Source: Kiritimatiellia bacterium (GTDB lineage Bacteria > Verrucomicrobiota > Kiritimatiellia > RFP12 > UBA1067). From it: a stretch of DNA of 64,000 nt. Location of the stretch: NCBI GenBank assembly GCA_045600365.1, contig JAZRXT010000156.1:3516-67515 (forward strand), in the 5' to 3' direction. The position numbers and the translations under genes are program-made. Shown piece after piece: positions 1 through 64,000 of the stretch. Below the pieces are notes generated by a model, which had not been told where the DNA came from, ran no database searches, and worked only from the letters and a program-made list of their open reading frames with translations. The first letter of the stretch is position 1; every line of letters begins with the position of its first letter.

Positions 1-1230
1 ATCACCCTCGCGGGTACTCGCCTTGGCGCCTTCGCAAATGCATGTCCACGAAAATGATTCATGCGGAGCCAACGTTCCTCCAGAAGGCAATTGGACATCA
101 CCACCATCATCTGACACAAGTCTGCCAAGATTCAGCGAACCTAATTCAAACGATCCACCGTTTGTCCCACCCGACGCTAACACGGACAGTACGACTCTAG
201 TAGAACGGCGCACTACCACATCTCCAGGAGAATTCGTATAGGTGTCCTCAAATATGACCGCTGGACTACTGAAGCCAATCGAGAAGGACGGTGTAGCAAC
301 ATCTTCTCCCGGTGCTTCGGGCGGCGATGGAACCGGGTCGTCAAAGCCACAACGACAGACTCCGCCAGTGATGGCGAATATCGCGTTCTCATAGCAATAT
401 CCGCCTATCGCCTGGCAGTCGCCGTGGCAGGTGCAGTTCGGCGTACAGCCAAACGTGACAGTATTGCCGGAACAGGTCACGCATCCACAGGCGGGTCCGC
501 CAGATGCACCAAGAAGCAGAGGTCGCGGCGATGGCGCCTCGTCCCAGGTTAAGGTACCGCCCGGATCGTACGGCGTGAACGAAATGGTGTACGTGCGATT
601 GGAGCCGGAATAGCCCTCGGTGAATACGGCGTCAAGCGGCCACTTGACCGCATACGAACGCTCGTCGTTCTGCTCAATCTGGGTAAAACCCTCATCGCTG
701 AAAGAGACCGAAATCGGCACGGTTGAGGTGACTGCGTACTCGACGCCGATCAGAAGCGGCACGTGGTTGGTAACGCCGCCGTTGGCAACGATCACCGGCG
801 AACCGAGGCGCGAGGTGCGGTCGGCATTGAAGTATATTGGCGCGGGGCCCCTCTCCGCGCACACCTCGACGTAGTAGTAGGCGTTGGCGTTCACATCGCC
901 GCGGAATGAGACCGCACCGCCGACACTTTCAAAGACATTGGAACAGACGATGCGCCGCCATTCGTCGTTCGTGTTCCCCTCGATCTGCGTCACCGTGTTA
1001 GTGTCGCCTTCAACCTGATCGACACCATTTGTTCCTTCCTTGATATTCGCGAAAGCAATCCATACACCAACGAACAGGGCGAGGAACGTCTTCTCCCAGG
1101 CGGGCAGACGGCGTAAACCACGGCGTGCCTGGCGGAACGGACGCCTCCCCTTCTCGACGTAGAGCGCGAGCAGGGACAGGAATACGACGCCATAGACGGC
1201 GATCACGCTGGCAATCGACGCGGCAATCAT
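1..1230 (-). CDS. Hypothetical membrane-anchored, Cys-rich extracytoplasmic protein (partial; N-terminus in window, continues past window start)
   Basis: Manual translation of the minus strand from the ATG at 1230 gives MIAASIASVIAVYGVVFLSLLALYVEKGRR... This is one TM helix followed by a Cys-rich region (CGCVTCSGNTVTFGCTPNCTCHGDCQ) with no stop before position 1. No complete ORF is listed here in the six-frame track, consistent with a partial ORF. There is a GAGG upstream of the ATG. Confidence 0.4.
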   Translation of the reverse strand, partial: MIAASIASVIAVYGVVFLSLLALYVEKGRRPFRQARRGLRRLPAWEKTFLALFVGVWIAFANIKEGTNGVDQVEGDTNTVTQIEGNTNDEWRRIVCSNVFESVGGAVSFRGDVNANAYYYVEVCAERGPAPIYFNADRTSRLGSPVIVANGGVTNHVPLLIGVEYAVTSTVPISVSFSDEGFTQIEQNDERSYAVKWPLDAVFTEGYSGSNRTYTISFTPYDPGGTLTWDEAPSPRPLLLGASGGPACGCVTCSGNTVTFGCTPNCTCHGDCQAIGGYCYENAIFAITGGVCRCGFDDPVPSPPEAPGEDVATPSFSIGFSSPAVIFEDTYTNSPGDVVVRRSTRVVLSVLASGGTNGGSFELGSLNLGRLVSDDGGDVQLPSGGTLAPHESFSWTCICEGAKASTREGD

Positions 1231-1532
1231 GGCGTGGCCTCAGCGGGGGAGTCAATATTCGTCATCACCTCCATGTCGGCATGCACGACGGGCGGCAGCG
1301 CGGCCGGAACTGGCGGCAGCGCCAGAAGCGGCATCGCGAACACGACTACGATCATGGTGGCGAATGCTTTCATTACGCTACCATTATATCATTTTCATTG
1401 TTGCGACTGCAAGCTGATTGTGGCGTGAAAGAAAGGTTATTAGCGAATCTCCACTTAACCTTCCCAGTTTGCCACTTCACCAACGCCATGCGTGAGTGGC
1501 AGGCAACCGAACTTCCGAGCCGCCGTCGTGCG

Positions 1533-1570
1533 TAAAAAACAAGAACCCCGTTCTTTCGAACAAGGGTTCC
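1533..1570 (-). terminator. Rho-independent terminator downstream of the 1605-2321 gene
   Basis: The minus-strand reading is GGAACCCTTGTTCGAAAGAACGGGGTTC followed by TTGTTTTTTAC. This is a GC-rich imperfect hairpin (GAACCC/GGGTTC with an inner GTTC/GAAC) plus a U-run, about 35 nt after the stop at 1605. Confidence 0.5.
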
Positions 1571-1604
1571 TGCCAATCCGGCTTGATTCAGCACTCCCCC
1601 AAAG

Positions 1605-2321
1605 CTACTTGCGGGTATTCTCCTCAATCTGGATCAAGAGGGGAATAATGAGAAAAAGAACCAAACCGATCAAGGCTCCACCGCAAATGGACAAAGCCAT
1701 GGTCTTCTTGATTCGCGTTTTGACCACATCGGCTTCCGCCGTCTCAAGGGCAGATTCAAAGAGACCGTCGTACCATCCAACGACCGTTTCTCCATCAAAC
1801 TTGTCCTTGCTGTCCTTCCTTTCGCAGTTTTTCTTCGCCGCCTTGGCGAAGTCAAGAGCTCCGTCGATGTAGTCTTCACGCATCTCCTTCTTCATCCTAG
1901 CGAGTTTGCGGACATAGCGTTCATACGCTTCCTTGGGAAGTGCGCACAGCTCCATCAACTTTGTTATCTCGGAGTCGAATTCCTTGCGAACCGCATTGGT
2001 TTCCTTCAAGGACTTCATGTCACCGCTGTTGTCGTTCCGCATGCCCTCTTCTGAGGCCAGTGCTTCACGGACCTCATCGAAATCTGGAACCTTGACCCCC
2101 GACGCCCCAGAGAACACATAGTACAGCAATGAAAACGCCATCGTGGCTATACAGAGGAACATGAACAGCGCCGCAACGATCTTGCCGAAGAAGAAGACTT
2201 TCTTCATAAAGGCACTTGTCCATCCCGCTGCTTTGTTGATGTCAACCTTCGCCACTAGTTCGGAGGCCTGATTCTTCAGTTGTTCCGCATGATGCGAAAC
2301 GCTTTCTTTGTCGATGTCCAT
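1605..2321 (-). CDS. Hypothetical membrane protein (coiled-coil/charged N-terminal region, two C-terminal TM helices)
   Basis: The ORF is 1605..2468. The first ATG with an SD (AGGAAAG) is at 2321 (MDIDKESVSHH...). TM segments are IVAALFMFLCIATMAFSLLYYVF and LSICGGALIGLVLFLIIPLLI. No family was recognised. Confidence 0.5.
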   Translation of the reverse strand: MDIDKESVSHHAEQLKNQASELVAKVDINKAAGWTSAFMKKVFFFGKIVAALFMFLCIATMAFSLLYYVFSGASGVKVPDFDEVREALASEEGMRNDNSGDMKSLKETNAVRKEFDSEITKLMELCALPKEAYERYVRKLARMKKEMREDYIDGALDFAKAAKKNCERKDSKDKFDGETVVGWYDGLFESALETAEADVVKTRIKKTMALSICGGALIGLVLFLIIPLLIQIEENTRK

Positions 2322-2771
2322 TTTTCTTTCCTTTTCCCTTATTGCCTTGACTATCACCTCAGGGAAAAGAAAGGGCGCAATTCCCATCGGTGTTTCAATG
2401 GAGGCCTTAGGATGCCCGAAGAGAGAACACGAAGAGAATGCGCCACAGTGTGCGCATCCACTCACCATGCCAGGCTCTCTTCAGAAAGTTCCTAAGTTTC
2501 CATTGAGCCAACATAGCGCGAACGCTAAGTTGTTTTGACTGTTCGGCCTCACCCGAGGCCGTAGGTCACGCCGATCTCCACGCTTGTCGCGCATGTCGGC
2601 TGCCAGCCCGAATTAAATCAAGCTGTATGTCAAAGATCAGGCGTTCGGATGTGTCGGATTGTAGATCGTCAAATCCGGATACAGCGAACGAAAATCGTCT
2701 CCAGTGCGGGTAATCAGCCCGGCATTCTCCATCGCAAGGACCTCTGCTTGCATCGATGACATTATACCATT

Positions 2772-2800
2772 TTCCGTTCGGTCGCGCAACAGGAAATTCA
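2772..2800 (-). promoter_or_regulatory. Putative sigma70 promoter (TTGCGC-17-TGGTATAAT) firing toward 2321
   Basis: The plus strand reads gacATTATACCAtttt, which is TGGTATAAT on the minus strand (an extended -10). A TTGCGC sits 17 nt upstream. It would give a ~430-nt leader or ncRNA before the ATG at 2321. Confidence 0.35.
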
Positions 2801-2963
2801 TCCGCCAGCGGTTTCACGGTCTACGGGGAAACCGTGAACGCGGCGACGACGCCGTCCAGCGCACGCGCCGTCACCAGCAGCCCCCGGCCCATCTCCAGTG
2901 ACCGATTGCTGTGCGAGCTGTTGACAATCGCCCGCGTTGCGCCGAAGACCGCGGCCGCGTATT

Positions 2964-4217
2964 TCATTCGTTATCCCTGGCCAATTTCACCGCCGCGACG
3001 GCGGCACCGACCATCGGCGCGTCATCGATGTGGAAAACGTCAAATGGGATTCCGGGCGCTAGTTCGGCGATTCCCTCCCGGACGATGCCGTTGAAATTCA
3101 CGGCGCGCACCTTCCAGTAAGTAGAGCCGTCGACCGTGATGCGCACGGGCGAACGCCCCGCCAGGGCCGAACGCCGCACGAACGCCGTGAGATGCGCCGC
3201 GGTGAGCCGGGCCGCCCGGCGAAAGACCGCACGGGCGATTTCACGGGCGGCGTTCACCTCTTCGGGACGAATCGCCGCAACGAGTGGATTCTCCTGCGTC
3301 GCCTCGCCCGTCGCAAACGAATCAAGCTCACAGGTCGAGAGCGACGTAAGCGCCGAAAGTCCCTCGTCCGCGAACAATCCATCCGCCGCCGCCCGCTTCA
3401 ACAGCTCAAGCCCCACGCCGCCCAGATAAGCGCCAGACACCATCTTCTCGAACTGCGCCGCACCCGTATCCGGCAAGGAGGCATCATACGCCTTGTCGCA
3501 CGCGGCGCGCGGAACCTTGTCGCATTCGCCCGATTCCGCATTGCGAACCGTCCCGTTCTCAATCGAGGCAAGGATCGTACCCGTGCCGAGGATGAAGCCG
3601 ACCTGGCCCGGACAAGACGGACCTGCGGCCGAAAGCCCCGCGAGCAACGTTGCAACCGTGTCGTTCAACACGACCACCGGCAGCGGACCATCCTTGAGCC
3701 GCCGCACCAGCTCGGCCCCCACGCGCTGCCCGATCACCTCCGGCGCCTCGATCTGCTTCGACCAGGCAACGAGTTCGGCATCGCCGCCCGGCAACGACCG
3801 ACACTCGTACGAGAAGCAGTAGCCAACGCTCGCGGCCTTCGGCTCCAGCGCGCGTACGGCGTCGACTTCCGCTGCAATCGCCGCATGAAAGGCGTCGGCA
3901 GAAACATTCCCATGCGTTCCGGGCATTTCGGACTTCCGCATGTACGCAAACACCGGACCCTTCTCCGTCAACCGCATGGACGCCACCCGCAGGTTCGTGC
4001 CCCCGGCGTCGACGACGATGACCGGCAGCGAGGCCGACCCTCCACGATTGCCGCCGGATGCCGCCGAAAGGTGCGAGTCGATCATCCGCAGGGACGATGA
4101 TTCCCCGCGCAGGGCTAGCTCCGCCTCCGCGGAAAACGCCTCCGCCACCCTTTCGAGGTCGTCCCGCTCAAGGATAAAGCCGTTCCGCCCGAGGAATTCC
4201 TGCAACTGCTCACTCAT
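2964..4217 (-). CDS. Hexokinase-family sugar kinase (eukaryote-type hexokinase fold)
   Basis: LPVIVVDAGGTNLRVASMRL matches the hexokinase phosphate-1 motif L-A-x-D-L-GGTN-F/L-RV. VGYCFSYEC and LNDTVATLLAG match the hexokinase sugar-binding and connect regions. The ATG at 4217 is preferred over the GTG at 4223, and the gene overlaps the upstream GH stop. Confidence 0.75.
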   Translation of the reverse strand: MSEQLQEFLGRNGFILERDDLERVAEAFSAEAELALRGESSSLRMIDSHLSAASGGNRGGSASLPVIVVDAGGTNLRVASMRLTEKGPVFAYMRKSEMPGTHGNVSADAFHAAIAAEVDAVRALEPKAASVGYCFSYECRSLPGGDAELVAWSKQIEAPEVIGQRVGAELVRRLKDGPLPVVVLNDTVATLLAGLSAAGPSCPGQVGFILGTGTILASIENGTVRNAESGECDKVPRAACDKAYDASLPDTGAAQFEKMVSGAYLGGVGLELLKRAAADGLFADEGLSALTSLSTCELDSFATGEATQENPLVAAIRPEEVNAAREIARAVFRRAARLTAAHLTAFVRRSALAGRSPVRITVDGSTYWKVRAVNFNGIVREGIAELAPGIPFDVFHIDDAPMVGAAVAAVKLARDNE

Positions 4218-5811
4218 GCGCACGCCCTGCCAGTTTTCTCGGGAACGAATTGACTCCCGCCTTTACCTTGAAGTCGCGTCCATCCGCCTTAAGCGTGAAC
4301 GGCAGGTTCGAATCAACCGAAATCTCCGTCGCCGTGGCAATGACGTTGCACTTCACCTTGCCGAACCTGTAGTTCTCGACGCCGACGCGGCCCTTCGGAC
4401 TAAGTTCGAAGTCGCAAGTGAGCGTATTCGCGAAGGCGTTCGCCTCCTTGATGCCGATCACATCTTCAATGAAAATTGAAATTGGCCCCAGTGCCGACCA
4501 GCCGCAGAAGCTGTCACGCGCGTAACCGGCCTTCTTCGCGTAGGTCGAGGGCTTGGGCTCAGTCGGCGAATAGCTCTCCCAGATCGAATGCGGCTCGAAC
4601 TTCTTCCAGGTATCGTACATGTCGAAGACGATCCTGCGTGCAATGTCACGCGCCAGCGCCGTCTCGCCGGCACCGTCGAGGCCCTTGAGTGTCATGTAGG
4701 TGGTCGGCATCCACACTCCTCCGCGCCAATAGCCGCCCGACGGCCAGAAGTCGGCATCCTTGCGGGCGAGGGAGGGAGTCGGCACGGCGCCGCCGAACCA
4801 CTCCGGTGAGCGCAGCTTCTCGATTAGCCGCGCACGGCGCGCGGGCGACGGCGTCTCGGCGAGAAGCGGCCAGTATGACGCGATTGTCGGCACCTTGCAC
4901 TTCGAGCGGTCTGACGACAGGATGTCGTAGTAGAAGCCGTCCTGCTCGTCCCAATAGAGCGACTCGATCTTCCGTTTCTGCTCCTCGTACTTCGAGCGCC
5001 ATTCCGCGGCACCGGCGGTGTCGCCCAGCAGATCCGCGATGCGCGAGATGGACAAGGCAGCCAGCGTCTGCTGCGCAAGCGCGTCGATCCACAGCAGCTT
5101 GGGATTCTCCGGGCATCCCCCCGGCGACCCGGCGTCCTTCGCCCCTGCGCGTCCGCGCGGCGTGTTGTCCATTCCACTCGGGCAGCCTCCCCAGTGGTAT
5201 CCATCGGCCGTCTTCTTCGCGGCAACCGGCTGGACCGATCCGTAGGGCTGCGGCTGCGACGGGTCGAAGTTCTCGAAGAGCTCGTACCACCGCTGGAGCC
5301 AGCGCTTGTCGCGATAGACCTTCTCCAGCCGAGCCCGGTCGCCCGTCTGGAGCGCATAGAGGTATTCGGTCCAGGCGAAGAGCGGAGGATTATCCGGATG
5401 GTGAATGCGGAAGTCGAGCATCTTGCCCTCGTCCGCCCCGCACCAGCGGTTGCCCCTCACCTTGGGAAGCGGCATGTTCCTGTCCGCAAGCATCACCCCG
5501 TAGAAGTTCTCGAGCGACTCGATGCCGGGGAATTCTTCCGGACAGTACTTGCAGAAGTGCACCATGAAGCACGTGTCCCAGATCCAGATGCGATTGGACA
5601 TGTGCGCCTCGTCCATGTACCGCGGCGCCGGCAGTCCCGGTAGCTCGTCGATGCGCGTATGCGCGATCTTCCAGGCCTCGTCATAAAGCCCGACCAGCTC
5701 CGGTCTTTCGTCGAAGACCGGCCGCGGCAGAAACTGCCGCCATTCCGCCGCCTGGGCATAAATTCCAATCGTGGCGACTACCGCCAAGCACACCATTGAC
5801 GCATTTTTCAC
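4210..5811 (-). CDS. Secreted (alpha/alpha)6-barrel glycoside hydrolase (GH63/GH37/GH100-like glucosidase/trehalase/invertase-type)
   Basis: Signal peptide MKNASMVCLAVVATIGIYAQA. GTG start at 5811 with a strong SD (TAGGAGGGGAAG). The W/Y-rich catalytic-barrel motifs (WGGCPSGMDNTP, GGYWRGGVWMPTTY) are typical of six-hairpin glycosidases. The family assignment is approximate. Confidence 0.55.
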   Translation of the reverse strand: MKNASMVCLAVVATIGIYAQAAEWRQFLPRPVFDERPELVGLYDEAWKIAHTRIDELPGLPAPRYMDEAHMSNRIWIWDTCFMVHFCKYCPEEFPGIESLENFYGVMLADRNMPLPKVRGNRWCGADEGKMLDFRIHHPDNPPLFAWTEYLYALQTGDRARLEKVYRDKRWLQRWYELFENFDPSQPQPYGSVQPVAAKKTADGYHWGGCPSGMDNTPRGRAGAKDAGSPGGCPENPKLLWIDALAQQTLAALSISRIADLLGDTAGAAEWRSKYEEQKRKIESLYWDEQDGFYYDILSSDRSKCKVPTIASYWPLLAETPSPARRARLIEKLRSPEWFGGAVPTPSLARKDADFWPSGGYWRGGVWMPTTYMTLKGLDGAGETALARDIARRIVFDMYDTWKKFEPHSIWESYSPTEPKPSTYAKKAGYARDSFCGWSALGPISIFIEDVIGIKEANAFANTLTCDFELSPKGRVGVENYRFGKVKCNVIATATEISVDSNLPFTLKADGRDFKVKAGVNSFPRKLAGRAHE

Positions 5812-5823
5812 GGTCTTCCCCTC

Positions 5824-8211
5824 CTAGCGAATGATTAAAGTAGTGCCCCGAGGCAGAAGATCGCACTCGTAGCATCCGATGTCGACCCGGTCGCCGAAGA
5901 GGCGCGCCTTGCCTACAAAGTCAGTGGCCGACATCTGCCAGTCCTGCGCGTAGCCGGCGTCTCGCGCAGGGGAACGCAATGTAAGGGCGTACTCGTCGAG
6001 TCCCTTCTCGCCGCGCGCGAACTGCGGATCGGCGTTCGCCAGGTTGCCGCCGCCGTCCGTGAAGTTGGTCACGCAATGGCTGTCGGCGAACATCTGCCCC
6101 CAGAGGCAGTTCCTGAGCGTCGTGCCGGCGGGATCCATGTTCTCGTAGAGGTTGAAGTCGCAGACCCTCCCCTTGTCGGACCAGGCGTGCTCCGTGTTGT
6201 TCTGATTGCGGTTGTTGGAGAAGATGCAGTTCTCGAAGAGCGCCAACTGCGTCTTGCCACCGTCGTGGCAGTAGAAGCTGTACCATTGCCAGAAGCAGTT
6301 GTCGGCGAAGGTGCAGTTCACCCACTCCGGCCTGGTCGAGTCCGTGTCGGCGCTGCGCGAGCCGCGGCTGCTGTAGATGATGCCCCAGTCGCCGTAGCAG
6401 TGGTCGATCAGGCAGTTCGTGGCCCAGTTGGCGTTGAAGAACGCGCTGTGGACCTTGCTCCTGTCGAGAGAGACGTGGTGGATGCGGCAGGAGTCGAGGC
6501 TGCAGAGGCAGATCGCGCCGCCGTCGAGGTCGCAGCGAATGAGCTGGCAGCATTCCGCGTCGCAGCACGTGCCGTTGCTGTCCAGGTAGTTGCCCGTGAA
6601 ACGGCTGTCGCGGACCTCAGCCCCGTAGGCGACGCCGTACTTCGCGGCGTTGTTCGTGAACGTGCAGTCCACGTACTCGCCGCCATTCACCGCCGCCCCC
6701 TGACTGCAGACGTTCGCCTCGAACCAGCAGTTGGAGAAGGCCGTCGTCGCCTGGGGCTCGACATAGACCGCCCCGCCCACGGAAGTGCAGGTATTGGTGC
6801 GGAAGACGGAGTTCTCCACCCGGCATGTGCCGTGGCTCGCCACGTAGATCGCCGCGCCGTACGTGTAGGCGTTCGTGGCGAAAAGGCAGTCGTCGACGTG
6901 GCATGTGCCGTTCGACGCGACTCCGATCGCGCCGCCCCAGTTGTAGACGTAGTACTTATGATCGCGGAAGACGCAGCCCTTCAGGTCGAGTACGTCACAG
7001 TCGCCCACGTAGAAGCTGGCGCCGGCCAACTTGTTATGGACGTCAGAGCCGTTCGCGACGAAGGTGCAGTTCGTGAACGCACCGGCCGCGGCAACGCCGC
7101 CCACACAAGGCGAATAGTTGCCCTCGAAGACGCAGTCGACCACCTGATAGCGCGACCGCCAGGTGTAGACCTTGCTGTCGTTCAGTGGATCGAAGAAAAG
7201 CGTCGAGCCGCGCGCGACGTAGGTCGACACGTTGGTGTTGCAGAGAAAGCGGCAGCCGATGACCGGGACGGTGGCATGGGAGCGGCGCACGCCGATGGCC
7301 GAGCCCTCCTGCGCGGTGTTGGCCTCGAACGTGCAGTCGATGAAGGTCGGCGCGTAGGTCGTGGCGTTCTCGATGCCGACGGTGCCGATGTTCTGACCCG
7401 TCGAATTGCCCCGGAACGTGCAGTTGCTCACGACGGTGCCGGCGGCGTTGTTGTTAATGGAAAGCGCACCCGAATAGTAGTAGGTCTTGTTGCCCTCGAA
7501 CAGGCAGTCGTAGGCGCCGCGCGGATTCTCGAGCGCCCCGTAGTAGCAGCCGTTGCCAAGGGTGGAGTTGCCGCGGAACGTGCAACCGACCACGCGCGTT
7601 CCCTGCGCGGCGCCCGTGTAGCCGCTCGCCGTGTTGGACTCGAACAGGCAGTCGACGGCGAGGCCGTTCACGACGCCGCCCGCGATCTTCGCCCGGCAGG
7701 TGCGCACCACGCAATTCGACATGTACGTTCCGTCGCCATGCGTCGCGTTTCCCGCAACCCAGCCGGAGTTGAACACGACGGCGCCGCCCTTGTCGGTGCC
7801 GCCGTTGAAACCCTGGAACGTTATGCCCGAGACCTTGAACGCAACGTCGGCCGTCAGGTTGATCGCACGGCCGGAACCGGTGAAGACGACGTCGTCCGCC
7901 CAGTGCTCCGTCGTTTCGCCACGAATGTTCAGCGCCTTCGAAATACTCAGATGGTCAACAACGCCACCCGCACCAGATGCCATGCTCACGCTGGTGAAGT
8001 CATACGTGCCGGGATGAACGACGATCGTGTCGCCCGATGCGGACTGGTTGACGGCATTGACGATCTGCTGCGGCCCCGAAACGCCCCCCTGCGCCTCGGC
8101 ATAGACATGCCATTCAGCTGCCTGCGCACGGCAAAGACATAGCGCGGCCGACAGTGAAACCACAACTTGGGCGAAGATGCCATATCCACTCAGATGAACA
8201 GAATTTTTCAT
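5824..8211 (-). CDS. Secreted right-handed parallel beta-helix repeat protein (pectate-lyase-like / PbH1 repeats)
   Basis: ATG at 8211 with a GGAG SD, and signal peptide MKNSVHLSGYGIFAQVVVSLSAALCLCRAQA. There are dozens of CxF..N / NxxxxN beta-helix rungs, for example GCTFRGNST, NCTFRGNSTG, DCTFEANTA, GCRFLCNTN, DCVFEGNYS and NCTFVANGS. Confidence 0.7.
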   Translation of the reverse strand: MKNSVHLSGYGIFAQVVVSLSAALCLCRAQAAEWHVYAEAQGGVSGPQQIVNAVNQSASGDTIVVHPGTYDFTSVSMASGAGGVVDHLSISKALNIRGETTEHWADDVVFTGSGRAINLTADVAFKVSGITFQGFNGGTDKGGAVVFNSGWVAGNATHGDGTYMSNCVVRTCRAKIAGGVVNGLAVDCLFESNTASGYTGAAQGTRVVGCTFRGNSTLGNGCYYGALENPRGAYDCLFEGNKTYYYSGALSINNNAAGTVVSNCTFRGNSTGQNIGTVGIENATTYAPTFIDCTFEANTAQEGSAIGVRRSHATVPVIGCRFLCNTNVSTYVARGSTLFFDPLNDSKVYTWRSRYQVVDCVFEGNYSPCVGGVAAAGAFTNCTFVANGSDVHNKLAGASFYVGDCDVLDLKGCVFRDHKYYVYNWGGAIGVASNGTCHVDDCLFATNAYTYGAAIYVASHGTCRVENSVFRTNTCTSVGGAVYVEPQATTAFSNCWFEANVCSQGAAVNGGEYVDCTFTNNAAKYGVAYGAEVRDSRFTGNYLDSNGTCCDAECCQLIRCDLDGGAICLCSLDSCRIHHVSLDRSKVHSAFFNANWATNCLIDHCYGDWGIIYSSRGSRSADTDSTRPEWVNCTFADNCFWQWYSFYCHDGGKTQLALFENCIFSNNRNQNNTEHAWSDKGRVCDFNLYENMDPAGTTLRNCLWGQMFADSHCVTNFTDGGGNLANADPQFARGEKGLDEYALTLRSPARDAGYAQDWQMSATDFVGKARLFGDRVDIGCYECDLLPRGTTLIIR

Positions 8212-8247
8212 GAAAACTCCTTGTTGCGTTGAACAATGACGGCGCAT

Positions 8248-8285
8248 ATTATACCAAAAAACTAAGGCACGTACAGAGTTTGTAA
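8248..8285 (-). promoter_or_regulatory. Putative promoter of the beta-helix/GH/hexokinase operon (extended -10 TGGTATAAT)
   Basis: The plus strand reads catATTATACCAaaaaa, which is TTTTTGGTATAAT on the minus strand, ~30 nt upstream of the ATG at 8211. The -35 is unclear. Confidence 0.4.
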
Positions 8286-8291
8286 TATCGG

Positions 8292-8327
8292 TTCAAGACA
8301 GAATTTTATATCTTTTCAAGACAGAAT
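8292..8327. promoter_or_regulatory. Two 13-nt direct repeats TTCAAGACAGAAT (spacing 23 nt); candidate operator of the adjacent AraC/XylR-type regulator
   Basis: There are exact copies at 8292-8304 and 8315-8327 in the divergent intergenic region. They overlap the -35 region of the regulator-gene promoter. Direct-repeat operators are typical of the AraC family. Confidence 0.4.
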
Positions 8328-8337
8328 ATGGTATACT
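8309..8337 (+). promoter_or_regulatory. Promoter of the regulator gene: extended -10 TGgTATACT ending 7 nt before the ATG (leaderless)
   Basis: tatgGTATACTtcacttcATG: the TG is at 8329-30, TATACT at 8332-37, and the ATG at 8345. There is no SD. Confidence 0.4.
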
Positions 8338-8344
8338 TCACTTC

Positions 8345-9532
8345 ATGAGAAAGCAAAAAAGGCGCAAAGTCATCATTGTCTTGTGGTTGGCAGGCTCGGC
8401 CGGACGCAAGCAGCTGACGGGCATTCTCCACTATGTGAACAGCGGCCACCCCTGGAGCGTACATCTCGTGACCGACCCGAAGGACTTCACGAACGATACG
8501 ATCCGCAAGGCGATTGCCGACGGCATTGATGGTTTCATCGTCCACACCGATGCGCAGGCCGCCGAGGGACTTGCCTCATCGACCATTCCGACCGTGCTGA
8601 TGGACTTCCCTCCGCCAAGACTCTCGAAACGCAAGCACGCCATTGCCGTCATCCTCGACAGCGACGAGGAGATCGGCAAGGTCGCCGCCGACTATTTCCT
8701 GCAGCTCGGCCGCTTTGGCAGCTACGCCTTCATCCCCGACCGGGAGAACCGCGGCTGGTCGCGTCTGCGTGAACGCGGCTTCAAGAACGCTCTCCTGAAG
8801 AAGGGCATCGACTGCCAGGTCTTCGGCGCGGACAAGGGGCCGCTTGCAGGCTGGCTGAAGGGGCTGCCTAAACCCGTGGCCGCGCTTTGCGCCTACGATC
8901 TCGGCGCCCAGGACGCATTCGAGGCCTGCCGCCAGGCCAAGTTGTCCATCCCGGATCAGGTTGCCGTTCTTGGGGTGGACAACGACGAACTCATCTGCGA
9001 CTATTCCGAACCATCGCTTTCGAGCGTACGCATCGACCACGAGGCGCTCGGCTTCGAGGCCGCACGCACGCTCGAACACCTGATGCGGCGGCCGACCGAC
9101 GGCGAACTCAAGCGGATCTTCATGCCGGCCGACAACGTGGTCGAGCGGGAGTCGACGGCGCCAACTGCGCCCGCAGCCCGTCTCGTCGCCCGCGCGCTCG
9201 CCTTCATCAAGGCCCATGCGACCGATGGCATCACGGTTTCTGACGTCGTACGCCACCTCGGCGTCTCACGGCGCCTCCTCGACCGTCGCTTCGGCGCCAC
9301 CACCGGAACCTCCGTCCGCCGTGCCATCGAAGACCGCCGCCTTGAGCAGGTGAGGCATCGACTGGAGACCTCCAATCTGCCGATCGTGAAGATCTCCCGC
9401 CTCTGCGGCTATGCCAACGCCCAACGGCTCAAATACGTCTTCCGCCAGCGCTTCGGCTGCTCCATGAGCGAATGGCGCAAAACGCCACTGACTACCTCAG
9501 GAAGACCGCCGTCCCACGCTCGGGAACCTTGA
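8345..9532 (+). CDS. AraC/XylS-family transcriptional regulator with N-terminal periplasmic-binding-protein-like (LacI-type) sugar-sensing domain (XylR-like)
   Basis: The C-terminal AraC HTH reads SVRRAIEDRRLEQVRHRLETSNLPIVKISRLCGYANAQRLKYVFRQRFGCSMSEWR. The N-terminal PBP-like region reads IDGFIVHTD...AVILDSDEEIG...AALCAYDLGA. Confidence 0.8.
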   Translation: MRKQKRRKVIIVLWLAGSAGRKQLTGILHYVNSGHPWSVHLVTDPKDFTNDTIRKAIADGIDGFIVHTDAQAAEGLASSTIPTVLMDFPPPRLSKRKHAIAVILDSDEEIGKVAADYFLQLGRFGSYAFIPDRENRGWSRLRERGFKNALLKKGIDCQVFGADKGPLAGWLKGLPKPVAALCAYDLGAQDAFEACRQAKLSIPDQVAVLGVDNDELICDYSEPSLSSVRIDHEALGFEAARTLEHLMRRPTDGELKRIFMPADNVVERESTAPTAPAARLVARALAFIKAHATDGITVSDVVRHLGVSRRLLDRRFGATTGTSVRRAIEDRRLEQVRHRLETSNLPIVKISRLCGYANAQRLKYVFRQRFGCSMSEWRKTPLTTSGRPPSHAREP

Positions 9533-12317
9533 GGAAGCCGGTACCGGTGATCCAGCTGACTTCACACGCTGCCCCACTGCCGACGGCTCCATAGACGCCA
9601 CCACAGCTACGACCTCCGTCAACGTATAGATAGTCGCAGGCATTCGTGCCAACATTGTCGAGATCGACCACAGCCGTCGAGGCGACAGACCAAACCGCCT
9701 TCTCGCCGAAGGCCTGTTCGTTCTGTATCCTCAGAGTGCCTCCGCTCACGGTCACGCGCACACAATTGGGCCACTTGCCGCTGGATGTCATCCGCAGCAC
9801 CCCCTTCTGCACCTCGATCGACCCTTCTGTAGGGCTCTCCACGCCGATCGCATGCGTGCCGACACCGTTCTTGACGAGACTGACCTTGCCGGAGAAGACC
9901 GCACAGTCGACGCGATTGACGCCGCCTTGACCGGTAGGATCCCTGTTCGAAGCGATCGAAAGCGTCGCGGGGCCGTCGCTCTTGATGGCCGACCCCTGTC
10001 CCTGTTCGCTCGTCGCCAGAACACCAACGCGCTGGTCGGTTCCGCAAAGGTCCCACGTCGTCGAGCCGAGCCGCAGGAGCTGGTCGGCCTGAAACGCATT
10101 GGCGACCCGCGTGAACAGCTTGCCGCCGTAGAACTCGCACCAATCATCGCCGGAAATGCGGTTGTTCGTCACGCGGAAGTCGACGGTGGGCGACTGTCCG
10201 CTTTTCACGTAAAGCTGCCGCGCAGCGTTGAACGGCTGGTTCGTGACGACCAGCGTGCCGCTCCCGGTCAGGTAAAGATGTGAATAGACGGCGCTGAGAA
10301 CGGCCTGAATACCGCCCGCGAACGTCGCCGTCGCATTCTTGCCGAGGGACATCTTGGCCTCGCCGATCCACTGGATCTTTCCTTTGAAGGTTGTGTCGGA
10401 ATTGTCCGCAAAGGTCATGAACGCCGCGCTCGGCTCGGTATTGACGAACGCGCCGCTGTCCATCGGCGCGCTCTGCACCGTCGTGCCGCTGAAATTGAAC
10501 TTCGCCTTGCTGTGGTCGAAACTGACCGTGCGCGACGCCGCACCCAGCGCATTGCCGGATGAAACGTTGTACGTACCCGAATTGAGCGTCAGTGCGCCCG
10601 TGTGCGTGCTCGGCGCGGCAAGGCCGATCGTGCCCGCATTGTCCACTGTGACAGCCGACTCGCCTGAGATGCCACCCGCGAGATTGACGGTATTGTTCGC
10701 GCCGACCGACCACGCCTGAGCCTTGGCGAGTGAAAGCGGCCAGTTGACCGTCCAGGTCGTCGCCGCCATCGCGTCGAGCACCGTGAGGCCAGTCGCGCCG
10801 ATTTCCGCCGCCGCACCAGCGCCAGAGGCGAACGTGAAGGCGCTGCCGCCGAAGGCGTTCTTTAAGACGAGACCGTCGAACTTCGCCTCGCCCGTCAGCG
10901 TCGCCGAGCTGCCGCCGGCCGCAAACGTTGCGAGCAGATCGCCGGCCGCGAAGTCGGGCGCCACGCCCATCTGCCAGTTGCCGTCGAGCGACGTCGCGTC
11001 GCCGCCCGCGTCGCCGCCAACCCACGTGTCGGCGTTGGCCGGACCCGTCAGCACGTTGACCGTACCCGGACCTTCGATCCATGCCGCCGCACGCGTACCG
11101 TTCGCCCCGTCCGCCGAATAGACGCCAGGTGCCATCGCCGCCGCGGCCAGGGTGGCGGCATTGAACGTGAGCTGCACGCCGGCGGCCAGCTTCAGCTTGG
11201 CCGTGACATCCCCAAGCGTCAGGCTGGCGGCACTGAAGCCCGCGCCCGAAACCGCGTCGACGTCGAAGACGGCGCCGGCCGAAACAGACAGCTCGGTGAG
11301 CGCCGTGAACGTCGCACCCGTCACCAGTTTGAGCGTACCCTTCTCGACGGACATCCGGCCTGTCGTCGTCGAAGTCGCATTCGAGCAGACGAACGTGTAG
11401 TCCGCCGACGCCGGCGACCACGTAAGCCCCGCCTTCTTGGCGAACTGTCCCGAGAACACCATCGGATTCACCTTGGGCGTGCCCGTGAAGGAAATCTGCG
11501 CCTCGTAGTCGGCCGAAATGCTGTGGCCAGTATTGGCAACGCCGTTCGTCTCGATGATCGCGCTGTTCTTGAGTACCAGTCCGTCGGCATGAATCGTGCC
11601 GCCGTCCTTGCAGGTGTATTCAAGGCACTGAGTCGAATCATCGCCGTCAAAGTAGAAGACGAGCCCGTTCTGCGCCTTCGCCGTCGTGATGTTGATCTTG
11701 CCCTGCTTGATCTTGGTAAAGGGAATCGTATAGTCGCGATTGCCTGCCTGATAATAGCAGACAAGCGTCCACTTGCCGTTTTTGACCAGCGTCGGGGACC
11801 CCTCCTTCTTATTGAATGGCTTCTGGAACTTGAGGTCGGCGCCACTCGTCGACTCGATTTCAGTCTCCCCGTCTCCATAGAGAGAAAGACCGGTCGTCCC
11901 AACCCAATTGCCGCCGATCTGCAGCTTGTGGCCCGTCTCGACGCTCAGGAAAAACTGACTCGCGCCGCTCGCAGTCCAGTAGACGTCACCCCAAGGATAG
12001 GTGGCCTCGCCATTATTGGACGAAAAGGTCTGCGAACCACTCGGCCGGACCAATCTGACCGTGTCACCGCGGGCCGGCACGCCATTTTGGCCGCCTTCAT
12101 CCGCCCAATTGTAGGCCTTGGTGATGAGACCGCCATAATTACAGTCCTTTGTGGTTCCCACCCAAGACCATGTCTTCACCTCGGCCATTGCCGAAGCGGC
12201 AGCCAGCGTCCCCATCCCTACAAGCAGCTTCTTGCAGAGTTGAGGCAAGCGTTTCGGTTTCGCGCTCGCCGCGCATTGCCAATGCGTTATTTCACCACTG
12301 TGGATTTTGCATGCCAT
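9492..12317 (-). CDS. Large secreted autotransporter-associated beta-strand repeat (PATR)-type surface protein
   Basis: ATG at 12317 with SD GAGGAGGAG. The N-terminus has a signal-like stretch (KKLLVGMGTLAAASAMA). There are many G-rich beta-strand repeats (GSGTLVVTN, GGTLRI, GTLKLVTGATF, NAGTIGLAAPSTHTGALTLNSGTYNV), common in Verrucomicrobia/Lentisphaerae. Confidence 0.6.
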   Translation of the reverse strand: MACKIHSGEITHWQCAASAKPKRLPQLCKKLLVGMGTLAAASAMAEVKTWSWVGTTKDCNYGGLITKAYNWADEGGQNGVPARGDTVRLVRPSGSQTFSSNNGEATYPWGDVYWTASGASQFFLSVETGHKLQIGGNWVGTTGLSLYGDGETEIESTSGADLKFQKPFNKKEGSPTLVKNGKWTLVCYYQAGNRDYTIPFTKIKQGKINITTAKAQNGLVFYFDGDDSTQCLEYTCKDGGTIHADGLVLKNSAIIETNGVANTGHSISADYEAQISFTGTPKVNPMVFSGQFAKKAGLTWSPASADYTFVCSNATSTTTGRMSVEKGTLKLVTGATFTALTELSVSAGAVFDVDAVSGAGFSAASLTLGDVTAKLKLAAGVQLTFNAATLAAAAMAPGVYSADGANGTRAAAWIEGPGTVNVLTGPANADTWVGGDAGGDATSLDGNWQMGVAPDFAAGDLLATFAAGGSSATLTGEAKFDGLVLKNAFGGSAFTFASGAGAAAEIGATGLTVLDAMAATTWTVNWPLSLAKAQAWSVGANNTVNLAGGISGESAVTVDNAGTIGLAAPSTHTGALTLNSGTYNVSSGNALGAASRTVSFDHSKAKFNFSGTTVQSAPMDSGAFVNTEPSAAFMTFADNSDTTFKGKIQWIGEAKMSLGKNATATFAGGIQAVLSAVYSHLYLTGSGTLVVTNQPFNAARQLYVKSGQSPTVDFRVTNNRISGDDWCEFYGGKLFTRVANAFQADQLLRLGSTTWDLCGTDQRVGVLATSEQGQGSAIKSDGPATLSIASNRDPTGQGGVNRVDCAVFSGKVSLVKNGVGTHAIGVESPTEGSIEVQKGVLRMTSSGKWPNCVRVTVSGGTLRIQNEQAFGEKAVWSVASTAVVDLDNVGTNACDYLYVDGGRSCGGVYGAVGSGAACEVSWITGTGFLKVPERGTAVFLR

Positions 12318-12505
12318 GGTTGACTCCTCCTCGATTACGGTTACATTCTCGCCCATCCGCCCAGAACTTCCGATAGCATGACGATACCGTCGTCGCACTC
12401 TTGGGCAGGCTCCTTTTCGGTCAGGACGCGCTTGCCTCATCCACAAGCTGGTTCAGCATCGCGTACAGGCTGAAAAAATTTTGATACTCTTAAGAAAATC
12501 ACTCC

Positions 12506-15500
12506 CTACTTCAGGCTCCTGATTTCGTCCTCGGCGAAGACGGCACGTTTGTTCTGATGGTAGTTGAATATGAGCCTGTCCTCCGCAGACCAGTCGGTGG
12601 CCTCGGCATAGGATCCGACGAACGGCACCGCAAGATCGATCCAGCAGGCGAATAGCCGCTTCTCCTCCTCCTTCAGCAACACGCCGTGATGGGATGGTTC
12701 GAGGTAGTTCATGATCAAGCTCTTCGCCGATCCCTGCGCATACGGCGGCAGCATGGCGGAGCGCCCCGCATTCGAATACCAGGAGAGCATCTTCCTCTGC
12801 CTCCCGTTCTGCGTGAGCGAAAGATACGACTGCGAAAAACGCCGCCGCGATCCGCGCTTGAACTCCGGCACGGGCTTGCCGGTGAAGTCTGGACGCGCCT
12901 TGGCCTTCTCGGAACCATCATGGCACTTCACGCAGTGCGCGTCCAGAATGGGCTGGATGCGCTGCACGAAGCTGAAGCCCTCGACGACGGCGTCAGGATC
13001 GTCCGACCGCGGCGCATTCACGCCGAGGTAGTTGGACACAGAGCCGAGGATGCCATCCTTGTCGAGTCGCGCCAGCAGCGGATGCGGATTCTGTCCCGGC
13101 GCCGGACGCAGACGCTGCACGCTCACGGGACGACGTGTGTAGCCGCCGGGGAACACCTGCGTCTTGTCCTCATGGCATCCCACACAGGACGCCTCCTCGC
13201 CCGGCCGCACCGTGACCCAGCTGCGCATCGTCTGCACGGTGCGTCCGCGCGCATCGAGCGCCTGGAAATAGACCCCGTTGTTCGCCGGACATTCGAAGTA
13301 GCAGCTGCCGTCCTCATTCACATCCACCTCACCCAGCACGTGCTTGACGTCCCACGTGCCGATCGCGCTGATTACCTCGCCGCGGCCATCGTCGCCCGGA
13401 TGCGAGACGAGACTGTTGATTGCCGGATCGCAGTCCTTCGGCCACGGGCTATCGTCCTCCTTGTGCAGGAATGCTGGACGCGACTCGATGGCGACCACCC
13501 GCAGCTTCTTCACCGTGCCGCGCGGTATCCCCTTCAATCCCTCGCCGACATGGATGTCGGCGACATAGAAGCGTCCGTATGCCTCATTCCACTTGATCGA
13601 GGATACGCGCGGCACCGCCGTTCTGCGCGGCGCAACCGCCACCGGCTGGCACGCCCCCAGCATGGGGTCGTAAGCAAGCAGTTCGCGCTCGCCTTCCGCG
13701 TTCTGCCAGTAGATGCCGAACTGCGGGTCCGCCGCCCATTTGTCGATGAGCGAACCTTCAGGGAGGAAGGCGGTCACCCATTCCGTCTCGCCGAGCGGCC
13801 ACGGATGCGCCCATTGCGCACCGATCTGCCCGAATGCGTCGACGTGCTTCTCGGTAAGAAGTTCGGGAACGGCGTAGTGCGAGGCGACGCAGCCGGGCTT
13901 TTCCTCCATCGACGAGCCGGACACGAATTCAAGGGCGCTGTCGCCATTGAGTCCCTTGCGACGATCGATCGTGATAAGTTTGCCCTTCTGGTTCACGTGG
14001 TGCCCGGACGCAATGGCGATGACCTTCGGCGAACCGGGTATCTGCCGCGCGTGGAAGATCGCGCTCGGGAAGAACGAGTCCGCACCGTAGTAGGCCTCCT
14101 GCTTCGTGCCGTCCCAGTTCATCGTGAAGAGCGTCTGCTGGAAACGCGCATTGCGGTCGTTGTATTCCCAGCGCGTGTAGATGATGCGCCCGTCGTCGAG
14201 TTCCTGCGGATAGAGGCTGGACGCGCCGTCGAAGCTCACCCGCCGCAGATGGCTACCATCGGGATCGCAGACGTAGAGGTTCACGTAGAGTTCCTGATGG
14301 CACGGCACCACGGATTCGCAGCGTGTCGACTCGAACACGATCTTGTTCGCGCCCGTCCAGACCGGCTCGGTATCGGCGCAGGGCAGGATCTCTCCCGGCA
14401 GTTTCACACCCTTGACCTCGCGCGAAATCCGCGCGGGCGGCGAGAACGTGATCTGGCGGAGTTCGCGCGTGTCGAGGTTCATCGTCCACAGGTGGAAGTC
14501 GTCGCCCTCGCGCGCGAGGTACGAATCCCACGGCAATGCGTCGGGATAGTCGGTCATGAACCGGTGCGGCACGTAGTACTGGTTGAGATTGTAGCTGTCG
14601 CGCATCGAGAAGACGGGCATGCGCCCATCGGGCGACAGCGCGGGATCGCGGATGCAGCCCTCGGGCCGCGCCAGCAGCACCTCGTTGGATACGGTGCCAT
14701 CCGGATGGATCGTGAGCAGACAGAGCTCGCCGCCCTTCGTCCAGTTCTTCGGGCGCGAGTCGATGAGATCGTCGGTCTGATAGACCGTGCTCGAATGCGG
14801 CGAGTCGCTGCCGAAGACAAAGTGCTTCACGTAGACGAACCGCGGCGTCTTCGCGGCCAGACTGGCAAGGCGCACCTTCCGCCGTTCTGCGCATAGCTTG
14901 AAGTAGGCAGCCCGGAGGGCGGGATCATCAGGCCGGAGGTTTTTCAGCTCGGGAGGGAGCGTGCGGCCCACCGACTTCGCCACCTTCTCCAGCACGGCCA
15001 GCGCCCGGGTGTTGTCTGCGCCCGGCGCGAACACCGAAACGAAGTTGTCGATCCCCGCGTCCTGCATGAGCCAGTCCTTTTCGAGACGGCTGGAAGGATA
15101 GGCGAGACCATTCGCAGTCTTCACGGGGAAATCGGCGGGGCGTGCATCGAAGAGGGATATCTCGGCGATATCAACCGCATCAAGGTATTTATCGTCGCCG
15201 CCGTATGGATGGCCCCAGATGTCGCAATGCGTCTTCTGCAGCCACCGACCAAAGATTGAACGTTCGTTGATGGCAGTGGCGCCGGTCTTGTGGATGTCGA
15301 GGCGAAGATAGCGCGCCTTCGTCTTCGGCCATTCCACAAAGGCGGAGTCACCGCAAAAAACTACGGGCAGCGAAACGCACTTCGGCGTGAGAGGGCGTGG
15401 ATGCGCGCCGTCTATCGAGTCCACGGCACAGACGGTCACTTCTGCGGGCAGTCTTCCCAGCCAGCGAGATGGCTGCGCGACCAGGCGCATGCCGGTCGTT

Positions 15501-15760
15501 TCGCGTTCGGCACCCAAATCGAACGTGAGGTTGAGCCGCTTCTCGCGTACGGACAATGTCGCGAACGTCGTGGGATTGCCGTCGTGCAGCGCCGCCATGC
15601 CATGCCCGTCCACCTCCGTGCCCCACGGCTTCACGGTCAACGGCATGAACTCGCCTCCGGCGCACGTAGCCGCAGCCAGCGCAAAGATCATGAACAGATC
15701 GAGACTCGTCGTTCGCACGATTCGATCAGACAATTTGTGGAGCAATGCTTTGTTTGCCAT
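12506..15760 (-). CDS. Secreted TolB/PD40-like beta-propeller protein with C-terminal planctomycete-type cytochrome c domains (two CXXCH)
   Basis: ATG at 15760 (MANKALL...LDLFMIFALAAATCAGG signal). An alternative TTG start is at 15805. Propeller repeats are visible (LSPDGRMPVFSMRD, GSHLRRVSFDGASSLYP, DGTKQEAYYGADSFFPS). The CXXCH motifs are ASCVGCHEDK and AHCVKCHDGS, followed by a PSCyt-like tail KRLFACWIDLAVPF. Confidence 0.55.
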   Translation of the reverse strand: MANKALLHKLSDRIVRTTSLDLFMIFALAAATCAGGEFMPLTVKPWGTEVDGHGMAALHDGNPTTFATLSVREKRLNLTFDLGAERETTGMRLVAQPSRWLGRLPAEVTVCAVDSIDGAHPRPLTPKCVSLPVVFCGDSAFVEWPKTKARYLRLDIHKTGATAINERSIFGRWLQKTHCDIWGHPYGGDDKYLDAVDIAEISLFDARPADFPVKTANGLAYPSSRLEKDWLMQDAGIDNFVSVFAPGADNTRALAVLEKVAKSVGRTLPPELKNLRPDDPALRAAYFKLCAERRKVRLASLAAKTPRFVYVKHFVFGSDSPHSSTVYQTDDLIDSRPKNWTKGGELCLLTIHPDGTVSNEVLLARPEGCIRDPALSPDGRMPVFSMRDSYNLNQYYVPHRFMTDYPDALPWDSYLAREGDDFHLWTMNLDTRELRQITFSPPARISREVKGVKLPGEILPCADTEPVWTGANKIVFESTRCESVVPCHQELYVNLYVCDPDGSHLRRVSFDGASSLYPQELDDGRIIYTRWEYNDRNARFQQTLFTMNWDGTKQEAYYGADSFFPSAIFHARQIPGSPKVIAIASGHHVNQKGKLITIDRRKGLNGDSALEFVSGSSMEEKPGCVASHYAVPELLTEKHVDAFGQIGAQWAHPWPLGETEWVTAFLPEGSLIDKWAADPQFGIYWQNAEGERELLAYDPMLGACQPVAVAPRRTAVPRVSSIKWNEAYGRFYVADIHVGEGLKGIPRGTVKKLRVVAIESRPAFLHKEDDSPWPKDCDPAINSLVSHPGDDGRGEVISAIGTWDVKHVLGEVDVNEDGSCYFECPANNGVYFQALDARGRTVQTMRSWVTVRPGEEASCVGCHEDKTQVFPGGYTRRPVSVQRLRPAPGQNPHPLLARLDKDGILGSVSNYLGVNAPRSDDPDAVVEGFSFVQRIQPILDAHCVKCHDGSEKAKARPDFTGKPVPEFKRGSRRRFSQSYLSLTQNGRQRKMLSWYSNAGRSAMLPPYAQGSAKSLIMNYLEPSHHGVLLKEEEKRLFACWIDLAVPFVGSYAEATDWSAEDRLIFNYHQNKRAVFAEDEIRSLK

Positions 15761-15819
15761 GATTGATCTTCCCCGTATGGTTGATTCCTCGTTCAGCCGC
15801 TTCAAAACTCTCTCCAGAT

Positions 15820-15848
15820 AGTATAACTGATTCGTCCCCGCCTGTCAA
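15820..15848 (-). promoter_or_regulatory. Consensus sigma70 promoter TTGACA-17-TATACT upstream of the 12506..15760 gene
   Basis: The minus strand reads tggtaTTGACAggcggggacgaatcagtTATACTatctgg. The plus-strand positions are tgtcaa at 15843-48 and agtata at 15820-25. Confidence 0.5.
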
Positions 15849-15862
15849 TACCAAATAACGAA

Positions 15863-18800
15863 TTACGATATTTCCGCGGGAGGCAGAAAGAACTCGTGGA
15901 AATGGTGCCACTGGGAAGGATGCCGAAGCGTCTCCTCTTCAAGGAACGAAACATATTCCTCCAGCATTCTGCGTCTCGCGGCATGGACGGCTGACCGACT
16001 GGCGACGGCTACGGTGGAGGCATCTGTAACGAACTGGCGGAAATGCACCTCCCACAATTCACGCCCCACTTTGACGCAGGTGAAGAAATACACCGGCGCC
16101 CCAACCAGATCGGCAAACGCGAAGACCCCAAGCGGCCACCTCGCGTCACGGCCCATGAAAGAACAGACATCGCGGTTCGACCGCGCTCTCGCCGGAGTCG
16201 TCCGGTCGCCCGCCATCAACACTAGCTCGCCTCTTCGGACGGCGTCCTGCATGTCCACCGCAGTCTCAACGCCGATATCCTCGGTGGAATGGAGCACAAA
16301 GGCGTCGACGTTGAAATGGCGCTGCACCATTCGCGTGAATTCTGTATCGTGCCCGAGGTGCTGAAAGGCATGGACGCGCGCGCGTCTTGATCCCGCGCCC
16401 CGGTCGAGCGCCGATAGCATTTCCGCGCATCCGAGATGCGATGAGACCAAAAAGGCGCCCCTACCGGAGTCCAGCAGATCTCGCAACGACCGCCAAGCAC
16501 CGTCATCCCGCGCCGTCACCCGCGGCAACGACCGCCGCAGCGTACAGGCGTCCGTCTTGTCCACAAGAGTCCAGGCATACTCCAGTAGATGCCGAAACAA
16601 TCCGAACGTGCCAGCGCGTTTTCCACCATAGGCGGAAAGCGTCGCGTAGAAACTGCGCAGGGCCAGCCGGGCAGGCCGCGCAAAAGGATAGACGAACAGC
16701 ATCACCAGTAGAGTCAATGCCTTAACGGCACGTTTCCCCAGATGAGAATACACCCACCACATCAGCGCCAGCCGGAATCGACTGGCGCTCTGCTCGCGCT
16801 GAGCGTACCATGCCGTCTCCGCCGTAGCCGGCGATGTTCTGGAACCATCCGAGGAAAACGCCCTCGCGAACAGATACGAGAACGCCAGCGCCAGCGCGAA
16901 GACCACGCCCATGGAGCGCGTGACCGGAAAGGAGGTCAGTGCCAATGCGCCAAGCCCGACAAAGCTGGTGAGGAAGGAGGCCGTGACCGCGCGCAAGGTT
17001 GAGCGCGACGGGCTGCCGGCCCAGAAAATCGCATAATCCACGCCCAACCCCACCACGATGAAGAAGCAGAGCGGATGAAAGAAGGTCATCTTCACCCCGC
17101 ACCATCCCAGCAGACCCGCCGTGGCGGAGATCGCGCACGCAACCGGGAGGATGTACTTCGGGAAACGGCGGCGGAACAGCCCCACGAGCACAATCGCCAT
17201 CACCAGAACCGACGCCCCCAGCAGACGATACGTCTCATTCGCATGCCGATCGAAAAACGCCGTCAACTCCACCTGTGGATTGAAACGCCTGACACCTGGG
17301 GACGAGCGCTCATCCATCCGGCTTCCAGGGGTCTCCATACCCATCAGGAAGGTTCTTCCGCCCCTTTGAGCCAGCATTGGCGACAGCAGTCTAGACATGA
17401 ACTGGTTCTCCATCGCCTCCTGTGGCGAGAGGAGGCGTTCCCGCGATGGCATCGGCACCTTCAAGCCCGTCTTGGCGGAGTAGTCGCCACCGCGCTGCCT
17501 GCAGAACTCGGCCACCATGAGCGCGTTCTCGCGCTGTCGCTTCAGTGAGGGCACAATAGACGACACCCCCCGCAGGCCAGCGGCCTCCTCGCGTTCCAGC
17601 GCCTCCTGGATGTCGCCGCCCTCAGTGACGGCATATTCGCCTGTGGACATCCCCAGTGAAGCAAGCAACCGTTCACCGGCCAGCAGCGTCGACGGCGGCC
17701 TGTAGAACGAGGCGGGGCCATTGTCGGTCCTGAGAAAGACGACTCCGCCGGCGCAGAAAAGCACCAGAGCGGCGGCGATCCAACGCTGCCAGGGACGGGC
17801 GCGCTGCACCGGCACCCCGTCGGCTGCGGCCTTCGGTCTGCGTCCCCAAGCGCACACCATCAGGAAGCAGAAGACGCCCACCAGCCCCACGGTGGTGAAA
17901 AGCGCCATCTGCCGCAGCACCAGGACGGAGGAGAAGAAAAGCGGAACGAAGCCGGAGAGCGTGGTCGCGAGCGCATGGAGAATCTTGCGACGCACCTGCG
18001 CCTGCTCGTCCCCGGCAGCCAGAATATGATACACGTAGTCAACGCCAAGCCCGATCAGCGAAGTACCGAAGACGAACGTGAGCACATGCGGACGTGACGG
18101 GCAGGCGAAAAGAGCGGCCGTACCGGCAAGCGAGCCGCAGGCCAGCGCGGCAAGCAACAGGGGGACAAACGCGAAGGAACCGAGAAGCACGCGGCCAATC
18201 GACAGCACGGCAAGGATCGAGGCCCACGACAGCACGGCGATCTCGCGCATGGACCGCGTTCGCGCAAGGGCAGAATGGAAAGGCGCACCACAGGGATATG
18301 CCCGTACCGGTCCATTCTCCGCATTGAAGATGCGAACGCGCTCAAGGACGTCCAGCATTCGCTTCACCCCTGCGGAATCAACCTTGCATGTCCCCTCCAG
18401 TAGCACGAAATGATGGCCGTCGCGCTCCATTGTCGGCAACCCATTGCGCATTGACCAGGGCGGCACGGCGCCTTCGGCGAGGTCCATGAACCATATGGTG
18501 CCGAGCATGAACGGATCGCCGCGCAGCGGGAAAACCGGGGGAACGACACCGGAAAAGAGCAGCGACAGCGACTCCTTCTCGACCTCGGCGTAGTTCCGCT
18601 GCAGCAGGTTGGTGCGGGTAGATTCGGCGAGCAGTCCATCGCGCCGTGAGGCGAGGAAATCGACCGCCGCCGCGATTCCATTGTCCGCCGCCGCATCCGG
18701 CTGGACCAGCGGGCGCAGACGCACCGCCGCCGCGTCCACGGCGGTGGCGGAATCGCCTTCCAGCAGCAGTCGCATTCGCGATGACTGGACGGAGGACAGC

Positions 18801-18946
18801 GCGGCGAGCGCATCGGCGCCGTCGGTATCCATAAGCGCGTTGACGTCGGTCTCGACCCCGCGTCCGCAGCGCAATGCCATCACGCACGCGGCGCCTGCCA
18901 TTGCGGTGACCAGCGCCGCCAGGCGCGCCTTGCGAGGGAACGTCAT
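15863..18946 (-). CDS. Fusion protein: MMPL/RND-like predicted exporter (COG4258-type) + C-terminal lysophospholipid/lipid-A-type acyltransferase (LPLAT, LpxL/HtrB-like)
   Basis: This is a continuous 1027-aa ORF. The N-terminal ~780 aa carry 12 TM helices and large periplasmic loops, like APE-cluster exporters. The C-terminal ~250 aa carry SSHLGCAEM (the H-x4-D/E acyltransferase motif) and an LpxL-like core. The ATG at 18946 has SD GGAGAAGGA and overlaps the LolA-like stop (ATGA). Confidence 0.65.
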   Translation of the reverse strand: MTFPRKARLAALVTAMAGAACVMALRCGRGVETDVNALMDTDGADALAALSSVQSSRMRLLLEGDSATAVDAAAVRLRPLVQPDAAADNGIAAAVDFLASRRDGLLAESTRTNLLQRNYAEVEKESLSLLFSGVVPPVFPLRGDPFMLGTIWFMDLAEGAVPPWSMRNGLPTMERDGHHFVLLEGTCKVDSAGVKRMLDVLERVRIFNAENGPVRAYPCGAPFHSALARTRSMREIAVLSWASILAVLSIGRVLLGSFAFVPLLLAALACGSLAGTAALFACPSRPHVLTFVFGTSLIGLGVDYVYHILAAGDEQAQVRRKILHALATTLSGFVPLFFSSVLVLRQMALFTTVGLVGVFCFLMVCAWGRRPKAAADGVPVQRARPWQRWIAAALVLFCAGGVVFLRTDNGPASFYRPPSTLLAGERLLASLGMSTGEYAVTEGGDIQEALEREEAAGLRGVSSIVPSLKRQRENALMVAEFCRQRGGDYSAKTGLKVPMPSRERLLSPQEAMENQFMSRLLSPMLAQRGGRTFLMGMETPGSRMDERSSPGVRRFNPQVELTAFFDRHANETYRLLGASVLVMAIVLVGLFRRRFPKYILPVACAISATAGLLGWCGVKMTFFHPLCFFIVVGLGVDYAIFWAGSPSRSTLRAVTASFLTSFVGLGALALTSFPVTRSMGVVFALALAFSYLFARAFSSDGSRTSPATAETAWYAQREQSASRFRLALMWWVYSHLGKRAVKALTLLVMLFVYPFARPARLALRSFYATLSAYGGKRAGTFGLFRHLLEYAWTLVDKTDACTLRRSLPRVTARDDGAWRSLRDLLDSGRGAFLVSSHLGCAEMLSALDRGAGSRRARVHAFQHLGHDTEFTRMVQRHFNVDAFVLHSTEDIGVETAVDMQDAVRRGELVLMAGDRTTPARARSNRDVCSFMGRDARWPLGVFAFADLVGAPVYFFTCVKVGRELWEVHFRQFVTDASTVAVASRSAVHAARRRMLEEYVSFLEEETLRHPSQWHHFHEFFLPPAEIS

Positions 18947-19395
18947 CTATCCTTCTCCGCCACGTCGCGACGAACAAGCTCCACATCAAGCCGGTCCCCA
19001 TTGCGGAACTTGACCACAACCTGGCGGGGGAAGGCATCACTGGGAATGCATTCGACATCCTTCACCAGTTCGCGAACCTCCTTAATGGCGAATATCCCCG
19101 CGATTGACGAGACATCGTTGGCAAGCGGCTGGGAGCGAACGCGCCCGTTGGCGCTAAACGTCCAGTTGGTGGGAGTGGCGATGAAGCTGCTGGGCACCGG
19201 TTCCACGGTGTTCCATTCGAAGCTGCGATCGCGCTCGAAGCGGAACGTTCCCTTCGACGTCAGCGTAACCCCAACGTCGGCCAGAACGCGACGCTGCACG
19301 AAATCGCCATGCGCCGACTTGGGCATGGAGGGCGTCGCCGCCATCAGGGCCGACCCACCAAGTGCGGTCAGAAGGAGAAAGTGCCTGACGAGCAT
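18943..19395 (-). CDS. LolA-like outer-membrane lipoprotein carrier family protein (secreted)
   Basis: Signal peptide MLVRHFLLLTALGGSALMAATPS. It is ~150 aa with a beta-rich LolA-like pattern. It sits in the position of the LolA-like gene of aryl-polyene clusters. Confidence 0.5.
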   Translation of the reverse strand: MLVRHFLLLTALGGSALMAATPSMPKSAHGDFVQRRVLADVGVTLTSKGTFRFERDRSFEWNTVEPVPSSFIATPTNWTFSANGRVRSQPLANDVSSIAGIFAIKEVRELVKDVECIPSDAFPRQVVVKFRNGDRLDVELVRRDVAEKDR

Positions 19396-19709
19396 ATCGT
19401 ATCTCCCTTGCAGAACGTGTACGAAACGGAATTCCCGGCGTCGGACGCGAGCTTCAGCGTCACCTGCTCGTCAGGGACGATCGGGCGCATGAACTTCATC
19501 TTCCGCACCATCTGGGGCACAAGGCGGCGACCAAGCAGCCGTTCGGCAAAATGGTGGGCAACGCCCAGCTGGACCACGCCCGGGAGCAGCGGACAACCAT
19601 CGAAATGCCCCTTGAAGAATTCGGCCGATGGGGGAAAAGACACCACCACCTCCATCCCACTCTCGGTGCGAACCGGATTCGACGCGGAGAACTCCTCAAT
19701 CCTCACCAT
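19368..19709 (-). CDS. FabA/FabZ-like hot-dog fold dehydratase (or thioesterase)
   Basis: FKGHFDGCPLLPGVVQLGVAHHF matches the FabZ active-site signature FxGHFPxxPvmPGVL. The protein is 113 aa. Confidence 0.65.
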   Translation of the reverse strand: MVRIEEFSASNPVRTESGMEVVVSFPPSAEFFKGHFDGCPLLPGVVQLGVAHHFAERLLGRRLVPQMVRKMKFMRPIVPDEQVTLKLASDAGNSVSYTFCKGDTICSSGTFSF

Positions 19710-21090
19710 CGAACATCCTCCTCAGTTCATCCGCCAGAACCTTGCCCTGCGCGTTGCGCGGAATCTCGTCGACGAAGCGGAAGCGCCTGGGCACGGTGCC
19801 ACGGGGAAATATCGGGAGCAGCAGGCTGCGCATCTCCAGAGGCGTTCGCCGTTCACCAGCCACCACCGCGCCAAGCATGGTGCCAAGCGGAGCGTCAAGA
19901 GTCACCAGCGCGGCCATGCGCACGCCAGGAAGTCCCCGCATCTTCGCCTCCATCTCGGGAAGGGACACCCTCTCGCCGTTGATCTTCGCCATGCGGTCGA
20001 GACGGTCGAGCAAACGGAACGAACGCGCGTCCGGTGAAAGCTCAACCCCGTCGCCCATGGTGTACACGCGTCGGTACGAAAATGGCGAGCGTACCACCAG
20101 GCGACCATCCTCGGCAGTGGAGACGCGCACTTGGTCGAATACGCGCCATTCGCATTTCTGGGGCGAGGCGCCATCCTGTCTGCGCCAGGCGACCCCGCCC
20201 GTCTCGGTGCTGCCGAAGATCTCCAGCGGCGCAATGCCGAACATGCGCCTGGCGGCGGCGCTGGTCTCTGCATCGAGCAGCGAGCCGCTGGTGACCACCT
20301 CCACCGCATTGCGGGGGATTTCATACTGGCCGGCGTAGCGCGCGAGGCGGGCGAGAAAGGGAGGCGTGGTCACAAGCACCACGTGCTCGGCGCGGCGCAT
20401 GGCGCCGATCAGCTCCTCCGGCGAGGCGATGACGGCAGGATGGACCGCGCACCCGGAGACAGACGGCAGCAGCTTCCGCCACAGGACGCCGTATAGGTGG
20501 CCGGGATCTATCGTGGCGAGGAAGAGCGGTCTGTCGCGCAGAACATCTGCCAGGCGCCGATGGTGCATTGCCGTTTCAAGCGCAAGCGTACGAAAGGTCT
20601 TGACAATCCGTTTCGGCTTCGCCGTCGAACCCGAAGTGTGGAACACGGACGAAAACCTTCGCCGACGCACCAGCCATTCGATGCCGACGATCACGCCCGT
20701 GGCACAGTAGGAGAGAATGCAGTTCCACAGCACCCAGGCGGCGGGGATCTCAACTGTGCCGCCGCCGATGCGCCAGACCGGGCCGGGCATGAAGATAGTG
20801 CCCACTGCGATCAGCGCGTTGATGCAGAGCCACACGGTCCAGAACAGCGTATACCGCCGACAGTACGGTTCGGCGCCCGGCGGAAGAATGTGGGGTGGAA
20901 TCACGCGCGCCAGCGCGAGGCAGAATGGTTCAGGGCCCAGCAGACTCGAACCGAAGACCGTCGCCATGCCGAGGCTCATCGTCACCGGGTACCACGCCAG
21001 TGCCGTGAACTTGCGGGTGAGAACCACGACCAGGATGCAGACCGCAAGAATCGCAAAGGCCGTACCGCGACATTTGAAGGGATTCTTCAC
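19696..21090 (-). CDS. Fusion: N-terminal 4-TM membrane domain + AMP-dependent ligase (acyl/aryl-ACP synthetase-type adenylation domain)
   Basis: The N-terminal ~150 aa are hydrophobic (AFAILAVCILVVVL, LFWTVWLCINALIAVGTIF). The adenylation motifs VFHTSGSTAKPKRIV (A3), GSTETG (A5) and NAQGKV (A10) follow. A GTG start is assumed at 21090, since the first in-frame ATG is 37 codons in. Confidence 0.6.
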   Translation of the reverse strand: MKNPFKCRGTAFAILAVCILVVVLTRKFTALAWYPVTMSLGMATVFGSSLLGPEPFCLALARVIPPHILPPGAEPYCRRYTLFWTVWLCINALIAVGTIFMPGPVWRIGGGTVEIPAAWVLWNCILSYCATGVIVGIEWLVRRRRFSSVFHTSGSTAKPKRIVKTFRTLALETAMHHRRLADVLRDRPLFLATIDPGHLYGVLWRKLLPSVSGCAVHPAVIASPEELIGAMRRAEHVVLVTTPPFLARLARYAGQYEIPRNAVEVVTSGSLLDAETSAAARRMFGIAPLEIFGSTETGGVAWRRQDGASPQKCEWRVFDQVRVSTAEDGRLVVRSPFSYRRVYTMGDGVELSPDARSFRLLDRLDRMAKINGERVSLPEMEAKMRGLPGVRMAALVTLDAPLGTMLGAVVAGERRTPLEMRSLLLPIFPRGTVPRRFRFVDEIPRNAQGKVLADELRRMFDGED

Positions 21091-21116
21091 GGCAGATGTC
21101 GGGGTATGGCCGCGGC

Positions 21117-21365
21117 CTAGTCGGCAAGCAGCTTCTTCACGGCCGCTGTGACATCGGCAAGCGTACGGATCTGACGGAATTCCTCGGGATTGACCTTGCG
21201 TCCAGTCTCCTGCTGGAGGCGAACGACCAGATCGACGGCGTCGATCGAATCAAGATCAAGATCGGAGAACAGATTCACCTCGGGGACGAGACGGGCAGGA
21301 TCGCATTCGAAATCCTTGACGAGGATTTCCTTGATCTTGGCCTCGATTTCAGCTTCGGAGATCAT
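21117..21365 (-). CDS. Acyl carrier protein (dedicated, second of a tandem pair)
   Basis: It is 82 aa with the phosphopantetheine-site motif DLDLDSIDAVDLV. The ATG directly follows the TGA of the upstream ACP. Confidence 0.8.
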   Translation of the reverse strand: MISEAEIEAKIKEILVKDFECDPARLVPEVNLFSDLDLDSIDAVDLVVRLQQETGRKVNPEEFRQIRTLADVTAAVKKLLAD

Positions 21366-21638
21366 TCAGCCGACCTCTCCCTTCTGCGCCGCTATGAAGT
21401 CGGCAATAGTCGACACACTGCGGAAAACGGCCTTGTTCTCGGCGGGGTCCTGCGAGAATACGACATCGAAGCGCTTCTTCACGGCCATGCCGAGTTCAAG
21501 CGCGTCGATGGAGTCAAGGCCGAGCCCCTCACCGAAAAGCGGAGCGTCGGCCTCGATGTCTTCGGGGGAGACGCCCTCCAGATCGAGGGCGTTCACCACG
21601 ACGGATTTAAGCTCCGCGACTATCTCGTCGCGAGTCAT
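21366..21638 (-). CDS. Acyl carrier protein (dedicated, first of a tandem pair)
   Basis: It is 90 aa with LGLDSIDALELGMAV. The ATG at 21638 overlaps the secDF stop (ATGA). Confidence 0.8.
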   Translation of the reverse strand: MTRDEIVAELKSVVVNALDLEGVSPEDIEADAPLFGEGLGLDSIDALELGMAVKKRFDVVFSQDPAENKAVFRSVSTIADFIAAQKGEVG

Positions 21639-24199
21639 TTACCCTCGGCGGAATCCGTGAACTGGGGACGACGGCCCTTGTAGTACCACATCATCACCGG
21701 GGTGGCGACGAACATGGAGGAGAAGGTGCCGGCGATGACGCCGATGAGCATCGTGAGCGCGAAGTCGAAGATCGAGCCGTCGCCGAAGGCGAAGAGCGCG
21801 AGCACCGCGAAGAACGTCGTGATGGACGTGATCACCGTACGGGAGAGGCACTCGTTGAGCGCGCGGTTGCAGAGCTCCTTGAAGCCAGTCTTCTGGTCGC
21901 GGCGCAGATCCTCGCGGATGCGGCCGAAAACGACGATCGTGTCGTTAACCGAGTAGCCGACGATCGTCAGCAGCGCCGTCACGACGAGCAACGAGACCTG
22001 ACGCCCGCAGAGCGAGAAGAGGCCGAGCGAGATCAGCACGTCATGCGCAAGGGCGACGAGCGCGCCGAGGCCAAAGCCGAACTCGAAGCGGAAGCCGACG
22101 TAGATCAGAATCGCGCAGAGCGAGAGGACGACCGCCCAGGTACCGGAGGTCTTGAGGTCCTTGCCGACCATCGAACCCACCTCGTCGACCGAGATCTGCT
22201 TGACCTGTGCGTCCTTGAAGTTGTCCTGCAGCAGCTTCGTCACGTGCGCACCGACATCCGTCACGCCCTTGTCCTTGGCGTTTTCGGCCGTGTAGCCGGT
22301 CTTGACGAGCAGCGTGGAGTCGCCCACGCCCTCCTGATACTGGATGATCGTCGCGTTGTCGAACGGGTCGAGCACCTTGCGCACGTCGCCGACCGCAGGC
22401 TTGGCCTTCTGGTCGACGGAGAAGACGAGCGAGGTGCCGCCGGTCAGGTCGACGGCCAGAACCGAGGCCGGCTTGACCACGGCGCGGATGCCGAAGATGG
22501 CGACCGTTATGACGCAGACCGTGAAGGCGGAGATGGCAACGACCTTGCCAAGCTTGACGAAGTCAACATTCGGGGCCTTCTTGAAGATGTTGAGCATCTT
22601 GAAGGGCTTGGAAAGTTCCGCCTTCGTGGTGTTGTCGAACACGAGGCGGGTGACGACCACGGCCGTGAACATCGAGATGATGACGCCGGCGGTGAGGGTG
22701 ATCGCAAAGCCGCGCACGGGGCCGGTGCCCACGATGAAGAGGATGATGCCGGTGACGATCGTCGTGATGTTGGAGTCGAGAATCGCGGTGAAGGCGCGGC
22801 CGTAGCCGTTCTTCAGCGCGGTGCCGACCGTGGCCTTGGCGGCGAACTCCTCGCGGATGCGCTCGAAGATGATCACGTTCGCGTCCACGGCCATGCCGAG
22901 GGTGAGCACGAGACCGGCAATGCCGGGCATCGTCAGCACCGGCAGCTGCAGCGAGCCGGTGGCGCCCATCGAAGCGTCCTTCGCGAAGACGCCCAGCACG
23001 TTGGCGACGAACACCAGCGCGGCCGGAAGGAGCGCAACGTCGAGGAAGAGCGCGATGTCGGCCACGAGACCGGCATACCAGTAGTAGATGAACATGAAGA
23101 GCGCGACCAGCGAGAAGCCGAGAGCCGCGGCAACGAGGCCGGCGTGCTTCGCATCCTCACCCACAGTGGGCGAAACGGAGGATTCGGCAAGGAGCTTGAG
23201 CGGCGCAGGAAGAGCGCCGGCGTTGAGCTCGTTGGCGAGCTGCTGGGCCTCGGCCGCGGTGAAGTGACCGGTGATCTGGCCATGCGCACCGATCTCGCTC
23301 TGGATGACCGGGGCGGAAACGAGCGTGTCGTCGAGGATGATCGCCAGCTGACGACCACGGTCGGAGGGGTTCTTCGGGCCATGCGCCACATAGTTGCGCG
23401 TGACGTCGGAGAAGAGCTTGGCACCCTTCGCATTGAAGGAGAAGCTGATGGCGAGCGAACCGGCGGCATCGCGCTCGACGCCGGCCGAAGTGAGGTACTC
23501 GCCGGTGATCGGCTGCGGCTCGCCCTTTGCGTTGCGCGTAGGGGCGCTGCGGCTCACGAAAGCACCGCGATAGGAGCCGTCGCTTCCCTTCTCGAGCATG
23601 AACTGGTAGCGGGGATCGGGCGTGTGGAAGGAGGCGAGACGGGCGGCATAGCCCTTCTGGCTGGCGATCTTTTCGTAATCCGCCTTACGGACAAAGCCGG
23701 CGCCGCCGCGCTCGTATCCTTCGGGGCAGGCCTCGGTGGACATCAGCTTGTTGACGAGCTCGTCATTGCGCGGATGGGTGAGACGGAACTCAAGGAAGGC
23801 AGCAGACTGCAGCGACTTCTTGGCGGCGGCGCGGGTGGCCTCGTCGATGCCGGGAAGCTGCACCAGCAGGCGGTGGTCCTTCATTCCCTGGATCACCGGC
23901 TCGTTCATGCCCATACCATCGACACGGCGACGGACAACCTGGATGATGCGCGAGTCGCAACCCTGCAGCGTATCGGCAATCTTCTTGTCGATCTCCGCCA
24001 CGTCATTGGAGATGGCAGGATTGGCGGCGATGATCGTCTCGCGCAGCTTATCCTGATCCACGTCAAGCGTGAAGGACGTTCCACCCTTCAAGTCAAGGCC
24101 GAAACGAAGCTTCTGCGCCACCGGGAAAGTGACGTATATAGAAAACACGGCGATGATCAGCAAAGCCAACCACTTCCAGACATCATTGCGAGTATTCAT
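21635..24199 (-). CDS. secDF: Protein translocase subunit SecDF (fused SecD-SecF)
   Basis: It is 854 aa. The SecD periplasmic domain, the TM bundle (GLDLKGGTSFTLDV...) and a SecF-like second half are present. SD AGAGGTAAAG. Confidence 0.9.
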   Translation of the reverse strand: MNTRNDVWKWLALLIIAVFSIYVTFPVAQKLRFGLDLKGGTSFTLDVDQDKLRETIIAANPAISNDVAEIDKKIADTLQGCDSRIIQVVRRRVDGMGMNEPVIQGMKDHRLLVQLPGIDEATRAAAKKSLQSAAFLEFRLTHPRNDELVNKLMSTEACPEGYERGGAGFVRKADYEKIASQKGYAARLASFHTPDPRYQFMLEKGSDGSYRGAFVSRSAPTRNAKGEPQPITGEYLTSAGVERDAAGSLAISFSFNAKGAKLFSDVTRNYVAHGPKNPSDRGRQLAIILDDTLVSAPVIQSEIGAHGQITGHFTAAEAQQLANELNAGALPAPLKLLAESSVSPTVGEDAKHAGLVAAALGFSLVALFMFIYYWYAGLVADIALFLDVALLPAALVFVANVLGVFAKDASMGATGSLQLPVLTMPGIAGLVLTLGMAVDANVIIFERIREEFAAKATVGTALKNGYGRAFTAILDSNITTIVTGIILFIVGTGPVRGFAITLTAGVIISMFTAVVVTRLVFDNTTKAELSKPFKMLNIFKKAPNVDFVKLGKVVAISAFTVCVITVAIFGIRAVVKPASVLAVDLTGGTSLVFSVDQKAKPAVGDVRKVLDPFDNATIIQYQEGVGDSTLLVKTGYTAENAKDKGVTDVGAHVTKLLQDNFKDAQVKQISVDEVGSMVGKDLKTSGTWAVVLSLCAILIYVGFRFEFGFGLGALVALAHDVLISLGLFSLCGRQVSLLVVTALLTIVGYSVNDTIVVFGRIREDLRRDQKTGFKELCNRALNECLSRTVITSITTFFAVLALFAFGDGSIFDFALTMLIGVIAGTFSSMFVATPVMMWYYKGRRPQFTDSAEGK

Positions 24200-24231
24200 T
24201 CTTTACCTCTGGTTATTTGAGACAGATGATG

Positions 24232-24260
24232 ATTATACCAAAAAAAGTGGTCGATGGCAA
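24232..24260 (-). promoter_or_regulatory. Sigma70 promoter TTGCCA-17-TGGTATAAT for the secDF operon
   Basis: The minus strand reads cTTGCCAtcgaccactttttttgGTATAATc, ~32 nt upstream of the ATG at 24199. Confidence 0.5.
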
Positions 24261-24288
24261 GCTTACAGAACAAAAAAATAGTTGTCTC

Positions 24289-24317
24289 TTGCTTTTTTAA
24301 GTTAAATTTGGTAGAAT
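24289..24317 (+). promoter_or_regulatory. Sigma70 promoter TTGCTT-17-TGgTAGAAT for the 24360 gene
   Basis: The plus strand reads TTGCTTttttaagttaaattTGGTAGAAT. The leader is ~36 nt with SD AAGGAGAAA. Confidence 0.45.
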
Positions 24318-24359
24318 GTTATGCGTGTTTGCGAGACAAGGCACTAAAGGAGAAACAAG

Positions 24360-25286
24360 ATGAAGACAATGGCGATGATTCTGGCGGGCTGCGCAATGGC
24401 GTTGCTGTCGCTCCGCGCAGAGGAAGACAATATGTTCACCGACACCGTGGGTGAGGTTCGGGAGGCCGACGTCATTGAACTGGTGAGGACGGTCAACGCC
24501 TCCTTCACCGAATACCGCGCCACCAATGACGCGAAACGCGTGTCTACAATATACTCGGTGAACCGCGATGCGGTGAAGAATGCGCCCCTGAACCGCCGCA
24601 AGACGGTGGTCACGGAGGTCTTCGCCACCGTCCCCGCCGACGCGCTGCCGGCGATCGCGGATGGGTTCGCCGCCGAGTTCTTCTCAAAGAAGGCCGTGTC
24701 GCCCATGCTTGACGGCACCCCGATTGCGGACTTCGCGGCCGCCAACATGCTGCAGATCCACCGTCGCTGCAAGAACGAGAAGGATGGTGCCCGTCGGATG
24801 GTGTTCGCGGTCATCATGTTCCTCAAGGCGGCGGCCGGCGATCCCGACGATCTTCAGGACTCGCTCGCCATGTTCATTCCGCTCGAGGTGATGAAGGAGG
24901 CGATGGACGACTGGATCCCCGCCGCCCTCGGCCAGCCGGGCGTGAAGGGTTCCTACGATCATCTCGTTGCCGCCTCCACCAACGACGCCATCGTCGCCCA
25001 GGCAATCATCGATGCCGACAACAACAAGGCCACGGTGGCGATAAACGGCCCGGAGTTCCGAGTCTACCAGAAGGGCGAGATGCGCGTCAACGATTCGATC
25101 AAGATCAGCGGGCCGAAGCTCGTCGACACATTCGGCGGCATCGACGGCAGCATGGCCGGTGGCGACATCGGCCTCTCCCGCACCCCCCGCGCCGCCGTCT
25201 CGGATCCCGACAGCCCCTGGTACACCCGCCGCCGCGGCAAGCGTCCGTCCGACGAGCCATCGGTCTACGGCGGCCAGAACTACTGA
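24360..25286 (+). CDS. Hypothetical secreted protein
   Basis: Signal peptide MKTMAMILAGCAMALLSLRA. SD AAGGAGAAA. No family was recognised. Confidence 0.55.
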   Translation: MKTMAMILAGCAMALLSLRAEEDNMFTDTVGEVREADVIELVRTVNASFTEYRATNDAKRVSTIYSVNRDAVKNAPLNRRKTVVTEVFATVPADALPAIADGFAAEFFSKKAVSPMLDGTPIADFAAANMLQIHRRCKNEKDGARRMVFAVIMFLKAAAGDPDDLQDSLAMFIPLEVMKEAMDDWIPAALGQPGVKGSYDHLVAASTNDAIVAQAIIDADNNKATVAINGPEFRVYQKGEMRVNDSIKISGPKLVDTFGGIDGSMAGGDIGLSRTPRAAVSDPDSPWYTRRRGKRPSDEPSVYGGQNY

Positions 25287-25311
25287 TCAGTAGCAAGAGA
25301 GGAGCGCAGCC

Positions 25312-26787
25312 ATGGCGCATCTTGTCAGGAACGCAGTGGCGCTGGCGCTGGTGACGCTTCCGGCCATGGCGATTGCCTGGTTTCAGGGAACCACGACCGA
25401 AAACGTGGCGGTGGCGGCACCCTGGGTAATTGGTTCATTTCTTACCGCGACCTTCCTGCTTCCTCAGCAACGCCCGGCCGAGACATTCTTCGGCACCTTC
25501 AAGCGCTCCATTTACCTTATTCTGCGCGACCCCGCCATCTACCTAGCGCTGGCCTTCATCGCACTTCTGGGCATTGCGCTGTTCAACCCGGCACTCTGCC
25601 CCTCCTGCGACTGGGAGGCGATTGACGCCGGTGCCAATCCATATCCGCGCTGGCGGGCACTACCCTTCTGCGTCAACCTCCCCGAGCACCGCATGGTCAT
25701 CCTCCACTTCGCTCAGGTTCTGGCCTGCGCGCTGGCGGTGCGGCATGCCCTCACCCGGGATGGTAAACGGGCATTCTTCGAGGCAATGGTCTGGAATGGG
25801 GCCGCACTCGCCCTGTTCGGCTTCGTGCAGATGGCCTTCGGCGCCAAGGCGCCGTTCTGGCGGGAGTGCGCCCACCCGGTGCACTTCTTCTCGGTGTTCG
25901 GCTATCCCAATCACGCCGGTGCCTTCTTCACGCTCGCCTACGCCTGCTCGCTGGGGCTATGGTGCCTGCGCATGGAGAAGGCCGCCTCGCGCTCGATCGA
26001 CGATTCCCCGCTCCGCCACCCGCTGATAGCCCGTCACTACCCCCTGCCCGCCGTAGCGCTCTCGATGTTCGCGGTGCTCGCCACGCTGAGCCGCGCGGCA
26101 ATGTTCCTGAGCGTGATCCTCACGTTTCTGTTCATGGGGCGCACGGCGCTGGTGTCGATCTCGCGCAGAAGCCGGTCGCTGCGCGCCACCGCCATCTCGG
26201 GGATCGTGCTCATGCTGGCGCTGATCGGCGCCATCTTTGTCTATGCCCCGCCGGAGGTTGGCAGGGAGCTGGCCACGCTGAACCTGCGGGCGCTGGCGGA
26301 CCGCACCTCCGGGCGCGCCCAGTACCACAACCGCATCGCCACCTCGATCATGCGCGACTTCCCGTTCTGCGGCGTCGGTGGCTGGGGCTACCGCCACTTC
26401 GCCCGCTCCTACATGACCGAGGCCGAAAGCGCCCACGCCCAGATCGACGGTGGCGCCAACGTGCACAACGACTATCTCCAGTTCCTGGCCGAACACGGCC
26501 TTGCTGGTTTCGCGTTGCTGGCGGCATGCATATTCCTGCTGGTGAAACCGGTGGCGATCAAATGGCGCGACACCGTGGCCCGCGAACGATTCTCGGAGAA
26601 GACCGTCATCATGAAGCCCGTGGCGGTATTCGCCGTGGAGCCCACAGTGTTCCTGGGAGCGCTCGGCTGCGTCGCCATCTTCGTACACGCATTCGGGGAC
26701 TGTCCCCTGAGATCGACGGCGGTGTTCACATGTCTGCTGTCGGCTCTGGCCGCGCTGATAGGATTCCTCCCACACGATCGGCACTAG
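25312..26787 (+). CDS. O-antigen ligase / Wzy_C-family polytopic membrane protein (WaaL/PglL-like)
   Basis: About 12 TM helices. The Wzy_C-type motifs are LATLSRAAMFLSVILTFLF and DNDYLQFLAEHGLAGFALL (the H-containing loop). SD GAGAGGAG. Confidence 0.6.
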   Translation: MAHLVRNAVALALVTLPAMAIAWFQGTTTENVAVAAPWVIGSFLTATFLLPQQRPAETFFGTFKRSIYLILRDPAIYLALAFIALLGIALFNPALCPSCDWEAIDAGANPYPRWRALPFCVNLPEHRMVILHFAQVLACALAVRHALTRDGKRAFFEAMVWNGAALALFGFVQMAFGAKAPFWRECAHPVHFFSVFGYPNHAGAFFTLAYACSLGLWCLRMEKAASRSIDDSPLRHPLIARHYPLPAVALSMFAVLATLSRAAMFLSVILTFLFMGRTALVSISRRSRSLRATAISGIVLMLALIGAIFVYAPPEVGRELATLNLRALADRTSGRAQYHNRIATSIMRDFPFCGVGGWGYRHFARSYMTEAESAHAQIDGGANVHNDYLQFLAEHGLAGFALLAACIFLLVKPVAIKWRDTVARERFSEKTVIMKPVAVFAVEPTVFLGALGCVAIFVHAFGDCPLRSTAVFTCLLSALAALIGFLPHDRH

Positions 26788-26795
26788 AGCCGGGA

Positions 26796-27644
26796 TCATT
26801 CCGGCGAACGAACGGCGGCGATCGTCTTCGCGCCGCAGGCGAGCATCACCAGACGGTCCACGCCCAGCGCCACGCCGCCCGACGGCGGCATCGATTCCAG
26901 TAGCTCAAGAAACTCCTCGTCCAGCGGGTAGTCCGCCTCGCCCAGGCGCCGCCGCTCTTCGCGCGCCGCCTCGAATCGAACCCGCTGCTCCCTGGAGTCA
27001 ACCAACTCGCCAAAGGCATTGGCGAGTTCGATCCCCTCCACATACAGCTCCCATCTCTCGGCCACGCTGGTTCCACCCTCATCGCGCAGTCGCGCCAGCG
27101 ACGCCGCACCCGGAGGATAATCGATGAGGAACACCGGCGCGGACCCCAGCGAGGGTTCGATCTTCGCTGCCATGTCGAAGTCGAAGCGCTCCTGGTCCCA
27201 ATCCGCGAAAGGATCCCATCCTGCGTATCGCCGATATGCCTCGCGCACGGTCAGGCGGGCAAAGGGCACGACGAGACCGAGCACACCCGCGACCAGCGCC
27301 TCCATGTCGGCGAGAATGTCGAGGTATCCAGCGTTGGCCCGGTACCACTCGAGCATGGTGAACTCGGGCGCGTGCCTGCGCCCGCTTTCGCCTTCCCTGA
27401 AGCACGGACCGATCTGATAGATTCGTTCCATGCCGGCCGCCAGCAGCTTCTTCATCTGAAGCTCCGGCGAGGCGCGCAGGAAGCAGTCGCCGGACGCCGG
27501 ACAGTCAATATGCACCTCCGGTGCCGGGGCGCGAAGTCGCACCGGGGTATCGACCTCGATGAAACCGCGGTCGTCGAAGAACGCGCGTATGTGGCGAAGC
27601 ACACGTGCACGCTCGGCCAGATTTGGCAATGGACAGTTCTGCAT
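26796..27644 (-). CDS. epmA: EpmA-like EF-P lysyl transferase / truncated class II lysyl-tRNA synthetase paralog (GenX/PoxA)
   Basis: Class II aaRS motif 2 (IYQIGPCFREGESGRRHAPEFTMLEWY) and motif 3 (GGVALGVDRLVML) are present. The protein is 282 aa with no anticodon-binding domain. Confidence 0.6.
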   Translation of the reverse strand: MQNCPLPNLAERARVLRHIRAFFDDRGFIEVDTPVRLRAPAPEVHIDCPASGDCFLRASPELQMKKLLAAGMERIYQIGPCFREGESGRRHAPEFTMLEWYRANAGYLDILADMEALVAGVLGLVVPFARLTVREAYRRYAGWDPFADWDQERFDFDMAAKIEPSLGSAPVFLIDYPPGAASLARLRDEGGTSVAERWELYVEGIELANAFGELVDSREQRVRFEAAREERRRLGEADYPLDEEFLELLESMPPSGGVALGVDRLVMLACGAKTIAAVRSPE

Positions 27645-27740
27645 TCTTCTCCTGGGGAATCGTTCATTCTAGTTTATCACATATCCATCGGAATATCCAG
27701 CCCTATCTCGCGGCACGATTTCAACGATCAAACTTTCAAA

Positions 27741-27769
27741 TTGATTTTGGCGGCGCATAATGATATAAT
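27741..27769 (+). promoter_or_regulatory. Consensus sigma70 promoter TTGATT-17-TGaTATAAT; ATG 10 nt after -10 (leaderless)
   Basis: TTGATTttggcggcgcataaTGATATAATggagttgtcATG. The -35 is at 27741-46, the -10 at 27764-69, and the ATG at 27779. Confidence 0.55.
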
Positions 27770-27778
27770 GGAGTTGTC

Positions 27779-28663
27779 ATGACACCCAATGCCACCATAG
27801 CCGCGCCACAAGGTGTGGCGGAGGCCTTCCCAAAACGCGAACCCGGGCTCAACAAGTACACAGTCGGAACCGTCGCTGTAATCGGGGGCTCGTCCCATTT
27901 CAACCACGCCCCCGTGATCGCCGGTCTCGGCGCGCGCGCCGCAGGCGCAGGCCTTGTCCACCTCGTTGTTCCAGACGCATCACGCATCGCAGCTGGCGCC
28001 ATGCTCTGCGAAGCGACGTTCGTCAAGCTCACGCCAACCTGCGTGCCGCCCAAGGCCGATGTCACCGTGGTCGGCAATGGGCTGGGTATCTCGCAGGGCT
28101 CGGAAATGCTGGTGTCGCGCGTGCTCTCGGGCAGCGCCGGGTGCTTCGTGCTTGACGCCGATGCGCTCAACATCCTCGCCAGCTGGTATGCGGCCAAACC
28201 AGGCAGGCTCCCCACCACCGCCGGCCAGCAGCTTGTGCTCACACCCCATTCCGGCGAGGCCGCGCGCCTGCTGGCGTGCAAGAGCGCCGACATTGACGCC
28301 GACCGCCCAGGGGCAGCCCGCGAACTTGTGGAACGCTACCGGGCGGTCGTAGTTCTCAAGGGCCCCCACACCATTGTGGCCAGCCCAGAAGACAATTCCA
28401 CCTTCGTCTGCCAGGCGGGGAATCCGTTTATGGCGCTCGGCGGCATGGGCGATCTGCTCGCCGGGGTGGTCGCGGCCCGATGGGCGCGTCTCGCGCATCT
28501 CCGCGCCGACAATGCCGCAACCGCCTTCGCCGCCGCCATGTCCGCCACCTGGTTGCATTCGACCGCGGCCGATGCGCTCGTGCAGGCGGCAGAACCCGTC
28601 GAATGCTCCGTGGCGGAAACAGCCCGCAAGATCGCCTCCATCCGCATCGCACTTGAAAGGTAG
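27779..28663 (+). CDS. ADP-dependent NAD(P)H-hydrate dehydratase (YjeF C-terminal / carbohydrate-kinase-like domain)
   Basis: VLDADALN, VLTPHSGEAARLL, VVLKGPHTIVASPED and GNPFMALGGMGDLLAGVVAA are YjeF_C motifs. Confidence 0.8.
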   Translation: MTPNATIAAPQGVAEAFPKREPGLNKYTVGTVAVIGGSSHFNHAPVIAGLGARAAGAGLVHLVVPDASRIAAGAMLCEATFVKLTPTCVPPKADVTVVGNGLGISQGSEMLVSRVLSGSAGCFVLDADALNILASWYAAKPGRLPTTAGQQLVLTPHSGEAARLLACKSADIDADRPGAARELVERYRAVVVLKGPHTIVASPEDNSTFVCQAGNPFMALGGMGDLLAGVVAARWARLAHLRADNAATAFAAAMSATWLHSTAADALVQAAEPVECSVAETARKIASIRIALER

Positions 28664-28668
28664 CACAA

Positions 28669-29775
28669 ATGGTAAACCACGAATCACTCATCAAGCACCT
28701 TACCGTAACCGGTCCGGGCAAGTTCGGCCTCGTATCGCAGCAGGCCTCATCGACCGCGGGAATTCTCTTCAACACGCTTGGCGACAGGATGAGCGCGCTC
28801 TTCTCGCCTGAGCACGGATGGTTTGGTCTGGCGGCGGCAGGCGAGAAGACGGAAGGCGCCATTCACCCCTACTGGCGGATACCCGTGCACTCCCTGTATG
28901 GCGAGACGCGCAAGCCGACACCGGAGATGCTCGACGGTCTCTCGCGCCTCGTGGTGGACCTCCAGGACATCGGCGTCAGATGCTACACCTATCTGGCAAC
29001 GCTGAAGCTCGTGCTCGAGGCGGCGACGGACGCAGGACTACCAGTCACCGTGCTGGACCGCCCCATTCCCCTGGGTGGTATTGTCGACGGCCCCGGGCGA
29101 ACCATGGAATTCGCATCCTTCGTCGCCCCGCTGGACATTCCCCTCTGCCATGGCATGACCCCAGGCGAGTGCGCGAAGTACATCGTACGCGAGCAGCGCC
29201 TCGACCTTGACCTCACCGTCATCAAGATGAAGGGCTGGAGCCACTCCTCGCGCAATCCCTGGCCGAACTTTGTTCCACCCTCCCCCGCCATCCGCAGCTG
29301 GGATTCCGCCGCCCTCTATCCCACCACCGTCTTCACCGAGGCGTATCCGGCCCTCGACTGCGACCGCGACGGCCCGCTCGCCTTTCGCGTGCTGGGTGCC
29401 CCGTGGATCGAAGCCGCTGCGCTGCTCGACGATTTCAGCGAGCTTCTGCCATCATGCGGAATGGGTGCGAGACCAATCAAGTACCGCCCTGTGGGCGGAC
29501 GCTACGCCGGCATGCTGCTTGATGGACTGCTCTTCTCGATCGAGCAGCCGGACGCCTTCTATCCCGTCACTGCGGGGGCACTGGTCTTCGCCTCTCTCTG
29601 GAGGCGCCACCGCAACGACCTGCGCGTCGATGCAAGACCGGAGTGGATGGACAAGCTCACTGGCTCCACCCGACTGCGCGAATCGCTTCACGGCGATGCG
29701 CTCAACCAACTGCTACAGACCTGGATCGAAGAGCAGGAGCCCTACCTGGAGAAGAAGGTCGACCTCTACTGCTGA
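28669..29775 (+). CDS. DUF1343-family protein (NamZ-like exo-beta-N-acetylmuramidase-type)
   Basis: FSPEHGWFG and LVVDLQDIGVRCYTYLATL match the DUF1343 signature (PEHG...D[IL]QDVG.R.YTY). Confidence 0.6.
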   Translation: MVNHESLIKHLTVTGPGKFGLVSQQASSTAGILFNTLGDRMSALFSPEHGWFGLAAAGEKTEGAIHPYWRIPVHSLYGETRKPTPEMLDGLSRLVVDLQDIGVRCYTYLATLKLVLEAATDAGLPVTVLDRPIPLGGIVDGPGRTMEFASFVAPLDIPLCHGMTPGECAKYIVREQRLDLDLTVIKMKGWSHSSRNPWPNFVPPSPAIRSWDSAALYPTTVFTEAYPALDCDRDGPLAFRVLGAPWIEAAALLDDFSELLPSCGMGARPIKYRPVGGRYAGMLLDGLLFSIEQPDAFYPVTAGALVFASLWRRHRNDLRVDARPEWMDKLTGSTRLRESLHGDALNQLLQTWIEEQEPYLEKKVDLYC

Positions 29776-30620
29776 TCTGGACGGACCGGCGCCGGGGGCA
29801 GTCCGGAATCGAAACCGACGATCGCGATGCCGAGACGATTCGCGTATTCGACCACTCGCTCACGTTCCAGGAGCAGTAGTCGCCCGGCCTGGAAGCCAAG
29901 CGCCGTCACACCGGCGCGCTTCATGGTCTTGAGCGTCTTCAGGCCCACAACCGGAATGTCGAAGCGCATATCGTGTCCGTCACGGGCTCCCTTCACCAGC
30001 ACGGCCCCGCGTCCGCCCAGACGCCCACCGCGCTTGATTGCGGCGTTGGTGCCCTCGAACGCCTCGACGGCCAGCGTCATTCCGTCCTTTACCAGGACAG
30101 TCTGCCCCACGTCATGGCGGCCCATGTCGCGCATGACCACCGAACCATGCGCAATGTCGCGCGCCTCGCGTTCGTCGGGAGTCCGCATGGTAAGAACACC
30201 GACGCCGGGGAGGTGGCGCTCCATGAACGACGAGGCAGGAAGCACCCTTGCACCAACCTTCTCGAGTTCAGCGGTCAGCTTGCCGTAGATCGTGTGCGCC
30301 GTCTTGCAGGGAAGGGACGCGAGCCAGGAACGGGACTCCTCGTCGAAGCGTGTGCGAAAGAGGGAGAGCGGGCTTATCTGCCCAGCGAAAATGCAGCCAT
30401 CGTATTTCTGCTCTCCAACCCACCGCACGCCCGAGGCGATCTCGCCGAGTCCATGCACGTGCACATGGTCGGCCGCACGGCAGGTGGCGCGCTCCGCCGA
30501 ACCGCGCACGGCAAGCACATCGACCGTGGCAACGCCAGCAGCGCGGGCACCCTCGACGACCAGCCGCGGATATTCCCCGGCGCCGGCCAATACGACTATC
30601 CTTGATGGCAGATATGACAT
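29766..30620 (-). CDS. lpxI: LpxI-family UDP-2,3-diacylglucosamine diphosphatase (DUF1009)
   Basis: IVVLAGAGEYPRLVVEGARAAG at the N-terminus and VLVKGARDGHDMRFDIPVVGLKTLKTMKRAGVTALGFQAGRLLLLE match the LpxI pattern. SD AGGAAGTG. Confidence 0.6.
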   Translation of the reverse strand: MSYLPSRIVVLAGAGEYPRLVVEGARAAGVATVDVLAVRGSAERATCRAADHVHVHGLGEIASGVRWVGEQKYDGCIFAGQISPLSLFRTRFDEESRSWLASLPCKTAHTIYGKLTAELEKVGARVLPASSFMERHLPGVGVLTMRTPDEREARDIAHGSVVMRDMGRHDVGQTVLVKDGMTLAVEAFEGTNAAIKRGGRLGGRGAVLVKGARDGHDMRFDIPVVGLKTLKTMKRAGVTALGFQAGRLLLLERERVVEYANRLGIAIVGFDSGLPPAPVRPDQQ

Positions 30621-30624
30621 GGCA

Positions 30625-31929
30625 TCACTTCCTGTAGAATACTATTGTTCCAAGTTCAACCGACTTCTCGTCGATCTTGTCGCCAGTAATGATCCGGCCT
30701 CGAATGTAGTAGTAGGTGTCGGGCGAACGCCAGGCGGCGCCGGCGATCCGGTATGGCGTCTGTTCGGCGGTCACTTCACCCCGTTTGTATCCAGGAAGCT
30801 TCGCCAGCGACTCAAGATCTGTCACGACATTGCCCGGCTTGCCCAGACTGAAATTCTTTGGCAGCGGCAGCACCTCGCCGGAGGCCGTCGGCGCCTCAGT
30901 TGTCTCTTCCACCGCCGGTCGCGCACCTGGCACGAACTTCGCCTTCTTGCGGAAGAACTTGCCGGTGAGGCCGATCGCGTCGATGAGACTTTCACCGTCG
31001 TCTGCCGGTTCTGCCGTGGTGTTCGCCGGCGGATCGGTCTTCTCCGACGGCACCACCAGCGGCGGCTTGACCACAGGCGGCGGGGACTTGGCCGTCTGCG
31101 CCTTCGGTGCCGGCGACGCCTTCGCGCCCTTGGTCGGCCTCGAAGATGGCTTGGCGGCGGTGGATGGCTTGGCGGCAGTGGAGGGGTTGGCCGGTTTCGG
31201 GGCGGCCGCCACGGCGGCACCTCGTCCGTAGATGCGGGACATGGTATCGGTGCTGCCGTAGAGAACCGAATCAAGATACGAATCCGCCTGGATCAGGCGC
31301 TTTGCCTTTACGTCGGGATCCGAAGTCGGACGCGCCTTCAGGCCAAGCTTGGCCCGTACGCTGGGCATGGCGAAGAGCATGCCGCAACGCTTGCGTCCTC
31401 GATGCTTGCGCTTGTACCAGGTGTTCGGGGCTCCATAGGCAACGTGGGAGTGACAGACGACCTGATCGTCCTTCAGGCTGTAGATGCGCTTTAGTCGGTC
31501 GACCAGCTCCTTCAGCGCCGCGAGCTGCACCAGCGGCATCTGCTTGTCATGATACCCCACCACCTCGATGCCTACGGAGAAGCAGTCGCAGTCCTCCTTG
31601 CCCTTCCACATTGAACGTCCGGCGTGGAAGGCCTCGCGGTCGCGGTCGATGATTCGATAGGCGATGCCCTGTTCGGTGAGGCAGTAGTGCGCCTCGCCAC
31701 GTTCGCTGAGCTTGTTCAGCGCACTGCGCGCGTGCGCCTCGGTGGTGTGAAGCACAATGAGCCGGGTCGACTTGCGGAACTGGCGCTCCTTGTTGCGCGG
31801 CGATCGGTAGTCGTCTCGCAGCGTCAGCGGCGCGGCGGAGGCGCATAGCGCCGCCGCCGCGCACAGCAACAGTGCCGCAGACCGGATCAGTCCGTGGGCC
31901 GTCAGATGTTGAGCGAGGTGCTGCTCCAC
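30625..31929 (-). CDS. Secreted N-acetylmuramoyl-L-alanine amidase (Amidase_2/AmiD-AmpD type) with Pro/Ala/Lys-rich linker and C-terminal binding domain
   Basis: The Amidase_2 core reads IVLHTTEAH...HAGRSMWKG...DCFSVGIEVVGYH...VVCHSHVAYGAPNTWYKRKHRGRKRCG. The only plausible start giving a signal peptide is the GTG at 31929 (MEQHLAQHLTAHGLIRSAALLLCAAAALCASAAP), which overlaps the gpmI 3' end by 28 nt. The upstream 100 codons of the listed ORF look non-coding. Confidence 0.6.
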   Translation of the reverse strand: MEQHLAQHLTAHGLIRSAALLLCAAAALCASAAPLTLRDDYRSPRNKERQFRKSTRLIVLHTTEAHARSALNKLSERGEAHYCLTEQGIAYRIIDRDREAFHAGRSMWKGKEDCDCFSVGIEVVGYHDKQMPLVQLAALKELVDRLKRIYSLKDDQVVCHSHVAYGAPNTWYKRKHRGRKRCGMLFAMPSVRAKLGLKARPTSDPDVKAKRLIQADSYLDSVLYGSTDTMSRIYGRGAAVAAAPKPANPSTAAKPSTAAKPSSRPTKGAKASPAPKAQTAKSPPPVVKPPLVVPSEKTDPPANTTAEPADDGESLIDAIGLTGKFFRKKAKFVPGARPAVEETTEAPTASGEVLPLPKNFSLGKPGNVVTDLESLAKLPGYKRGEVTAEQTPYRIAGAAWRSPDTYYYIRGRIITGDKIDEKSVELGTIVFYRK

Positions 31930-33488
31930 GGTTCCTTGCCCGCCAGCAGGGACGGAGTTGTCATCTCGCCCGGAATCTGCAGCCCCAGCATCTGAAGGGC
32001 CGTGGGGGCGATCGCTGAAAGCTTCGCCAGCGGCGTGAGCCTCACGCCGGCGGCGTCCTTCGCGACGTAGAAGCAGTCGACGAGATTGAGCGTGTGCGAG
32101 GTCTTCGCAAGGCCGGTGCGGTAGTCGACCATCTGCTCGGCGTTGCCGTGGTCGGCAAAGATGAGCACATGGGCATCGAGCTCCATCAGCCGGGGCATGA
32201 TCTTGCCGATGCACTCGTCGGTCACCTCGACCGCGCGCGTGGCGGCGGCGATATCGCCCGTGTGGCCCACCATGTCGCAGTTCGCGTAGTTGACCACGAT
32301 GAAGCCGTAGGGGTTGTTCTCAAGACGACGGAGCAGTTCGTCGGTGACGGTGTATGCGTCCATCTCGGGATGGGAGGCGAACGTCGCCGGATCGAAGCGG
32401 CTCTTCACCTCGACCTGATCCTCGCCTTCGGACGGCGTGGTGGACTTGCCGTTGAAGAAGCTGGTCACATGGCGGAACTTCTGGGTCTCGGCGAGGCGCA
32501 GCTGACGGATGCCGGCGCGGGAGACGACTTCGCCGAGCAGATTGTCCATGCCGCCGCCGGCGCCCATCGCGCCGAGCAGATAGTCCTCGAACTCGTCCCA
32601 GTAGCGGGTGAAGCCGAGATAGGTGACCTTCGGCCGGGCGGTGCGCGCACCGGCGTAGTCATCGCACACGAACGCCTGGGTCAGCTGGATGGCGCGATCC
32701 TGGCGGTAGTTGGTGTGCATCACCACGTCGCCGTCCTTGACGCCGGCATAGCCATCGACCACGCAGCATGGGATGTACTCATCGGTCATCGGCGTGCCAT
32801 CAGGGGTCTTGTCGTTGGCGTACGAGTCCTTGATCGCGTCCTCGACGCTCTTGATGACCTTGCCTTCGCAGGAGACAATGCAGTTGTAGGCCTTGGAGGT
32901 GAGTTCCATGTTGCGCACGCGGTCCATACCGTAGTAGCGGCCCATGATCGTGCCGATGGAGGCGTTGCCGATTGCCGCGAGCTCCTGCTTGAGACGAGCC
33001 ACGTACTCGAGCGTGGAACGGGGCGGCGTGTCGCGCCCGTCCAGGAACGGATGCACCACGATCTTGCCCTCGGGGAACTCCGAACGCGCCCGCTTCATGA
33101 GCTTGAAGAGGTGTTCCTGATGGGCGTGCACGCCCTCGTCCTGCAGCAGACCGAAGAAGTGGAAGGTCGAGCCGTTCGCCTTCCAGTCGGCGATCAGCTT
33201 CGCCCACTTGGGGCTCTTGAAGAGCTCGCCGCTGGAAAGGCCATCATCGATGCGCTTGAGTTCCTGAACCACGATGCGGCCGGCGCCCATGTTGAGATGG
33301 CCCACCTCCGAAGAACCCTGATAGCCGTCGGGCAGACCCACGGCCTCGCCGCAGCAGTCAAGCAGACAGTGCGGGTAGCGCGCCCGAATGCCGTCAATGA
33401 CCGGCGTTTTCGCCGCCACCACGGAATTTCCATCATGATGCACATTCACGCCCCATCCGTCACGGATGATAAGCACAACCGGTCTCAT
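31902..33488 (-). CDS. gpmI: 2,3-bisphosphoglycerate-independent phosphoglycerate mutase
   Basis: This is a full-length iPGM. It has DGWG, the metalloenzyme motifs (FADHGNAE, TGDIAAATRAVE) and SD GGAG. Confidence 0.9.
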   Translation of the reverse strand: MRPVVLIIRDGWGVNVHHDGNSVVAAKTPVIDGIRARYPHCLLDCCGEAVGLPDGYQGSSEVGHLNMGAGRIVVQELKRIDDGLSSGELFKSPKWAKLIADWKANGSTFHFFGLLQDEGVHAHQEHLFKLMKRARSEFPEGKIVVHPFLDGRDTPPRSTLEYVARLKQELAAIGNASIGTIMGRYYGMDRVRNMELTSKAYNCIVSCEGKVIKSVEDAIKDSYANDKTPDGTPMTDEYIPCCVVDGYAGVKDGDVVMHTNYRQDRAIQLTQAFVCDDYAGARTARPKVTYLGFTRYWDEFEDYLLGAMGAGGGMDNLLGEVVSRAGIRQLRLAETQKFRHVTSFFNGKSTTPSEGEDQVEVKSRFDPATFASHPEMDAYTVTDELLRRLENNPYGFIVVNYANCDMVGHTGDIAAATRAVEVTDECIGKIMPRLMELDAHVLIFADHGNAEQMVDYRTGLAKTSHTLNLVDCFYVAKDAAGVRLTPLAKLSAIAPTALQMLGLQIPGEMTTPSLLAGKEPWSSTSLNI

Positions 33489-33643
33489 TCTTCCTACTCC
33501 TTATGATATTTGCGATAAATCTCCAGCCCGTCGGAGAAAGCCCCGACAGAAGACACATAATTCTACCACATTCGAAGACAACAGTCAACTTCAAACACGG
33601 CGTTCGGTGAATTCTGAGCATCGCCTTCTGGCTCATCCGCAGG

Positions 33644-33937
33644 ATGGTCCGCCGCCATATCGGTCACTTGCGCCGTCCATGCTACTATTCGGCGGAACGC
33701 GCACGCCGACTCGCCCTCGCACAGCAGCGGCGTAGACAGTGCCGTCGCTCGACGACGAATCCACGTCCGTCACTGGACTCGATCCGTGCGTACTTCGCGC
33801 AGGTCAAGGGCAACCCAGAGGCCGCGCTACGCCTCGGCGGGCTGCTGGAGGACCTCGAATGCTATCTCGACAACCGTCCACGCTTCGCAGGTGAGCACTG
33901 CCTCGGCCGCGCGGGCGGCATCAAGCGGTATCTGTAG
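33644..33937 (+). CDS. Orphan ORF in low-GC3 island (hypothetical, may be non-coding)
   Basis: It is 97 aa with an Arg-rich N-terminus and no recognisable domain. Its codon usage is atypical for the window. Confidence 0.2.
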   Translation: MVRRHIGHLRRPCYYSAERARRLALAQQRRRQCRRSTTNPRPSLDSIRAYFAQVKGNPEAALRLGGLLEDLECYLDNRPRFAGEHCLGRAGGIKRYL

Positions 33938-33976
33938 AAGAACGCTCCGGATCTCTTCTCGCACTACTCGGCACTC

Positions 33977-34381
33977 ATGCGCTACAAAGCAATCGCGAAA
34001 CGTTTCCGACAGGCCGCCGGCGTCGCCGATCCCGTGCCAGTAGACGCGCTGTTGCCCGGCGCTAAGGAAGGATGTGCCACGCCGGCTGCGGAGGGAGTTA
34101 CGGTGTTGTCGGCAGAACAGGATAGGGCGATAGATGGAGAAATCGCCCCAATGGCGGAGGGAGGCACTACGCCGACACCAACGACGGCGACTGCGGCGGC
34201 GCGGGAGAAGGCGATGGATATCCTCGCGGACGGAGCAGGGACGGTCATCGCACTAGAGGCGGCACTTGCGTTGCGGCTCGATCCGGACTGCATACCCGCA
34301 ATGGCGGAGCCAGCGGCACTGCGCACGAAGAAGACTGCGCCGCGAGTCCTCGACTGGCTGCGACGACGACGATCGGCGTGA
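33977..34381 (+). CDS. Orphan ORF in low-GC3 island (hypothetical Ala/Thr-rich protein)
   Basis: It is 134 aa. Many A-ending codons (GCA, GGA, CGA, ATA, CTA) contrast with the >85% GC3 of neighbouring genes. No family was recognised. Confidence 0.25.
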   Translation: MRYKAIAKRFRQAAGVADPVPVDALLPGAKEGCATPAAEGVTVLSAEQDRAIDGEIAPMAEGGTTPTPTTATAAAREKAMDILADGAGTVIALEAALALRLDPDCIPAMAEPAALRTKKTAPRVLDWLRRRRSA

Positions 34382-34543
34382 ATCGACCAATGGAACTTCG
34401 ACTGGTGAGAGGTTCGGGCGGATTGATTAAGTTGGATTTTATTTCGGAACAATATACTTCAGAGACACAGGTGGTCGATTGATACAGAGGAACGGAGTGG
34501 TTGAAGCGGATTGGGGGACAGTCCCCGCTGATCCTGAGCATGG

Positions 34544-35065
34544 TCATCCCAGAGGCGTCGGGGGGAGGGTGTAGCAGGCGCCGTTGTAGAAGTAGTTGTA
34601 GCCGTCGAAGTAGTACCCCTCACCGTAGCAGTAGACGCCGTCGATGTACATACCCCACTCCATGTCAACCCAGGTCCAGGTATGCAGCGCACCAACCTGC
34701 ACCACCGGGAGGATTCTCGGACGCGCCCAGAAGCGGGCACCGTGCGGGATATGGTGACGGAACATGTGGACATGGTGACGCGGGGGCATCGGACGATGAC
34801 CAACCCCAGGACCGCCGGGCGTCGGACGCGGCGCGAAGCCACGGCCACCCGGCATCGGACGCGGTGCGAAACCGCGCCCGGCGGGTCCCCTGCTCACCAT
34901 TTTACCACCGGCAGGGCCACGGGGTGCCTGCATCTGCCGCGGAGCCATGCCCCCGCGTCCACCACCATTGCCGCGGGGACCGGGGCCGCCCCTGCCAGGG
35001 CCCGCCATGACCAATCCTGCAGCCGCACACACGCCGAACAAAACCATGAATTTGAACTTGTTCAT
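34544..35065 (-). CDS. Secreted low-complexity protein: Gly/Pro/Arg-rich repeats followed by a Tyr/Gly-rich aromatic C-terminal domain
   Basis: ATG at 35065 with SD GAAGGTG. The signal peptide is MNKFKFMVLFGVCAAAGLVMA. Repeats include PAGRGFAPRPMPGGRGFAPRPTPGG, and the C-terminus reads YCYGEGYYFDGYNYFYNGACY. Confidence 0.5.
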   Translation of the reverse strand: MNKFKFMVLFGVCAAAGLVMAGPGRGGPGPRGNGGGRGGMAPRQMQAPRGPAGGKMVSRGPAGRGFAPRPMPGGRGFAPRPTPGGPGVGHRPMPPRHHVHMFRHHIPHGARFWARPRILPVVQVGALHTWTWVDMEWGMYIDGVYCYGEGYYFDGYNYFYNGACYTLPPTPLG

Positions 35066-35086
35066 AAGCACCTTCACTTTCTCCGC

Positions 35087-35138
35087 TTTTGCGGTCCAAC
35101 TACATTAGGAAAGGAATCGCCTTGATTCTGACACTCCG
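35087..35138. repeat. 12-nt direct repeat GCGGTCCAACTA x2 (40-nt spacing) upstream of the Gly-rich protein gene
   Basis: ttttGCGGTCCAACTAcatt ... ctccGCGGTCCAACTAgcga, located between the transporter stop and the 35065 start. Confidence 0.3.
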
Positions 35139-35146
35139 CGGTCCAA

Positions 35147-36301
35147 CTAGCGATTTCGAGCGAAAAAGCGATCGGCAATTAGGGCAATCGCCCCATCACC
35201 GGTCACGTTGGCCGCCGGCCCATAACCGTCGAGCGCCATGTAAAAGGTCATCATTACCGAAATCTGCTCCGCATTGAACCCGATGATGGACTCGACGAAC
35301 CCCAGCGACGCCATCAGCACCCCGCTCATCACCCCCGGAGCCGCCACCGCCGCGATGGCGAACATCAGGGTGAAATGCGCGACCGACGCGAAGGAGACGT
35401 CAAGGCCATACACGATCACCACCGCCCAGAGCGACGCCATCATCTTGATCGCACTGCCGACCATGTGCACGTTGGCGCAAAGCGGCACCACGAAGTCGCT
35501 CGTCTCGTCCGAAACGCCGTTCTTGCGGCAACAGTCAAGCGTCACCGGTATCACCGCGGAGGAGGACGCAATCGACAGCCCCGTAAGATACGCCGGGCAC
35601 ATGTTCCACAGCAGGCGGAACGGATTGCGCTTCGTCAGCACACCGGCCACCACGTACAGCAGAACAAGAAACACGACCGACAGCGACCAGCCCGTGCCGA
35701 TGACCTTGAACATGGTTCCTGCCATCGCCTCTATCTTCCCCGACGCCGTCATTTCCGCGATCATCGTCATGATGTACAGCGGCAGCCCAGGGATGATCAC
35801 CTTCATGATCGTGAGCTTGACTATCTCACCCAGCTCCAAGAACCAGCGCTTGACCGCCTCGGCCCCGGTTAAGACACTCCCAACCCCGATCATGAAGGAG
35901 AGCGCCAGCGCCGTCAGTACATCGCACACCGGCGGGATCTTCAGATCGAAGAACGGCTTGAACGTCGTGCCGTTGCCGATCGCCGCCACCGCACCCTTCT
36001 GCACATAGTAAGGCAACAACTCAACCGAACAGCCGAATCCGAAAAATGCCGCCAGACAGGTAGAGACGTAGGACATCGCCATCACCGCCACCAGCATCCT
36101 CCCTGCGCCGCTGCCCGCTTCGGTGATCGCCGGCGTCACCAGTCCCAAGATCAGCATCGGCACAATGAACTTCAGTACCTGCGCGAAGAGCACATTGAAA
36201 GTCTTGAGCAAACGTATGCCGCCGGAGGGCAGAAAATAACCCAATACCACACCCAACAGTATCGCGATCACAATGCGCCAGATAAGCGGAATCCTCTTCA
36301 T
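35147..36301 (-). CDS. Dicarboxylate/amino acid:cation symporter (DAACS family; SstT/GltP-like)
   Basis: It is 384 aa and polytopic, with hairpin-loop motifs typical of the sodium:dicarboxylate symporter family (GVSDETSDFVVPLCANVHMVGSA, NVTGDGAIALIAD). SD AGGAAGG. Confidence 0.85.
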   Translation of the reverse strand: MKRIPLIWRIVIAILLGVVLGYFLPSGGIRLLKTFNVLFAQVLKFIVPMLILGLVTPAITEAGSGAGRMLVAVMAMSYVSTCLAAFFGFGCSVELLPYYVQKGAVAAIGNGTTFKPFFDLKIPPVCDVLTALALSFMIGVGSVLTGAEAVKRWFLELGEIVKLTIMKVIIPGLPLYIMTMIAEMTASGKIEAMAGTMFKVIGTGWSLSVVFLVLLYVVAGVLTKRNPFRLLWNMCPAYLTGLSIASSSAVIPVTLDCCRKNGVSDETSDFVVPLCANVHMVGSAIKMMASLWAVVIVYGLDVSFASVAHFTLMFAIAAVAAPGVMSGVLMASLGFVESIIGFNAEQISVMMTFYMALDGYGPAANVTGDGAIALIADRFFARNR

Positions 36302-36340
36302 GTCGAAAACGCCTTCCTAAGATTGTGGTTGTCCTGCTGG

Positions 36341-38941
36341 TTACAGCGGCTCCATCCTGATTTCGTCCGGGGCGACTACAAGCGCGCGCCGCGTTCCATC
36401 CTTCAGCTCGAACTCCACGGTCTGTGGCTTCGTCGTGGCATTGGCGAAGAAGATCGCACGGCGGCCATCCAGCGATTCATACGCGGCGTGATGAACGACG
36501 GGGCGCTCAACGGAGACCTTGCCACCCTTCTTGACCGCCTCCTCGACAGTAACCGTTCCGCACCACACCCGAGGCGGACGGATCTGCTTGCCGTGCGCAA
36601 GCCAGTCGCGGCCTTCGCCATGGTACATCTTCACCCAGTTGAGCATGAAACGATGGTACCAGCCACGCATGCCAAGCATGACATCCTTGGCCGCGCCGTC
36701 CGCAGCCACCTCCTCGAGCTTCACATCGTCGATCCAGACACGGTTCGCGCCCCCGCCGCAATTGATCATGAAACGGAGCGTAAGGGCATCCTCGTCCGGC
36801 ATGACGAAGGACGACTCCCGACGCACCCATCCTTCGTCCGGCGTCGGGAACGCCATTGCCCCGTGCCACTGGCACCGGGTGAAACCCGGCGAGTAGAGAC
36901 CGAAGTGAACACGCGTCGCCGGCGTCGCCTTCTCGGTCTTCAACCAGGCCGAGAGCCGATAGACGCGTCCTGGCCTGAAATTGTCAAGTGCACATGGGGT
37001 GTTGCGGGCGATCTGATAGACGTTCGTGGCCGCCGAGGTCTCAAACCGCAGCGCATACTTGCCGCCATGCCTCGTCTCGGCATCAATGCCATGTTCGCCG
37101 TCGTGCGCCTCCCATTCCGCGAACCGACGGCCATCGCCCACCAGCCGCTCGAAGTCGCCGTTCGGCATCGCCGGTGTCTCGGCGATGGCATCGTCTCCGC
37201 TCGGCGCGGCAAAGAGCGGGATCTGTCCGTCCACCGCCATGTGCGCATACCAGTGTCGGAGATTCCGCGAATAGATGCACGACTGGAAACACGGCACATA
37301 CTCATGGTAGATGTAGTTGAAGACGCTCGCCCACTCGCCCTTCACGTTACAGTCGCGGTAGTCCTGGAGGCCGATAAGATCGTTATAGACCTCGCACGGC
37401 TCCTCGTAGCATACGACCGCCTCGGATACTGCCTCAAGCATCGTCTCGCGCATCGTCTTCAGCTGTTCGCGAAACACCTCGACCTTCCACGGGCCTTGCC
37501 CCGGCGCGTGCGGATGGTTCGTCGCCCAGCATTCGGGAAACGCTCCGCCAACGATCTGGTCGGCCTGCACGGCCTCGCAACCGCGCTTTGCGAACTCCAG
37601 CGAGACCTCGCGGTTCCACCAGTTGCGTGCCCACGGATCACCACCGCACATCGCAGCGGCATGCCCGCCCTTGAGCCAGCTGGGGATGCGATTGTAGATC
37701 TGTCCGTTGCGCTGCCACACCGCGTGGGGCGCGGCGACGGCGTTGAAGCGCTCACGGGAATCATACGCAAACGAGCCATCCGGGCGCTGGTCGTACATGA
37801 GCGTCCAGTGATAGCCGCTCGGCCAGGGGAGAGCGTGCCCGTCGTTCGCGCGGAAGTCGGCAACGATGGACTTGAACGCCTCGTCAGACGGATAGCACGG
37901 GAAGTAGTCGCTCACCCACGTTCCACCATGCTCGAATCCCCACATCGACGCTATGATCGGCATCTTCGGGAACTCCTTGAGCCAGTAGCCGTGCAGCCAG
38001 CCATGGATCTTCTCGGGCTCGGCGAAGTTCTGCCGATAGAATCTCACCATCGCCGGGGCCTCGCGGATCCACCGCGGCAGATCGTCGCGGAACTTGAGCG
38101 GCGCCTTGCACCAGCGCTGCTTCACCGCCCAGGCCTTGTAGAGATCAGCCGCGTCATGCCAGCTGCACGGCTTTGCCGCCGTTCCCGACAGGGATGCAGT
38201 GACGAAGTCGTATCCGAAGTCCCTGCCGTCGGAATCCCAGCCATGGCGACGAGCGTTGAAGAGAAGGCCGTCCTTGCGGCGTTCGACTCCCAGAGCCTTC
38301 GTGCCACCGATCCCGTCCTCGGAACCAAAGAAGAAGAGCCGGCGGTTGTCGTAGAACGAAACGAACTGCGCGACGAGATTACCGGGCTGGCGGCCGAAGA
38401 ACACCTGCTGCCCGCTGGCAAATCCAGCCGGATTGCGAACTACGCCGCCCTTCGCCGAACCACCCACGACTGCCGTTTCGTCGGGGTCTTTTCCCAGCGA
38501 TGGTGCGAACACCATCCTGGGATAATGCGCCTCCTCCAGCTTCCATCCGGGGGCGGGCGTAACGGCGATGCGCCAGCGCAGCTTGATGTCGCCTGGGGCG
38601 GAGCGCACCGTGCAGACAACCTTGTCGACCACGTCGCCGATCGCACCGTACACGAGCCGGACTCCGTCCGCCGTCTTCTCCACCGTGAAGGTCTTCGCCG
38701 ATGACGACAGGACGGTTGTCGAGTTCGTGAAGCAGTCTGCCCGCGTCAGCTTAAGCAGGAAAAGCGCATCGAGCACACCCGGTGCGGAGAAGTCGTGCCC
38801 GTCCGGCATCACGACGTGCGTCACCGCGCCCTTTGCAGCCTCGTTGAAAGTCACCCGAAGCGAGGCGCTCGAAACCTCGGCCGCCTGCACCACGCCGCCG
38901 ATTCCCGCCGCCACCAACAGTCCGATTCGAAACAACCTCAC
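36341..38941 (-). CDS. Secreted glycoside-hydrolase-like protein with internal CBM4/9/22-like carbohydrate-binding module
   Basis: GTG start with SD GGAAGGAG, and signal MRLFRIGLLVAAGIGGVVQA. A CBM-like stretch reads NGDFERLVGDG...WEAHDG...YALRFETSAATNVYQ...VYRLSAWLKTE. A large W/Y-rich catalytic-like region follows. The family is unassigned. Confidence 0.5.
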   Translation of the reverse strand: MRLFRIGLLVAAGIGGVVQAAEVSSASLRVTFNEAAKGAVTHVVMPDGHDFSAPGVLDALFLLKLTRADCFTNSTTVLSSSAKTFTVEKTADGVRLVYGAIGDVVDKVVCTVRSAPGDIKLRWRIAVTPAPGWKLEEAHYPRMVFAPSLGKDPDETAVVGGSAKGGVVRNPAGFASGQQVFFGRQPGNLVAQFVSFYDNRRLFFFGSEDGIGGTKALGVERRKDGLLFNARRHGWDSDGRDFGYDFVTASLSGTAAKPCSWHDAADLYKAWAVKQRWCKAPLKFRDDLPRWIREAPAMVRFYRQNFAEPEKIHGWLHGYWLKEFPKMPIIASMWGFEHGGTWVSDYFPCYPSDEAFKSIVADFRANDGHALPWPSGYHWTLMYDQRPDGSFAYDSRERFNAVAAPHAVWQRNGQIYNRIPSWLKGGHAAAMCGGDPWARNWWNREVSLEFAKRGCEAVQADQIVGGAFPECWATNHPHAPGQGPWKVEVFREQLKTMRETMLEAVSEAVVCYEEPCEVYNDLIGLQDYRDCNVKGEWASVFNYIYHEYVPCFQSCIYSRNLRHWYAHMAVDGQIPLFAAPSGDDAIAETPAMPNGDFERLVGDGRRFAEWEAHDGEHGIDAETRHGGKYALRFETSAATNVYQIARNTPCALDNFRPGRVYRLSAWLKTEKATPATRVHFGLYSPGFTRCQWHGAMAFPTPDEGWVRRESSFVMPDEDALTLRFMINCGGGANRVWIDDVKLEEVAADGAAKDVMLGMRGWYHRFMLNWVKMYHGEGRDWLAHGKQIRPPRVWCGTVTVEEAVKKGGKVSVERPVVHHAAYESLDGRRAIFFANATTKPQTVEFELKDGTRRALVVAPDEIRMEPL

Positions 38942-38964
38942 TTTACGACTCCTTCCATTTCGCT

Positions 38965-40713
38965 CTAGCGCCAGACCGGCAGATAAAGCACATCCACATT
39001 CGTCCCAATTCCGGGGATCCGCTCAAGGCGGAACAACCGCCATAGAAGCGATATCTTCGAATAGCCATCCTTGCGGCGATCATACGTGAAACCTGGGAAG
39101 ACATCCAGCGATGTGTTGCCGCCCTTGTCCTCCCAGTCCCACAGTCGCCACAGCACGCGGTGGCGCGTGTTGGCGTCGCCGATGAGACGATCGCGATTCC
39201 ATTCATACCGATAGAGATAGGCGAGCAAACTCGCTTCGTCCTCGTCCTGATCGGAGAGCCTTGCCCGCGTCTTCAAGTCAAAGACGACAGTTCGCCTGGC
39301 ATGGTAGTTGAACAGCAGACGATTGCCGCGCTTGCGCGTTTCAGTGAGATGATAGACGCAGTTGGTCGAGATAGAAAGCCGCGGGCCATGGTTCGACCCC
39401 GTCACGGTGTGCCGGAGGTCGTGCAGCAGAACAACCATACTATCCGAAGCAAATAAGCTGGCCCCCCGCAAGATCGTGCTGCTGGTGCCCTCGCGCACAG
39501 TGTTCGTACGCACAGTCACGGCAATGGCGTCAGAAAGCGCTGGCGCATCCAAATACGATAGCCTCTGGTCGAAGTCGGCGTCCTTGCGGTGATCCCAGAC
39601 GGGCAACACCCATCCACCGTTTGTTTTACCGGAGCGGATGCCCACGAGCGGCGTGTAGCAGGTATTCGTCGTACCGCCCTGCACATAGCGCCCGCCCAGT
39701 GGCGTCATCCAGCCGCCATCCCACCAGCCGTACAATGGGAAGACATAGAACGACGTCAGTGTCTCGTTGTTTGTACCCCATCCAATCAGGTAGTGCGCAA
39801 GGTGCGTTTTCGTGCTCGAAGATGGAGTGGACCTCTTCCACCGCGATTCCCAGTCAAACAACGGATACGCCCAGCCGGAGAAAGTTGATTCGCGATCATC
39901 ATCCATTGAACGCCAATGGTACCAGCCACCGAGGCCCAGGAGACATTTCCCGCGTTTCCGGAGCGCATGACTAAGACGAACAGTCGACCCCCATGACAAC
40001 AGTTCCGGCGCCGCCCACCAGGAGTCGCCGTGATCCTCGCCCTGCGCGTATAACGGCGTGACGAACGCCTTCTCGCCCTTGTACCAGAGAGGAAAGACCC
40101 AGTATGAGTCCTTGGTCTGTCCATAGAGCGGCGTGGTGAAGAGACCCGCATTGTCCTCATACCAAAGCGGGAACACCCAGGATGAGCGGTAGCCGCTCTT
40201 GGAACGATGCGCGCCAGCGAGTCCGGCGGCCGTGTGGAAGGTCCAGGCGTCCTCTCGACTGCCATAATACCAGAGTGGGAACAACGTGTTGTAATTCGCG
40301 CCGTTCCAGTACAGCGGGAAGACGGCCTGATAACTGCGGTATTTCCAGTCCCTGCCCCAGAAGAACGGGAAAGCGCGGTAGTCGTCGTGCTTCGTGTCGG
40401 CCTGGACAAGCGGCCACGCAACATTGAACTCATCCCAGGCGCCGCTCTTCCCGTTCTGTTTGTACTGTGAATAGACGGGGCGAAGCGCGAAATGGTCGTT
40501 GGAGAAGGATGTAATCGGCCAGGCGACGGAACCGACAGGATTACGCCAGTACGCGAGAGGCCAGAGGTTGACGCGATCAGAGGCCTCGCCAACATACTCG
40601 ACCGCATTGCCTTCGTAGAACGGCGTCGACTTCATCTCCTTCGTGGCGCAACCAGAGAGAAGACCGCAGGCCAGCACCACAACGGAAACACGATCTGCAT
40701 AGGGCATATCCAT
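38965..40713 (-). CDS. Lipoprotein with ~8 degenerate 'FPLWY' repeats
   Basis: The lipobox is LACGLLSG|C, with start MDMPYAD at 40713 (SD GAAGGAGG). Repeats include VFPLYWNG, LFPLWYYG, VFPLWYEDN, VFPLWYKG, FVTPLYAQG, YVFPLYGWW and WVLPVWDH. Confidence 0.55.
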   Translation of the reverse strand: MDMPYADRVSVVVLACGLLSGCATKEMKSTPFYEGNAVEYVGEASDRVNLWPLAYWRNPVGSVAWPITSFSNDHFALRPVYSQYKQNGKSGAWDEFNVAWPLVQADTKHDDYRAFPFFWGRDWKYRSYQAVFPLYWNGANYNTLFPLWYYGSREDAWTFHTAAGLAGAHRSKSGYRSSWVFPLWYEDNAGLFTTPLYGQTKDSYWVFPLWYKGEKAFVTPLYAQGEDHGDSWWAAPELLSWGSTVRLSHALRKRGKCLLGLGGWYHWRSMDDDRESTFSGWAYPLFDWESRWKRSTPSSSTKTHLAHYLIGWGTNNETLTSFYVFPLYGWWDGGWMTPLGGRYVQGGTTNTCYTPLVGIRSGKTNGGWVLPVWDHRKDADFDQRLSYLDAPALSDAIAVTVRTNTVREGTSSTILRGASLFASDSMVVLLHDLRHTVTGSNHGPRLSISTNCVYHLTETRKRGNRLLFNYHARRTVVFDLKTRARLSDQDEDEASLLAYLYRYEWNRDRLIGDANTRHRVLWRLWDWEDKGGNTSLDVFPGFTYDRRKDGYSKISLLWRLFRLERIPGIGTNVDVLYLPVWR

Positions 40714-40779
40714 CGTCATCCTCCTTCGGTTGCAAACGCCTGATGTCGTGATCCGCCCACGGATTCCGACGCGGGGCCA

Positions 40780-41706
40780 CTATTCCGCCACCATTATCCC
40801 CGAGACGGAACCATAGCGTTCGGGGGCATCGAGGAACCACACGACCTTCCCGTTCTCGTCGAATTCGACCGCCTGCCAACCTTTGTACGAGTCATCGTAG
40901 CCGTGACCAGACCAGTGGGCGAGGTAGACGTGTCCGTTCTTCTGCGGCTGCACCTGCGCGTAGAAGCAACTTTCCTTCCCCTTCGTCGGCGGCAGAAACC
41001 ACTGGCTGCGAACGGTACCGTCGGGGGCGAAACGGACCAAACCGCCGCCGTATCCGCAGCCAGCGACATAGCCGTCGGAAAGCGGATCTGGCACGACGTC
41101 GAAGAGGTTGCGGCCCTTGGGCTGCAGACAGTTCTTCACGATGATCGCCTGTTCACCGGCGGTCGGCAGTTTTATCAGCGAGAAGCCCTTCTCCCACGAA
41201 AGCAGCAGCGTCTCGCCGCCGCGGTCCCACTGGAGCGAACGGGCGTAGTAGCAGCCCTCGGCGCGGTAGGTAGCGATCAGCTCGCGCTTGGCGTTGAAGC
41301 GGCGGAGGAGCACAACCTTCTGGAAGTCCGCCGTGCCGCGCTGGGGATTCACCGAAGCGACGAAGCCGCCGTCCTTAAGATCGCAGACCGCGGTCACCTC
41401 GAACGAGGGCGCCGAAAGCGAGGGGTGCAGAAACTCATCCACGACCTTGCGCAAAGCGAGGTCGATGATCTGGAATCCGCCGCGGCAGACGGTACGGTAC
41501 CGCTTCTCGCCGACCTGCTTGAGATCCCACAGCGGCTTCTTCGCCGGAATCGAGAAGCACGCCTCGGGGGAAGACGAATCATAGTAGTGGAGGCGCGCGC
41601 GCGGCTCGTCCGCCAGCACAAAGGCGCGACGGGGAGTTTGGCTGGAGGAACCACAAAGCCCTCCAGCTACGGCCAGCATAGCGGCAACCGGAATCATCGC
41701 AATCAT
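40780..41706 (-). CDS. Hypothetical secreted protein (beta-propeller-like)
   Basis: Signal MIAMIPVAAMLAVAGGLCG. SD GAGGT. No family was recognised. Confidence 0.5.
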   Translation of the reverse strand: MIAMIPVAAMLAVAGGLCGSSSQTPRRAFVLADEPRARLHYYDSSSPEACFSIPAKKPLWDLKQVGEKRYRTVCRGGFQIIDLALRKVVDEFLHPSLSAPSFEVTAVCDLKDGGFVASVNPQRGTADFQKVVLLRRFNAKRELIATYRAEGCYYARSLQWDRGGETLLLSWEKGFSLIKLPTAGEQAIIVKNCLQPKGRNLFDVVPDPLSDGYVAGCGYGGGLVRFAPDGTVRSQWFLPPTKGKESCFYAQVQPQKNGHVYLAHWSGHGYDDSYKGWQAVEFDENGKVVWFLDAPERYGSVSGIMVAE

Positions 41707-41731
41707 TTCAATACCTCATGTTCGATTGTTT

Positions 41732-41746
41732 TTCCATGACATGGAA
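41732..41746. promoter_or_regulatory. Perfect 15-nt palindrome TTCCATGACATGGAA at +7..+21 of the 41706-gene promoter (candidate operator)
   Basis: A 7+1+7 inverted repeat. A related half-site, TCCATGTCA, sits at the equivalent position (42711-42719) of the 42684-gene promoter. Confidence 0.35.
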
Positions 41747-41759
41747 GCTTTCGTCAATA

Positions 41760-41787
41760 ATTATAACAGAAAAAATTTCCATGTCAA
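41760..41787 (-). promoter_or_regulatory. Consensus sigma70 promoter TTGACA-16-TGtTATAAT for the 40780..41706 gene
   Basis: The minus strand reads ccTTGACAtggaaattttttcTGTTATAATtattgac. Confidence 0.5.
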
Positions 41788-41859
41788 GGGAACGATTAGG
41801 AATGGGCGAATGGGGAATCAGGAATGAGGAGTGGGGGGCCATCTAGCGCTATCGGCTCG

Positions 41860-42375
41860 TCATGCCCTGTGTTGTTCAAGCATGGTATTGACAAAGTTAA
41901 ATGCGTCATCACTCCATCCGCGACACATCATGACAGAACGGGATCCGTTTCTTACGCAAAGGCTCCGTATCGGACCGCCGGCGGATATTTCAGTGTCCCG
42001 GCGAAGGTCAAACGTCCGCGTGGGGCCAAGGCCAAAGAGCTTGAACGAATGGCTGCCACGGCCATATTCGAGACGGATCCGATGCCTTCCAAAAAGCATC
42101 CCAACAATGATGCTCCAGAAAAAAATGGCGCCGGCGACAAATGGGATACCACCAAACAGCATTTCCGGGGTAAGCGGCTTGCCAGCCATGAGCGGCTTTA
42201 CATAGATCTGGCCAACACTCCCCCAGGTCCAGACACACATGAAGGGAATCATGAACAGCAGGACGGGCTGAAACTTCCAGAAGCGGATCTCCATCGCCCC
42301 AGTATCCTCGTCACGATACAGCTCCAGGTGCTTCGGCAGCTCCCGACCGTCCAGCGTCATGTCCATTCTAGTCAT
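41860..42375 (-). CDS. Hypothetical membrane protein (2-3 TM helices)
   Basis: TM segments are FQPVLLFMIPFMCVWTWGSVG and IPFVAGAIFFWSIIVGMLFG. No family was recognised. Confidence 0.45.
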   Translation of the reverse strand: MTRMDMTLDGRELPKHLELYRDEDTGAMEIRFWKFQPVLLFMIPFMCVWTWGSVGQIYVKPLMAGKPLTPEMLFGGIPFVAGAIFFWSIIVGMLFGRHRIRLEYGRGSHSFKLFGLGPTRTFDLRRDTEISAGGPIRSLCVRNGSRSVMMCRGWSDDAFNFVNTMLEQHRA

Positions 42376-42423
42376 GGCATGTACTCTCTCGCCCTCTACA
42401 TTTTCAGTGAACGTCTTGGCCTA

Positions 42424-42684
42424 CTACCTGACGATATCATAGACACGCACGTAGTCGGCCTCAAAGGCGTCACCGGCGGCAACGGCCGCCCGCAGCGTCT
42501 CGCGGAGCTTCGCATCGGGCTGCGCCGTCATCTTCTTGCCTCGGTAGGGATGGCACTCGGTCGTCAGAAGCAGAAACTCTGGGATGTGCAACACCGCCAT
42601 GCCCAGGGCCAGTACCGCCATCCAAGGCAGCACCGTCCTGCTAGGATTCCGTGGCCCTATCGGAAAAGAATAGTTCTTCATCAT
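42424..42684 (-). CDS. Small hypothetical membrane protein (86 aa)
   Basis: SD GAGGAG. One TM helix (LPWMAVLALGMAVLHI). Confidence 0.45.
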   Translation of the reverse strand: MMKNYSFPIGPRNPSRTVLPWMAVLALGMAVLHIPEFLLLTTECHPYRGKKMTAQPDAKLRETLRAAVAAGDAFEADYVRVYDIVR

Positions 42685-42722
42685 CGAATCTCCTCTGTAT
42701 AGCTTTCAAGTGACATGGATAG

Positions 42723-42750
42723 ATTATAGCAAAACCAACCGTTGTGTCAA
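42723..42750 (-). promoter_or_regulatory. Consensus sigma70 promoter TTGACA-16-TGcTATAAT for the 42684 gene
   Basis: The minus strand reads ggTTGACAcaacggttggttttGCTATAATctatccatgtcac. Confidence 0.5.
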
Positions 42751-42770
42751 CCTCTACCTCTCGGGTTCTG

Positions 42771-43430
42771 CTAATCTTGCAGCTGCCTAATGGCCAGCTT
42801 GCGCACGCCCCACTTAACCGCCTCCTCGTGCGTGGGGAACCAGACGTCGATATGCAGGCCCTGCAGCGCGCCGCCCGTGTCCTCGACAGTCCCTTCGCCG
42901 TACCCGGGGATCCTAAGCCGCGTACCGTATGGCAACACCTTCGGATTTGCCGCCACTGTGCCGTGGCATGCCGATTTACCAGTGGCGGTGATACCAACCT
43001 GCTTGGGCTGTCCCTTGAGCTTGCCGCTCGTATACACCGGCGGACCAAAACCAAACCAGCTATTCTCCCACCCACAGCATTTCCCGCAGTTGCAATAGCC
43101 AGTCACAGTGTATACCTTCGCGGGCGGTCGGTTGGTGACTTCGCTTCGAACATTGGACGAAGGCTTGGCGCCCGGCGAGGAGAACAGCGCACAATGTATG
43201 CCGAAGAGCCGGGTACTGTAGTTGTGCCGCGCAAGTTTCCGATCGATCCACCGGCGGTATTCTCGGAAGACGAATTTGAGCGGCAGCGGCGACAGCTTCG
43301 GAATCACCAGGCGCCGCGCAGGCTTTTCACGCGGCGGCACTGGATGACGCCGTACCCCTGTCGCCAAGACGCCGCCGCCATCGGCGGCGGCAAGCGCGAG
43401 GGCGAGGCCGATTGAAAGAAACAGGTTCAC
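42771..43430 (-). CDS. Secreted 3D (Asp-Asp-Asp) domain protein (MltA/YuiC-like double-psi beta-barrel, peptidoglycan-lytic type)
   Basis: The C-terminus reads GTVAANPKVLPYGTRLRIPGYGEGTVEDTGGALQGLHIDVW, which matches the 3D domain consensus (vAvDp.viPlGt.l.ipgyG...a.DtGgaIkG..iDv). The signal peptide is present, with a GTG start. Confidence 0.6.
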   Translation of the reverse strand: MNLFLSIGLALALAAADGGGVLATGVRRHPVPPREKPARRLVIPKLSPLPLKFVFREYRRWIDRKLARHNYSTRLFGIHCALFSSPGAKPSSNVRSEVTNRPPAKVYTVTGYCNCGKCCGWENSWFGFGPPVYTSGKLKGQPKQVGITATGKSACHGTVAANPKVLPYGTRLRIPGYGEGTVEDTGGALQGLHIDVWFPTHEEAVKWGVRKLAIRQLQD

Positions 43431-43481
43431 CTACAGCAGATGGATAGTTTAATGGCCCGCCTTCTCTGGTGCGTGCTGGAA

Positions 43482-45725
43482 CTACCGCCACTGGAGACCA
43501 TTAAATGGCTTGGCGGGACCACCATCCTCATCCGAAACCGGATAGGGCCCGCGACCGATATCGGCGGGAGTGTAGTTCAGCGGCCAACCCTCCGCGGGTT
43601 TCTCGGCAAAGGCATCGCGCACCGCCTCGAACATGCCGAAGCCGAATTCACCATTCGGCTCGGCGTAAGATCCCTCGCCCCATTCGTGAAGCGGAGCCAG
43701 GCACACGCGCTTCGTGCCAGTCTCCTCCACGAACCTCTTTGCATCGCGGCAGATGCGCCGGAACTGTCCCACAGTGCGGCCGCGCACCTCGCAGCCGTCA
43801 TGCCACGGGCGATCGTCCCAACAGGTGGAGAGGTTGGGCAGAAAGTCGATACCACCCACCCCGTGCACGCTCTTCCAGTAGGGGTAGCTCGATTCCGCAA
43901 CGTCGGCGAAATCCCTGACCCCAGGCTCCTTGTCCTGCTTGCCGCCGGTGCCGATGTAGTGGTAGGTGGTGGTCTCGTCAAAGCCGAAGTCGGCCATGCG
44001 CTGCACCTCGGCAGGAGAGTAGCCGCACTGCGCCTGGAAGTAGATGCCCTTGTAACCCTTCGCGCGCGCCATGGCCCGGGCCTTCTCCAGCATCCGCCGG
44101 CAGCCGCCCTTACCGCAGTCGCGCTCGATGCCGTTGCCGTCCCACACGCTGAAGTACGGCATGCCGTTCACATACATGTACTGCGGCTGCTTGAAGAGAC
44201 TGTCGAGGCAGAGGTTGATCATATTGGTCCAGTGTGCCTCGTCACAGCCAGGCGCGGGAATATGGTTACACCACATCGCCGCCCACTTGATGTATTTCGC
44301 GAAGCGCGCCTTCTTGAGCGCCTGCTGGAAGTAGCCCTCGTGACAGTACCAATCGAGAAGATAGAACGAAATGCCGTTCTCGACCGCCCACTTGATCTGC
44401 CAGTCCAGCAGCTCGGGGTTCTCGTTCGAATACCAGCCGACCGCCGGACGGCGCTCGGGCGTCGTGCGCCAGATCTTGAGCCAATGATGGGTCTTCGCCC
44501 AATCGAGGAAGTAGAACGCACCCACCTCGCAGCCGGGCGTCTTCACTGGCTTCGGTTCTGGAATGTAGTCGACGGCGCGGGGCAGGTTCAGGGACGGACC
44601 GATCTTCACCGGCACCTCGGCAACCGCGCTCGGCGCGTTGCCGCCCGTGAACTCGAAGCGCAGCTTGAACTCGCACGGACGCGATGCCACCAGCTTGGCG
44701 CAGTGCAGCACGGAGTCGCCGCCGCCTAGACGGCAGAGCGCGCCCGCCTTCTCGGGGTTCACGATCCTCACGCCATCGGGAAGGCCGCTGATTCTGCACT
44801 TCACGCCCTCGGCCGCCAGCGTGCCCACGTTGAACACGCCCACCTCGACGTTCACCTCGCGCCCCTCGCGGTCAAGCTCGAGCGGGATCTTCGTGTGCGA
44901 GAGAATCAGCTCGGGCGGAATGCCGGGGTTGTCCGTGACGATCTTCAGATCCTTCAGCGGCAACACCTCGCCGGTTTTGCGGTTGACGACGCGGAACAGG
45001 TGAACGAGGCCATTCCATTTATCGCGCATGTTGGGATAGGGATAGTTGGCGTTCCAGCCCACGCAGCTCTTCGCGTCGAAGAAGTAGCGGCGTTCGCGCC
45101 CGTCGCCAATGAGATGCATGTGTTCGTTGACGCGGGTGTATGTACCGTCGCCGGCGATCCACTCGATATCGGCCCACGCGGTGCGGTACTGCGGCGGCAC
45201 GGTGAACACCGCACCACCCGTTCCCTTGACGGCAGTGCCCACAGGCGTGAGCGAAACATCCATGCGCTCGATAGCGATGCGGGTGAAGGCGGTCTTGACC
45301 GCGCGGTCGGCCGGCATGTCGATGCGGATGGACACCACCTTGGGCTGCCCGCCCCAGAACGGACGAATCCTGTACTCGTGCCACTTGCCGTCGCCGATCC
45401 ACTTGAACGACTGCGCGAGCGACTGCGGGGCGGCGCGATCGCCGGGGCGGCTGTAGAAGAGTTCGCCCTTGCCACCCACCGTGGTACGCGCGCGAAACAC
45501 CACCTCGTGGAGATTCGACGGCTTCTCCAGGTCGAAGGCCGGGCTGGTGATGAACGGGTCGAGTCCAGCGGAAGCGTAGAACACGCCATCGGGCATATTG
45601 GTGGGCGTGCACTGGTGGCTCCACCAGCCGCGGTGCAGCGCCTCGCCCTTCCACTCGTATGTGTCGGCCGCGCCGGCGCACAATGCGGTGCAGACGGCCA
45701 GAATAGGTAGTATCAACTTGCTCAT
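43482..45725 (-). CDS. Secreted TIM-barrel glycoside-hydrolase-like protein (GHL/family-10-like)
   Basis: ATG at 45725 with SD TGGAGGTAC, and signal MSKLILPILAVCTALCAGAA. A C-terminal (beta/alpha)8-like region reads YLLDWYCHEGY...YFSVWDGNG...GIYFQAQ. The family is not assigned. Confidence 0.5.
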   Translation of the reverse strand: MSKLILPILAVCTALCAGAADTYEWKGEALHRGWWSHQCTPTNMPDGVFYASAGLDPFITSPAFDLEKPSNLHEVVFRARTTVGGKGELFYSRPGDRAAPQSLAQSFKWIGDGKWHEYRIRPFWGGQPKVVSIRIDMPADRAVKTAFTRIAIERMDVSLTPVGTAVKGTGGAVFTVPPQYRTAWADIEWIAGDGTYTRVNEHMHLIGDGRERRYFFDAKSCVGWNANYPYPNMRDKWNGLVHLFRVVNRKTGEVLPLKDLKIVTDNPGIPPELILSHTKIPLELDREGREVNVEVGVFNVGTLAAEGVKCRISGLPDGVRIVNPEKAGALCRLGGGDSVLHCAKLVASRPCEFKLRFEFTGGNAPSAVAEVPVKIGPSLNLPRAVDYIPEPKPVKTPGCEVGAFYFLDWAKTHHWLKIWRTTPERRPAVGWYSNENPELLDWQIKWAVENGISFYLLDWYCHEGYFQQALKKARFAKYIKWAAMWCNHIPAPGCDEAHWTNMINLCLDSLFKQPQYMYVNGMPYFSVWDGNGIERDCGKGGCRRMLEKARAMARAKGYKGIYFQAQCGYSPAEVQRMADFGFDETTTYHYIGTGGKQDKEPGVRDFADVAESSYPYWKSVHGVGGIDFLPNLSTCWDDRPWHDGCEVRGRTVGQFRRICRDAKRFVEETGTKRVCLAPLHEWGEGSYAEPNGEFGFGMFEAVRDAFAEKPAEGWPLNYTPADIGRGPYPVSDEDGGPAKPFNGLQWR

Positions 45726-45763
45726 GGGAGCGTACCTCCAGATTTCAGGTTGGGTGGGGAGCG

Positions 45764-46708
45764 TCAACGAACCTTAAGACCGTCGACTTCGATTTCAAAA
45801 AGCCATTCGTCGCGACAGACGTCGCAGACCGTCTCGGCGCCAAGACCAACCGAGAGACCATGCCGGGCGAGCCACGCACGCCAGGAGGGGAGAAACTCGG
45901 GCTTCTTCAGGTAGACGATAGCGCGAGGCACGTCCTTCCAGTCGTAGCCGCGGCTGGCCAGAATCGCGTGGACTGCATTCATAGTACAGTCTATCTGGCG
46001 ATCGATGTCGCCCACATACGCCACCTCATGCGAATTCGGCCTGATGGAGGCGGTACCGCTGATGAAGAGACGTCGCCAGGTGGGTGCGACTATTTCCGCC
46101 GCCCGGCTGAAACTAGACTTGTACGCCATTGCAGGTGCCTGCAGCGGCGACTCGACGAGTTCGGCGCGAATGCCGCCGTGCTTCGGCTTCATGGCGATTG
46201 CACCGGCCGCGATCGCCGCACCGTCGAGATTGGCGGACCCGATTCCGGTGGAGGCAGGGAGAAAGGTCTCAAACACGCGACGGCTCTCAAAGAAGGCGCT
46301 GCGGGCGGCATTGAATTCGGCATACCATTCGCATACCCGATCGATGAAGAGCCAGGTACGGATGACATTGGAGAAATCCATCTTCGCCTCGGACAGTATC
46401 GACTCGAGCTCGGGGAACACTGCCGCCGCCTGGACGCCGCGAGGCGCGGAGCGGTCGGGCGGCAGCACGCCGGCGGCCATCAGGTACACGGCGTCGTTAT
46501 CCTCCCAGACGCTCGCCACCGCACGCCCACCGCGCACTATCTGGCGCGTTCCCGCTACGGGAACGAAATCAAACGGAACGACTACAGGCGACAGACCGCC
46601 GCCATCGCACACAAGACGGAACGACGGCGTGGAAGCTGCGGCTCTCGCCTTCACTTCTGATCCAGTTCCCCAGAGGAACCTGGCGGACGATGTTGCTTCT
46701 GGTGACAT
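45764..46708 (-). CDS. Tandem YjgF/RidA-fold protein of the FkbO/Hyg5 chorismatase-like ('pteridine-dependent deoxygenase-like') family
   Basis: There are two RidA-like halves. The N-terminal half reads NVIRTWLFIDRVCEWYAEFNAARSAFFESRR. The C-terminal half reads RLFISGTASIRPNSHEVAYVGDIDRQ...AIVYLKKPEFLPSWRAW...DEWLFEIEVDG. The overall length is ~314 aa. Confidence 0.4.
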   Translation of the reverse strand: MSPEATSSARFLWGTGSEVKARAAASTPSFRLVCDGGGLSPVVVPFDFVPVAGTRQIVRGGRAVASVWEDNDAVYLMAAGVLPPDRSAPRGVQAAAVFPELESILSEAKMDFSNVIRTWLFIDRVCEWYAEFNAARSAFFESRRVFETFLPASTGIGSANLDGAAIAAGAIAMKPKHGGIRAELVESPLQAPAMAYKSSFSRAAEIVAPTWRRLFISGTASIRPNSHEVAYVGDIDRQIDCTMNAVHAILASRGYDWKDVPRAIVYLKKPEFLPSWRAWLARHGLSVGLGAETVCDVCRDEWLFEIEVDGLKVR

Positions 46709-46717
46709 ACACCCTTT

Positions 46718-46726
46718 ATTATACCA
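46718..46726 (-). promoter_or_regulatory. Extended -10 TGGTATAAT only ~10 nt upstream of the ATG at 46708 (leaderless candidate)
   Basis: The plus strand reads tttATTATACCAaatc. Confidence 0.35.
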
Positions 46727-46785
46727 AATCTTACAGACTTAAAGAAGATTAAAAGATTAAAAAGTCGAATATGGAGATTAGAAGT

Positions 46786-47577
46786 CTAGATGGTCAAGCC
46801 CAAGCAACTGAAGGCATTGGCCGTCGTGCGGTCTGCGAGATCCTGAGCGGAAACTCCGCGTAGATCGGCCAGGAAACGGCAGGTATGCACAAGGAAAGAC
46901 GGCTCATTGGGGTTGCCGCGCATCGGCACTGGTGCCAGATAGGGTGAATCGGTCTCGATCAGCAGACGGTCATCCGGCACCACCAACGCCGATTCTCGCA
47001 CATTGTCCGCCGCTCTGAAGGTGACTATTCCCGAGATTGAAATGTAGAATCCGAGATCCAGCAGCTGCTTCGCATACGAGGGAGTGCCGGTAAAACAATG
47101 GATGATTCCGCGAGACGGTATGGAACGCAGGGCGCCGAGCGTATCGTCGTCGGCATCGCGGGTATGGATGACCACGGGCAGGTCAAGCGAACTGGCCAGT
47201 TCGAGCTGGCGTTCGAAGAGCACCAGCTGGGCGGCTCGGGTCTCAGGAGAGTAATGATAATCAAGCCCGATTTCGCCGACGGCGGAGACGGTGGACAGCT
47301 GGGCGGCAGACAGCATCGCTACCGTGCGTCCCGGCGCCTCCGGCGCTGTAGGGTCGACGCACGCAATCTGGTCGCGATCGCGTCCGAGCGCCAGCCGACA
47401 TCCGAACCGGTGCGCAGCGAGTGCGCCGGCATCAAGCGCGGGACTGCCGCCCACCGCCATCACATGTTCCACACCGGCCGCACGGGCGCGGTCGAGAAGA
47501 ACCTTGACCTCGTCCGGGTCTGCGCTCTCGAAATGGCAGTGGGTGTCGAAAAGCCCGTGCAGGGGTTCCTGCATCAT
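46786..47577 (-). CDS. tatD: TatD-family metal-dependent hydrolase/DNase
   Basis: LFDTHCHF, the TIM-barrel metal ligands (GEIGLDYH, HTRDA, HCFTG, DSPY) and a 263-aa length. Confidence 0.85.
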   Translation of the reverse strand: MMQEPLHGLFDTHCHFESADPDEVKVLLDRARAAGVEHVMAVGGSPALDAGALAAHRFGCRLALGRDRDQIACVDPTAPEAPGRTVAMLSAAQLSTVSAVGEIGLDYHYSPETRAAQLVLFERQLELASSLDLPVVIHTRDADDDTLGALRSIPSRGIIHCFTGTPSYAKQLLDLGFYISISGIVTFRAADNVRESALVVPDDRLLIETDSPYLAPVPMRGNPNEPSFLVHTCRFLADLRGVSAQDLADRTTANAFSCLGLTI

Positions 47578-47837
47578 TTCGCCCTGGCGAGTTCGCGAAG
47601 ACGCGCCAGCACCGAGCCAATCATCTCTATGAGCGAAGCGGACTCGAAACGGTCGATGTAGCCATCGGCGAGAAATCCGTCCAGCTTGGCGATCAGACGA
47701 TCGAACTCCTCCCCAGAACGATGTTCCTCAAGCCAGCGCTTGATCACCATGGCCTCTTCGCGATCAACGCGCGAGTCCTGCAGGATGCCCTTCGTGAGCA
47801 TCCAGAACTCGCGGCTTCCCTCTTCCTTCGTTAGCAT
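47574..47837 (-). CDS. Small hypothetical helical protein (87 aa) translationally coupled to tatD
   Basis: SD AAGGAAG. Its stop overlaps the tatD ATG (ATGA). Confidence 0.45.
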   Translation of the reverse strand: MLTKEEGSREFWMLTKGILQDSRVDREEAMVIKRWLEEHRSGEEFDRLIAKLDGFLADGYIDRFESASLIEMIGSVLARLRELARAK

Positions 47838-47895
47838 CTTTTCACTTCCTTTTCTTTAGGTTTCAAAACTACTTAATCCATTAAACTTGGACATT

Positions 47896-50742
47896 TCAGA
47901 GGAACCTGCCGGTGATGGAACGGGGGCAGGCCTTGATGGCGGCAATCGGTCCCTCGGCAACAAGTTCGCCGCCTGCGTCGCCACCGCCGGGGCCAAGGTC
48001 GATTATCCAGTCGGCGCAACGCATCACATCCACATTGTGTTCGATCACCACCACAGTGTTGCCGGCCTCCCGAAGACGAAGCAATAGACGCATTAGCTTG
48101 GCCACGTCGTCGAAGTGAAGGCCGGTGGTGGGCTCGTCCAGAAGATAGAGCGTACGCCCCGTGGAACGACGCGAGAGCTCGGTTGCGAGCTTGATGCGCT
48201 GCGCCTCGCCGCCAGAAAGCGTGGTGGCGCTCTGCCCGAGGCCGATATAGCCCAGCCCCACGTCCACCAGCGTCTTGAGCTTGGCCGCCAGCTTCGGCAC
48301 CTTCTCGAAGAATGCGAATGCCTCGGCCACGGTCATGTCGAGTACGTCGGCGATAGTCTTGCCGCCATACTTCACCTCGAGGGTCTCGCGGTTGAAGCGT
48401 CTGCCGCCGCACTGTTCGCAGGTGACATAGACATCGGGGAGAAAACTCATCTCGAGCTTGCGTACGCCGTCGCCGCCGCAGGTCTCGCAGCGGCCACCCT
48501 TGACGTTGAAGCTGAACCGGCCGGCGGTGTAGCCGCGGGCGCGGGCGCCCTCGGTACGGGCAAAGAGCTCTCGGATGTCGGAGAAGAATCCGACATAGGT
48601 GGCAGGATTCGAGCGAGGAGTGCGTCCGATCGGGGACTGGTCGATCTCGACGATCTTGTCGAAGGCATCATCGCCCCTGATCGAGCGGAACTTACCGGGG
48701 GCTGCCTTCGCGTGGTAGAAGCGCCGCATCAGCTCGCGCTTGAGCGTCTCGTCGATCAGCGTGGACTTGCCACTGCCTGACACGCCGGTGACCACGGTGA
48801 ATGAACCGACAGGTATCTTCACCGAAATGTTCTTCAGGTTGTGCTCGCAGCAGCCGGAGATAGTAAGGAACTTCCTGGTAGTCGGATGCTTGCCATCAGA
48901 GGAGATAGCGCGGCGCCCGTTAAGATAGTCGGCGGTGAGCGTGTTGCTTTGCATCAGGCCCGCGAAGTCCCCCTGGTACATCACCCTGCCTCCCTCGCGC
49001 CCGGCACCAGGGCCAAGATCGACGATCCAGTCCGCAGTGCGCATCATCTCGCCGTCATGTTCCACCACCACCACGGTGTTGCCGCGGTCGCGCAGCGCCG
49101 AAAGCATGGCGATGAGCTTCTCGTTGTCGCGGGGATGCAGGCCGATCGTCGGCTCATCGAGAACGTACAGGACGCCAGTGAGGCCGCTTCCAATCTGGGA
49201 GGCAAGACGAATACGCTGCATCTCGCCGCCTGAAAGCGACGACGACGAACGGTCGAGGGTGAGATAGTCGAGACCAACGTCGTTGAGAAAGCCCAATCGC
49301 TTGACAATTTCCCGGAGAATGTCCTTCACCACCTTGCGATCCACGTCGGAAAGCACGTTACCCCGCGAAAGCGAATCGAAGAACGCAAGCGATTCCTTCA
49401 CCGGCATGGCCATGACCTCGACGATGGTCTTGCCGGCAACCGTGGCGGCACGGGACTCGGGGCGCAGACGAGAACCGTGGCAGGACGGGCACTGGCGAAA
49501 ACTCTGATAGGCCTCGAACTTCTCACGTCGCTCGTCGCTTTCAGCGTTCTCCATCATCCGCTTCACGGTGTCAAGCACGCCCTCAAAGGGCTTGTCCTCC
49601 TTGCGCCAGGGCAGAATCAGGTCATCGCTGAAACCATGCATGAGCCCACGGCGGAAGGAGGCGGGGAGCTTCTCGTACGGGGTGTCGAGCTTCACCTTGT
49701 ACTGCTTGGCGATACGAGCAAGTATCTCATTGTAGTACATGATCGCCATGTGTCCAGCCCGCCGCCACGGGTGGATGCACTCGCGCAGAGGGAGAGTCTT
49801 GTCAGGCACGACCAGATCCTCGTCGAAATAGTAGATCTGCCCCAGGCCACCGCAGTCGGGGCAGGCGCCGAATGGCGAGTTGAACGAGAACGAGCGCGGC
49901 TTCAGCTCATCAAAGGACAGCCCGCAGTCCAAGCAGGCATTCTTCTCGGAGAACGTCAGGCAATTCGCGGGCTGGGGGTTGGCGCCATTGGGAGTTTCGA
50001 CGAAGATGCTGCCGTTGCCGGTCTTGAGACCAAGCTCCACGGAATCAGTTAGACGGGTGAGAAACTCCTTCCCAGCCACACGCTCCCCCGATTCCGCAGC
50101 TTCATGTTCGGGAATAACCAAACGATCGACCACGACGTCGATGGAATGGTTTTTCTTCTTGTCAAGGGCCGGGACTTCCTCCAGAGAATACATGGTGCCG
50201 TCCACACGCACACGCGTGAAGCCACCACGCTGGATGGCGGCAAGCACGTCCTCATGGCGTCCCTTGCGCCCCTGCACAACAGGCGCGTAGATGATCATCT
50301 TCGTGCGGGAGGGGAGTTTCAGGAGTGCGTCGACAATCTGTTCGGCGCTTTGCCGAACCACGGGGCGGCCACACTTCGGACAGTGCGCGACTGCAATCGA
50401 ACCATATAGCAGACGCAGATAGTCGTGAATCTCAGTGACCGTGGCGACGATGGAACGCGGATTGCCGCCAGAAGTGCGCTGCTCAATCGCGATCGCGGGG
50501 GAAAGACCATCGATGCGCTCCACATCAGGCTTCTGCATCTGATCAAGAAACTGTCGGGCGTATGCACTGAGCGATTCCACATAGCGGCGCTGTCCCTCGG
50601 CATAGAGCGTATCGAACGCAAGCGACGACTTGCCGCTGCCCGAGAGTCCCGTCACAACTGTCAGCGAATTTCTCGGAATGCTGACATCAATGCCCCGCAG
50701 ATTGTGGGTTCGGGCGTTGGTTATCTCGATTGAGGACGGCAT
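47896..50742 (-). CDS. uvrA: Excinuclease ABC subunit A
   Basis: It is 948 aa with two ABC ATPase modules ([24 protein letters not shown]) and zinc-finger Cys pairs. It is a canonical UvrA. Confidence 0.95.
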
Positions 50743-50785
50743 AGACGGTTAAATGGTTTAATAGTTAAATGATTAGATTGGGGGA

Positions 50786-52663
50786 CTAATAGAAGAGAAG
50801 TATGTTGGAGGAGGAGGAGAGTTGGAGAAGCGCACGTTCGGCAAAGGCGCGCACGCTTTCGCGGGCGGCACCTGGGCGAGCCAGCGCGGAGAAGACCTTC
50901 TCGGCGTCAGCGGTACGTCCGCCATTGGCAAGCGCGACGCCAAGGCGAGCACGGGCGTCATCGGCTGGATGCAGTCGGGCCGGGGCCTTGGCGGCGAGAT
51001 AGAGCCACCGCACCGCCTCATCCCATTTCCGCTCCTTCAGCGCCGTCATTCCCAGCGCCTCGAGCATCAGGCCCTTGCGATCCGAGGCTGGATCCGCCAC
51101 CGCCGAACGACAGCATTGGCGAATCTCGGCAGAATCATCGGCACGCCCACGGGTCGCGAGCGCAAATGCCAGCTGGGCAGCAGTTCCCACGTTCCACTCC
51201 AATTCCAGGCTACGGCGGAAATGGGCAATGCCGTCGTCGAACCTCCCGAAGCGAGCGCACTCTTCACTGGCAACATGGGAAAAGGCGCGGGCGTGAACGT
51301 CGTCGCATTCCAGCACGCGCGAGAAAAGAGTATAGTCATTGCGCCAATAGCCAACCTGCCGCCAGGTAATGGCCATCAGCACCAGAACAAGGACACCTAG
51401 CGGATATTTAACCCTGGCCATGAAGCGCCGTGATCTGGAAATCCCCGGCCCCATAAGCTTTAAAGCCTGAAACAGAGCAATAGACACTGCCATGCTGGGA
51501 ATGTAGGTGAATCGGTCAGCGTAGGCCTCGCGCCCGAAACTGCCAAACAATCCGAGCACCGGGGTGACGGACGCGAGGAAAAACAAGGCGACCGCGAGCA
51601 GGACAATGCCCGTACGCCAGCGCTCGTTGACTTCATTCGGAATCGTCGCCCGCGAGACATTGCGCACCAGAAGGGACATCAGGGGAACGGCGACGACCGC
51701 ATAGCCAGCCAGGGCGGCCAGCCAGCGCGACCATGGCACACCACCCACGGGGAACGGCACATCGGCATGAAGAGCGAGCGGAATCAGATGGGCAAACAGG
51801 TATGTGCCGAGCGCAGTGAAGGAATTGGCCAGACGGAGACCAAATCCCGCAGTGTAGAGGCGGCGTACATCATAGCCGTCGGCGTGGGTCTGGGAGTAGA
51901 CAGCAATCGCGCCCGTGGCCGCCGCCATCAGAAGGAGCGGCAGATAGCGGGCAACGGCGGCGACCAATGAACGACGCCCGGCCGAAGAGGGTCGACTGCC
52001 AAATGCGAGTTCGACCGCGAAGGCGAGAAACGGAAAACACATTGCGGTTGGCTTGGATAGACACGCCGCCGCGCAACAGAGCATCCCCACGAACCATGCA
52101 CGCCGATTCCACGCCAGCAGTCCGAGCAGAACGAATAAACCGCACAGAAGCTCCTTCCGTCCGGCAATCCAGCACACCGGCTCGACACGAAGCGGGTGCA
52201 GCGCCCAGAAGGCCGCTGCAACGAAGGCACACACCTGAGCGGCACGATGCCTCGGGGAGTCCTCTGCGCCCCACAGCCCCAGCAGCAGCCGGAAGAAGAG
52301 AAAGGCATTGGCTGCATGGATGGCGACATTGATGAGGTGATGCTGCGCCATGCCGGCACCGAACGCAGATATCCCGAGCATGTAGCTCAAGTAGGTCAAT
52401 GGCATCCAGATGGCGGCATGTCGCAGATTGGAGAACGCCTCGCAGAGATTTCGCCAGGAGAAGCCGTCCTTTACAAACGGACAGAGAAACGTGTAGTCGT
52501 GATCGTCAAGCCGGACGAACTCGAAAAAACCGCAGCGGGCGAAGATCGCCACCACGACCACGACCAGAACCACGCCGAGGACACGGAAGGTAATCCAGCG
52601 CCCCAGCGCGCTGGCGTAGCCTTCCCCAGACGACTGGGTTGCGTGCGTAGGCGAGGAACCCAT
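50786..52663 (-). CDS. Polytopic membrane GT-C-fold glycosyltransferase-like protein (PMT/ArnT-type) with C-terminal TPR repeats
   Basis: The N-terminal ~400 aa carry >=10 TM helices. The C-terminus has TPR-like repeats (AFALATRGRADDSAEIRQ..., AKAPARLHPADDARARLGVALANGGRTADAEKVF). Confidence 0.5.
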   Translation of the reverse strand: MGSSPTHATQSSGEGYASALGRWITFRVLGVVLVVVVVAIFARCGFFEFVRLDDHDYTFLCPFVKDGFSWRNLCEAFSNLRHAAIWMPLTYLSYMLGISAFGAGMAQHHLINVAIHAANAFLFFRLLLGLWGAEDSPRHRAAQVCAFVAAAFWALHPLRVEPVCWIAGRKELLCGLFVLLGLLAWNRRAWFVGMLCCAAACLSKPTAMCFPFLAFAVELAFGSRPSSAGRRSLVAAVARYLPLLLMAAATGAIAVYSQTHADGYDVRRLYTAGFGLRLANSFTALGTYLFAHLIPLALHADVPFPVGGVPWSRWLAALAGYAVVAVPLMSLLVRNVSRATIPNEVNERWRTGIVLLAVALFFLASVTPVLGLFGSFGREAYADRFTYIPSMAVSIALFQALKLMGPGISRSRRFMARVKYPLGVLVLVLMAITWRQVGYWRNDYTLFSRVLECDDVHARAFSHVASEECARFGRFDDGIAHFRRSLELEWNVGTAAQLAFALATRGRADDSAEIRQCCRSAVADPASDRKGLMLEALGMTALKERKWDEAVRWLYLAAKAPARLHPADDARARLGVALANGGRTADAEKVFSALARPGAARESVRAFAERALLQLSSSSNILLFY

Positions 52664-52678
52664 TGGCTACACCCCTAA

Positions 52679-54625
52679 CTAGAGGTTTTTGAGATCGAGG
52701 GAAAGAAGGAATTCGGGATTGGACCTGAACTTCTTCATTCCAACGAGCACACTCTGCATGGCGCGCTCTGGACCGACATCCGCCAGCACCCGGCGCAGAG
52801 CCCAGGTCTTCTCGAGCTCGACCGGCGCCAGGAGCAGATCCTCCTTGCGGGTACCGCTTTTCTCGATGTCGATGGCGGGGAAGATGCGCTTGTCGGCCAG
52901 CATACGATCGAGTACGAGTTCCATGTTGCCAGTACCCTTGAACTCCTCGAAGATCACCTCATCCATGCGCGATCCGGTGTCGATAAGCGCCGTGGCGAGG
53001 ATCGTGAGCGAACCACCGCCCTCGATGTTGCGGGCCGCGCCGAAGAAGCGCTTGGGGCGGTGCAGCGCCAGTGCGTCGACGCCACCGGTCAGGATCTTGC
53101 CGGAATGCGGCTGAACCGTATTGTAGGCGCGGGCGAGACGGGTGATTGAGTCGAGCAGAATGATCACATCGCGGCCGTTCTCTACCTGGCGGCGGCTCAT
53201 CTCGATCACCATGTCGGCAACGTCCACGTGATGCTGCGGTTCCTCGTCGAAAGTGGAGGAAAGCACCATCGCCTTGGTATTGCGCTGCATGTCGGTAACT
53301 TCCTCCGGGCGCTCGTCCACCAGCAGGATGATCAGCATTGCATCGGGATGGTTGGCCGAGATCGCATTCGCCATCTTCTGCAGCAGCACGGTCTTGCCTA
53401 CGCGCGGAGGCGCCACAATCAGCCCGCGTTGCCCAAATCCAATGGGAGTGAACAGGTCGACAGTGCGCATCGAGAACTCGCCGGGCACGGTCTCAAGCAC
53501 GATGCGGCGGGTGGGGAAGGTGGGCACGAGGTTCTCGAAGTGAACGATACGCGCTGCCTCGCTTGGCGTCTTGCCGTTGACGGTCACTACATTGCCCAGC
53601 ACAAAGAAGCGGTCGCGGTCGCGAGGATCACGCACTGGCCCCTCGATACAGTCACCGGTGCGCAGGGCGTGGCGGCGAATCTGCTGCTGGGGGATGAAGA
53701 CATCTTCAGGACAGGCCAGGAAGTTCGTCTTGGCGCTACGGAGAAAACCGTATCCCTCCTTTTCGACCTTGAGGAAGCCAGAGGCCATCACGGCTCCACC
53801 ACGGGAGAGATAGCTGCGGATTGCGGCGAAGATGATTTCGTGCCGCCGCATCGCACCCAGATCCTCAGCGTTTGCATCCGGCATCATCAGCTGGACAATC
53901 TTGGCATTGTCCCAGCTGTGGATATCGGCAAGCTTGTATTCTGGCAGATCCGGATTACGCGGCACAGACGGCCCCGGGGGCTGAAAGGAATTGCCATGCT
54001 GGGGAGGACGACGATTGCCCTGGGGAGAATTCTGGTTGCCGTTATTGAAACCATTGAAGCCAGGGCGCCCGCCATTCTGGCGAGCAGCACGATTGGCAAG
54101 CCACTGCTGACGACGCAGCTGTCGTTTCGAGAGCGGCTGCTGTGGTCCCTCGGGAGCCAACTGCTGCTGGGGATTTGGAACTGACGAGGGGGCAGGAGCC
54201 GAAGGGGCCGCAGATGTCATCTGAGGCACAGTCTGCACATTGGGGGCCACAGGAACTGCCTGAGGAGGCGTCGTGGTCGTAGATTGAACCATTGAAGGAG
54301 CGGCTGACTGCTTGGGTTCCGATCCTTCAACTACAGCCTGAACCTCCTGAACGGGCGTGTTGGTAGCGGAATCGTCGGCGGCGGCCTTGCGCACACGGCT
54401 CTTGCGAGCAGGCTTCACAACTGCGTTTTCAGACGAACCATCGGCTTCGCCTGAATCTTTGACCTTAGTCGACTTAGCCGCCGCACGCGTCTTGCGCGCG
54501 GTTTCAGACTTCGCCGAACGGGCGGCTCGCTTCTGCTCGGCGGCAACGAGAGGGGCGGCCTCAGCGGGTGACATATCCGCTGGAGACCAATTCATCTGAA
54601 CGGAGGGATTCTCCTCATTGTCCAT
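52679..54625 (-). CDS. rho: Transcription termination factor Rho (with ~230-aa low-complexity N-terminal insertion)
   Basis: The RecA-like core reads GQRGLIVAPPRVGKTVLLQKMANAI ... LLVDERPEEVTDM. The cold-shock-like RNA-binding region is also present. SD AGGAAGGAA. Confidence 0.9.
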   Translation of the reverse strand: MDNEENPSVQMNWSPADMSPAEAAPLVAAEQKRAARSAKSETARKTRAAAKSTKVKDSGEADGSSENAVVKPARKSRVRKAAADDSATNTPVQEVQAVVEGSEPKQSAAPSMVQSTTTTPPQAVPVAPNVQTVPQMTSAAPSAPAPSSVPNPQQQLAPEGPQQPLSKRQLRRQQWLANRAARQNGGRPGFNGFNNGNQNSPQGNRRPPQHGNSFQPPGPSVPRNPDLPEYKLADIHSWDNAKIVQLMMPDANAEDLGAMRRHEIIFAAIRSYLSRGGAVMASGFLKVEKEGYGFLRSAKTNFLACPEDVFIPQQQIRRHALRTGDCIEGPVRDPRDRDRFFVLGNVVTVNGKTPSEAARIVHFENLVPTFPTRRIVLETVPGEFSMRTVDLFTPIGFGQRGLIVAPPRVGKTVLLQKMANAISANHPDAMLIILLVDERPEEVTDMQRNTKAMVLSSTFDEEPQHHVDVADMVIEMSRRQVENGRDVIILLDSITRLARAYNTVQPHSGKILTGGVDALALHRPKRFFGAARNIEGGGSLTILATALIDTGSRMDEVIFEEFKGTGNMELVLDRMLADKRIFPAIDIEKSGTRKEDLLLAPVELEKTWALRRVLADVGPERAMQSVLVGMKKFRSNPEFLLSLDLKNL

Positions 54626-54684
54626 ACAGCCATTTCCTTCCTGGGCGAATGGGACCTCTAGCCCACCGCCTGCTTATACAACAG

Positions 54685-55290
54685 TCAACGCCTGGCGAGC
54701 CATTCTACAGCACGCCGAGCTTCTTCTCTTAGGGTTTCAGTGGTTGAATCGTTTCTGATGACGTAATGCGACCTTGCAGCCTTCTCGGCCACCGGCATCT
54801 GCGCCCTCAGACGCGCCTCCGCCTGGGAACGCGTGTAGCCACGTGTTTCCATCATCCTGAGGATCTGAACCTCTTCGGAGGAGACGATGCACAATATTAT
54901 ATCATAATCTGAATCAAAATGCGATTCAAAAAGCAAGGGAATTATCGCGACCGAGATTGCGGCTCTGGACGAACTTGTGCAAGCGGCGGCGAAATCGGCA
55001 AGGCGTCTTCTTACCAGTGGAAAGAGGATATTCTCCAGCTCGCGACGCTGCGCATCGGCATCATCGCCACCGAAAACCTTCGCCGCCAACATCCGCCGGT
55101 CGACGCCACCCTCGCCATCGATCACCTCGCGGCCGAATCTTGAGGCTATCATCGGTACAGCCAATCCACCAGGCGCCTCAAGTTCATGAACTACATCATC
55201 GGCATCCAAAACGCGAACGCCAAGTTCCCGAAGGAACTTGGCGAACAGCGATTTGCCACAGGCAATGCCGCCGGTAAGCGCGATACGCAT
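54685..55290 (-). CDS. coaE: Dephospho-CoA kinase
   Basis: MMRIALTGGIACGKS has the P-loop and the protein is ~200 aa. The ATG overlaps the secretin stop (TGATG). Confidence 0.85.
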   Translation of the reverse strand: MRIALTGGIACGKSLFAKFLRELGVRVLDADDVVHELEAPGGLAVPMIASRFGREVIDGEGGVDRRMLAAKVFGGDDADAQRRELENILFPLVRRRLADFAAACTSSSRAAISVAIIPLLFESHFDSDYDIILCIVSSEEVQILRMMETRGYTRSQAEARLRAQMPVAEKAARSHYVIRNDSTTETLREEARRAVEWLARR

Positions 55291-58200
55291 CACTTGGCTT
55301 CAGGAGCCGGGGTCACCTTGGCGGCACCGGCCTCCTTCTTATCCATATCCGCGTTCTGCACGATCTGGCGGCCATTCGGGTCGACAAGACGCGCGGTAAC
55401 GAAGATGAGCAGATTGCGCTTGTTGCTCCACTCGCTGCGGCTACGGAAGATGCGGCCGATGAACGGAATGTCGCCGAGGAACGGAATCTTGTCCTCCATC
55501 GACTTGCGCTCTTCGGTGATCAGACCGCCCATGACGATGGTCGAGCCGTTGTAGAGAGTGACGTGGGTATCGATCGAACGCTCCTTGAAGAAGGGCTGTT
55601 CCATCGGCACCGAGAACCACTTCATGTCCTCGTCGCCCATGGCCTGGGCGGCAACCTGCGCGGAGGAGCTCATGACGGAAGCCATAGGCACCTTCATGCC
55701 GTAGTCCTTCCAAGTCGGCTCGCCAACGACCTTCGGAGTAAGCGCGAGGTTGATGAAGCCCTCGGGCGAGAGTTCAGGAGTGACGGTGAGAATCACGCCC
55801 ACATCCTGGGTCTCGAAGTTCTGGGGCTCGACCATCGGGAGGATCTTACCATCGGATCCGCCAGAGGTACCAGAGATGGAGGAGGTGGAGCCAGAGGAGG
55901 TGGACTGAATGGTCACGTCGTAGTCCTGCGGGTAGCGATAGATGGTGACCACCTTGATAGTGGCTTCCTGACCGCTCTTCGTGACCACCTTGGGAGCAGA
56001 GAGCAGGTCGGTGTCGCTGCGCTGCGAGAGCATGTGCAGGATCATCGAGAGGTCCGCATTGCCGAGGAAGGCGTTCACACGCATGAACTGGTCGTTGTTG
56101 GAGGCGCCGTCACCCGAGATATGGTTGCCAGCCTGCGAAAGATAGCGCATGCCAGACTGATACGAGGTGCCGTCAATCGCATTGATGCCCACGTTGTTGT
56201 GGGTGCGACCGTAGAGCGGAACGGTAGTGGTGATCGGGGTGCCGTCGGAAGCGGCCTGACCGGTGGTGACCTCGGTGGTGCCAATCACATTGCCATGGTA
56301 GATGGTGTTGCCGTTCGCATCGAGCGAGGTGGAGGGGTCGTTCCACTTCGCCCAGGAACCACCCCTGGTACGGGAGCTGGTTACCACGTCGGAGACATTC
56401 TCCATGCCGTTGACAATGGTCACCTGCTTCGAGGAGTTGGCGGTCATCGTGTCGTAGCTGTTGATGTCCTTGAGGTTGAGGGCCTTCTTCAGCTTGCCGC
56501 CGACGTTGAAGGAGTAGTCGCTGTTGAGCAGCCACTCGAAGCCAAGGGAGTTCAGATCCTCCTGCGCGACCTCGACGAAGCGGGTCTCGATCTCGATCAT
56601 CGAGGGCGTGACGTTCAACTCGTTGAGGGCGTCCTCGAGAATCGCGAGCTGGTCTTCGGTGTTCGTGACGCGCAGCTTGCCCACGGCCTTGATGTACTTG
56701 ATGCGGGAGTTCTGGGGCCAGGTGACGCCGAGATCCTCGAAGTAGGCCTTCCACTGGTTCTCGGGATTCTCACCGTCGCCGGCATCGCCGCCGCCACCGC
56801 CGAAGTCGCCGGTCTTCTCGCTCTTGAGGCCGGAGGACGCATCGTTCATGCGGTCGACGAAGGATTCAACCACGCTGTAGGTGCGGGTGACGAGCTCGTC
56901 GGTGGTCATGGACTTAGGCATGACCATCACGATGGAACCCTGCACCTTGAACTTGAAGCCGCTGAGCTTGCAGACCAGCTTGAGCGCTTCCCAGAGGGAG
57001 AGATTCTCAGCCGAGATGTTGGGAATCTGCGGGACGTCCCCAGCGGCGCCCTCTTCCTCGCCGGAAGCGCCAAAGGAGTTGTCGTCCTTCTTTTCTGCAC
57101 CAGCCGCGTCGCCGCCGCCGGTGAGAACCTTCTCAAGCTGGAGCGCGAAGTTGAAGCCGCGCTGGTCAACCGGAATCTCGGGACGATCGTAGTCCTTCGA
57201 CGCCTGCTTGAAGTAATCGACCGCGTCGATGATGGTGGCGGGAGGACGGAACGAGATCGACGGAAGCATCATCTCCTTCATGCGCTTCTCGATCGACTGC
57301 TCAACCGAGCGCTCGCTGTCACCACCGAGCGGAGTCTTGGTGGTACCGCCGTCAACCGCCTTGAGCTCGGCAGAGTTGACCGCATAGACCGGACGCCACG
57401 CGGCGCCGACATCGGCAATCATACCCTTGCGGGCGGCATCGCGCTCGCTGTCGATGATCATGTTGCGCTTAGCCTGGATGCGGTCACGCAGGGCAATCGC
57501 CTGCGTGTTGTAGGGGTCGCCGCGCAGCACGAGATCGGTCTGCTCCAGCGCACCATTGAGATCATGGACGGCAAGGAGCTGGGCACCGAGACGCAGACGG
57601 CGGCGGATCACATCACGATCCTCCTTGTAGGACTCGTCGTTGCGACGATGGCTGATAGAGGACTTGTCGGCTGCGACTTCCTCGGCGTTCTCGTCAGCCA
57701 GAGCCTCGAGCAGGGCAGCGGCACGAGGATGACGCAGCTTCTGCGCCTCCTTGGCGAACTCAGCGGCATCCTCGCGGTTGCCATCCTTGAGAGCCTGCTT
57801 GCCGGCCTGGTACTTCGCCTCGGCCATCCCCTCCTGGCACTCGCGGCGAAGCGCAACCGAATCGGCGCGATCATTGAGGTGACCATAGGCGAGGCGGTAC
57901 TGCTTGAAGCCGTCCTCCCAATCACGCTTGGCCATCGCCTCGCGCGCCTTGCCAAGCTCCTGCGAAGCCTGAAGGTCGAGCGCCTCGCGGCGGATCTTCT
58001 CGGTGGCGACGATATCGGCAATCAGCGCCTCCTCAGGAGAGGCGGGCTTCTGCTCGGCCGCAGGAGCTGGCGTGGCGACGGGAGCCGCCGCGGCGACTAC
58101 GGGCTTCGCCTCCTCAACGGGCTTCGCCTCTTCGGCCTTCGGAACTGCAGCAGCAGCGTCGAACTCGTTCTTCTTCTCGACGGGCTTGGCCTCTTCCGCA

Positions 58201-58487
58201 GGCTTCGCCTCGGCAACTGCCGGCTTCGCCTCCTCGGCGGGCTTGGCCTCCTCGGCCGGCTTCGCCTCATCTGCAGGCTTCGCCTCCTCAGCAGGTTTCG
58301 CTTCGTCGGCGGGCTTCGCCTCCTCGGCAGGCTTCGCCTGCTCGGCGGGCTGCGCGGCAACCGGCTTCTTCGACGGCTCAAGATCATTGAGCAGATTGTC
58401 GAGATCATCCTGTGCAAACGCGCCCGTGGTGATCACGAGTGACGCGCAGACAGCGCTCAATGCGGTAAAAGTCTTATTTGCTTTCAT
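55290..58487 (-). CDS. pilQ: Secretin (type IV pilus / type II secretion PilQ-GspD family) with N-terminal (AEEAKP)n repeat region
   Basis: The C-terminal secretin domain reads KIPFLGDIPFIGRIFRSRSEWSNKRNLLIFVTARLV. The N0/N1-like regions and a signal peptide are present. SD AAGGAG. Confidence 0.8.
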   Translation of the reverse strand: MKANKTFTALSAVCASLVITTGAFAQDDLDNLLNDLEPSKKPVAAQPAEQAKPAEEAKPADEAKPAEEAKPADEAKPAEEAKPAEEAKPAVAEAKPAEEAKPVEKKNEFDAAAAVPKAEEAKPVEEAKPVVAAAAPVATPAPAAEQKPASPEEALIADIVATEKIRREALDLQASQELGKAREAMAKRDWEDGFKQYRLAYGHLNDRADSVALRRECQEGMAEAKYQAGKQALKDGNREDAAEFAKEAQKLRHPRAAALLEALADENAEEVAADKSSISHRRNDESYKEDRDVIRRRLRLGAQLLAVHDLNGALEQTDLVLRGDPYNTQAIALRDRIQAKRNMIIDSERDAARKGMIADVGAAWRPVYAVNSAELKAVDGGTTKTPLGGDSERSVEQSIEKRMKEMMLPSISFRPPATIIDAVDYFKQASKDYDRPEIPVDQRGFNFALQLEKVLTGGGDAAGAEKKDDNSFGASGEEEGAAGDVPQIPNISAENLSLWEALKLVCKLSGFKFKVQGSIVMVMPKSMTTDELVTRTYSVVESFVDRMNDASSGLKSEKTGDFGGGGGDAGDGENPENQWKAYFEDLGVTWPQNSRIKYIKAVGKLRVTNTEDQLAILEDALNELNVTPSMIEIETRFVEVAQEDLNSLGFEWLLNSDYSFNVGGKLKKALNLKDINSYDTMTANSSKQVTIVNGMENVSDVVTSSRTRGGSWAKWNDPSTSLDANGNTIYHGNVIGTTEVTTGQAASDGTPITTTVPLYGRTHNNVGINAIDGTSYQSGMRYLSQAGNHISGDGASNNDQFMRVNAFLGNADLSMILHMLSQRSDTDLLSAPKVVTKSGQEATIKVVTIYRYPQDYDVTIQSTSSGSTSSISGTSGGSDGKILPMVEPQNFETQDVGVILTVTPELSPEGFINLALTPKVVGEPTWKDYGMKVPMASVMSSSAQVAAQAMGDEDMKWFSVPMEQPFFKERSIDTHVTLYNGSTIVMGGLITEERKSMEDKIPFLGDIPFIGRIFRSRSEWSNKRNLLIFVTARLVDPNGRQIVQNADMDKKEAGAAKVTPAPEAK
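58100..58350. repeat. Tandem 18-nt repeats (GGCTTCGCCTCCTCGGCG)n inside the secretin gene, encoding (AEEAKP)n
   Basis: About 12 near-identical units are readable on the plus strand between 58100 and 58350. Confidence 0.6.
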
Positions 58488-58548
58488 TTAAGCTCCTTGG
58501 GGGATTGCAATATAATACCGAATTCTGAACAAAAAGGCAAGCACTCAA

Positions 58549-59655
58549 TCAAAGTTTTTTTTCTTTCTTTGTCTTGAGATCCTGAACAACAGCCTCAACG
58601 GCACCGTCCTTCATGGCCAATTTAACCATCTTGTACTTGCGGCCCTTGAGTTCAAACTCGCTGCCCGGAGTGACCACAATCTTCTTTTCGGAATCGCGGC
58701 TCCAGACCAGATCGGCCTCGGTTTCAATGGTGATGTTGCGGTCGTTGACACGGATGACCATCTCTTTGCCGTCCTTGACGCGCTTGATGGTGACCGTAGA
58801 AACGTCGACCTTCTTCTTCATTCCGGTCTTCGATCCCTTGATCACCTGCATCTCGCTCTTCTGGTCAAAGGCGGTGACGACCCATCCCGTCTTGTCGCGA
58901 CCGCCGCGACCGGCGATCTCCTCGTTGAGCACGGGAGTGAACTTCGAGTCGTAGCCCGTCTTCCCGAGTCGCTGGAAGGTGAAGCGGAACTTGCCGCCAG
59001 GCAGCGGGGTGTAGTCGTTGAAGTAGAATGGCAGCGTGGTCTGGCGCAGCTGACCGGCAACGGACAGATAGTCGAGGTAGTCGGGATGGGATTCGGGATC
59101 CTTGGGATCCGTCTTCGCCTGGTACTCCTCGAGGTTCGTGAAGCCATCGCCGTCGGCGTCCTTCGCCGCGTCGTTGGGATCGTTCGCAGCGAGACCGTAC
59201 TTCTTCTCCCAGTCGTTCGGCATACCATCGTGGTCGGTATCGGCCTCAACCTTGACGTACTTCTGCTTGATGCCGCAGAATGGGCACTTCTCGAGCGAGG
59301 CCGGAATCGGCTTGCCACAGGCCTTGCCAGGCGCTTCCGGATCACCCTTCTGGCAGATGACCCGGCGCTCGCTGGAGAGGAAGCTGCCGCTCTTGGGATC
59401 AATCTCGAAGAGAGCCGGCGGCGTCTTTGCCAGACGAGTCGCCTTGTCGAACACAGTCAGATCCGCCGCCGCAACACCTTCGTGCGACGGCTTGGTGGCG
59501 TTGAGACGCGCCTCGTATTCGGCGGCACCGTCCTCAGGGTTGACGCTCAGTGCCTGGAACAGATAGAAGCCGCCGGCGCCCAGCGCCGCGAGGCCTACGC
59601 ACAGGACCAGCAGATCCCAGTGCGCCTTGAGGAAATTCTCCTTGCCCGCGCTCAT
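58549..59655 (-). CDS. Pilus/secretion-system inner-membrane protein (PilP-position) with Cys4 zinc-ribbon and thrombospondin-type-3 Ca-binding repeats
   Basis: The N-terminal TM is LLVLCVGLAALGAGGFYLF. The zinc-ribbon motif is C-x9-C-x14-C-P-F-C (RRVICQKGDPEAPGKACGK...KCPFCG). The TSP3-like motifs are DTDHDGMPNDWE and DADGDGFTNLEEY. SD AAGGAGGAAGG. The stop is coupled to the upstream gene (ATGA). Confidence 0.5.
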   Translation of the reverse strand: MSAGKENFLKAHWDLLVLCVGLAALGAGGFYLFQALSVNPEDGAAEYEARLNATKPSHEGVAAADLTVFDKATRLAKTPPALFEIDPKSGSFLSSERRVICQKGDPEAPGKACGKPIPASLEKCPFCGIKQKYVKVEADTDHDGMPNDWEKKYGLAANDPNDAAKDADGDGFTNLEEYQAKTDPKDPESHPDYLDYLSVAGQLRQTTLPFYFNDYTPLPGGKFRFTFQRLGKTGYDSKFTPVLNEEIAGRGGRDKTGWVVTAFDQKSEMQVIKGSKTGMKKKVDVSTVTIKRVKDGKEMVIRVNDRNITIETEADLVWSRDSEKKIVVTPGSEFELKGRKYKMVKLAMKDGAVEAVVQDLKTKKEKKL

Positions 59656-60740
59656 TTGCCTTCCTCCTTGCTGGCCTCGGGCTTCGCCTCGGCCTTATCA
59701 GACGACTTGGCTTCTTCCTTCGCCTCGTCCTTATTCTCCTCGCCCTCGGCCTTTGCCTCGGCGGCGACGCCACAGCCGAAGTCGTGCAGCGTCACGGTCA
59801 TCGTGACCGCAATCGGAGCATCGGTCTCGGGATCGGTGACAAGAGCATCGACTGCGGCAGGCTCCTTCTTCTCAGGGGCGAGATCGGCGAAACCACCGCG
59901 GCCACGGCGGCCACCGCGACGGCCACCGGCGGCGGCAGGCTGCGCGGCCTGCGCCTCAGCGGCGGCAACCGCGTCAAGACGCTCAACGATGGTATCGGCG
60001 CTCTGCTTGAAGGCCAGAGTCTTCACGGAGAAGAACCGGCGGTCGGCGGCGAGGCGATTCATCACGCCCACAAGCGCAGGAGCCCGCGTGGTGAAGCCAA
60101 AGTCGAAGTCGAGCTTGGTCACCTTCTCGTCCTCCTCCGCCCCCTTCTTCGCCTTTGATTTCTTCTTCCCGTTCCCGCGGTCCTCGTCCTCGTCCGTCTT
60201 CTGCGCGACGCGGGCGACGGAGGTGATCTGCACGATGCCAGAGTCGGCGAAGATGCCAACAACACGCGAGATCGCATCCAGCTGCACGGCGAGAAGCGGC
60301 ACCTCTACATCCTTTGGCAGCACGCCACCTTCGCCGAGGAACTGGTCGAAGCCGAACAGGAATTCGGGTGCGGCGATCTTTCCGTCAAGGCCGCCGGGCA
60401 ATGCCACCATGCGGCGCACCTCGTTCTGCAGACGCTGCTTGAAGATCGGCGGCGTCTCGTTGGGTAGCACACGATCACCGCCGGCGGCAAAGGCGTGGGC
60501 AGCATCGTACCATGCGGCATACACCAGCTCGTTCGACTTGACGGAGTCGATCGACTTCTTGGAGGGGAACACGGGCGACTGATTGTAGCCGTTGAAGCTC
60601 TGCGTCTCCGACTCAAGCTGCTCCTCGGCCTCGGTACGCACCGAGTATGCATCCCATAGCATGTAGCCAAGGCCGCCCGCGCAGACCGTGAAGATACCGG
60701 CGCCAACGACGCCGATCATCTGCTGTTTGGACAAACTCAT
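59652..60740 (-). CDS. Pilus-assembly membrane protein (PilO-position), N-terminal TM + periplasmic domain + Ala/Gly/Arg- and Lys/Glu-rich tail
   Basis: The TM is IGVVGAGIFTVCAGGLGYMLW. Its position and size fit a PilO-like component, but no strong motif was found. Confidence 0.4.
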   Translation of the reverse strand: MSLSKQQMIGVVGAGIFTVCAGGLGYMLWDAYSVRTEAEEQLESETQSFNGYNQSPVFPSKKSIDSVKSNELVYAAWYDAAHAFAAGGDRVLPNETPPIFKQRLQNEVRRMVALPGGLDGKIAAPEFLFGFDQFLGEGGVLPKDVEVPLLAVQLDAISRVVGIFADSGIVQITSVARVAQKTDEDEDRGNGKKKSKAKKGAEEDEKVTKLDFDFGFTTRAPALVGVMNRLAADRRFFSVKTLAFKQSADTIVERLDAVAAAEAQAAQPAAAGGRRGGRRGRGGFADLAPEKKEPAAVDALVTDPETDAPIAVTMTVTLHDFGCGVAAEAKAEGEENKDEAKEEAKSSDKAEAKPEASKEEGK

Positions 60741-62446
60741 TTCTTCCCCTTCTTTCCTTTGCTTGCATCGGCGACGGCGGAAGGAGCGGCGGCAAACGCC
60801 ATCTCAATCGAGAATTCCGTGATGGTCTCCTTCACGTCCTTCTGCGAGACAATCTTCACCGAATCGGCCTCGATGATGGAGTTGCGGCTCATCAGAGCCT
60901 GCTGCACGATTTCACCAGCCGTTGCCTGCTTACCGCTACGGGCGTGCTCTGCCTCGGCCTTCGTCATCACGTCGCGCCAGCCACGCACGGTCACGCGCAC
61001 GCGGTCAAGATCGTCTTTGGCCTCCTTGTCCTTCGGCAGCGGCGCCCATTCCGTAATCCACATTCCGCGGATGAGGCTCTTGCGGACTGCATCCAGCCGC
61101 ACCAGCGCGGCGGAACGGCCCCACACCAGCTTCTGGAACGCATCGGCCTTGTCGCGGGCAGAGTCGGCAGCCTTCACGCCTGCCTCGAGCTTGGTCTTGA
61201 AACCACGCAACGAGCCATTGCGACTCTCAACGCGGGCAATGCACTCATTGGCGACATCGGCGTTGCGGCTCTCGGCGAGCCACCCCAGACCCAACGCGGC
61301 GATGAACGCCACGCCACCGGCAGCCACAATCGGGATGCGGCGCATGGCGCGCGCCTCGTCGATGAGCTCGGGCGGCATGAGATTGATCGAAATCCAGGGC
61401 TCCGCCCCGGCACGAAGCGAAAGGCCCACGCTCTCTGCAAGCACAAAGGCATCGTTTTCGAGCGCTGCGGGGGCAATCTTCGAACCCGTCTTCACCCGCG
61501 AGAACGGATTTAGATAGCCAACCTCGATCTGCAGAGTCTCCTGGAAGAATTCCGCAAGCTGCGGAAGACGTACCGAACCGCCGGTGAGGAACAGGCGAAC
61601 GGGCGCACTGCCACCCTGCTGTGAACGGTAGAAGTTGATCGAACGGGAGATCTCGGCGTGCAGACGGGTGAGCACGGTGCGAATCACCTTCGAGACACGG
61701 TCGGTGATCTCGTCCTCATCTTCGGTAACGCCGCCCAGCGACACATAGCCACGCTCGATCTTCAACTGCTCGGCCTCCTCGAACGAGCACCCGAAGGTCT
61801 GCGCTATCTCCTTGGTAATGGTGTTGCCGGCCGTGGGAATCGAGCGGTTGTAGACCTTCTCGTCCTCCACGATGATCAGACTCGTGGTCTTGGCGCCCAT
61901 GTCAAGCACTACCGTGCAGCCGTCAACCCCGGGCTCGGAGAACTTGAGCGCGTTCAGCACCGCCATCGGCGAGACATCGACCACCATCGGCTTAAGTCCG
62001 GCGGAACGCACCGCATCGGTAACCGCGCGCACCGCGTCGATCTTGGCCGCCACAATCACCGCCGCACGGTCGCCGTCCGGCGTATCGCCGGTGAACTGGT
62101 AGTCGCTCACGATCTCGTCGATCGGGAACGGCACGTTCTGCTCGATCTCGTAGCGCACAAGCTGCTCGAGCCGGGCGGCATCGCTGCTGGGAGTGATCTT
62201 GGCGAAGCGCGGGAACACGGCCTGTCCGCCCAGGGACACCACCGTCGGGCCGGGCTTGATGCCCTTCTCGCGCATGATCTGATGTATTGCCACGGGCAGC
62301 GCCGCGCCGACGGAGACAGGGTCTCCAAGGTCGACGGCGAGATCAGCCGAACCATACGCAAGAAGGACGGGAACGCCCTTGCCCGCGTTGTACTCGGCCA
62401 GCGTCGCCTTTGACGCGCCCAGATTCAAAGTTAGAATGCGTGACAT
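60737..62446 (-). CDS. pilM: PilM-like actin-fold ATPase fused to a PilN-like TM/periplasmic C-terminal region
   Basis: The N-terminal 340 aa have an FtsA/PilM-like fold (LNLGASKATLAEY..., LDMGAKTTSLIIVE, FLTGGSVRLPQL). This is followed by a TM helix (IPIVAAGGVAFIAALGLGWLA) and a ~190-aa C-terminal domain. Confidence 0.7.
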   Translation of the reverse strand: MSRILTLNLGASKATLAEYNAGKGVPVLLAYGSADLAVDLGDPVSVGAALPVAIHQIMREKGIKPGPTVVSLGGQAVFPRFAKITPSSDAARLEQLVRYEIEQNVPFPIDEIVSDYQFTGDTPDGDRAAVIVAAKIDAVRAVTDAVRSAGLKPMVVDVSPMAVLNALKFSEPGVDGCTVVLDMGAKTTSLIIVEDEKVYNRSIPTAGNTITKEIAQTFGCSFEEAEQLKIERGYVSLGGVTEDEDEITDRVSKVIRTVLTRLHAEISRSINFYRSQQGGSAPVRLFLTGGSVRLPQLAEFFQETLQIEVGYLNPFSRVKTGSKIAPAALENDAFVLAESVGLSLRAGAEPWISINLMPPELIDEARAMRRIPIVAAGGVAFIAALGLGWLAESRNADVANECIARVESRNGSLRGFKTKLEAGVKAADSARDKADAFQKLVWGRSAALVRLDAVRKSLIRGMWITEWAPLPKDKEAKDDLDRVRVTVRGWRDVMTKAEAEHARSGKQATAGEIVQQALMSRNSIIEADSVKIVSQKDVKETITEFSIEMAFAAAPSAVADASKGKKGKK

Positions 62447-62494
62447 CGCTGAAACGTCTCGTTTGGGGTTAGGTTGGAAAAGTGATCAACACGC

Positions 62495-63205
62495 CTACTG
62501 CACCAGCTCGTAGTCGGCGTTGTTAACAAGATAGAACGGAGTCTTGGAACGGTCGACAAGCCCCTGGCGGCGCTCGACCATGGTCTTGAGCTCGTTTTTG
62601 ATCTTCTTCTGCCAGCTCATGAACTTGTCGTTCTCCCACCACTTCTCGCCGGCCTGGTTCACGTCGCCACTCATGTTCTCGGTGTGGAACGCAAGCTCGT
62701 CACCCTCCTTGTTGGTGATGATCAGCGTCACCGTGACCGGTTCGCCAAAGCGCTCGAGCACCGACGGCGGTAGGCAGACGCTGGCCATGTGACTGCCCTT
62801 CTTGATATCCACATAGCGCACCTGGGTGTTGTAGTAGGAGTACTTTGCCGGCATGTTCTTGGGATCCTTCTCCTTCGCCTTGTCGGAGTCCAGCAGCACA
62901 TGCCAGGAGAAAGTGAGTTCGTCCTGCCACTTCGCCATCGTGGTGTACTTCGTCTCAAGCACGATCCACTGGCGCGGCTTGCCGCCAATCGGGGGCATCA
63001 GCTTGCCATTCGCCTGAAGATTGGGAGCACTCGCCAGACACGTGCCACCCGGACGCGCCGGGGCGTCAATCGTCACATAGGCGTCACGGCCCTTGGCTAC
63101 CGTGGCTCCACCATCGGCCCCCTGGGGGCCCTTGCGCTGTGCAGCGGAAACACTGAACGCGCACGCAAGCACTGCCGCGACCACGACGAATCTCTCTATC
63201 TTCAT
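62495..63205 (-). CDS. Hypothetical secreted protein upstream of the pilus/secretin cluster
   Basis: ATG at 63205 with SD AAAGGAAAG, and signal MKIERFVVVAAVLACAFSVSAA. No family was recognised. Confidence 0.5.
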   Translation of the reverse strand: MKIERFVVVAAVLACAFSVSAAQRKGPQGADGGATVAKGRDAYVTIDAPARPGGTCLASAPNLQANGKLMPPIGGKPRQWIVLETKYTTMAKWQDELTFSWHVLLDSDKAKEKDPKNMPAKYSYYNTQVRYVDIKKGSHMASVCLPPSVLERFGEPVTVTLIITNKEGDELAFHTENMSGDVNQAGEKWWENDKFMSWQKKIKNELKTMVERRQGLVDRSKTPFYLVNNADYELVQ

Positions 63206-63270
63206 TTTGCTTTCCTTTCTGTTTGAAATCGAATTCCGCCTCCCCAAAACAACCGGGACAGCACATTCTA

Positions 63271-64000
63271 TCATAAAACCTTCATCTTTGGCAAGTCCTG
63301 AATGTCCACCATGCCCAAAATCCTGCCCTCACCATCCACCACGGGCAAGTCGTCGATGCGTCTGGCCTCGAACACCCGCAGGAGATCGGAAGCATAGGCA
63401 TCGGCGCCAATCGTGAGCGGGGAACGGGTCATGAAGTTCTCAATACTGGCCTCTTGCACCGAGTCAAGACCGCGAGAGGAGACAACGCGCCTGAAATCAC
63501 CATCGGTGAAGATTCCGAGCAGCCTGCCGTCGGCATCCACAACCGTGGCGGAACCGGCCTGCGCCTTCGTCATCGCCAGCAGCGTGTCAATCACCTTTGC
63601 CGACGGCGCGACCTTCGCGAGCCGCTCGCCAGTGCGCATGATGTCGCGCACCTTCAACACCAGCGCTCGTCCAATCGCACCCGCCGGATGGTTCAGCGCA
63701 TAGCTCGCCTTGTCGAAACGCTGCGCGTCAATAAGCACCATGGCAAGCGCGTCGCCCACCGCCATCGTGGCCGTGGTGGAGTTTGTCGGGGCCATTCCAA
63801 ACGGACACGCCTCGGCCCCGCATGGGATCTCGAGCACGATATCGGAGAGCCCGGCAAGCGTCGACTCCGGGAAGCCCGTGAGCGCCACCACCTTGAGACC
63901 ATGACGGCGCACCGCCGGAATGAGGCGCACCACCTCCTCGCTCTCGCCGGAGAAGCTGAGCGCGAGCAGCACGTCGCCAGACGCGGTCATGCCCAGATCT
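63271..64000 (-). CDS. KpsF/GutQ/KdsD-family arabinose-5-phosphate isomerase (SIS + tandem CBS domains), partial - N-terminus beyond window end
   Basis: The SIS domain reads VLLALSFSGESEEV ... GAIGRALVLKVRD. The CBS pair reads IDTLLAMTKAQAGSATVVDADGRLLGIFTDGDFRR and ASDLLRVFEARRIDDLPVVDGEGRILGMVDIQD. Confidence 0.8.
   Translation of the reverse strand, partial: DLGMTASGDVLLALSFSGESEEVVRLIPAVRRHGLKVVALTGFPESTLAGLSDIVLEIPCGAEACPFGMAPTNSTTATMAVGDALAMVLIDAQRFDKASYALNHPAGAIGRALVLKVRDIMRTGERLAKVAPSAKVIDTLLAMTKAQAGSATVVDADGRLLGIFTDGDFRRVVSSRGLDSVQEASIENFMTRSPLTIGADAYASDLLRVFEARRIDDLPVVDGEGRILGMVDIQDLPKMKVL

Follow-up and report, generated by a model that had tools for sequence, protein, structure and literature searches.

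A 64-kb stretch of DNA (the window) carries on its minus strand, at 15863-24199, seven intact ORFs, six of which probably encode the part of an aryl-polyene (APE)-type outer-membrane lipid pathway that handles loading, attachment and export. This module appears to have been remodelled in gut and rumen Kiritimatiellae and to form one part of a dispersed pathway. The assignments were made by homology at 24-52% identity, and the six genes that follow secDF are collinear orthologues of Escherichia coli ApeE, ApeF, ApeG, ApeH, ApeI, ApeL and ApeM, together with the C-terminal half of ApeJ (BLASTP against the CFT073 proteins). The architecture, which lacks a ketosynthase (KS) and is partly fused, has apparently not been described before; an earlier note made from the sequence had pointed it out, and we found no account of it in the literature. 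Coordinates are given in Table 1.

Table 1. Features of the operon and of other parts of the window.
Feature	Position	Strand	Length and basis
secDF	21635-24199	-	854 aa; TIGR01129 and TIGR00966 above cut-off
ACP1, ApeE-type starter carrier	21366-21638	-	90 aa; BLASTP to ApeE, NF006617
ACP2, ApeF-type (malonyl-carrier type)	21117-21365	-	82 aa; BLASTP to ApeF, NF003757
Membrane-ligase ORF	19696-21090	-	464 aa; ApeG-type and ApeH-type parts
Four-helix membrane domain, N-terminal in the membrane-ligase protein	20650..21090	-	ApeG (COG4648) homology
ApeH-type adenylating ligase core, aa 148-464	19696..20649	-	ApeH alignment, Pfam AMP-binding
ApeI-type hot-dog half-dehydratase	19368-19709	-	113 aa; PF22818, ApeI match
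ApeL/LolA-like periplasmic lipid carrier	18943-19395	-	150 aa; PF03548, ApeL match
Exporter-acyltransferase ORF	15863-18946	-	1027 aa
ApeM-type RND/MMPL lipid exporter domain, aa 1-705	16832..18946	-	BLASTP to ApeM
ApeJ-type (LpxL/LPLAT superfamily) acyltransferase domain, aa 706-1027	15863..16831	-	BLASTP to ApeJ
Sigma-70-like promoter TTGCCA-17-(TG)TATAAT, before secDF	24232..24260	-	Consensus scan, 11/12
Promoter-like TTGACA-17-TATACT, between operon end and next gene	15848..15820	-	
FkbO/Hyg5-family chorismatase-like protein (tentative)	45764..46708	-	314 aa; TIGR04444, Hyg5

The seven co-directional, overlapping genes described in the earlier note were recovered at the same span and strand, with domains assigned by Pfam and NCBIfam and by BLASTP against the Ape proteins of E. 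coli CFT073. The secDF and ACP1 genes overlap by 4 nt in an ATGA read directly from the sequence, ACP1 and ACP2 abut (0 nt, TGAATG), and 26 nt separate ACP2 from the membrane-ligase gene. The next junctions are overlaps of 14 nt (ligase/ApeI-type), 28 nt (ApeI-type/LolA-like) and 4 nt (LolA-like/exporter). The promoter proposed in front of secDF was also found, with a TG upstream of its -10 element, and is the only strong site of this kind ahead of the seven genes in a consensus scan that returned 6 promoter-like sites in 9 kb, against 1.8 expected from shuffled sequence. Judged from this arrangement, the seven genes are probably co-transcribed from that site. The promoter-like site that precedes the next gene fits an operon stopping there. 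Terminator-like sites were no commoner within the operon than in shuffled sequence, and Rfam and tRNA scans of the 64-kb window gave no match.

Both carrier proteins are of the types used in APE synthesis. ACP1 shares 52% identity with E. coli ApeE (E = 5e-29), scores 86.6 with NF006617 (cut-off 70) and holds its phosphopantetheine serine in the Gly-rich motif FGEGLGLDS, its type being assigned with published motif definitions (PMC12624758). ACP2 is 49% identical to ApeF (E = 3e-27; 107 bits with NF003757, cut-off 65), the malonyl carrier of the APE system (PMC12624758). Since both exceeded the cut-offs of these models and fell below that of the AcpP model TIGR00517, they can be regarded as dedicated carriers rather than general AcpP paralogues, as had been proposed.

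An AMP-ligase fused to a membrane protein had likewise been predicted and is present, with the ligase cut short at its N-terminus relative to ApeH. The membrane domain (helices 4-25, 34-49, 73-100 and 117-145) matches ApeG residues 79-186 (E = 5e-12), and residues 152-460 align with ApeH 139-448 (E = 3e-36). The first ~138 residues of ApeH are missing, the P-loop begins a few residues past the last ApeG-type helix, and the Pfam AMP-binding match begins at profile position 167. In place of a full two-subdomain ANL N-terminal domain (~400 aa) followed by a C-terminal domain, about 350 columns align to structures of about 500 aa, and an enzyme missing almost half of the N-terminal domain typical of ANL proteins could differ from ApeH in activity or specificity. 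The residues of motifs A3, A5, A7, A8 and A10 are nonetheless invariant among 32 homologues. In the AlphaFold model (pLDDT 87.1), most of the solved folds nearest to the ligase belong to ANL enzymes that activate aryl acids (benzoate-CoA ligase, CahJ, EntE, MenE and McbA), with the malonate ligase MatB also among the top matches.

The hot-dog protein, previously read as a FabZ dehydratase, is an ApeI-type half-dehydratase (PF22818; 39% identity to ApeI; PDB matches 3esi and 6qsr). It keeps the catalytic His, invariant in 40 sequences, has Gly at the acid position and lacks the acidic partner residue. ApeI and ApeP share one active site in a heterodimer (PMC8041823); here, the His-bearing member of the pair is encoded in the operon and ApeP is not found in the 64-kb window. 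In the APE cluster of Acinetobacter baumannii (PMC8041823), ApeI is also the His donor and is fused to ApeH, like the ligase-ApeI fusion of the window's relatives, whereas the ApeI of the window is a separate ORF with no ApeP partner nearby.

The LolA-like protein scores 24.8 bits with PF03548 (cut-off 23.6), matches ApeL at E = 3e-4, begins with a hydrophobic signal-like segment, and in most related loci its gene keeps its place immediately before that of the exporter. Pfam gave the 1027-aa protein no match at E <= 0.01, PF03176 being seen on homologues only, and its annotation is based on BLASTP to ApeM and ApeJ, motifs, an AlphaFold model (pLDDT 80.9) and a fold search. Its exporter domain matches ApeM (E = 6e-21) and shows the 12-TM RND fold with two periplasmic domains and with Asp-Tyr pairs in TM4 and TM10 (D303-Y304 and D637-Y638) that are invariant among homologues. 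The nearest solved folds are HpnN (E = 3e-14) and MmpL3/4/5, including MmpL5-AcpM complexes. This RND lipid-exporter fold and its Asp-Tyr proton-relay pairs are shared with the hopanoid exporter HpnN and the mycobacterial MmpL3/4/5 proteins. Also common to the mycobacterial systems (MmpL export with FAAL/PKS and ACP; MmpL5-AcpM complexes) is the notion that synthesis is coupled to export and that an ACP docks on the transporter. Identity to these proteins is only 12-16%, however, and in contrast to them the window protein has a covalently fused acyltransferase and belongs to a diderm cell with a LolA-like periplasmic carrier.

The acyltransferase domain aligns over aa 714-1023 with ApeJ 250-552 (E = 5e-19) and carries an HX4E motif, H837...E842 (HLGCAE, versus HLGDVE in ApeJ), in which H837 is invariant and E842 at least 90% conserved among homologues. 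LPLAT profile matches to the domain are weak, PF03279 is precomputed on homologues, and a PDB sequence search with the domain gave no match. The match is to the C-terminal domain of ApeJ and not to ApeD or Aas. The fusion of an exporter to an LPLAT-superfamily acyltransferase that the earlier note described is real, with the acyltransferase reassigned to the ApeJ C-terminal domain.

That note had likened the operon to the E. coli Aas/LplT system, with which it shares the principle of one functional unit made of a ligase that forms acyl-ACP, an acyltransferase and a transporter in the membrane. In Aas, however, a PlsC-type domain (HX4D, PF01553) lies N-terminal to the ligase and AcpP is used, and LplT is an MFS flippase, whereas the window encodes an ApeJ/LpxL-type acyltransferase on an RND exporter, in a different domain order, and two dedicated ACPs. 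Moreover, Aas models match only generically (E = 4e-9; 35-40 bits versus cut-offs of 886-1221), and we abandoned the analogy. A self-contained system of this kind, which would load an acid onto its own ACP, move it unmodified to a lipid acceptor and export it without elongation, is improbable. A ligase, an ACP, an acyltransferase, an exporter and a periplasmic carrier would be enough on paper, and no KS or ketoreductase (KR) turned up in the window or, in 20 relatives, in the 5-10 kb around the operon. Nevertheless, such a system leaves the malonyl-type second ACP and an ApeI with an invariant His unexplained, as well as the ApeC-like chain-length factor (CLF) of relatives, and the acyltransferase and transporter observed differ in type from those of Aas and LplT. 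Related genomes also have more ape-like genes at other loci, among them a second locus with genes of ApeC-like, ApeD-like and GT2 type. The operon is probably not self-contained; the earlier claim of a pathway making no polyene does not fit an operon that retains an ApeF-type ACP and a His-only ApeI.

What the window lacks is the polyketide core. The APE core set comprises the KS apeO/R, the ACP apeE/F, the CLF apeC, the dehydratase apeI/P, the KR apeQ and the transporter apeM (10.1101/2020.12.19.423268). Among APE-cluster features, the operon has ApeE- and ApeF-type ACPs, an ApeH-type ligase and an ApeM exporter with a LolA-like ApeL. Pfam scans of long ORFs and tblastn against the window, using as queries ApeA-R, Kiritimatiellae ApeC, ApeD, GT2, ApeO and ApeR, and E. 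coli FabH, FabD, FabG and FabF, detected no KS, KR, thioesterase or glycosyltransferase in the 64 kb, in agreement with the earlier note. The ApeO and ApeR ketosynthases are absent within the window, no ApeQ/FabG-type KR match was found there, and the CLF ApeC is likewise missing from it, an ApeC-like gene lying at a separate locus in relatives. Compared with the apeA-R clusters of E. coli CFT073 and Xenorhabdus doucetiae, the order apeE-F-G-H-I-...-L-M is the same, and the ACPs (49-52% identity), ligase, ApeI, LolA-like protein, RND exporter and ApeJ acyltransferase domain are shared. In contrast to these clusters, operon and window are without ApeO/R/C, ApeQ, ApeP, ApeD, the ApeJ GT domain, ApeK, ApeN, ApeB and ApeA, ApeG is fused to the N-terminally deleted ApeH, and the ApeJ C-terminal domain is fused to ApeM.

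The second locus of relatives contains an ApeC-like CLF, an ApeD-like acyltransferase and a GT2, and other loci sometimes hold an ApeN-like gene, a KAS III and FkbH. In the MAG CAVERN01, both loci are demonstrably present, on different contigs. A divergent FabH-like KAS III adjoins ape-like genes in three loci, and one operon that joins such a KAS III to an ApeN-like and an FkbH-domain gene is complete in one contig and lacks its end in a second. These dispersed genes bear on whether the operon belongs to an ordinary APE cluster that has merely been split, with ApeO/ApeC KS-CLF, ApeR, ApeQ and ApeP elsewhere in the genome, a normal aryl-polyene lipid as product and only the layout unusual. We consider this somewhat unlikely. 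The retention of obligate partner subunits, with an ApeI that has His only, speaks for such a split, as do the abundance of ApeC-like CLF in relatives (738 matches) and the spread of their ape-like genes over at least two loci. ApeO-P-Q-R, moreover, form one contiguous block in complete clusters and could move as a unit, and one Kiritimatiellia MAG locus (L064) has a complete APE cluster. Set against this, 1.58 Mb of related non-complete loci (~60 exporter loci and ~90 ApeC-like loci, 87 of the latter added by further sampling) contained no ApeO/ApeR/FabF-type KS, and FabG/ApeQ-type matches there were limited to two generic SDR genes. The ApeI proteins of the reduced type form a subfamily of their own, in which the acid position is Gly and an LG.A.HFAE motif is conserved, and the ApeC-like proteins are shorter (169-197 aa versus 240).

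A further proposal, which we hold only tentatively as a possibility, is that the canonical APE core (ApeO/R/Q/P) was wholly lost in gut and rumen Kiritimatiellae. The ApeC-like CLF, the His-only ApeI and the two ACPs would have been kept and would now be paired with housekeeping FAS II or with the divergent FabH-like KAS III. The product would then be a different aryl-primed outer-membrane lipid; the ApeG-anchored, N-terminally truncated ligase would assemble it at the membrane, and it would go straight to an exporter that carries its own acyltransferase.

Dozens of uncultured relatives from gut and rumen share the layout. Identical gene content and order were found in 14 species-level Kiritimatiellae genomes, and in 6 more with the acyltransferase split off. 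Full-length homologues number ~80 for the exporter-acyltransferase and >100 for the fused membrane-ligase, so that neither fusion is a frameshift or assembly artefact; most of the latter have ApeI fused on too, and ApeG+ApeH+ApeI proteins of 560-590 aa are the rule among the window's relatives. A decaying APE remnant, left after loss of the PKS genes and now devoid of function, would explain why many core genes are missing and why the ligase is truncated relative to ApeH. It is nevertheless highly improbable, given that the ORFs are intact, the structure models are confident, the layout persists in those 14 and 6 species-level genomes as well as in hundreds of proteins from metagenomes, and the catalytic motifs are invariant in homologues diverged to 35-60% identity, which implies purifying selection. 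Clustering of flanking genes across related loci revealed no other conserved neighbour, bar one. A probable membrane transporter (~315 aa) lies downstream of the cluster in 9 related loci.

The exporter-acyltransferase fusion is not peculiar to the KS-less form: it also occurs in complete APE clusters, namely those of 16 gut Alphaproteobacteria (Ca. Enterousia and relatives; loci L047-L076) and of the Kiritimatiellia MAG EPI_MAG_00031 (L064). In these clusters, ApeJ is divided between a GT2 gene of its own and the C-terminal domain joined to the exporter, which ties the fused domain to ApeJ function. The exporter clade of these clusters is the sister of the Kiritimatiellae clade. Unlike the window, these clusters keep ApeR-Q-P-O, ApeC, ApeD, the GT and often ApeK, and encode ApeG and a full-length ApeH as separate genes.

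By contrast with the rest of the operon, SecDF is a housekeeping protein-export RND, a lineage-specific neighbour and not a conserved part of the system. Its adjacency was seen only in the window and in a same-genus relative of 83-89% identity (L087), and no SecDF match was found in any of 20 other loci with the ACP-to-exporter run. The linkage is limited to the window's genus and hence incidental, contrary to the functional coupling previously suggested.

Clues to the substrate were sought outside the operon. In the xanthomonadin pathway, the XanB2 chorismatase supplies 3-/4-hydroxybenzoate, and the chorismatase-family gene of the window could similarly supply an aryl starter, making its product a possible source of hydroxybenzoate. 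Unlike XanB2, it is a very distant family member (TIGR04444 at E = 6.7e-16, far below cut-off; Hyg5 5ag3 at E = 7e-11), lies 25 kb from the operon in another operon with a WbsX-like glycosyltransferase, and has no homologue in any related locus or near the clusters of relatives. Three loci of a single lineage (L002, L037 and L081; 94-97% identity) have genes for DAHP synthase, CM/PDT and AroC immediately upstream, and in L001, L019 and L036 AroC follows the exporter at a distance of ~5 kb. This shikimate-gene linkage was too lineage-limited and was discounted as a substrate clue.

We thus favor a model, drawn from orthology, in which the operon serves as the loading, attachment and export module. 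The membrane-anchored ApeG/ApeH-type ligase would adenylate a small carboxylic acid, most likely hydroxybenzoate, on the inner side of the cytoplasmic membrane and load it directly onto the ApeE-type ACP1, as ApeH loads 4-HBA onto ApeE in vitro (PMC8253772). ACP2 would carry malonyl extender units, the ApeI-type protein would contribute the catalytic His of a heterodimeric dehydratase, and extension and dehydration of the starter would fall to condensing, reducing and partner enzymes encoded outside the operon. ApeJ has been proposed to acylate a sugar with ApeE-bound APE, and ApeM, ApeG and ApeL to export the product (10.1101/2020.12.19.423268). By analogy, the ApeJ-type domain on the cytoplasmic C-terminus of the ApeM-type RND may move the ACP1-bound acyl chain to a membrane (glyco)lipid hydroxyl, and the same polypeptide may extrude the product by proton-motive force and pass it to the ApeL/LolA-like carrier, which would take it to the outer membrane.

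The lineage sets the loading, attachment and export half of the pathway apart from its polyketide core, and its fusions are direct genetic hints of physical partners, pairing ApeG with ApeH and the ApeJ C-terminal domain with ApeM. Rule-based detection that requires a KS, as with the antiSMASH core-gene set (10.1101/2020.12.19.423268), would probably miss the locus. If the core is truly absent, these operons would show that a CLF and a half-dehydratase are reusable with other condensing enzymes, and would point to a novel envelope lipid in abundant uncultured Kiritimatiellae of the gut and rumen.

All seven genes of the operon proposed in the earlier note were recovered by ORF analysis within 15863-24199, every one on the minus strand, and the proposal was confirmed with respect to ORFs, junctions and promoter-like site. 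From secDF to the exporter-acyltransferase gene, the junctions are -4, 0, +26, -14, -28 and -4 nt, the first of which can be read directly in the sequence as an ATGA overlap. The promoter-like site TTGCCA-17-TATAAT (11/12) has a TG upstream, and a second one, TTGACA-17-TATACT, precedes the gene beyond the operon. The product of this HZS_alpha/cytochrome-c-type gene combines a central HZS_alpha domain with beta-propeller-like repeats and two CxxCH motifs; synteny of the gene with the operon is confined to the same-genus relative L087. Elsewhere in the window (GC 56-65%), the stretch near 25-31 kb contains LPS/cell-wall genes (for LpxI, NamZ and a Wzy_C-type ligase-like protein), and type II secretion/pilus-type genes (secretin, PilM) are found at 55-62 kb; neither a tRNA gene (scan) nor an Rfam family at the gathering threshold was found in the 64 kb.

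Features of the operon and other window genes, with BLASTP matches to proteins of the E. coli CFT073 aryl polyene (APE) cluster
Feature	Position	Strand	Length	APE match	Identity	E value
Promoter-like site, operon	24260..24232
secDF	21635-24199	-	854 aa
ACP1, carrier protein	21366-21638	-	90 aa	ApeE	52%	5e-29
ACP2, carrier protein	21117-21365	-	82 aa	ApeF	49%	3e-27
Membrane-plus-ligase protein	19696-21090	-	464 aa	aa 24-144: ApeG 79-186; aa 152-460: ApeH 139-448	33%; 32%	5e-12; 3e-36
Hot-dog protein	19368-19709	-	113 aa	ApeI	39%	4e-17
LolA-like protein	18943-19395	-	150 aa	ApeL	26%	3e-4
Exporter-acyltransferase protein	15863-18946	-	1027 aa	aa 84-705: ApeM; aa 714-1023: ApeJ 250-552	24%; 26%	6e-21; 5e-19
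Promoter-like site, gene beyond operon	15848..15820
HZS_alpha/cytochrome-c-type gene	12506-15805	-	1099 aa
Chorismatase-like gene	45764-46708	-
WbsX/GH99-like glycosyltransferase gene	43482-45767	-	761 aa

The E. coli gene order apeE-F-G-H-I-(J,K)-L-M is kept in the operon. ACP1 carries a Gly-rich motif and loop insertions that are specific to ApeE (PMC12624758), and a family-model search ruled out the carrier proteins as AcpP paralogues. The dehydratase is indeed of the hot-dog type, but its former FabZ label has to give way to the ApeI family (PF22818; PDB 3esi and 6qsr). For the acyltransferase, an ApeD or Aas-like domain was rejected, the BLASTP match being ApeJ 250-552; this part is the C-terminal acyltransferase half of ApeJ, with the motif HLGCAE at the place of HLGDVE in ApeJ. 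The reading of the operon as an Aas/LplT system was likewise rejected.

The fusion of exporter and acyltransferase is genuine, as about 80 proteins of 900-1140 aa, several of them named Kiritimatiellae MAG proteins, align with 95% or more of the 1027-aa protein, their identity being 34-45% (83% in one), and H837 and the D303-Y304 and D637-Y638 pairs are invariant among 24 aligned sequences. Its AlphaFold model (pLDDT 80.9) consists of an RND body, for which a fold search returned HpnN and MmpL3/4/5 as the best solved-structure matches, followed by an alpha/beta domain. Two paralogous fusion genes occur in the Kiritimatiellia MAG JAZRWB01 (at L038 and L044). The fusion of membrane protein and ligase also stood, with more than 100 homologues in which this membrane domain is joined to the truncated ligase; the adenylation motif residues are invariant in 32 homologues. 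A whole ligase is not what was joined, however: ~138 residues at the start of ApeH have no counterpart, so the fusion is not end-to-end, and the P-loop TSGSTAKPK starts a few residues past the last membrane helix. In most of these homologues ApeI is part of the fusion too, which brings them to 560-590 aa. The membrane-plus-ligase protein was modelled with confidence (pLDDT 87.1, pTM 0.75), and aryl-acid-activating ANL enzymes predominate among the structural neighbours of the model; MatB ranks high as well. In an exhaustive search of representatives, the membrane fusion appeared in very few 50%-identity clusters, and canonical ApeH relatives aligned only from their own residue ~130 on. Ligases P0261, P0278, P0279, P0281, P0285 and P0287 (ApeH-like, 437-442 aa) start right at the P-loop, have no membrane domain and carry ~120 additional C-terminal residues that could be a fused ApeI; the N-terminal truncation thus seems to occur also outside the membrane-fused family.

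To map the system across genomes, one genome per species was scanned with the 1027-aa family alignment, which gave 79 loci mapped by tblastn. Complete clusters were found in 16 gut Alphaproteobacteria (Ca. Enterousia and relatives; L047-L076) and one Kiritimatiellia MAG (EPI_MAG_00031, L064); an additional alphaproteobacterial locus (L057) is cut by a contig end. These clusters hold ApeC-D-E-F-G-H-I-GT-(K)-(L)-M plus ApeR-Q-P-O as a divergent operon. Their ApeJ is split into a separate glycosyltransferase (GT) gene and an acyltransferase half joined to ApeM; the exporter-acyltransferase fusion is therefore not confined to the ketosynthase (KS)-less form. The exact reduced set of the window was present in 14 Kiritimatiellae genomes, with no KS or ketoreductase (KR) up to 7.3 kb upstream or 10 kb downstream. 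In six genomes the set occurs with the acyltransferase not fused to the exporter; a stand-alone acyltransferase lies at seven other loci, four of which belong to MAGs counted among the six. A short form comprising only the LolA-like and exporter-acyltransferase genes was found in 21 genomes. In a neighbour-joining tree built on the exporter region, all Kiritimatiellae forms group in a single clade, with the complete clusters of Alphaproteobacteria as its sister. The suggested coupling with secDF was not borne out: SecDF adjoined the ape-like genes at none of the mapped loci (tblastn) and did so only in one contig that matches the window at 83-89% protein identity and has the downstream genes in common with it, which makes the linkage genus-specific and most simply incidental.

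Several observations oppose the view of a self-contained system without elongation. ApeF is the malonyl carrier of the APE system (PMC12624758), and an ApeF-type protein, ACP2, is kept in the operon. ApeI and ApeP form a heterodimeric dehydratase with a single active site (PMC8041823). In our alignments, ApeP has the Glu and no His, the His of ApeI is invariant (40/40 sequences), and the acid position of ApeI is Asp, His/Tyr or Gly, with Gly in every reduced cluster. Conservation of this catalytic His without its acid partner implies that a partner protein would be encoded elsewhere. Furthermore, an ApeC-like chain-length factor (CLF) and an ApeD-like acyltransferase lie ~4 kb from the exporter at three loci, and around the 738 relatives of that ApeC-like protein retrieved by homology search, a unit of ApeC-like (PF13723, 169-197 aa), ApeD-like (PF01553) and GT2 genes recurs. 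The GT2 is the counterpart of the ApeJ half missing from the window fusion. Gut Kiritimatiellae carry the unit at L083 (10001-12332), L084, L088-L091 and L172-L181, never with a KS beside it; at L172-L181 it is preceded by genes for a FadL/Toluene_X-type outer-membrane protein and a 1375-aa domainless protein. In MAG CAVERN01 the unit and the exporter are on separate contigs, and none of the unit genes is in the 64-kb window.

The KS search covered 1.58 Mb, made up of the loci already mapped and 87 additional ApeC-like loci. No ApeO/ApeR/FabF-type KS was found in these sequences, and the only FabG/ApeQ-type matches were two generic SDR genes (L062 and L048). A divergent FabH-like KAS III with its Cys/His/Asn motifs was present at three loci. 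Two of them (L160, 921-6638; L130, 4810-8671) share an operon of ApeC-like, ApeD-like, DUF3261 (ApeN-like), TMEM260-like and KAS III genes, which continues with an FkbH-domain protein in L160 and ends at the contig edge in L130. At L068 (3130-5162), the gene immediately upstream of a stand-alone ApeJ-type acyltransferase encodes a KAS III (61% identical), in a MAG that also has an ACP-to-exporter locus. This linkage is a lead and not a finding on the window.

ApeH loads 4-hydroxybenzoate onto ApeE (PMC8253772). Given the orthology of the window ligase and ACP1 to this pair and the aryl-acid-ligase-like model, an aryl starter is the most likely substrate. The chorismatase-like protein, a distant member of the FkbO/Hyg5 family (TIGR04444, E 6.7e-16; PDB Hyg5, E 7e-11), could be a source of hydroxybenzoate; the stop of its gene overlaps the start of the WbsX/GH99-like gene by 4 nt, and no linkage to the cluster was seen in relatives. 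Two lineages have shikimate-pathway genes in the vicinity of ape-like genes. In one closely related group (L002 2852-7234, L037, L081), DAHP synthase, CM/PDT and chorismate synthase are encoded immediately upstream of the ACPs; in the other (L001 18546-19589, L019, L036), a chorismate synthase gene follows ~5 kb downstream from the exporter.

Building on the roles proposed for ApeJ, ApeM, ApeG and ApeL (10.1101/2020.12.19.423268), and on orthology and motif conservation for its chemistry, we infer a mechanism in which the membrane-anchored ligase would load an aryl acid onto ACP1, and enzymes provided in trans would act with ACP2 and ApeI in extension and dehydration. The chain would then be transferred to a (glyco)lipid by the ApeJ-type domain, carried by the RND transporter on its cytoplasmic tail, and the transporter and LolA-like protein would carry the product to the outer membrane. 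Since KS, CLF, KR and ApeP are missing from the window, the operon does not rank as a full member of the APE cluster family, and literature searches returned no description of such a KS-less, doubly fused variant. It is instead a conserved, lineage-wide APE variant, distinguished by its two fusions and by the dispersal of its genes.

Follow-up and report, generated by a model that had tools for sequence, protein, structure and literature searches.

A predicted RND exporter joined to an ApeJ-type acyltransferase in one open reading frame of gut and rumen Kiritimatiellae

Aryl-polyene (APE) clusters have been described as one of the most widespread families of bacterial biosynthetic gene clusters, and accounts of how the APE lipid is finished and transferred to the outer membrane are so far proposals only: assembly would end when the ApeJ acyltransferase places the ApeE-bound APE on the sugar of the lipid, and ApeM, together with ApeL, would export the product (bioRxiv 10.1101/2020.12.19.423268; PMC8253772). 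In known APE clusters the exporter and the acyltransferase are separate genes, as the initial annotation of the present locus had pointed out, and in E. coli the acyltransferase is itself fused to a glycosyltransferase. E. coli ApeM is a stand-alone protein of 772 aa without an acyltransferase domain. ApeJ of E. coli CFT073 (WP_000115634.1, 558 aa) carries an N-terminal GT2 domain, and in Thalassotalea the same acyltransferase domain is encoded by a free-standing gene.

Coupling of lipid synthesis to RND export has until now been discussed mainly for the mycobacterial MmpL systems, in which MmpL8 is paired with Chp1, MmpL10 with Chp2, and MmpL7 with PpsE. The protein described here would share with these pairs a last acylation of an outer-membrane lipid that is functionally tied to an RND exporter; the mycobacterial pairs, however, are separate proteins with unrelated acyltransferase folds, whereas the present case is a covalent fusion. 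The structures of MmpL5 with the acyl carrier protein AcpM bound (PDB 9dp6, 9u51) provide a precedent for the docking of an acyl carrier protein (ACP) on an RND pump. A literature search, with most subscription journals outside its scope, found no description of an exporter-acyltransferase fusion, an absence that is no proof.

The window, a 64-kb stretch of DNA that was analysed as a whole, contains one open reading frame (ORF) in which such an exporter is followed by an acyltransferase (Table 1). The initial annotation had described a single 1027-aa ORF at this position. It is present, runs from ATG to stop without interruption, and lies on the minus strand, which had previously gone unstated.

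Table 1. Positions within the window of the fusion ORF, its parts, and the genes encoded upstream of it
Feature	Positions	Strand	Basis
Exporter-acyltransferase fusion ORF, 1027 aa	15863..18946	-	ORF call and translation
RND exporter domain, residues 1-~700	16847..18946	-	Hydropathy, AF2, Foldseek, profile, hhalign
Asp303-Tyr304, TM4, candidate proton-relay pair	18035..18040	-	Invariant in 40 fused homologues
Asp637-Tyr638, TM10, other half of candidate relay	17033..17038	-	Invariant in 40 fused homologues
Variable linker, residues ~701-712, fusion junction	16811..16846	-	pLDDT, divergence, translation
Acyltransferase domain, residues 713-1027, ApeJ C-terminal type	15866..16810	-	AF2, Foldseek, hhalign
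HX4E motif HLGCAE, H837...E842, putative catalytic dyad	16421..16438	-	Residues 837-842
LolA-like protein, 150 aa, N-terminal hydrophobic leader	18943..19395	-	Pfam LolA, 24.8 vs cut-off 23.6 bits
ApeI-like hot-dog dehydratase, 113 aa	19368..19709	-	Pfam ApeI-like, 37 vs cut-off 28.5 bits
ApeG-like membrane domain + ApeH-like AMP-dependent ligase, 464 aa	19696..21090	-	Pfam AMP-binding
Acyl carrier protein, ApeF-like, 82 aa	21117..21365	-	Pfam PP-binding, E=2e-13
Acyl carrier protein, ApeE-like, 90 aa	21366..21638	-	Pfam PP-binding, E=1.7e-8

Domain organization of the fusion protein

The covalent union of an RND/MMPL-type exporter with an HX4E acyltransferase of the LpxL/HtrB type, as originally proposed, is supported by family profiles and by structure prediction. 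Domain identity rests on these two sources because the single protein fails the Pfam thresholds. A Pfam scan of the whole fusion protein returned no family at E<=0.01, splitting the protein and relaxing the threshold gave sub-threshold Pfam matches only, and the window protein alone remains below the Pfam and NCBIfam cut-offs for both domains. The AlphaFold2 (AF2) model with the fusion ORF has a pLDDT of 83.8 and a pTM of 0.61.

The helices of the exporter domain lie at residues 9-27 (TM1), 233-365 (TM2-6), 389-407 (TM7), and 573-697 (TM8-12) by hydropathy and the AF2 model, and hydropathy and AF2 secondary structure agree on 12 TM helices in the 1+5 / 1+5 arrangement of RND proteins. The two loops predicted to be periplasmic comprise residues 28-232 (~205 aa) after TM1 and 408-572 (~165 aa) after TM7. 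The 12 helices and two large loops described earlier are borne out, but the part is ~700 aa long rather than the ~780 aa assigned to it. Searched against the PDB, the exporter family profile matched HpnN (E=1.3e-13), and a Foldseek search with the exporter model returned HpnN (5khn, E=3e-16) as well as MmpL3/4/5, NPC1, and AcrB; the domain as modelled has an RND fold. HpnN and MmpL3/4/5 are the best structural matches, HpnN being also the best profile match, and small periplasmic domains are common to all of them, but identity is 13-16%, the substrates differ, and none has a covalently attached acyltransferase. E. coli ApeM is homologous over residues ~95-700 (tblastn, 25% identity), shares the 12-TM plan and an adjacent LolA-like gene, and aligns with the exporter domain in hhalign with a probability of 99.9 (E=1.6e-32). 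PF03176 is matched by 18 of 40 homologues of the fusion protein.

In the profile comparison with the PDB, the Asp-Tyr pair in TM4 aligns with the TM4 segment GLGVDF of HpnN. Where the fusion family has its invariant Asp-Tyr in TM10, the alignment shows Asn-Tyr (GIGINY) in E. coli ApeM. MmpL3 has Asp-Tyr pairs in both TM4 and TM10. Judged by conservation in sequence, the two pairs are a candidate proton relay. The exporter domain is an ApeM-type RND lipid exporter that is probably proton-driven.

The acyltransferase part contains the SSHLGCAEM motif that had been reported for it, but extends over ~315 aa instead of ~250 aa. The AF2 model of this domain alone has a pLDDT of 86.8, and Foldseek matched it to PatA (7ojt, E=1.9e-10, TM 0.72) and LpxM (5kn7, E=5e-10, TM 0.56), so that the predicted structure is an LpxL/LpxM/PatA fold. 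Similarity to LpxL/LpxM and mycobacterial PatA (PF03279) includes the HX4E motif, which superposes on HFGTWE of LpxM, where structure 5knk carries the E127A change; identity to these proteins is only 12-17%, however, and the surrounding genes are of the APE type rather than those of lipid A or PIM synthesis. While the window domain does not reach the gathering threshold of PF03279 (Lip_A_acyltrans; 15.3 vs 22.3 bits, E=0.011), 19 of the 40 homologues match this family at E<=0.01 (best 4.3e-8). An HX4D/E family match, on which the initial annotation had made its assignment depend, is therefore found by profile search.

The closest relationship is to ApeJ. In hhalign, residues 246-553 of E. coli ApeJ align with residues 713-1027 (probability 99.8, E=2e-29, 26% identity), and both proteins have the HLG-x-E motif and a C-terminal W-x-x-F-x-x-F signature; the ApeJ domain follows a GT2, whereas the window domain is joined to the C-terminus of an exporter. 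ApeD was considered as the fused partner and rejected (hhalign probability 0.6, no ApeD match in the window). These alignments equate the domain with the C-terminal half of ApeJ and not with ApeD, which clarifies the APE acyltransferase partner of the exporter. Among the 40 homologues, H837 and G839 are invariant and E842 is present in at least 90%; in a set of 26 sequences, stand-alone forms among them, the H and E of the motif are likewise invariant. His837 and Glu842 are the putative catalytic dyad, and the putative activity of this PF03279-type domain is acyl-ACP/CoA-dependent O-acyl transfer. Across the sequences compared, the domain appears in three architectures: alone, GT2-fused, and exporter-fused.

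An exporter of ~700 aa and an acyltransferase of ~315 aa place the junction at nt ~16810-16850. The interval of ~16650-16750 given previously falls among the N-terminal helices of the acyltransferase domain, and the domain boundary sits ~80 residues further upstream in the protein. The linker at the junction reads SDGSRTSPATAETA; it is predicted to be disordered, with a pLDDT <50 for residues 701-720, and stand-alone acyltransferase homologues begin 4-6 residues before W713.

Distribution and operon context of the fusion

Dozens of gut and rumen Kiritimatiellae have the fusion in conserved form. About 80 full-length homologues have 34-45% identity at >95% coverage, and the fusion is retained among sequences diverged to 26-45% identity. 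In species-representative genomes the junction is in one frame at 43 of 79 related loci, and among the 150 best matches to the acyltransferase domain, each representing a cluster at 50% identity, 32 are exporter fusions. In the split, syntenic relatives the two parts are overlapping or unlinked genes, with the exporter and acyltransferase genes on different contigs in three cases (L042/L053, L050/L061, and L051/L062). A neighbour-joining tree, which is distance-based and rough, unites the fused forms, with split forms nested inside, in one clade (86/100 bootstrap). Because many relatives have split and even unlinked genes, the system can function without covalent coupling. An 83%-identical relative in the independent assembly Logan SRR19135259 also has a 1027-aa ORF and a matching operon. 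Between the two sequences, dN/dS is 0.14 in the exporter part and 0.18 in the acyltransferase part, ratios that indicate purifying selection on both domains; the linker has 40% identity and a dN/dS of 0.35, with length and frame equal.

E. coli ApeE, F, G, H, I, M, and the C-terminal half of ApeJ match the window in one co-directional block (tblastn). The operon order is ACP, ACP, ApeG+ApeH ligase, ApeI, LolA-like protein, and then the fusion. The two ACPs have 52% identity to E. coli ApeE and 49% to ApeF, respectively, and the ApeI-like protein has 39% identity to E. coli ApeI. The ApeG-like membrane domain is the N-terminal ~140 aa of the ligase protein; by tblastn, nt 20659-21021 correspond to residues 79-186 of ApeG at 33% identity, and nt 19711-20655 to residues 134-448 of ApeH at 32%. 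The LolA-like protein also has weak matches to NCBIfam LolA/LolA2_flexi. Its gene ends 4 nt into the fusion ORF, and at most related loci this gene is the immediate upstream neighbour of the fusion. The APE attachment and export set found in the window consists of ApeE, F, G, H, I, L, and M with the ApeJ acyltransferase.

With E. coli and Kiritimatiellae queries, no homologue of a ketosynthase, ketoreductase, ApeP, thioesterase, GT2, ApeD, or ApeN was found in the 64-kb window, which likewise has no match to the type II PKS core (KS ApeO/R, CLF ApeC, KR ApeQ, DH ApeP). Given these absences, the product could be something other than an aryl polyene. At locus L064 a fused copy lies within a complete APE cluster (KS, DH, KR, KS, CLF, ApeD); type II PKS genes adjoin the fused homologues there and, in part, at L028, L033, and L049. 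Other Ape genes are also fused, namely ApeG+H in the window, ApeG+H+I in relatives, and ApeO+P in L064. Genes related to LPS occur nearby, with LpxI and an O-antigen-ligase-like protein encoded in the window and LpxK in locus L004.

Alternative explanations

The split relatives bear on two alternatives to a functional fusion. In close syntenic relatives the stop and start of the two genes overlap by 8 nt (ATGTCTGA), and a single-base indel would therefore fuse them; obvious frame breaks in the gene are present at five MAG loci (L067, L071, L075, L076, and L083). It is nevertheless hardly credible that a sequencing or assembly indel removed a junction stop and merged adjacent exporter and acyltransferase genes here, given that the independently assembled relative keeps the 1027-aa ORF with a linker that is divergent yet in frame and of equal length, that fusions are uninterrupted at 41 species-representative loci, that a linker of 12-30 residues is found in fused forms and is missing from split forms, and that fused forms and the split forms nested among them are one clade in the tree. 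Comparison of orthologues, suggested at the outset as a check, found the fusion again in many species and in sequences assembled independently; it is real, not an assembly error. A real fusion could still have arisen neutrally as operons were compacted in this lineage, without consequence for coupling. This is possible, if not the favoured account: the lineage fuses many Ape genes, the split forms are nested in the fused clade, and the genes are on different contigs in some genomes. Such an origin is harder to reconcile with persistence of the fusion at 26-45% identity and with E. coli ApeJ, in which the acyltransferase domain is joined to GT2, the other presumed pathway partner. That the domain is fused to either partner, GT2 or exporter, suggests that fusions track functional partnership.

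Two further alternatives assign the protein to another pathway. The acyltransferase could be a transporter-tethered enzyme of LpxL/LpxM-type late acylation of lipid A that remodels LPS rather than an APE-type lipid, as its PF03279 'lipid A biosynthesis acyltransferase' superfamily, LpxM fold, HX4E dyad, and the neighbouring LPS-related genes would allow. This is very unlikely. The relationship to ApeJ is far stronger than that to LpxM, for which the profile comparison gave E=0.007 in the motif region only; the partner genes are homologues of ApeE/F/G/H/I/L/M and not lpx genes; and the export of LPS depends on MsbA and Lpt rather than on an RND pump and a LolA-like carrier. Repair or scavenging of lysophospholipids in the manner of LplT-Aas, in which the ligase loads a free fatty acid on ACP, lysolipids are re-acylated, and the RND domain would deliver or remove lipid, is also unlikely. 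It draws on an operon that unites ligase, ACPs, acyltransferase, and transporter, on the polyketide genes not found in the window, and on weak matches of the ligase to the NCBIfam acyl-ACP--phospholipid O-acyltransferase / acyl-ACP synthetase (Aas) models. Aas, however, has a PlsC-type acyltransferase (PF01553) and LplT belongs to the MFS, whereas here an acyltransferase with an LpxL/PatA fold is combined with an RND transporter that is homologous to ApeM; hallmarks of APE systems are seen in the dedicated pair of ACPs, the hot-dog protein of ApeI type, and the LolA-like carrier, and a fused copy is located inside the full APE cluster of L064.

Proposed function and significance

It is likely that one inner-membrane polypeptide combines two parts of the APE lipid attachment-and-export machinery. 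The ApeG+ApeH-like ligase would activate a carboxylic acid and load it on one of the two upstream-encoded ACPs. The acyltransferase domain is expected to face the cytoplasm because it is placed after TM12, and its His837/Glu842 dyad would move the ACP-bound acyl group onto a membrane (glyco)lipid that offers a hydroxyl as the acceptor. The RND domain, being part of this polypeptide, may then pull the finished lipid out of the inner membrane, and the co-translated periplasmic LolA-like carrier would receive it and deliver it to the outer membrane. We infer the topology, the acyl-ACP donor, the kind of acyl group and of acceptor, which way transport runs, and any kinetic coupling. The most likely function would thus be acyl-ACP-dependent acylation of a lipid at the inner membrane, with the product handed to the periplasmic LolA-like carrier. 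It is reasonable to suppose, as the initial annotation did, that through the fusion export is coupled to the last acyl transfer.

A more far-reaching reading, tentative and on the whole doubtful, treats the protein as a single-polypeptide 'finish-and-eject' machine and combines direct passage of the product from the acyltransferase active site to the point where the RND domain takes up lipid from the inner leaflet, loss of the PKS, a new class of outer-membrane lipid, and an ApeJ-ApeM complex. Here the last acylation would gate export, and the operon in the clade of the window would have lost its polyketide genes. The ApeH-like ligase would load a simple, possibly diet-derived, aromatic or fatty acid on ACP, and this acid would decorate an outer-membrane lipid. 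If this were true, gut and rumen Kiritimatiellae would have a previously unrecognized class of outer-membrane lipid, and the fusion would be Rosetta-stone evidence for a complex of the ApeJ acyltransferase and ApeM in all aryl-polyene producers.

The fusion is real biology, yet a variant of the known aryl-polyene system, and its practical impact is limited pending identification of the product. The conserved fusion of exporter and acyltransferase argues, from gene architecture, that both act together, and it provides a single polypeptide for testing the coupling of lipid synthesis to RND export.

Domain architecture of the fusion protein

The 1027-codon ORF runs uninterrupted from ATG to stop, as described in the initial annotation, and across the region A strongly exceeds T on the plus strand, consistent with a membrane-protein gene that is T-rich and encoded on the minus strand. 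The layout relies on Kyte-Doolittle hydropathy and a full-length AlphaFold2 model (mean pLDDT 83.8, pTM 0.61; input alignment of 40 homologues), both of which display the RND pattern and so bear out the exporter-like topology. The boundaries proposed earlier require revision. The exporter part ends at ~697-700 and the acyltransferase family begins at W713, the start point of stand-alone homologues; the interval 16650-16750, put forward as the junction, falls within the acyltransferase domain, in its helical N-terminal part.

Features of the fusion protein and its surroundings
Feature	Residues	Nucleotides	Strand	Basis or remark
Fusion ORF		15863-18946	-	1027 aa
TM1	9-27			Hydropathy and AlphaFold2 model
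First loop, after TM1	~205 in length			Hydropathy and AlphaFold2 model
TM2-6	233-365			Hydropathy and AlphaFold2 model
TM7	389-407			Hydropathy and AlphaFold2 model
Second loop, after TM7	~165 in length			Hydropathy and AlphaFold2 model
TM8-12	573-697			Hydropathy and AlphaFold2 model
Linker SDGSRTSPATAETA		~16811-16852	-	Variable; low model confidence
HLGCAE	837-842	16421-16438	-	Acyltransferase motif
HZS_alpha-domain protein		12506-15805	-	1099 aa; PF18582, E=4e-28
ApeG+ApeH ORF		19696-21090	-	464-aa ligase
SecDF gene		21635-24199		4-nt overlap with first ACP gene, 21635-21638
O-antigen-ligase-like gene		25312-26787	+	Wzy_C
LpxI gene		29766-30620	-	
Chorismatase-like ORF		45764-46708	-	314 aa

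The profile of the 40 fused homologues matches the hopanoid transporter HpnN (E=1.3e-13) and, weakly, MmpL4, and Foldseek of the full-length model ranks HpnN best (3e-16), followed by MmpL4/5/3, NPC1/NCR1, Dispatched, and then AcrB-type pumps. TM4 and TM10 each carry an invariant Asp-Tyr pair (Asp303-Tyr304 and Asp637-Tyr638), the arrangement of the MmpL3 proton relay. The Foldseek matches include solved MmpL5-AcpM complexes, a precedent for an ACP that docks on an RND lipid pump from the cytoplasmic side. In direct comparison with the characterised aryl polyene (APE) cluster of E. coli CFT073 (L086), the fused family matches ApeM with a probability of 99.9 (E=1.6e-32).

The proposed LpxL-like acyltransferase with an H-x4-E motif is upheld, and the quoted motif is present. 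Pfam PF03279 is matched by 19 of the 40 homologues, and a second model, limited to residues 707-1027 (pLDDT 86.8, pTM 0.87), retrieves PatA (E=1.9e-10, TM 0.72) and LpxM (E=5e-10) by Foldseek, with a wide gap before the next fold. The family profile, in its segment kGaflistHlGtiEv, aligns on LpxM KGVVLIVPHFGTWEV, the motif that E127A changes in structure 5knk. The family also matches residues 246-553 of ApeJ (probability 99.8, E=2e-29, 26% identity); ApeD, considered as a counterpart, shows no relation (probability 0.6). ApeJ carries a GT2 annotation; the glycosyltransferase makes up its N-terminal 245 residues. In the canonical cluster of Thalassotalea (L084), GT2 and the PF03279 acyltransferase stand side by side as two genes. 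Together with the window, these architectures reveal one acyltransferase module that occurs free, GT2-fused, or exporter-fused.

Recurrence and history of the fusion

An assembly artefact would have joined two adjacent genes through an indel at the junction. Searching 5.8 billion proteins with a word index returned ~80 full-length homologues of 900-1140 aa (34-45% identity, >95% query coverage), and an 83%-identical protein of exactly 1027 aa is encoded in an independent Logan assembly (contig L087). The gene order there is that of the window: ACP, ACP, ligase, ApeI-like, LolA-like, fusion, and HZS_alpha-domain protein. The two fusion genes align without gaps, with dN/dS of 0.14 in the exporter part, 0.18 in the acyltransferase part, and 0.35 in the linker, which is only 40% identical yet equal in length and frame. 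Each GTDB species was represented by one genome in a pattern scan, and stop-free-frame analysis of the 79 loci retrieved placed the junction in one frame at 43, with no frame break anywhere in 41 of the 43. An exhaustive HMMER search of 1.84 billion cluster representatives, in which only the acyltransferase domain served as query, yielded 1594 matches at E<=1e-3, the best 150 of which comprise 32 exporter-acyltransferase fusions (some at only 26-33% identity), 15 GT2-acyltransferase fusions, and 103 free-standing acyltransferases of ~300 aa. The fusion, for which a check of related genomes was proposed, recurs there, and an artefact is therefore excluded for practical purposes.

Nearly all the one-frame loci come from MAGs of gut, rumen, or faecal origin that bear the labels Kiritimatiellae/Kiritimatiellia, 'Lentisphaeraceae', or 'Verrucomicrobia'. 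Five contigs (L018, L028, L049, L050, and L061) bear the titles Clostridiales bacterium CCNA10, Limosilactobacillus gorillae, Clostridium sp. CAG:138, and Lachnospiraceae bacterium; on contigs with a Gram-negative outer-membrane system, such titles probably reflect mislabelled metagenomic bins. The MAG JAZRWB01 harbors two paralogous fusion genes of different subclades (L041 and L048), one solitary and the other with a frame break, suggesting that the family diversified within genomes.

Split relatives are common. L006/L046 agree with the fused locus L004 in the operon and in the genes on either side of it (Ham1-like upstream and Mem_trans downstream), but have two genes in place of the fusion, one for the exporter (687 aa) and one for the acyltransferase (338 aa, starting MSEAW..QREQSAG). 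The stop of the first overlaps the start of the second by 8 nt (ATGTCTGA), and a single-base indel would convert either state into the other. Four MAGs carry the two genes on different contigs (L042/L053, L050/L061, L051/L062, and L066/L065), and L001 has an exporter operon without an adjacent acyltransferase. The arrangement in L005 is intermediate, or 'loosely linked': a carboxylase-subunit gene and a glycosyltransferase gene lie between a free-standing acyltransferase and a 616-aa exporter-like gene (10001-10909 and 14239-16089, respectively).

In a distance-based, neighbour-joining tree of the exporter domain, the Kiritimatiellae-type fused forms and the split forms nested among them make up one clade (bootstrap 86/100). 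The separate genes of E. coli, Treponema, Thalassotalea, Bdellovibrionales, Deferribacteraceae, an alphaproteobacterial MAG, and the Kiritimatiellia MAG L057 fall outside. These relationships suggest a single ancient fusion that fission later undid several times; given the type of tree and the position of a divergent fused copy (L064) outside the clade, a second origin is possible.

Gene neighbourhood

Among all 18 E. coli Ape proteins, tblastn matched only ApeE (52% identity), ApeF (49%), ApeG (33%; the N-terminal membrane part of the ligase ORF), ApeH (32%), ApeI (39%), the C-terminal half of ApeJ (26%), and ApeM (25%) in the window, all in one co-directional block (nt 15863-21638). Between the ApeI-like gene and the fusion lies a 150-aa protein that scores above the Pfam LolA cut-off and has an N-terminal hydrophobic leader; its stop overlaps the fusion start by 4 nt. 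Queries from E. coli and Kiritimatiellae detected no ketosynthases, chain-length factor (CLF), ketoreductase, ApeP, thioesterase, methyltransferase, ApeD, GT2, or ApeN in the 64 kb. Related genomes show that such genes can sit elsewhere: the fusion lies within a complete cluster in L064 (KS-DH, KR, KS, CLF, ApeD), ~4 kb upstream of CLF, an ApeD-like gene, and GT2 in L028, L033, and L049, and with the LolA-like gene only in L002 and L003.

The lineage fuses other Ape genes too. ApeG and ApeH form one ORF in the window; in most relatives ApeG, ApeH, and ApeI form one protein of 545-584 aa (L004 7912-9591; L006 5775-7529). Both the window and its 83%-identical relative have distinct ORFs for ApeH and ApeI, with an overlap of 14 nt. 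L064 encodes a fusion of a ketosynthase with an ApeP dehydratase (10453-12018).

The overlap between the SecDF gene and the first ACP gene makes the APE-like genes appear co-transcribed with secDF, a position taken by a Ham1-like gene at other loci. Directly downstream of the fusion, as in L087, is a protein with a hydrazine-synthase-alpha middle domain. The Wzy_C and LpxI genes show that this bacterium is an LPS producer with an outer membrane, in keeping with a need to deliver lipids across the periplasm.

Chorismatases of the FkbO/Hyg5 family (XanB2) supply hydroxybenzoate for xanthomonadin. A distant member in the window matches TIGR04444 over near full length (E=6.7e-16, far below cut-off), Pfam FkbO_Hyg5-like_N (26.7 bits), and Ribonuc_L-PSP; it could feed the ApeH-like ligase, although 27 kb separates its gene from the operon. 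Chorismate synthase lies near the ACP, ligase, and exporter genes in L001 (3048-4058, with DAHP synthase and chorismate mutase/prephenate dehydratase) and L002 (18546-19589), which may hint at an aromatic starter or be coincidence.

Proposed role and significance

Work in Xenorhabdus and E. coli proposes that ApeH loads the aryl starter on ApeE, that ApeJ glycosylates a lipid anchor before it completes assembly by acylating the sugar with the APE carried on an ACP, and that ApeM, the Lol-like ApeL, and ApeN carry the lipid to the outer membrane (10.1101/2020.12.19.423268; PMC8253772). The even number of TM helices before the acyltransferase domain and the Lys/Arg-rich N-terminus of the protein predict a cytoplasmic location for this domain. 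Transposed to the fusion protein, these proposals give a model in which the acyltransferase domain would acylate a hydroxyl of a membrane lipid from an acyl-ACP, and the product, once extracted by the attached RND domain, would be handed to the LolA-like carrier.

For a protein whose parts match ApeJ and ApeM within a block of Ape-like genes, late acylation of LPS is disfavoured as a role, as is lysolipid repair of the Aas/LplT type. That the fusion is neutral is a less likely but plausible reading. The frequency of split or unlinked versions argues that a covalent link helps but is not required.

Among the papers covered by the literature search, none describes the exporter-acyltransferase fusion, and public databases hold it unnamed or under generic names such as 'hypothetical protein' or 'predicted LPLAT superfamily acyltransferase'. 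Both parts and the pathway are already known; what is new is the architecture, which is of moderate interest but no surprise. The fusion provides a test-bed for the coupling of synthesis to export, and Rosetta-stone evidence for the partnership of acyltransferase and exporter in APE lipid export.
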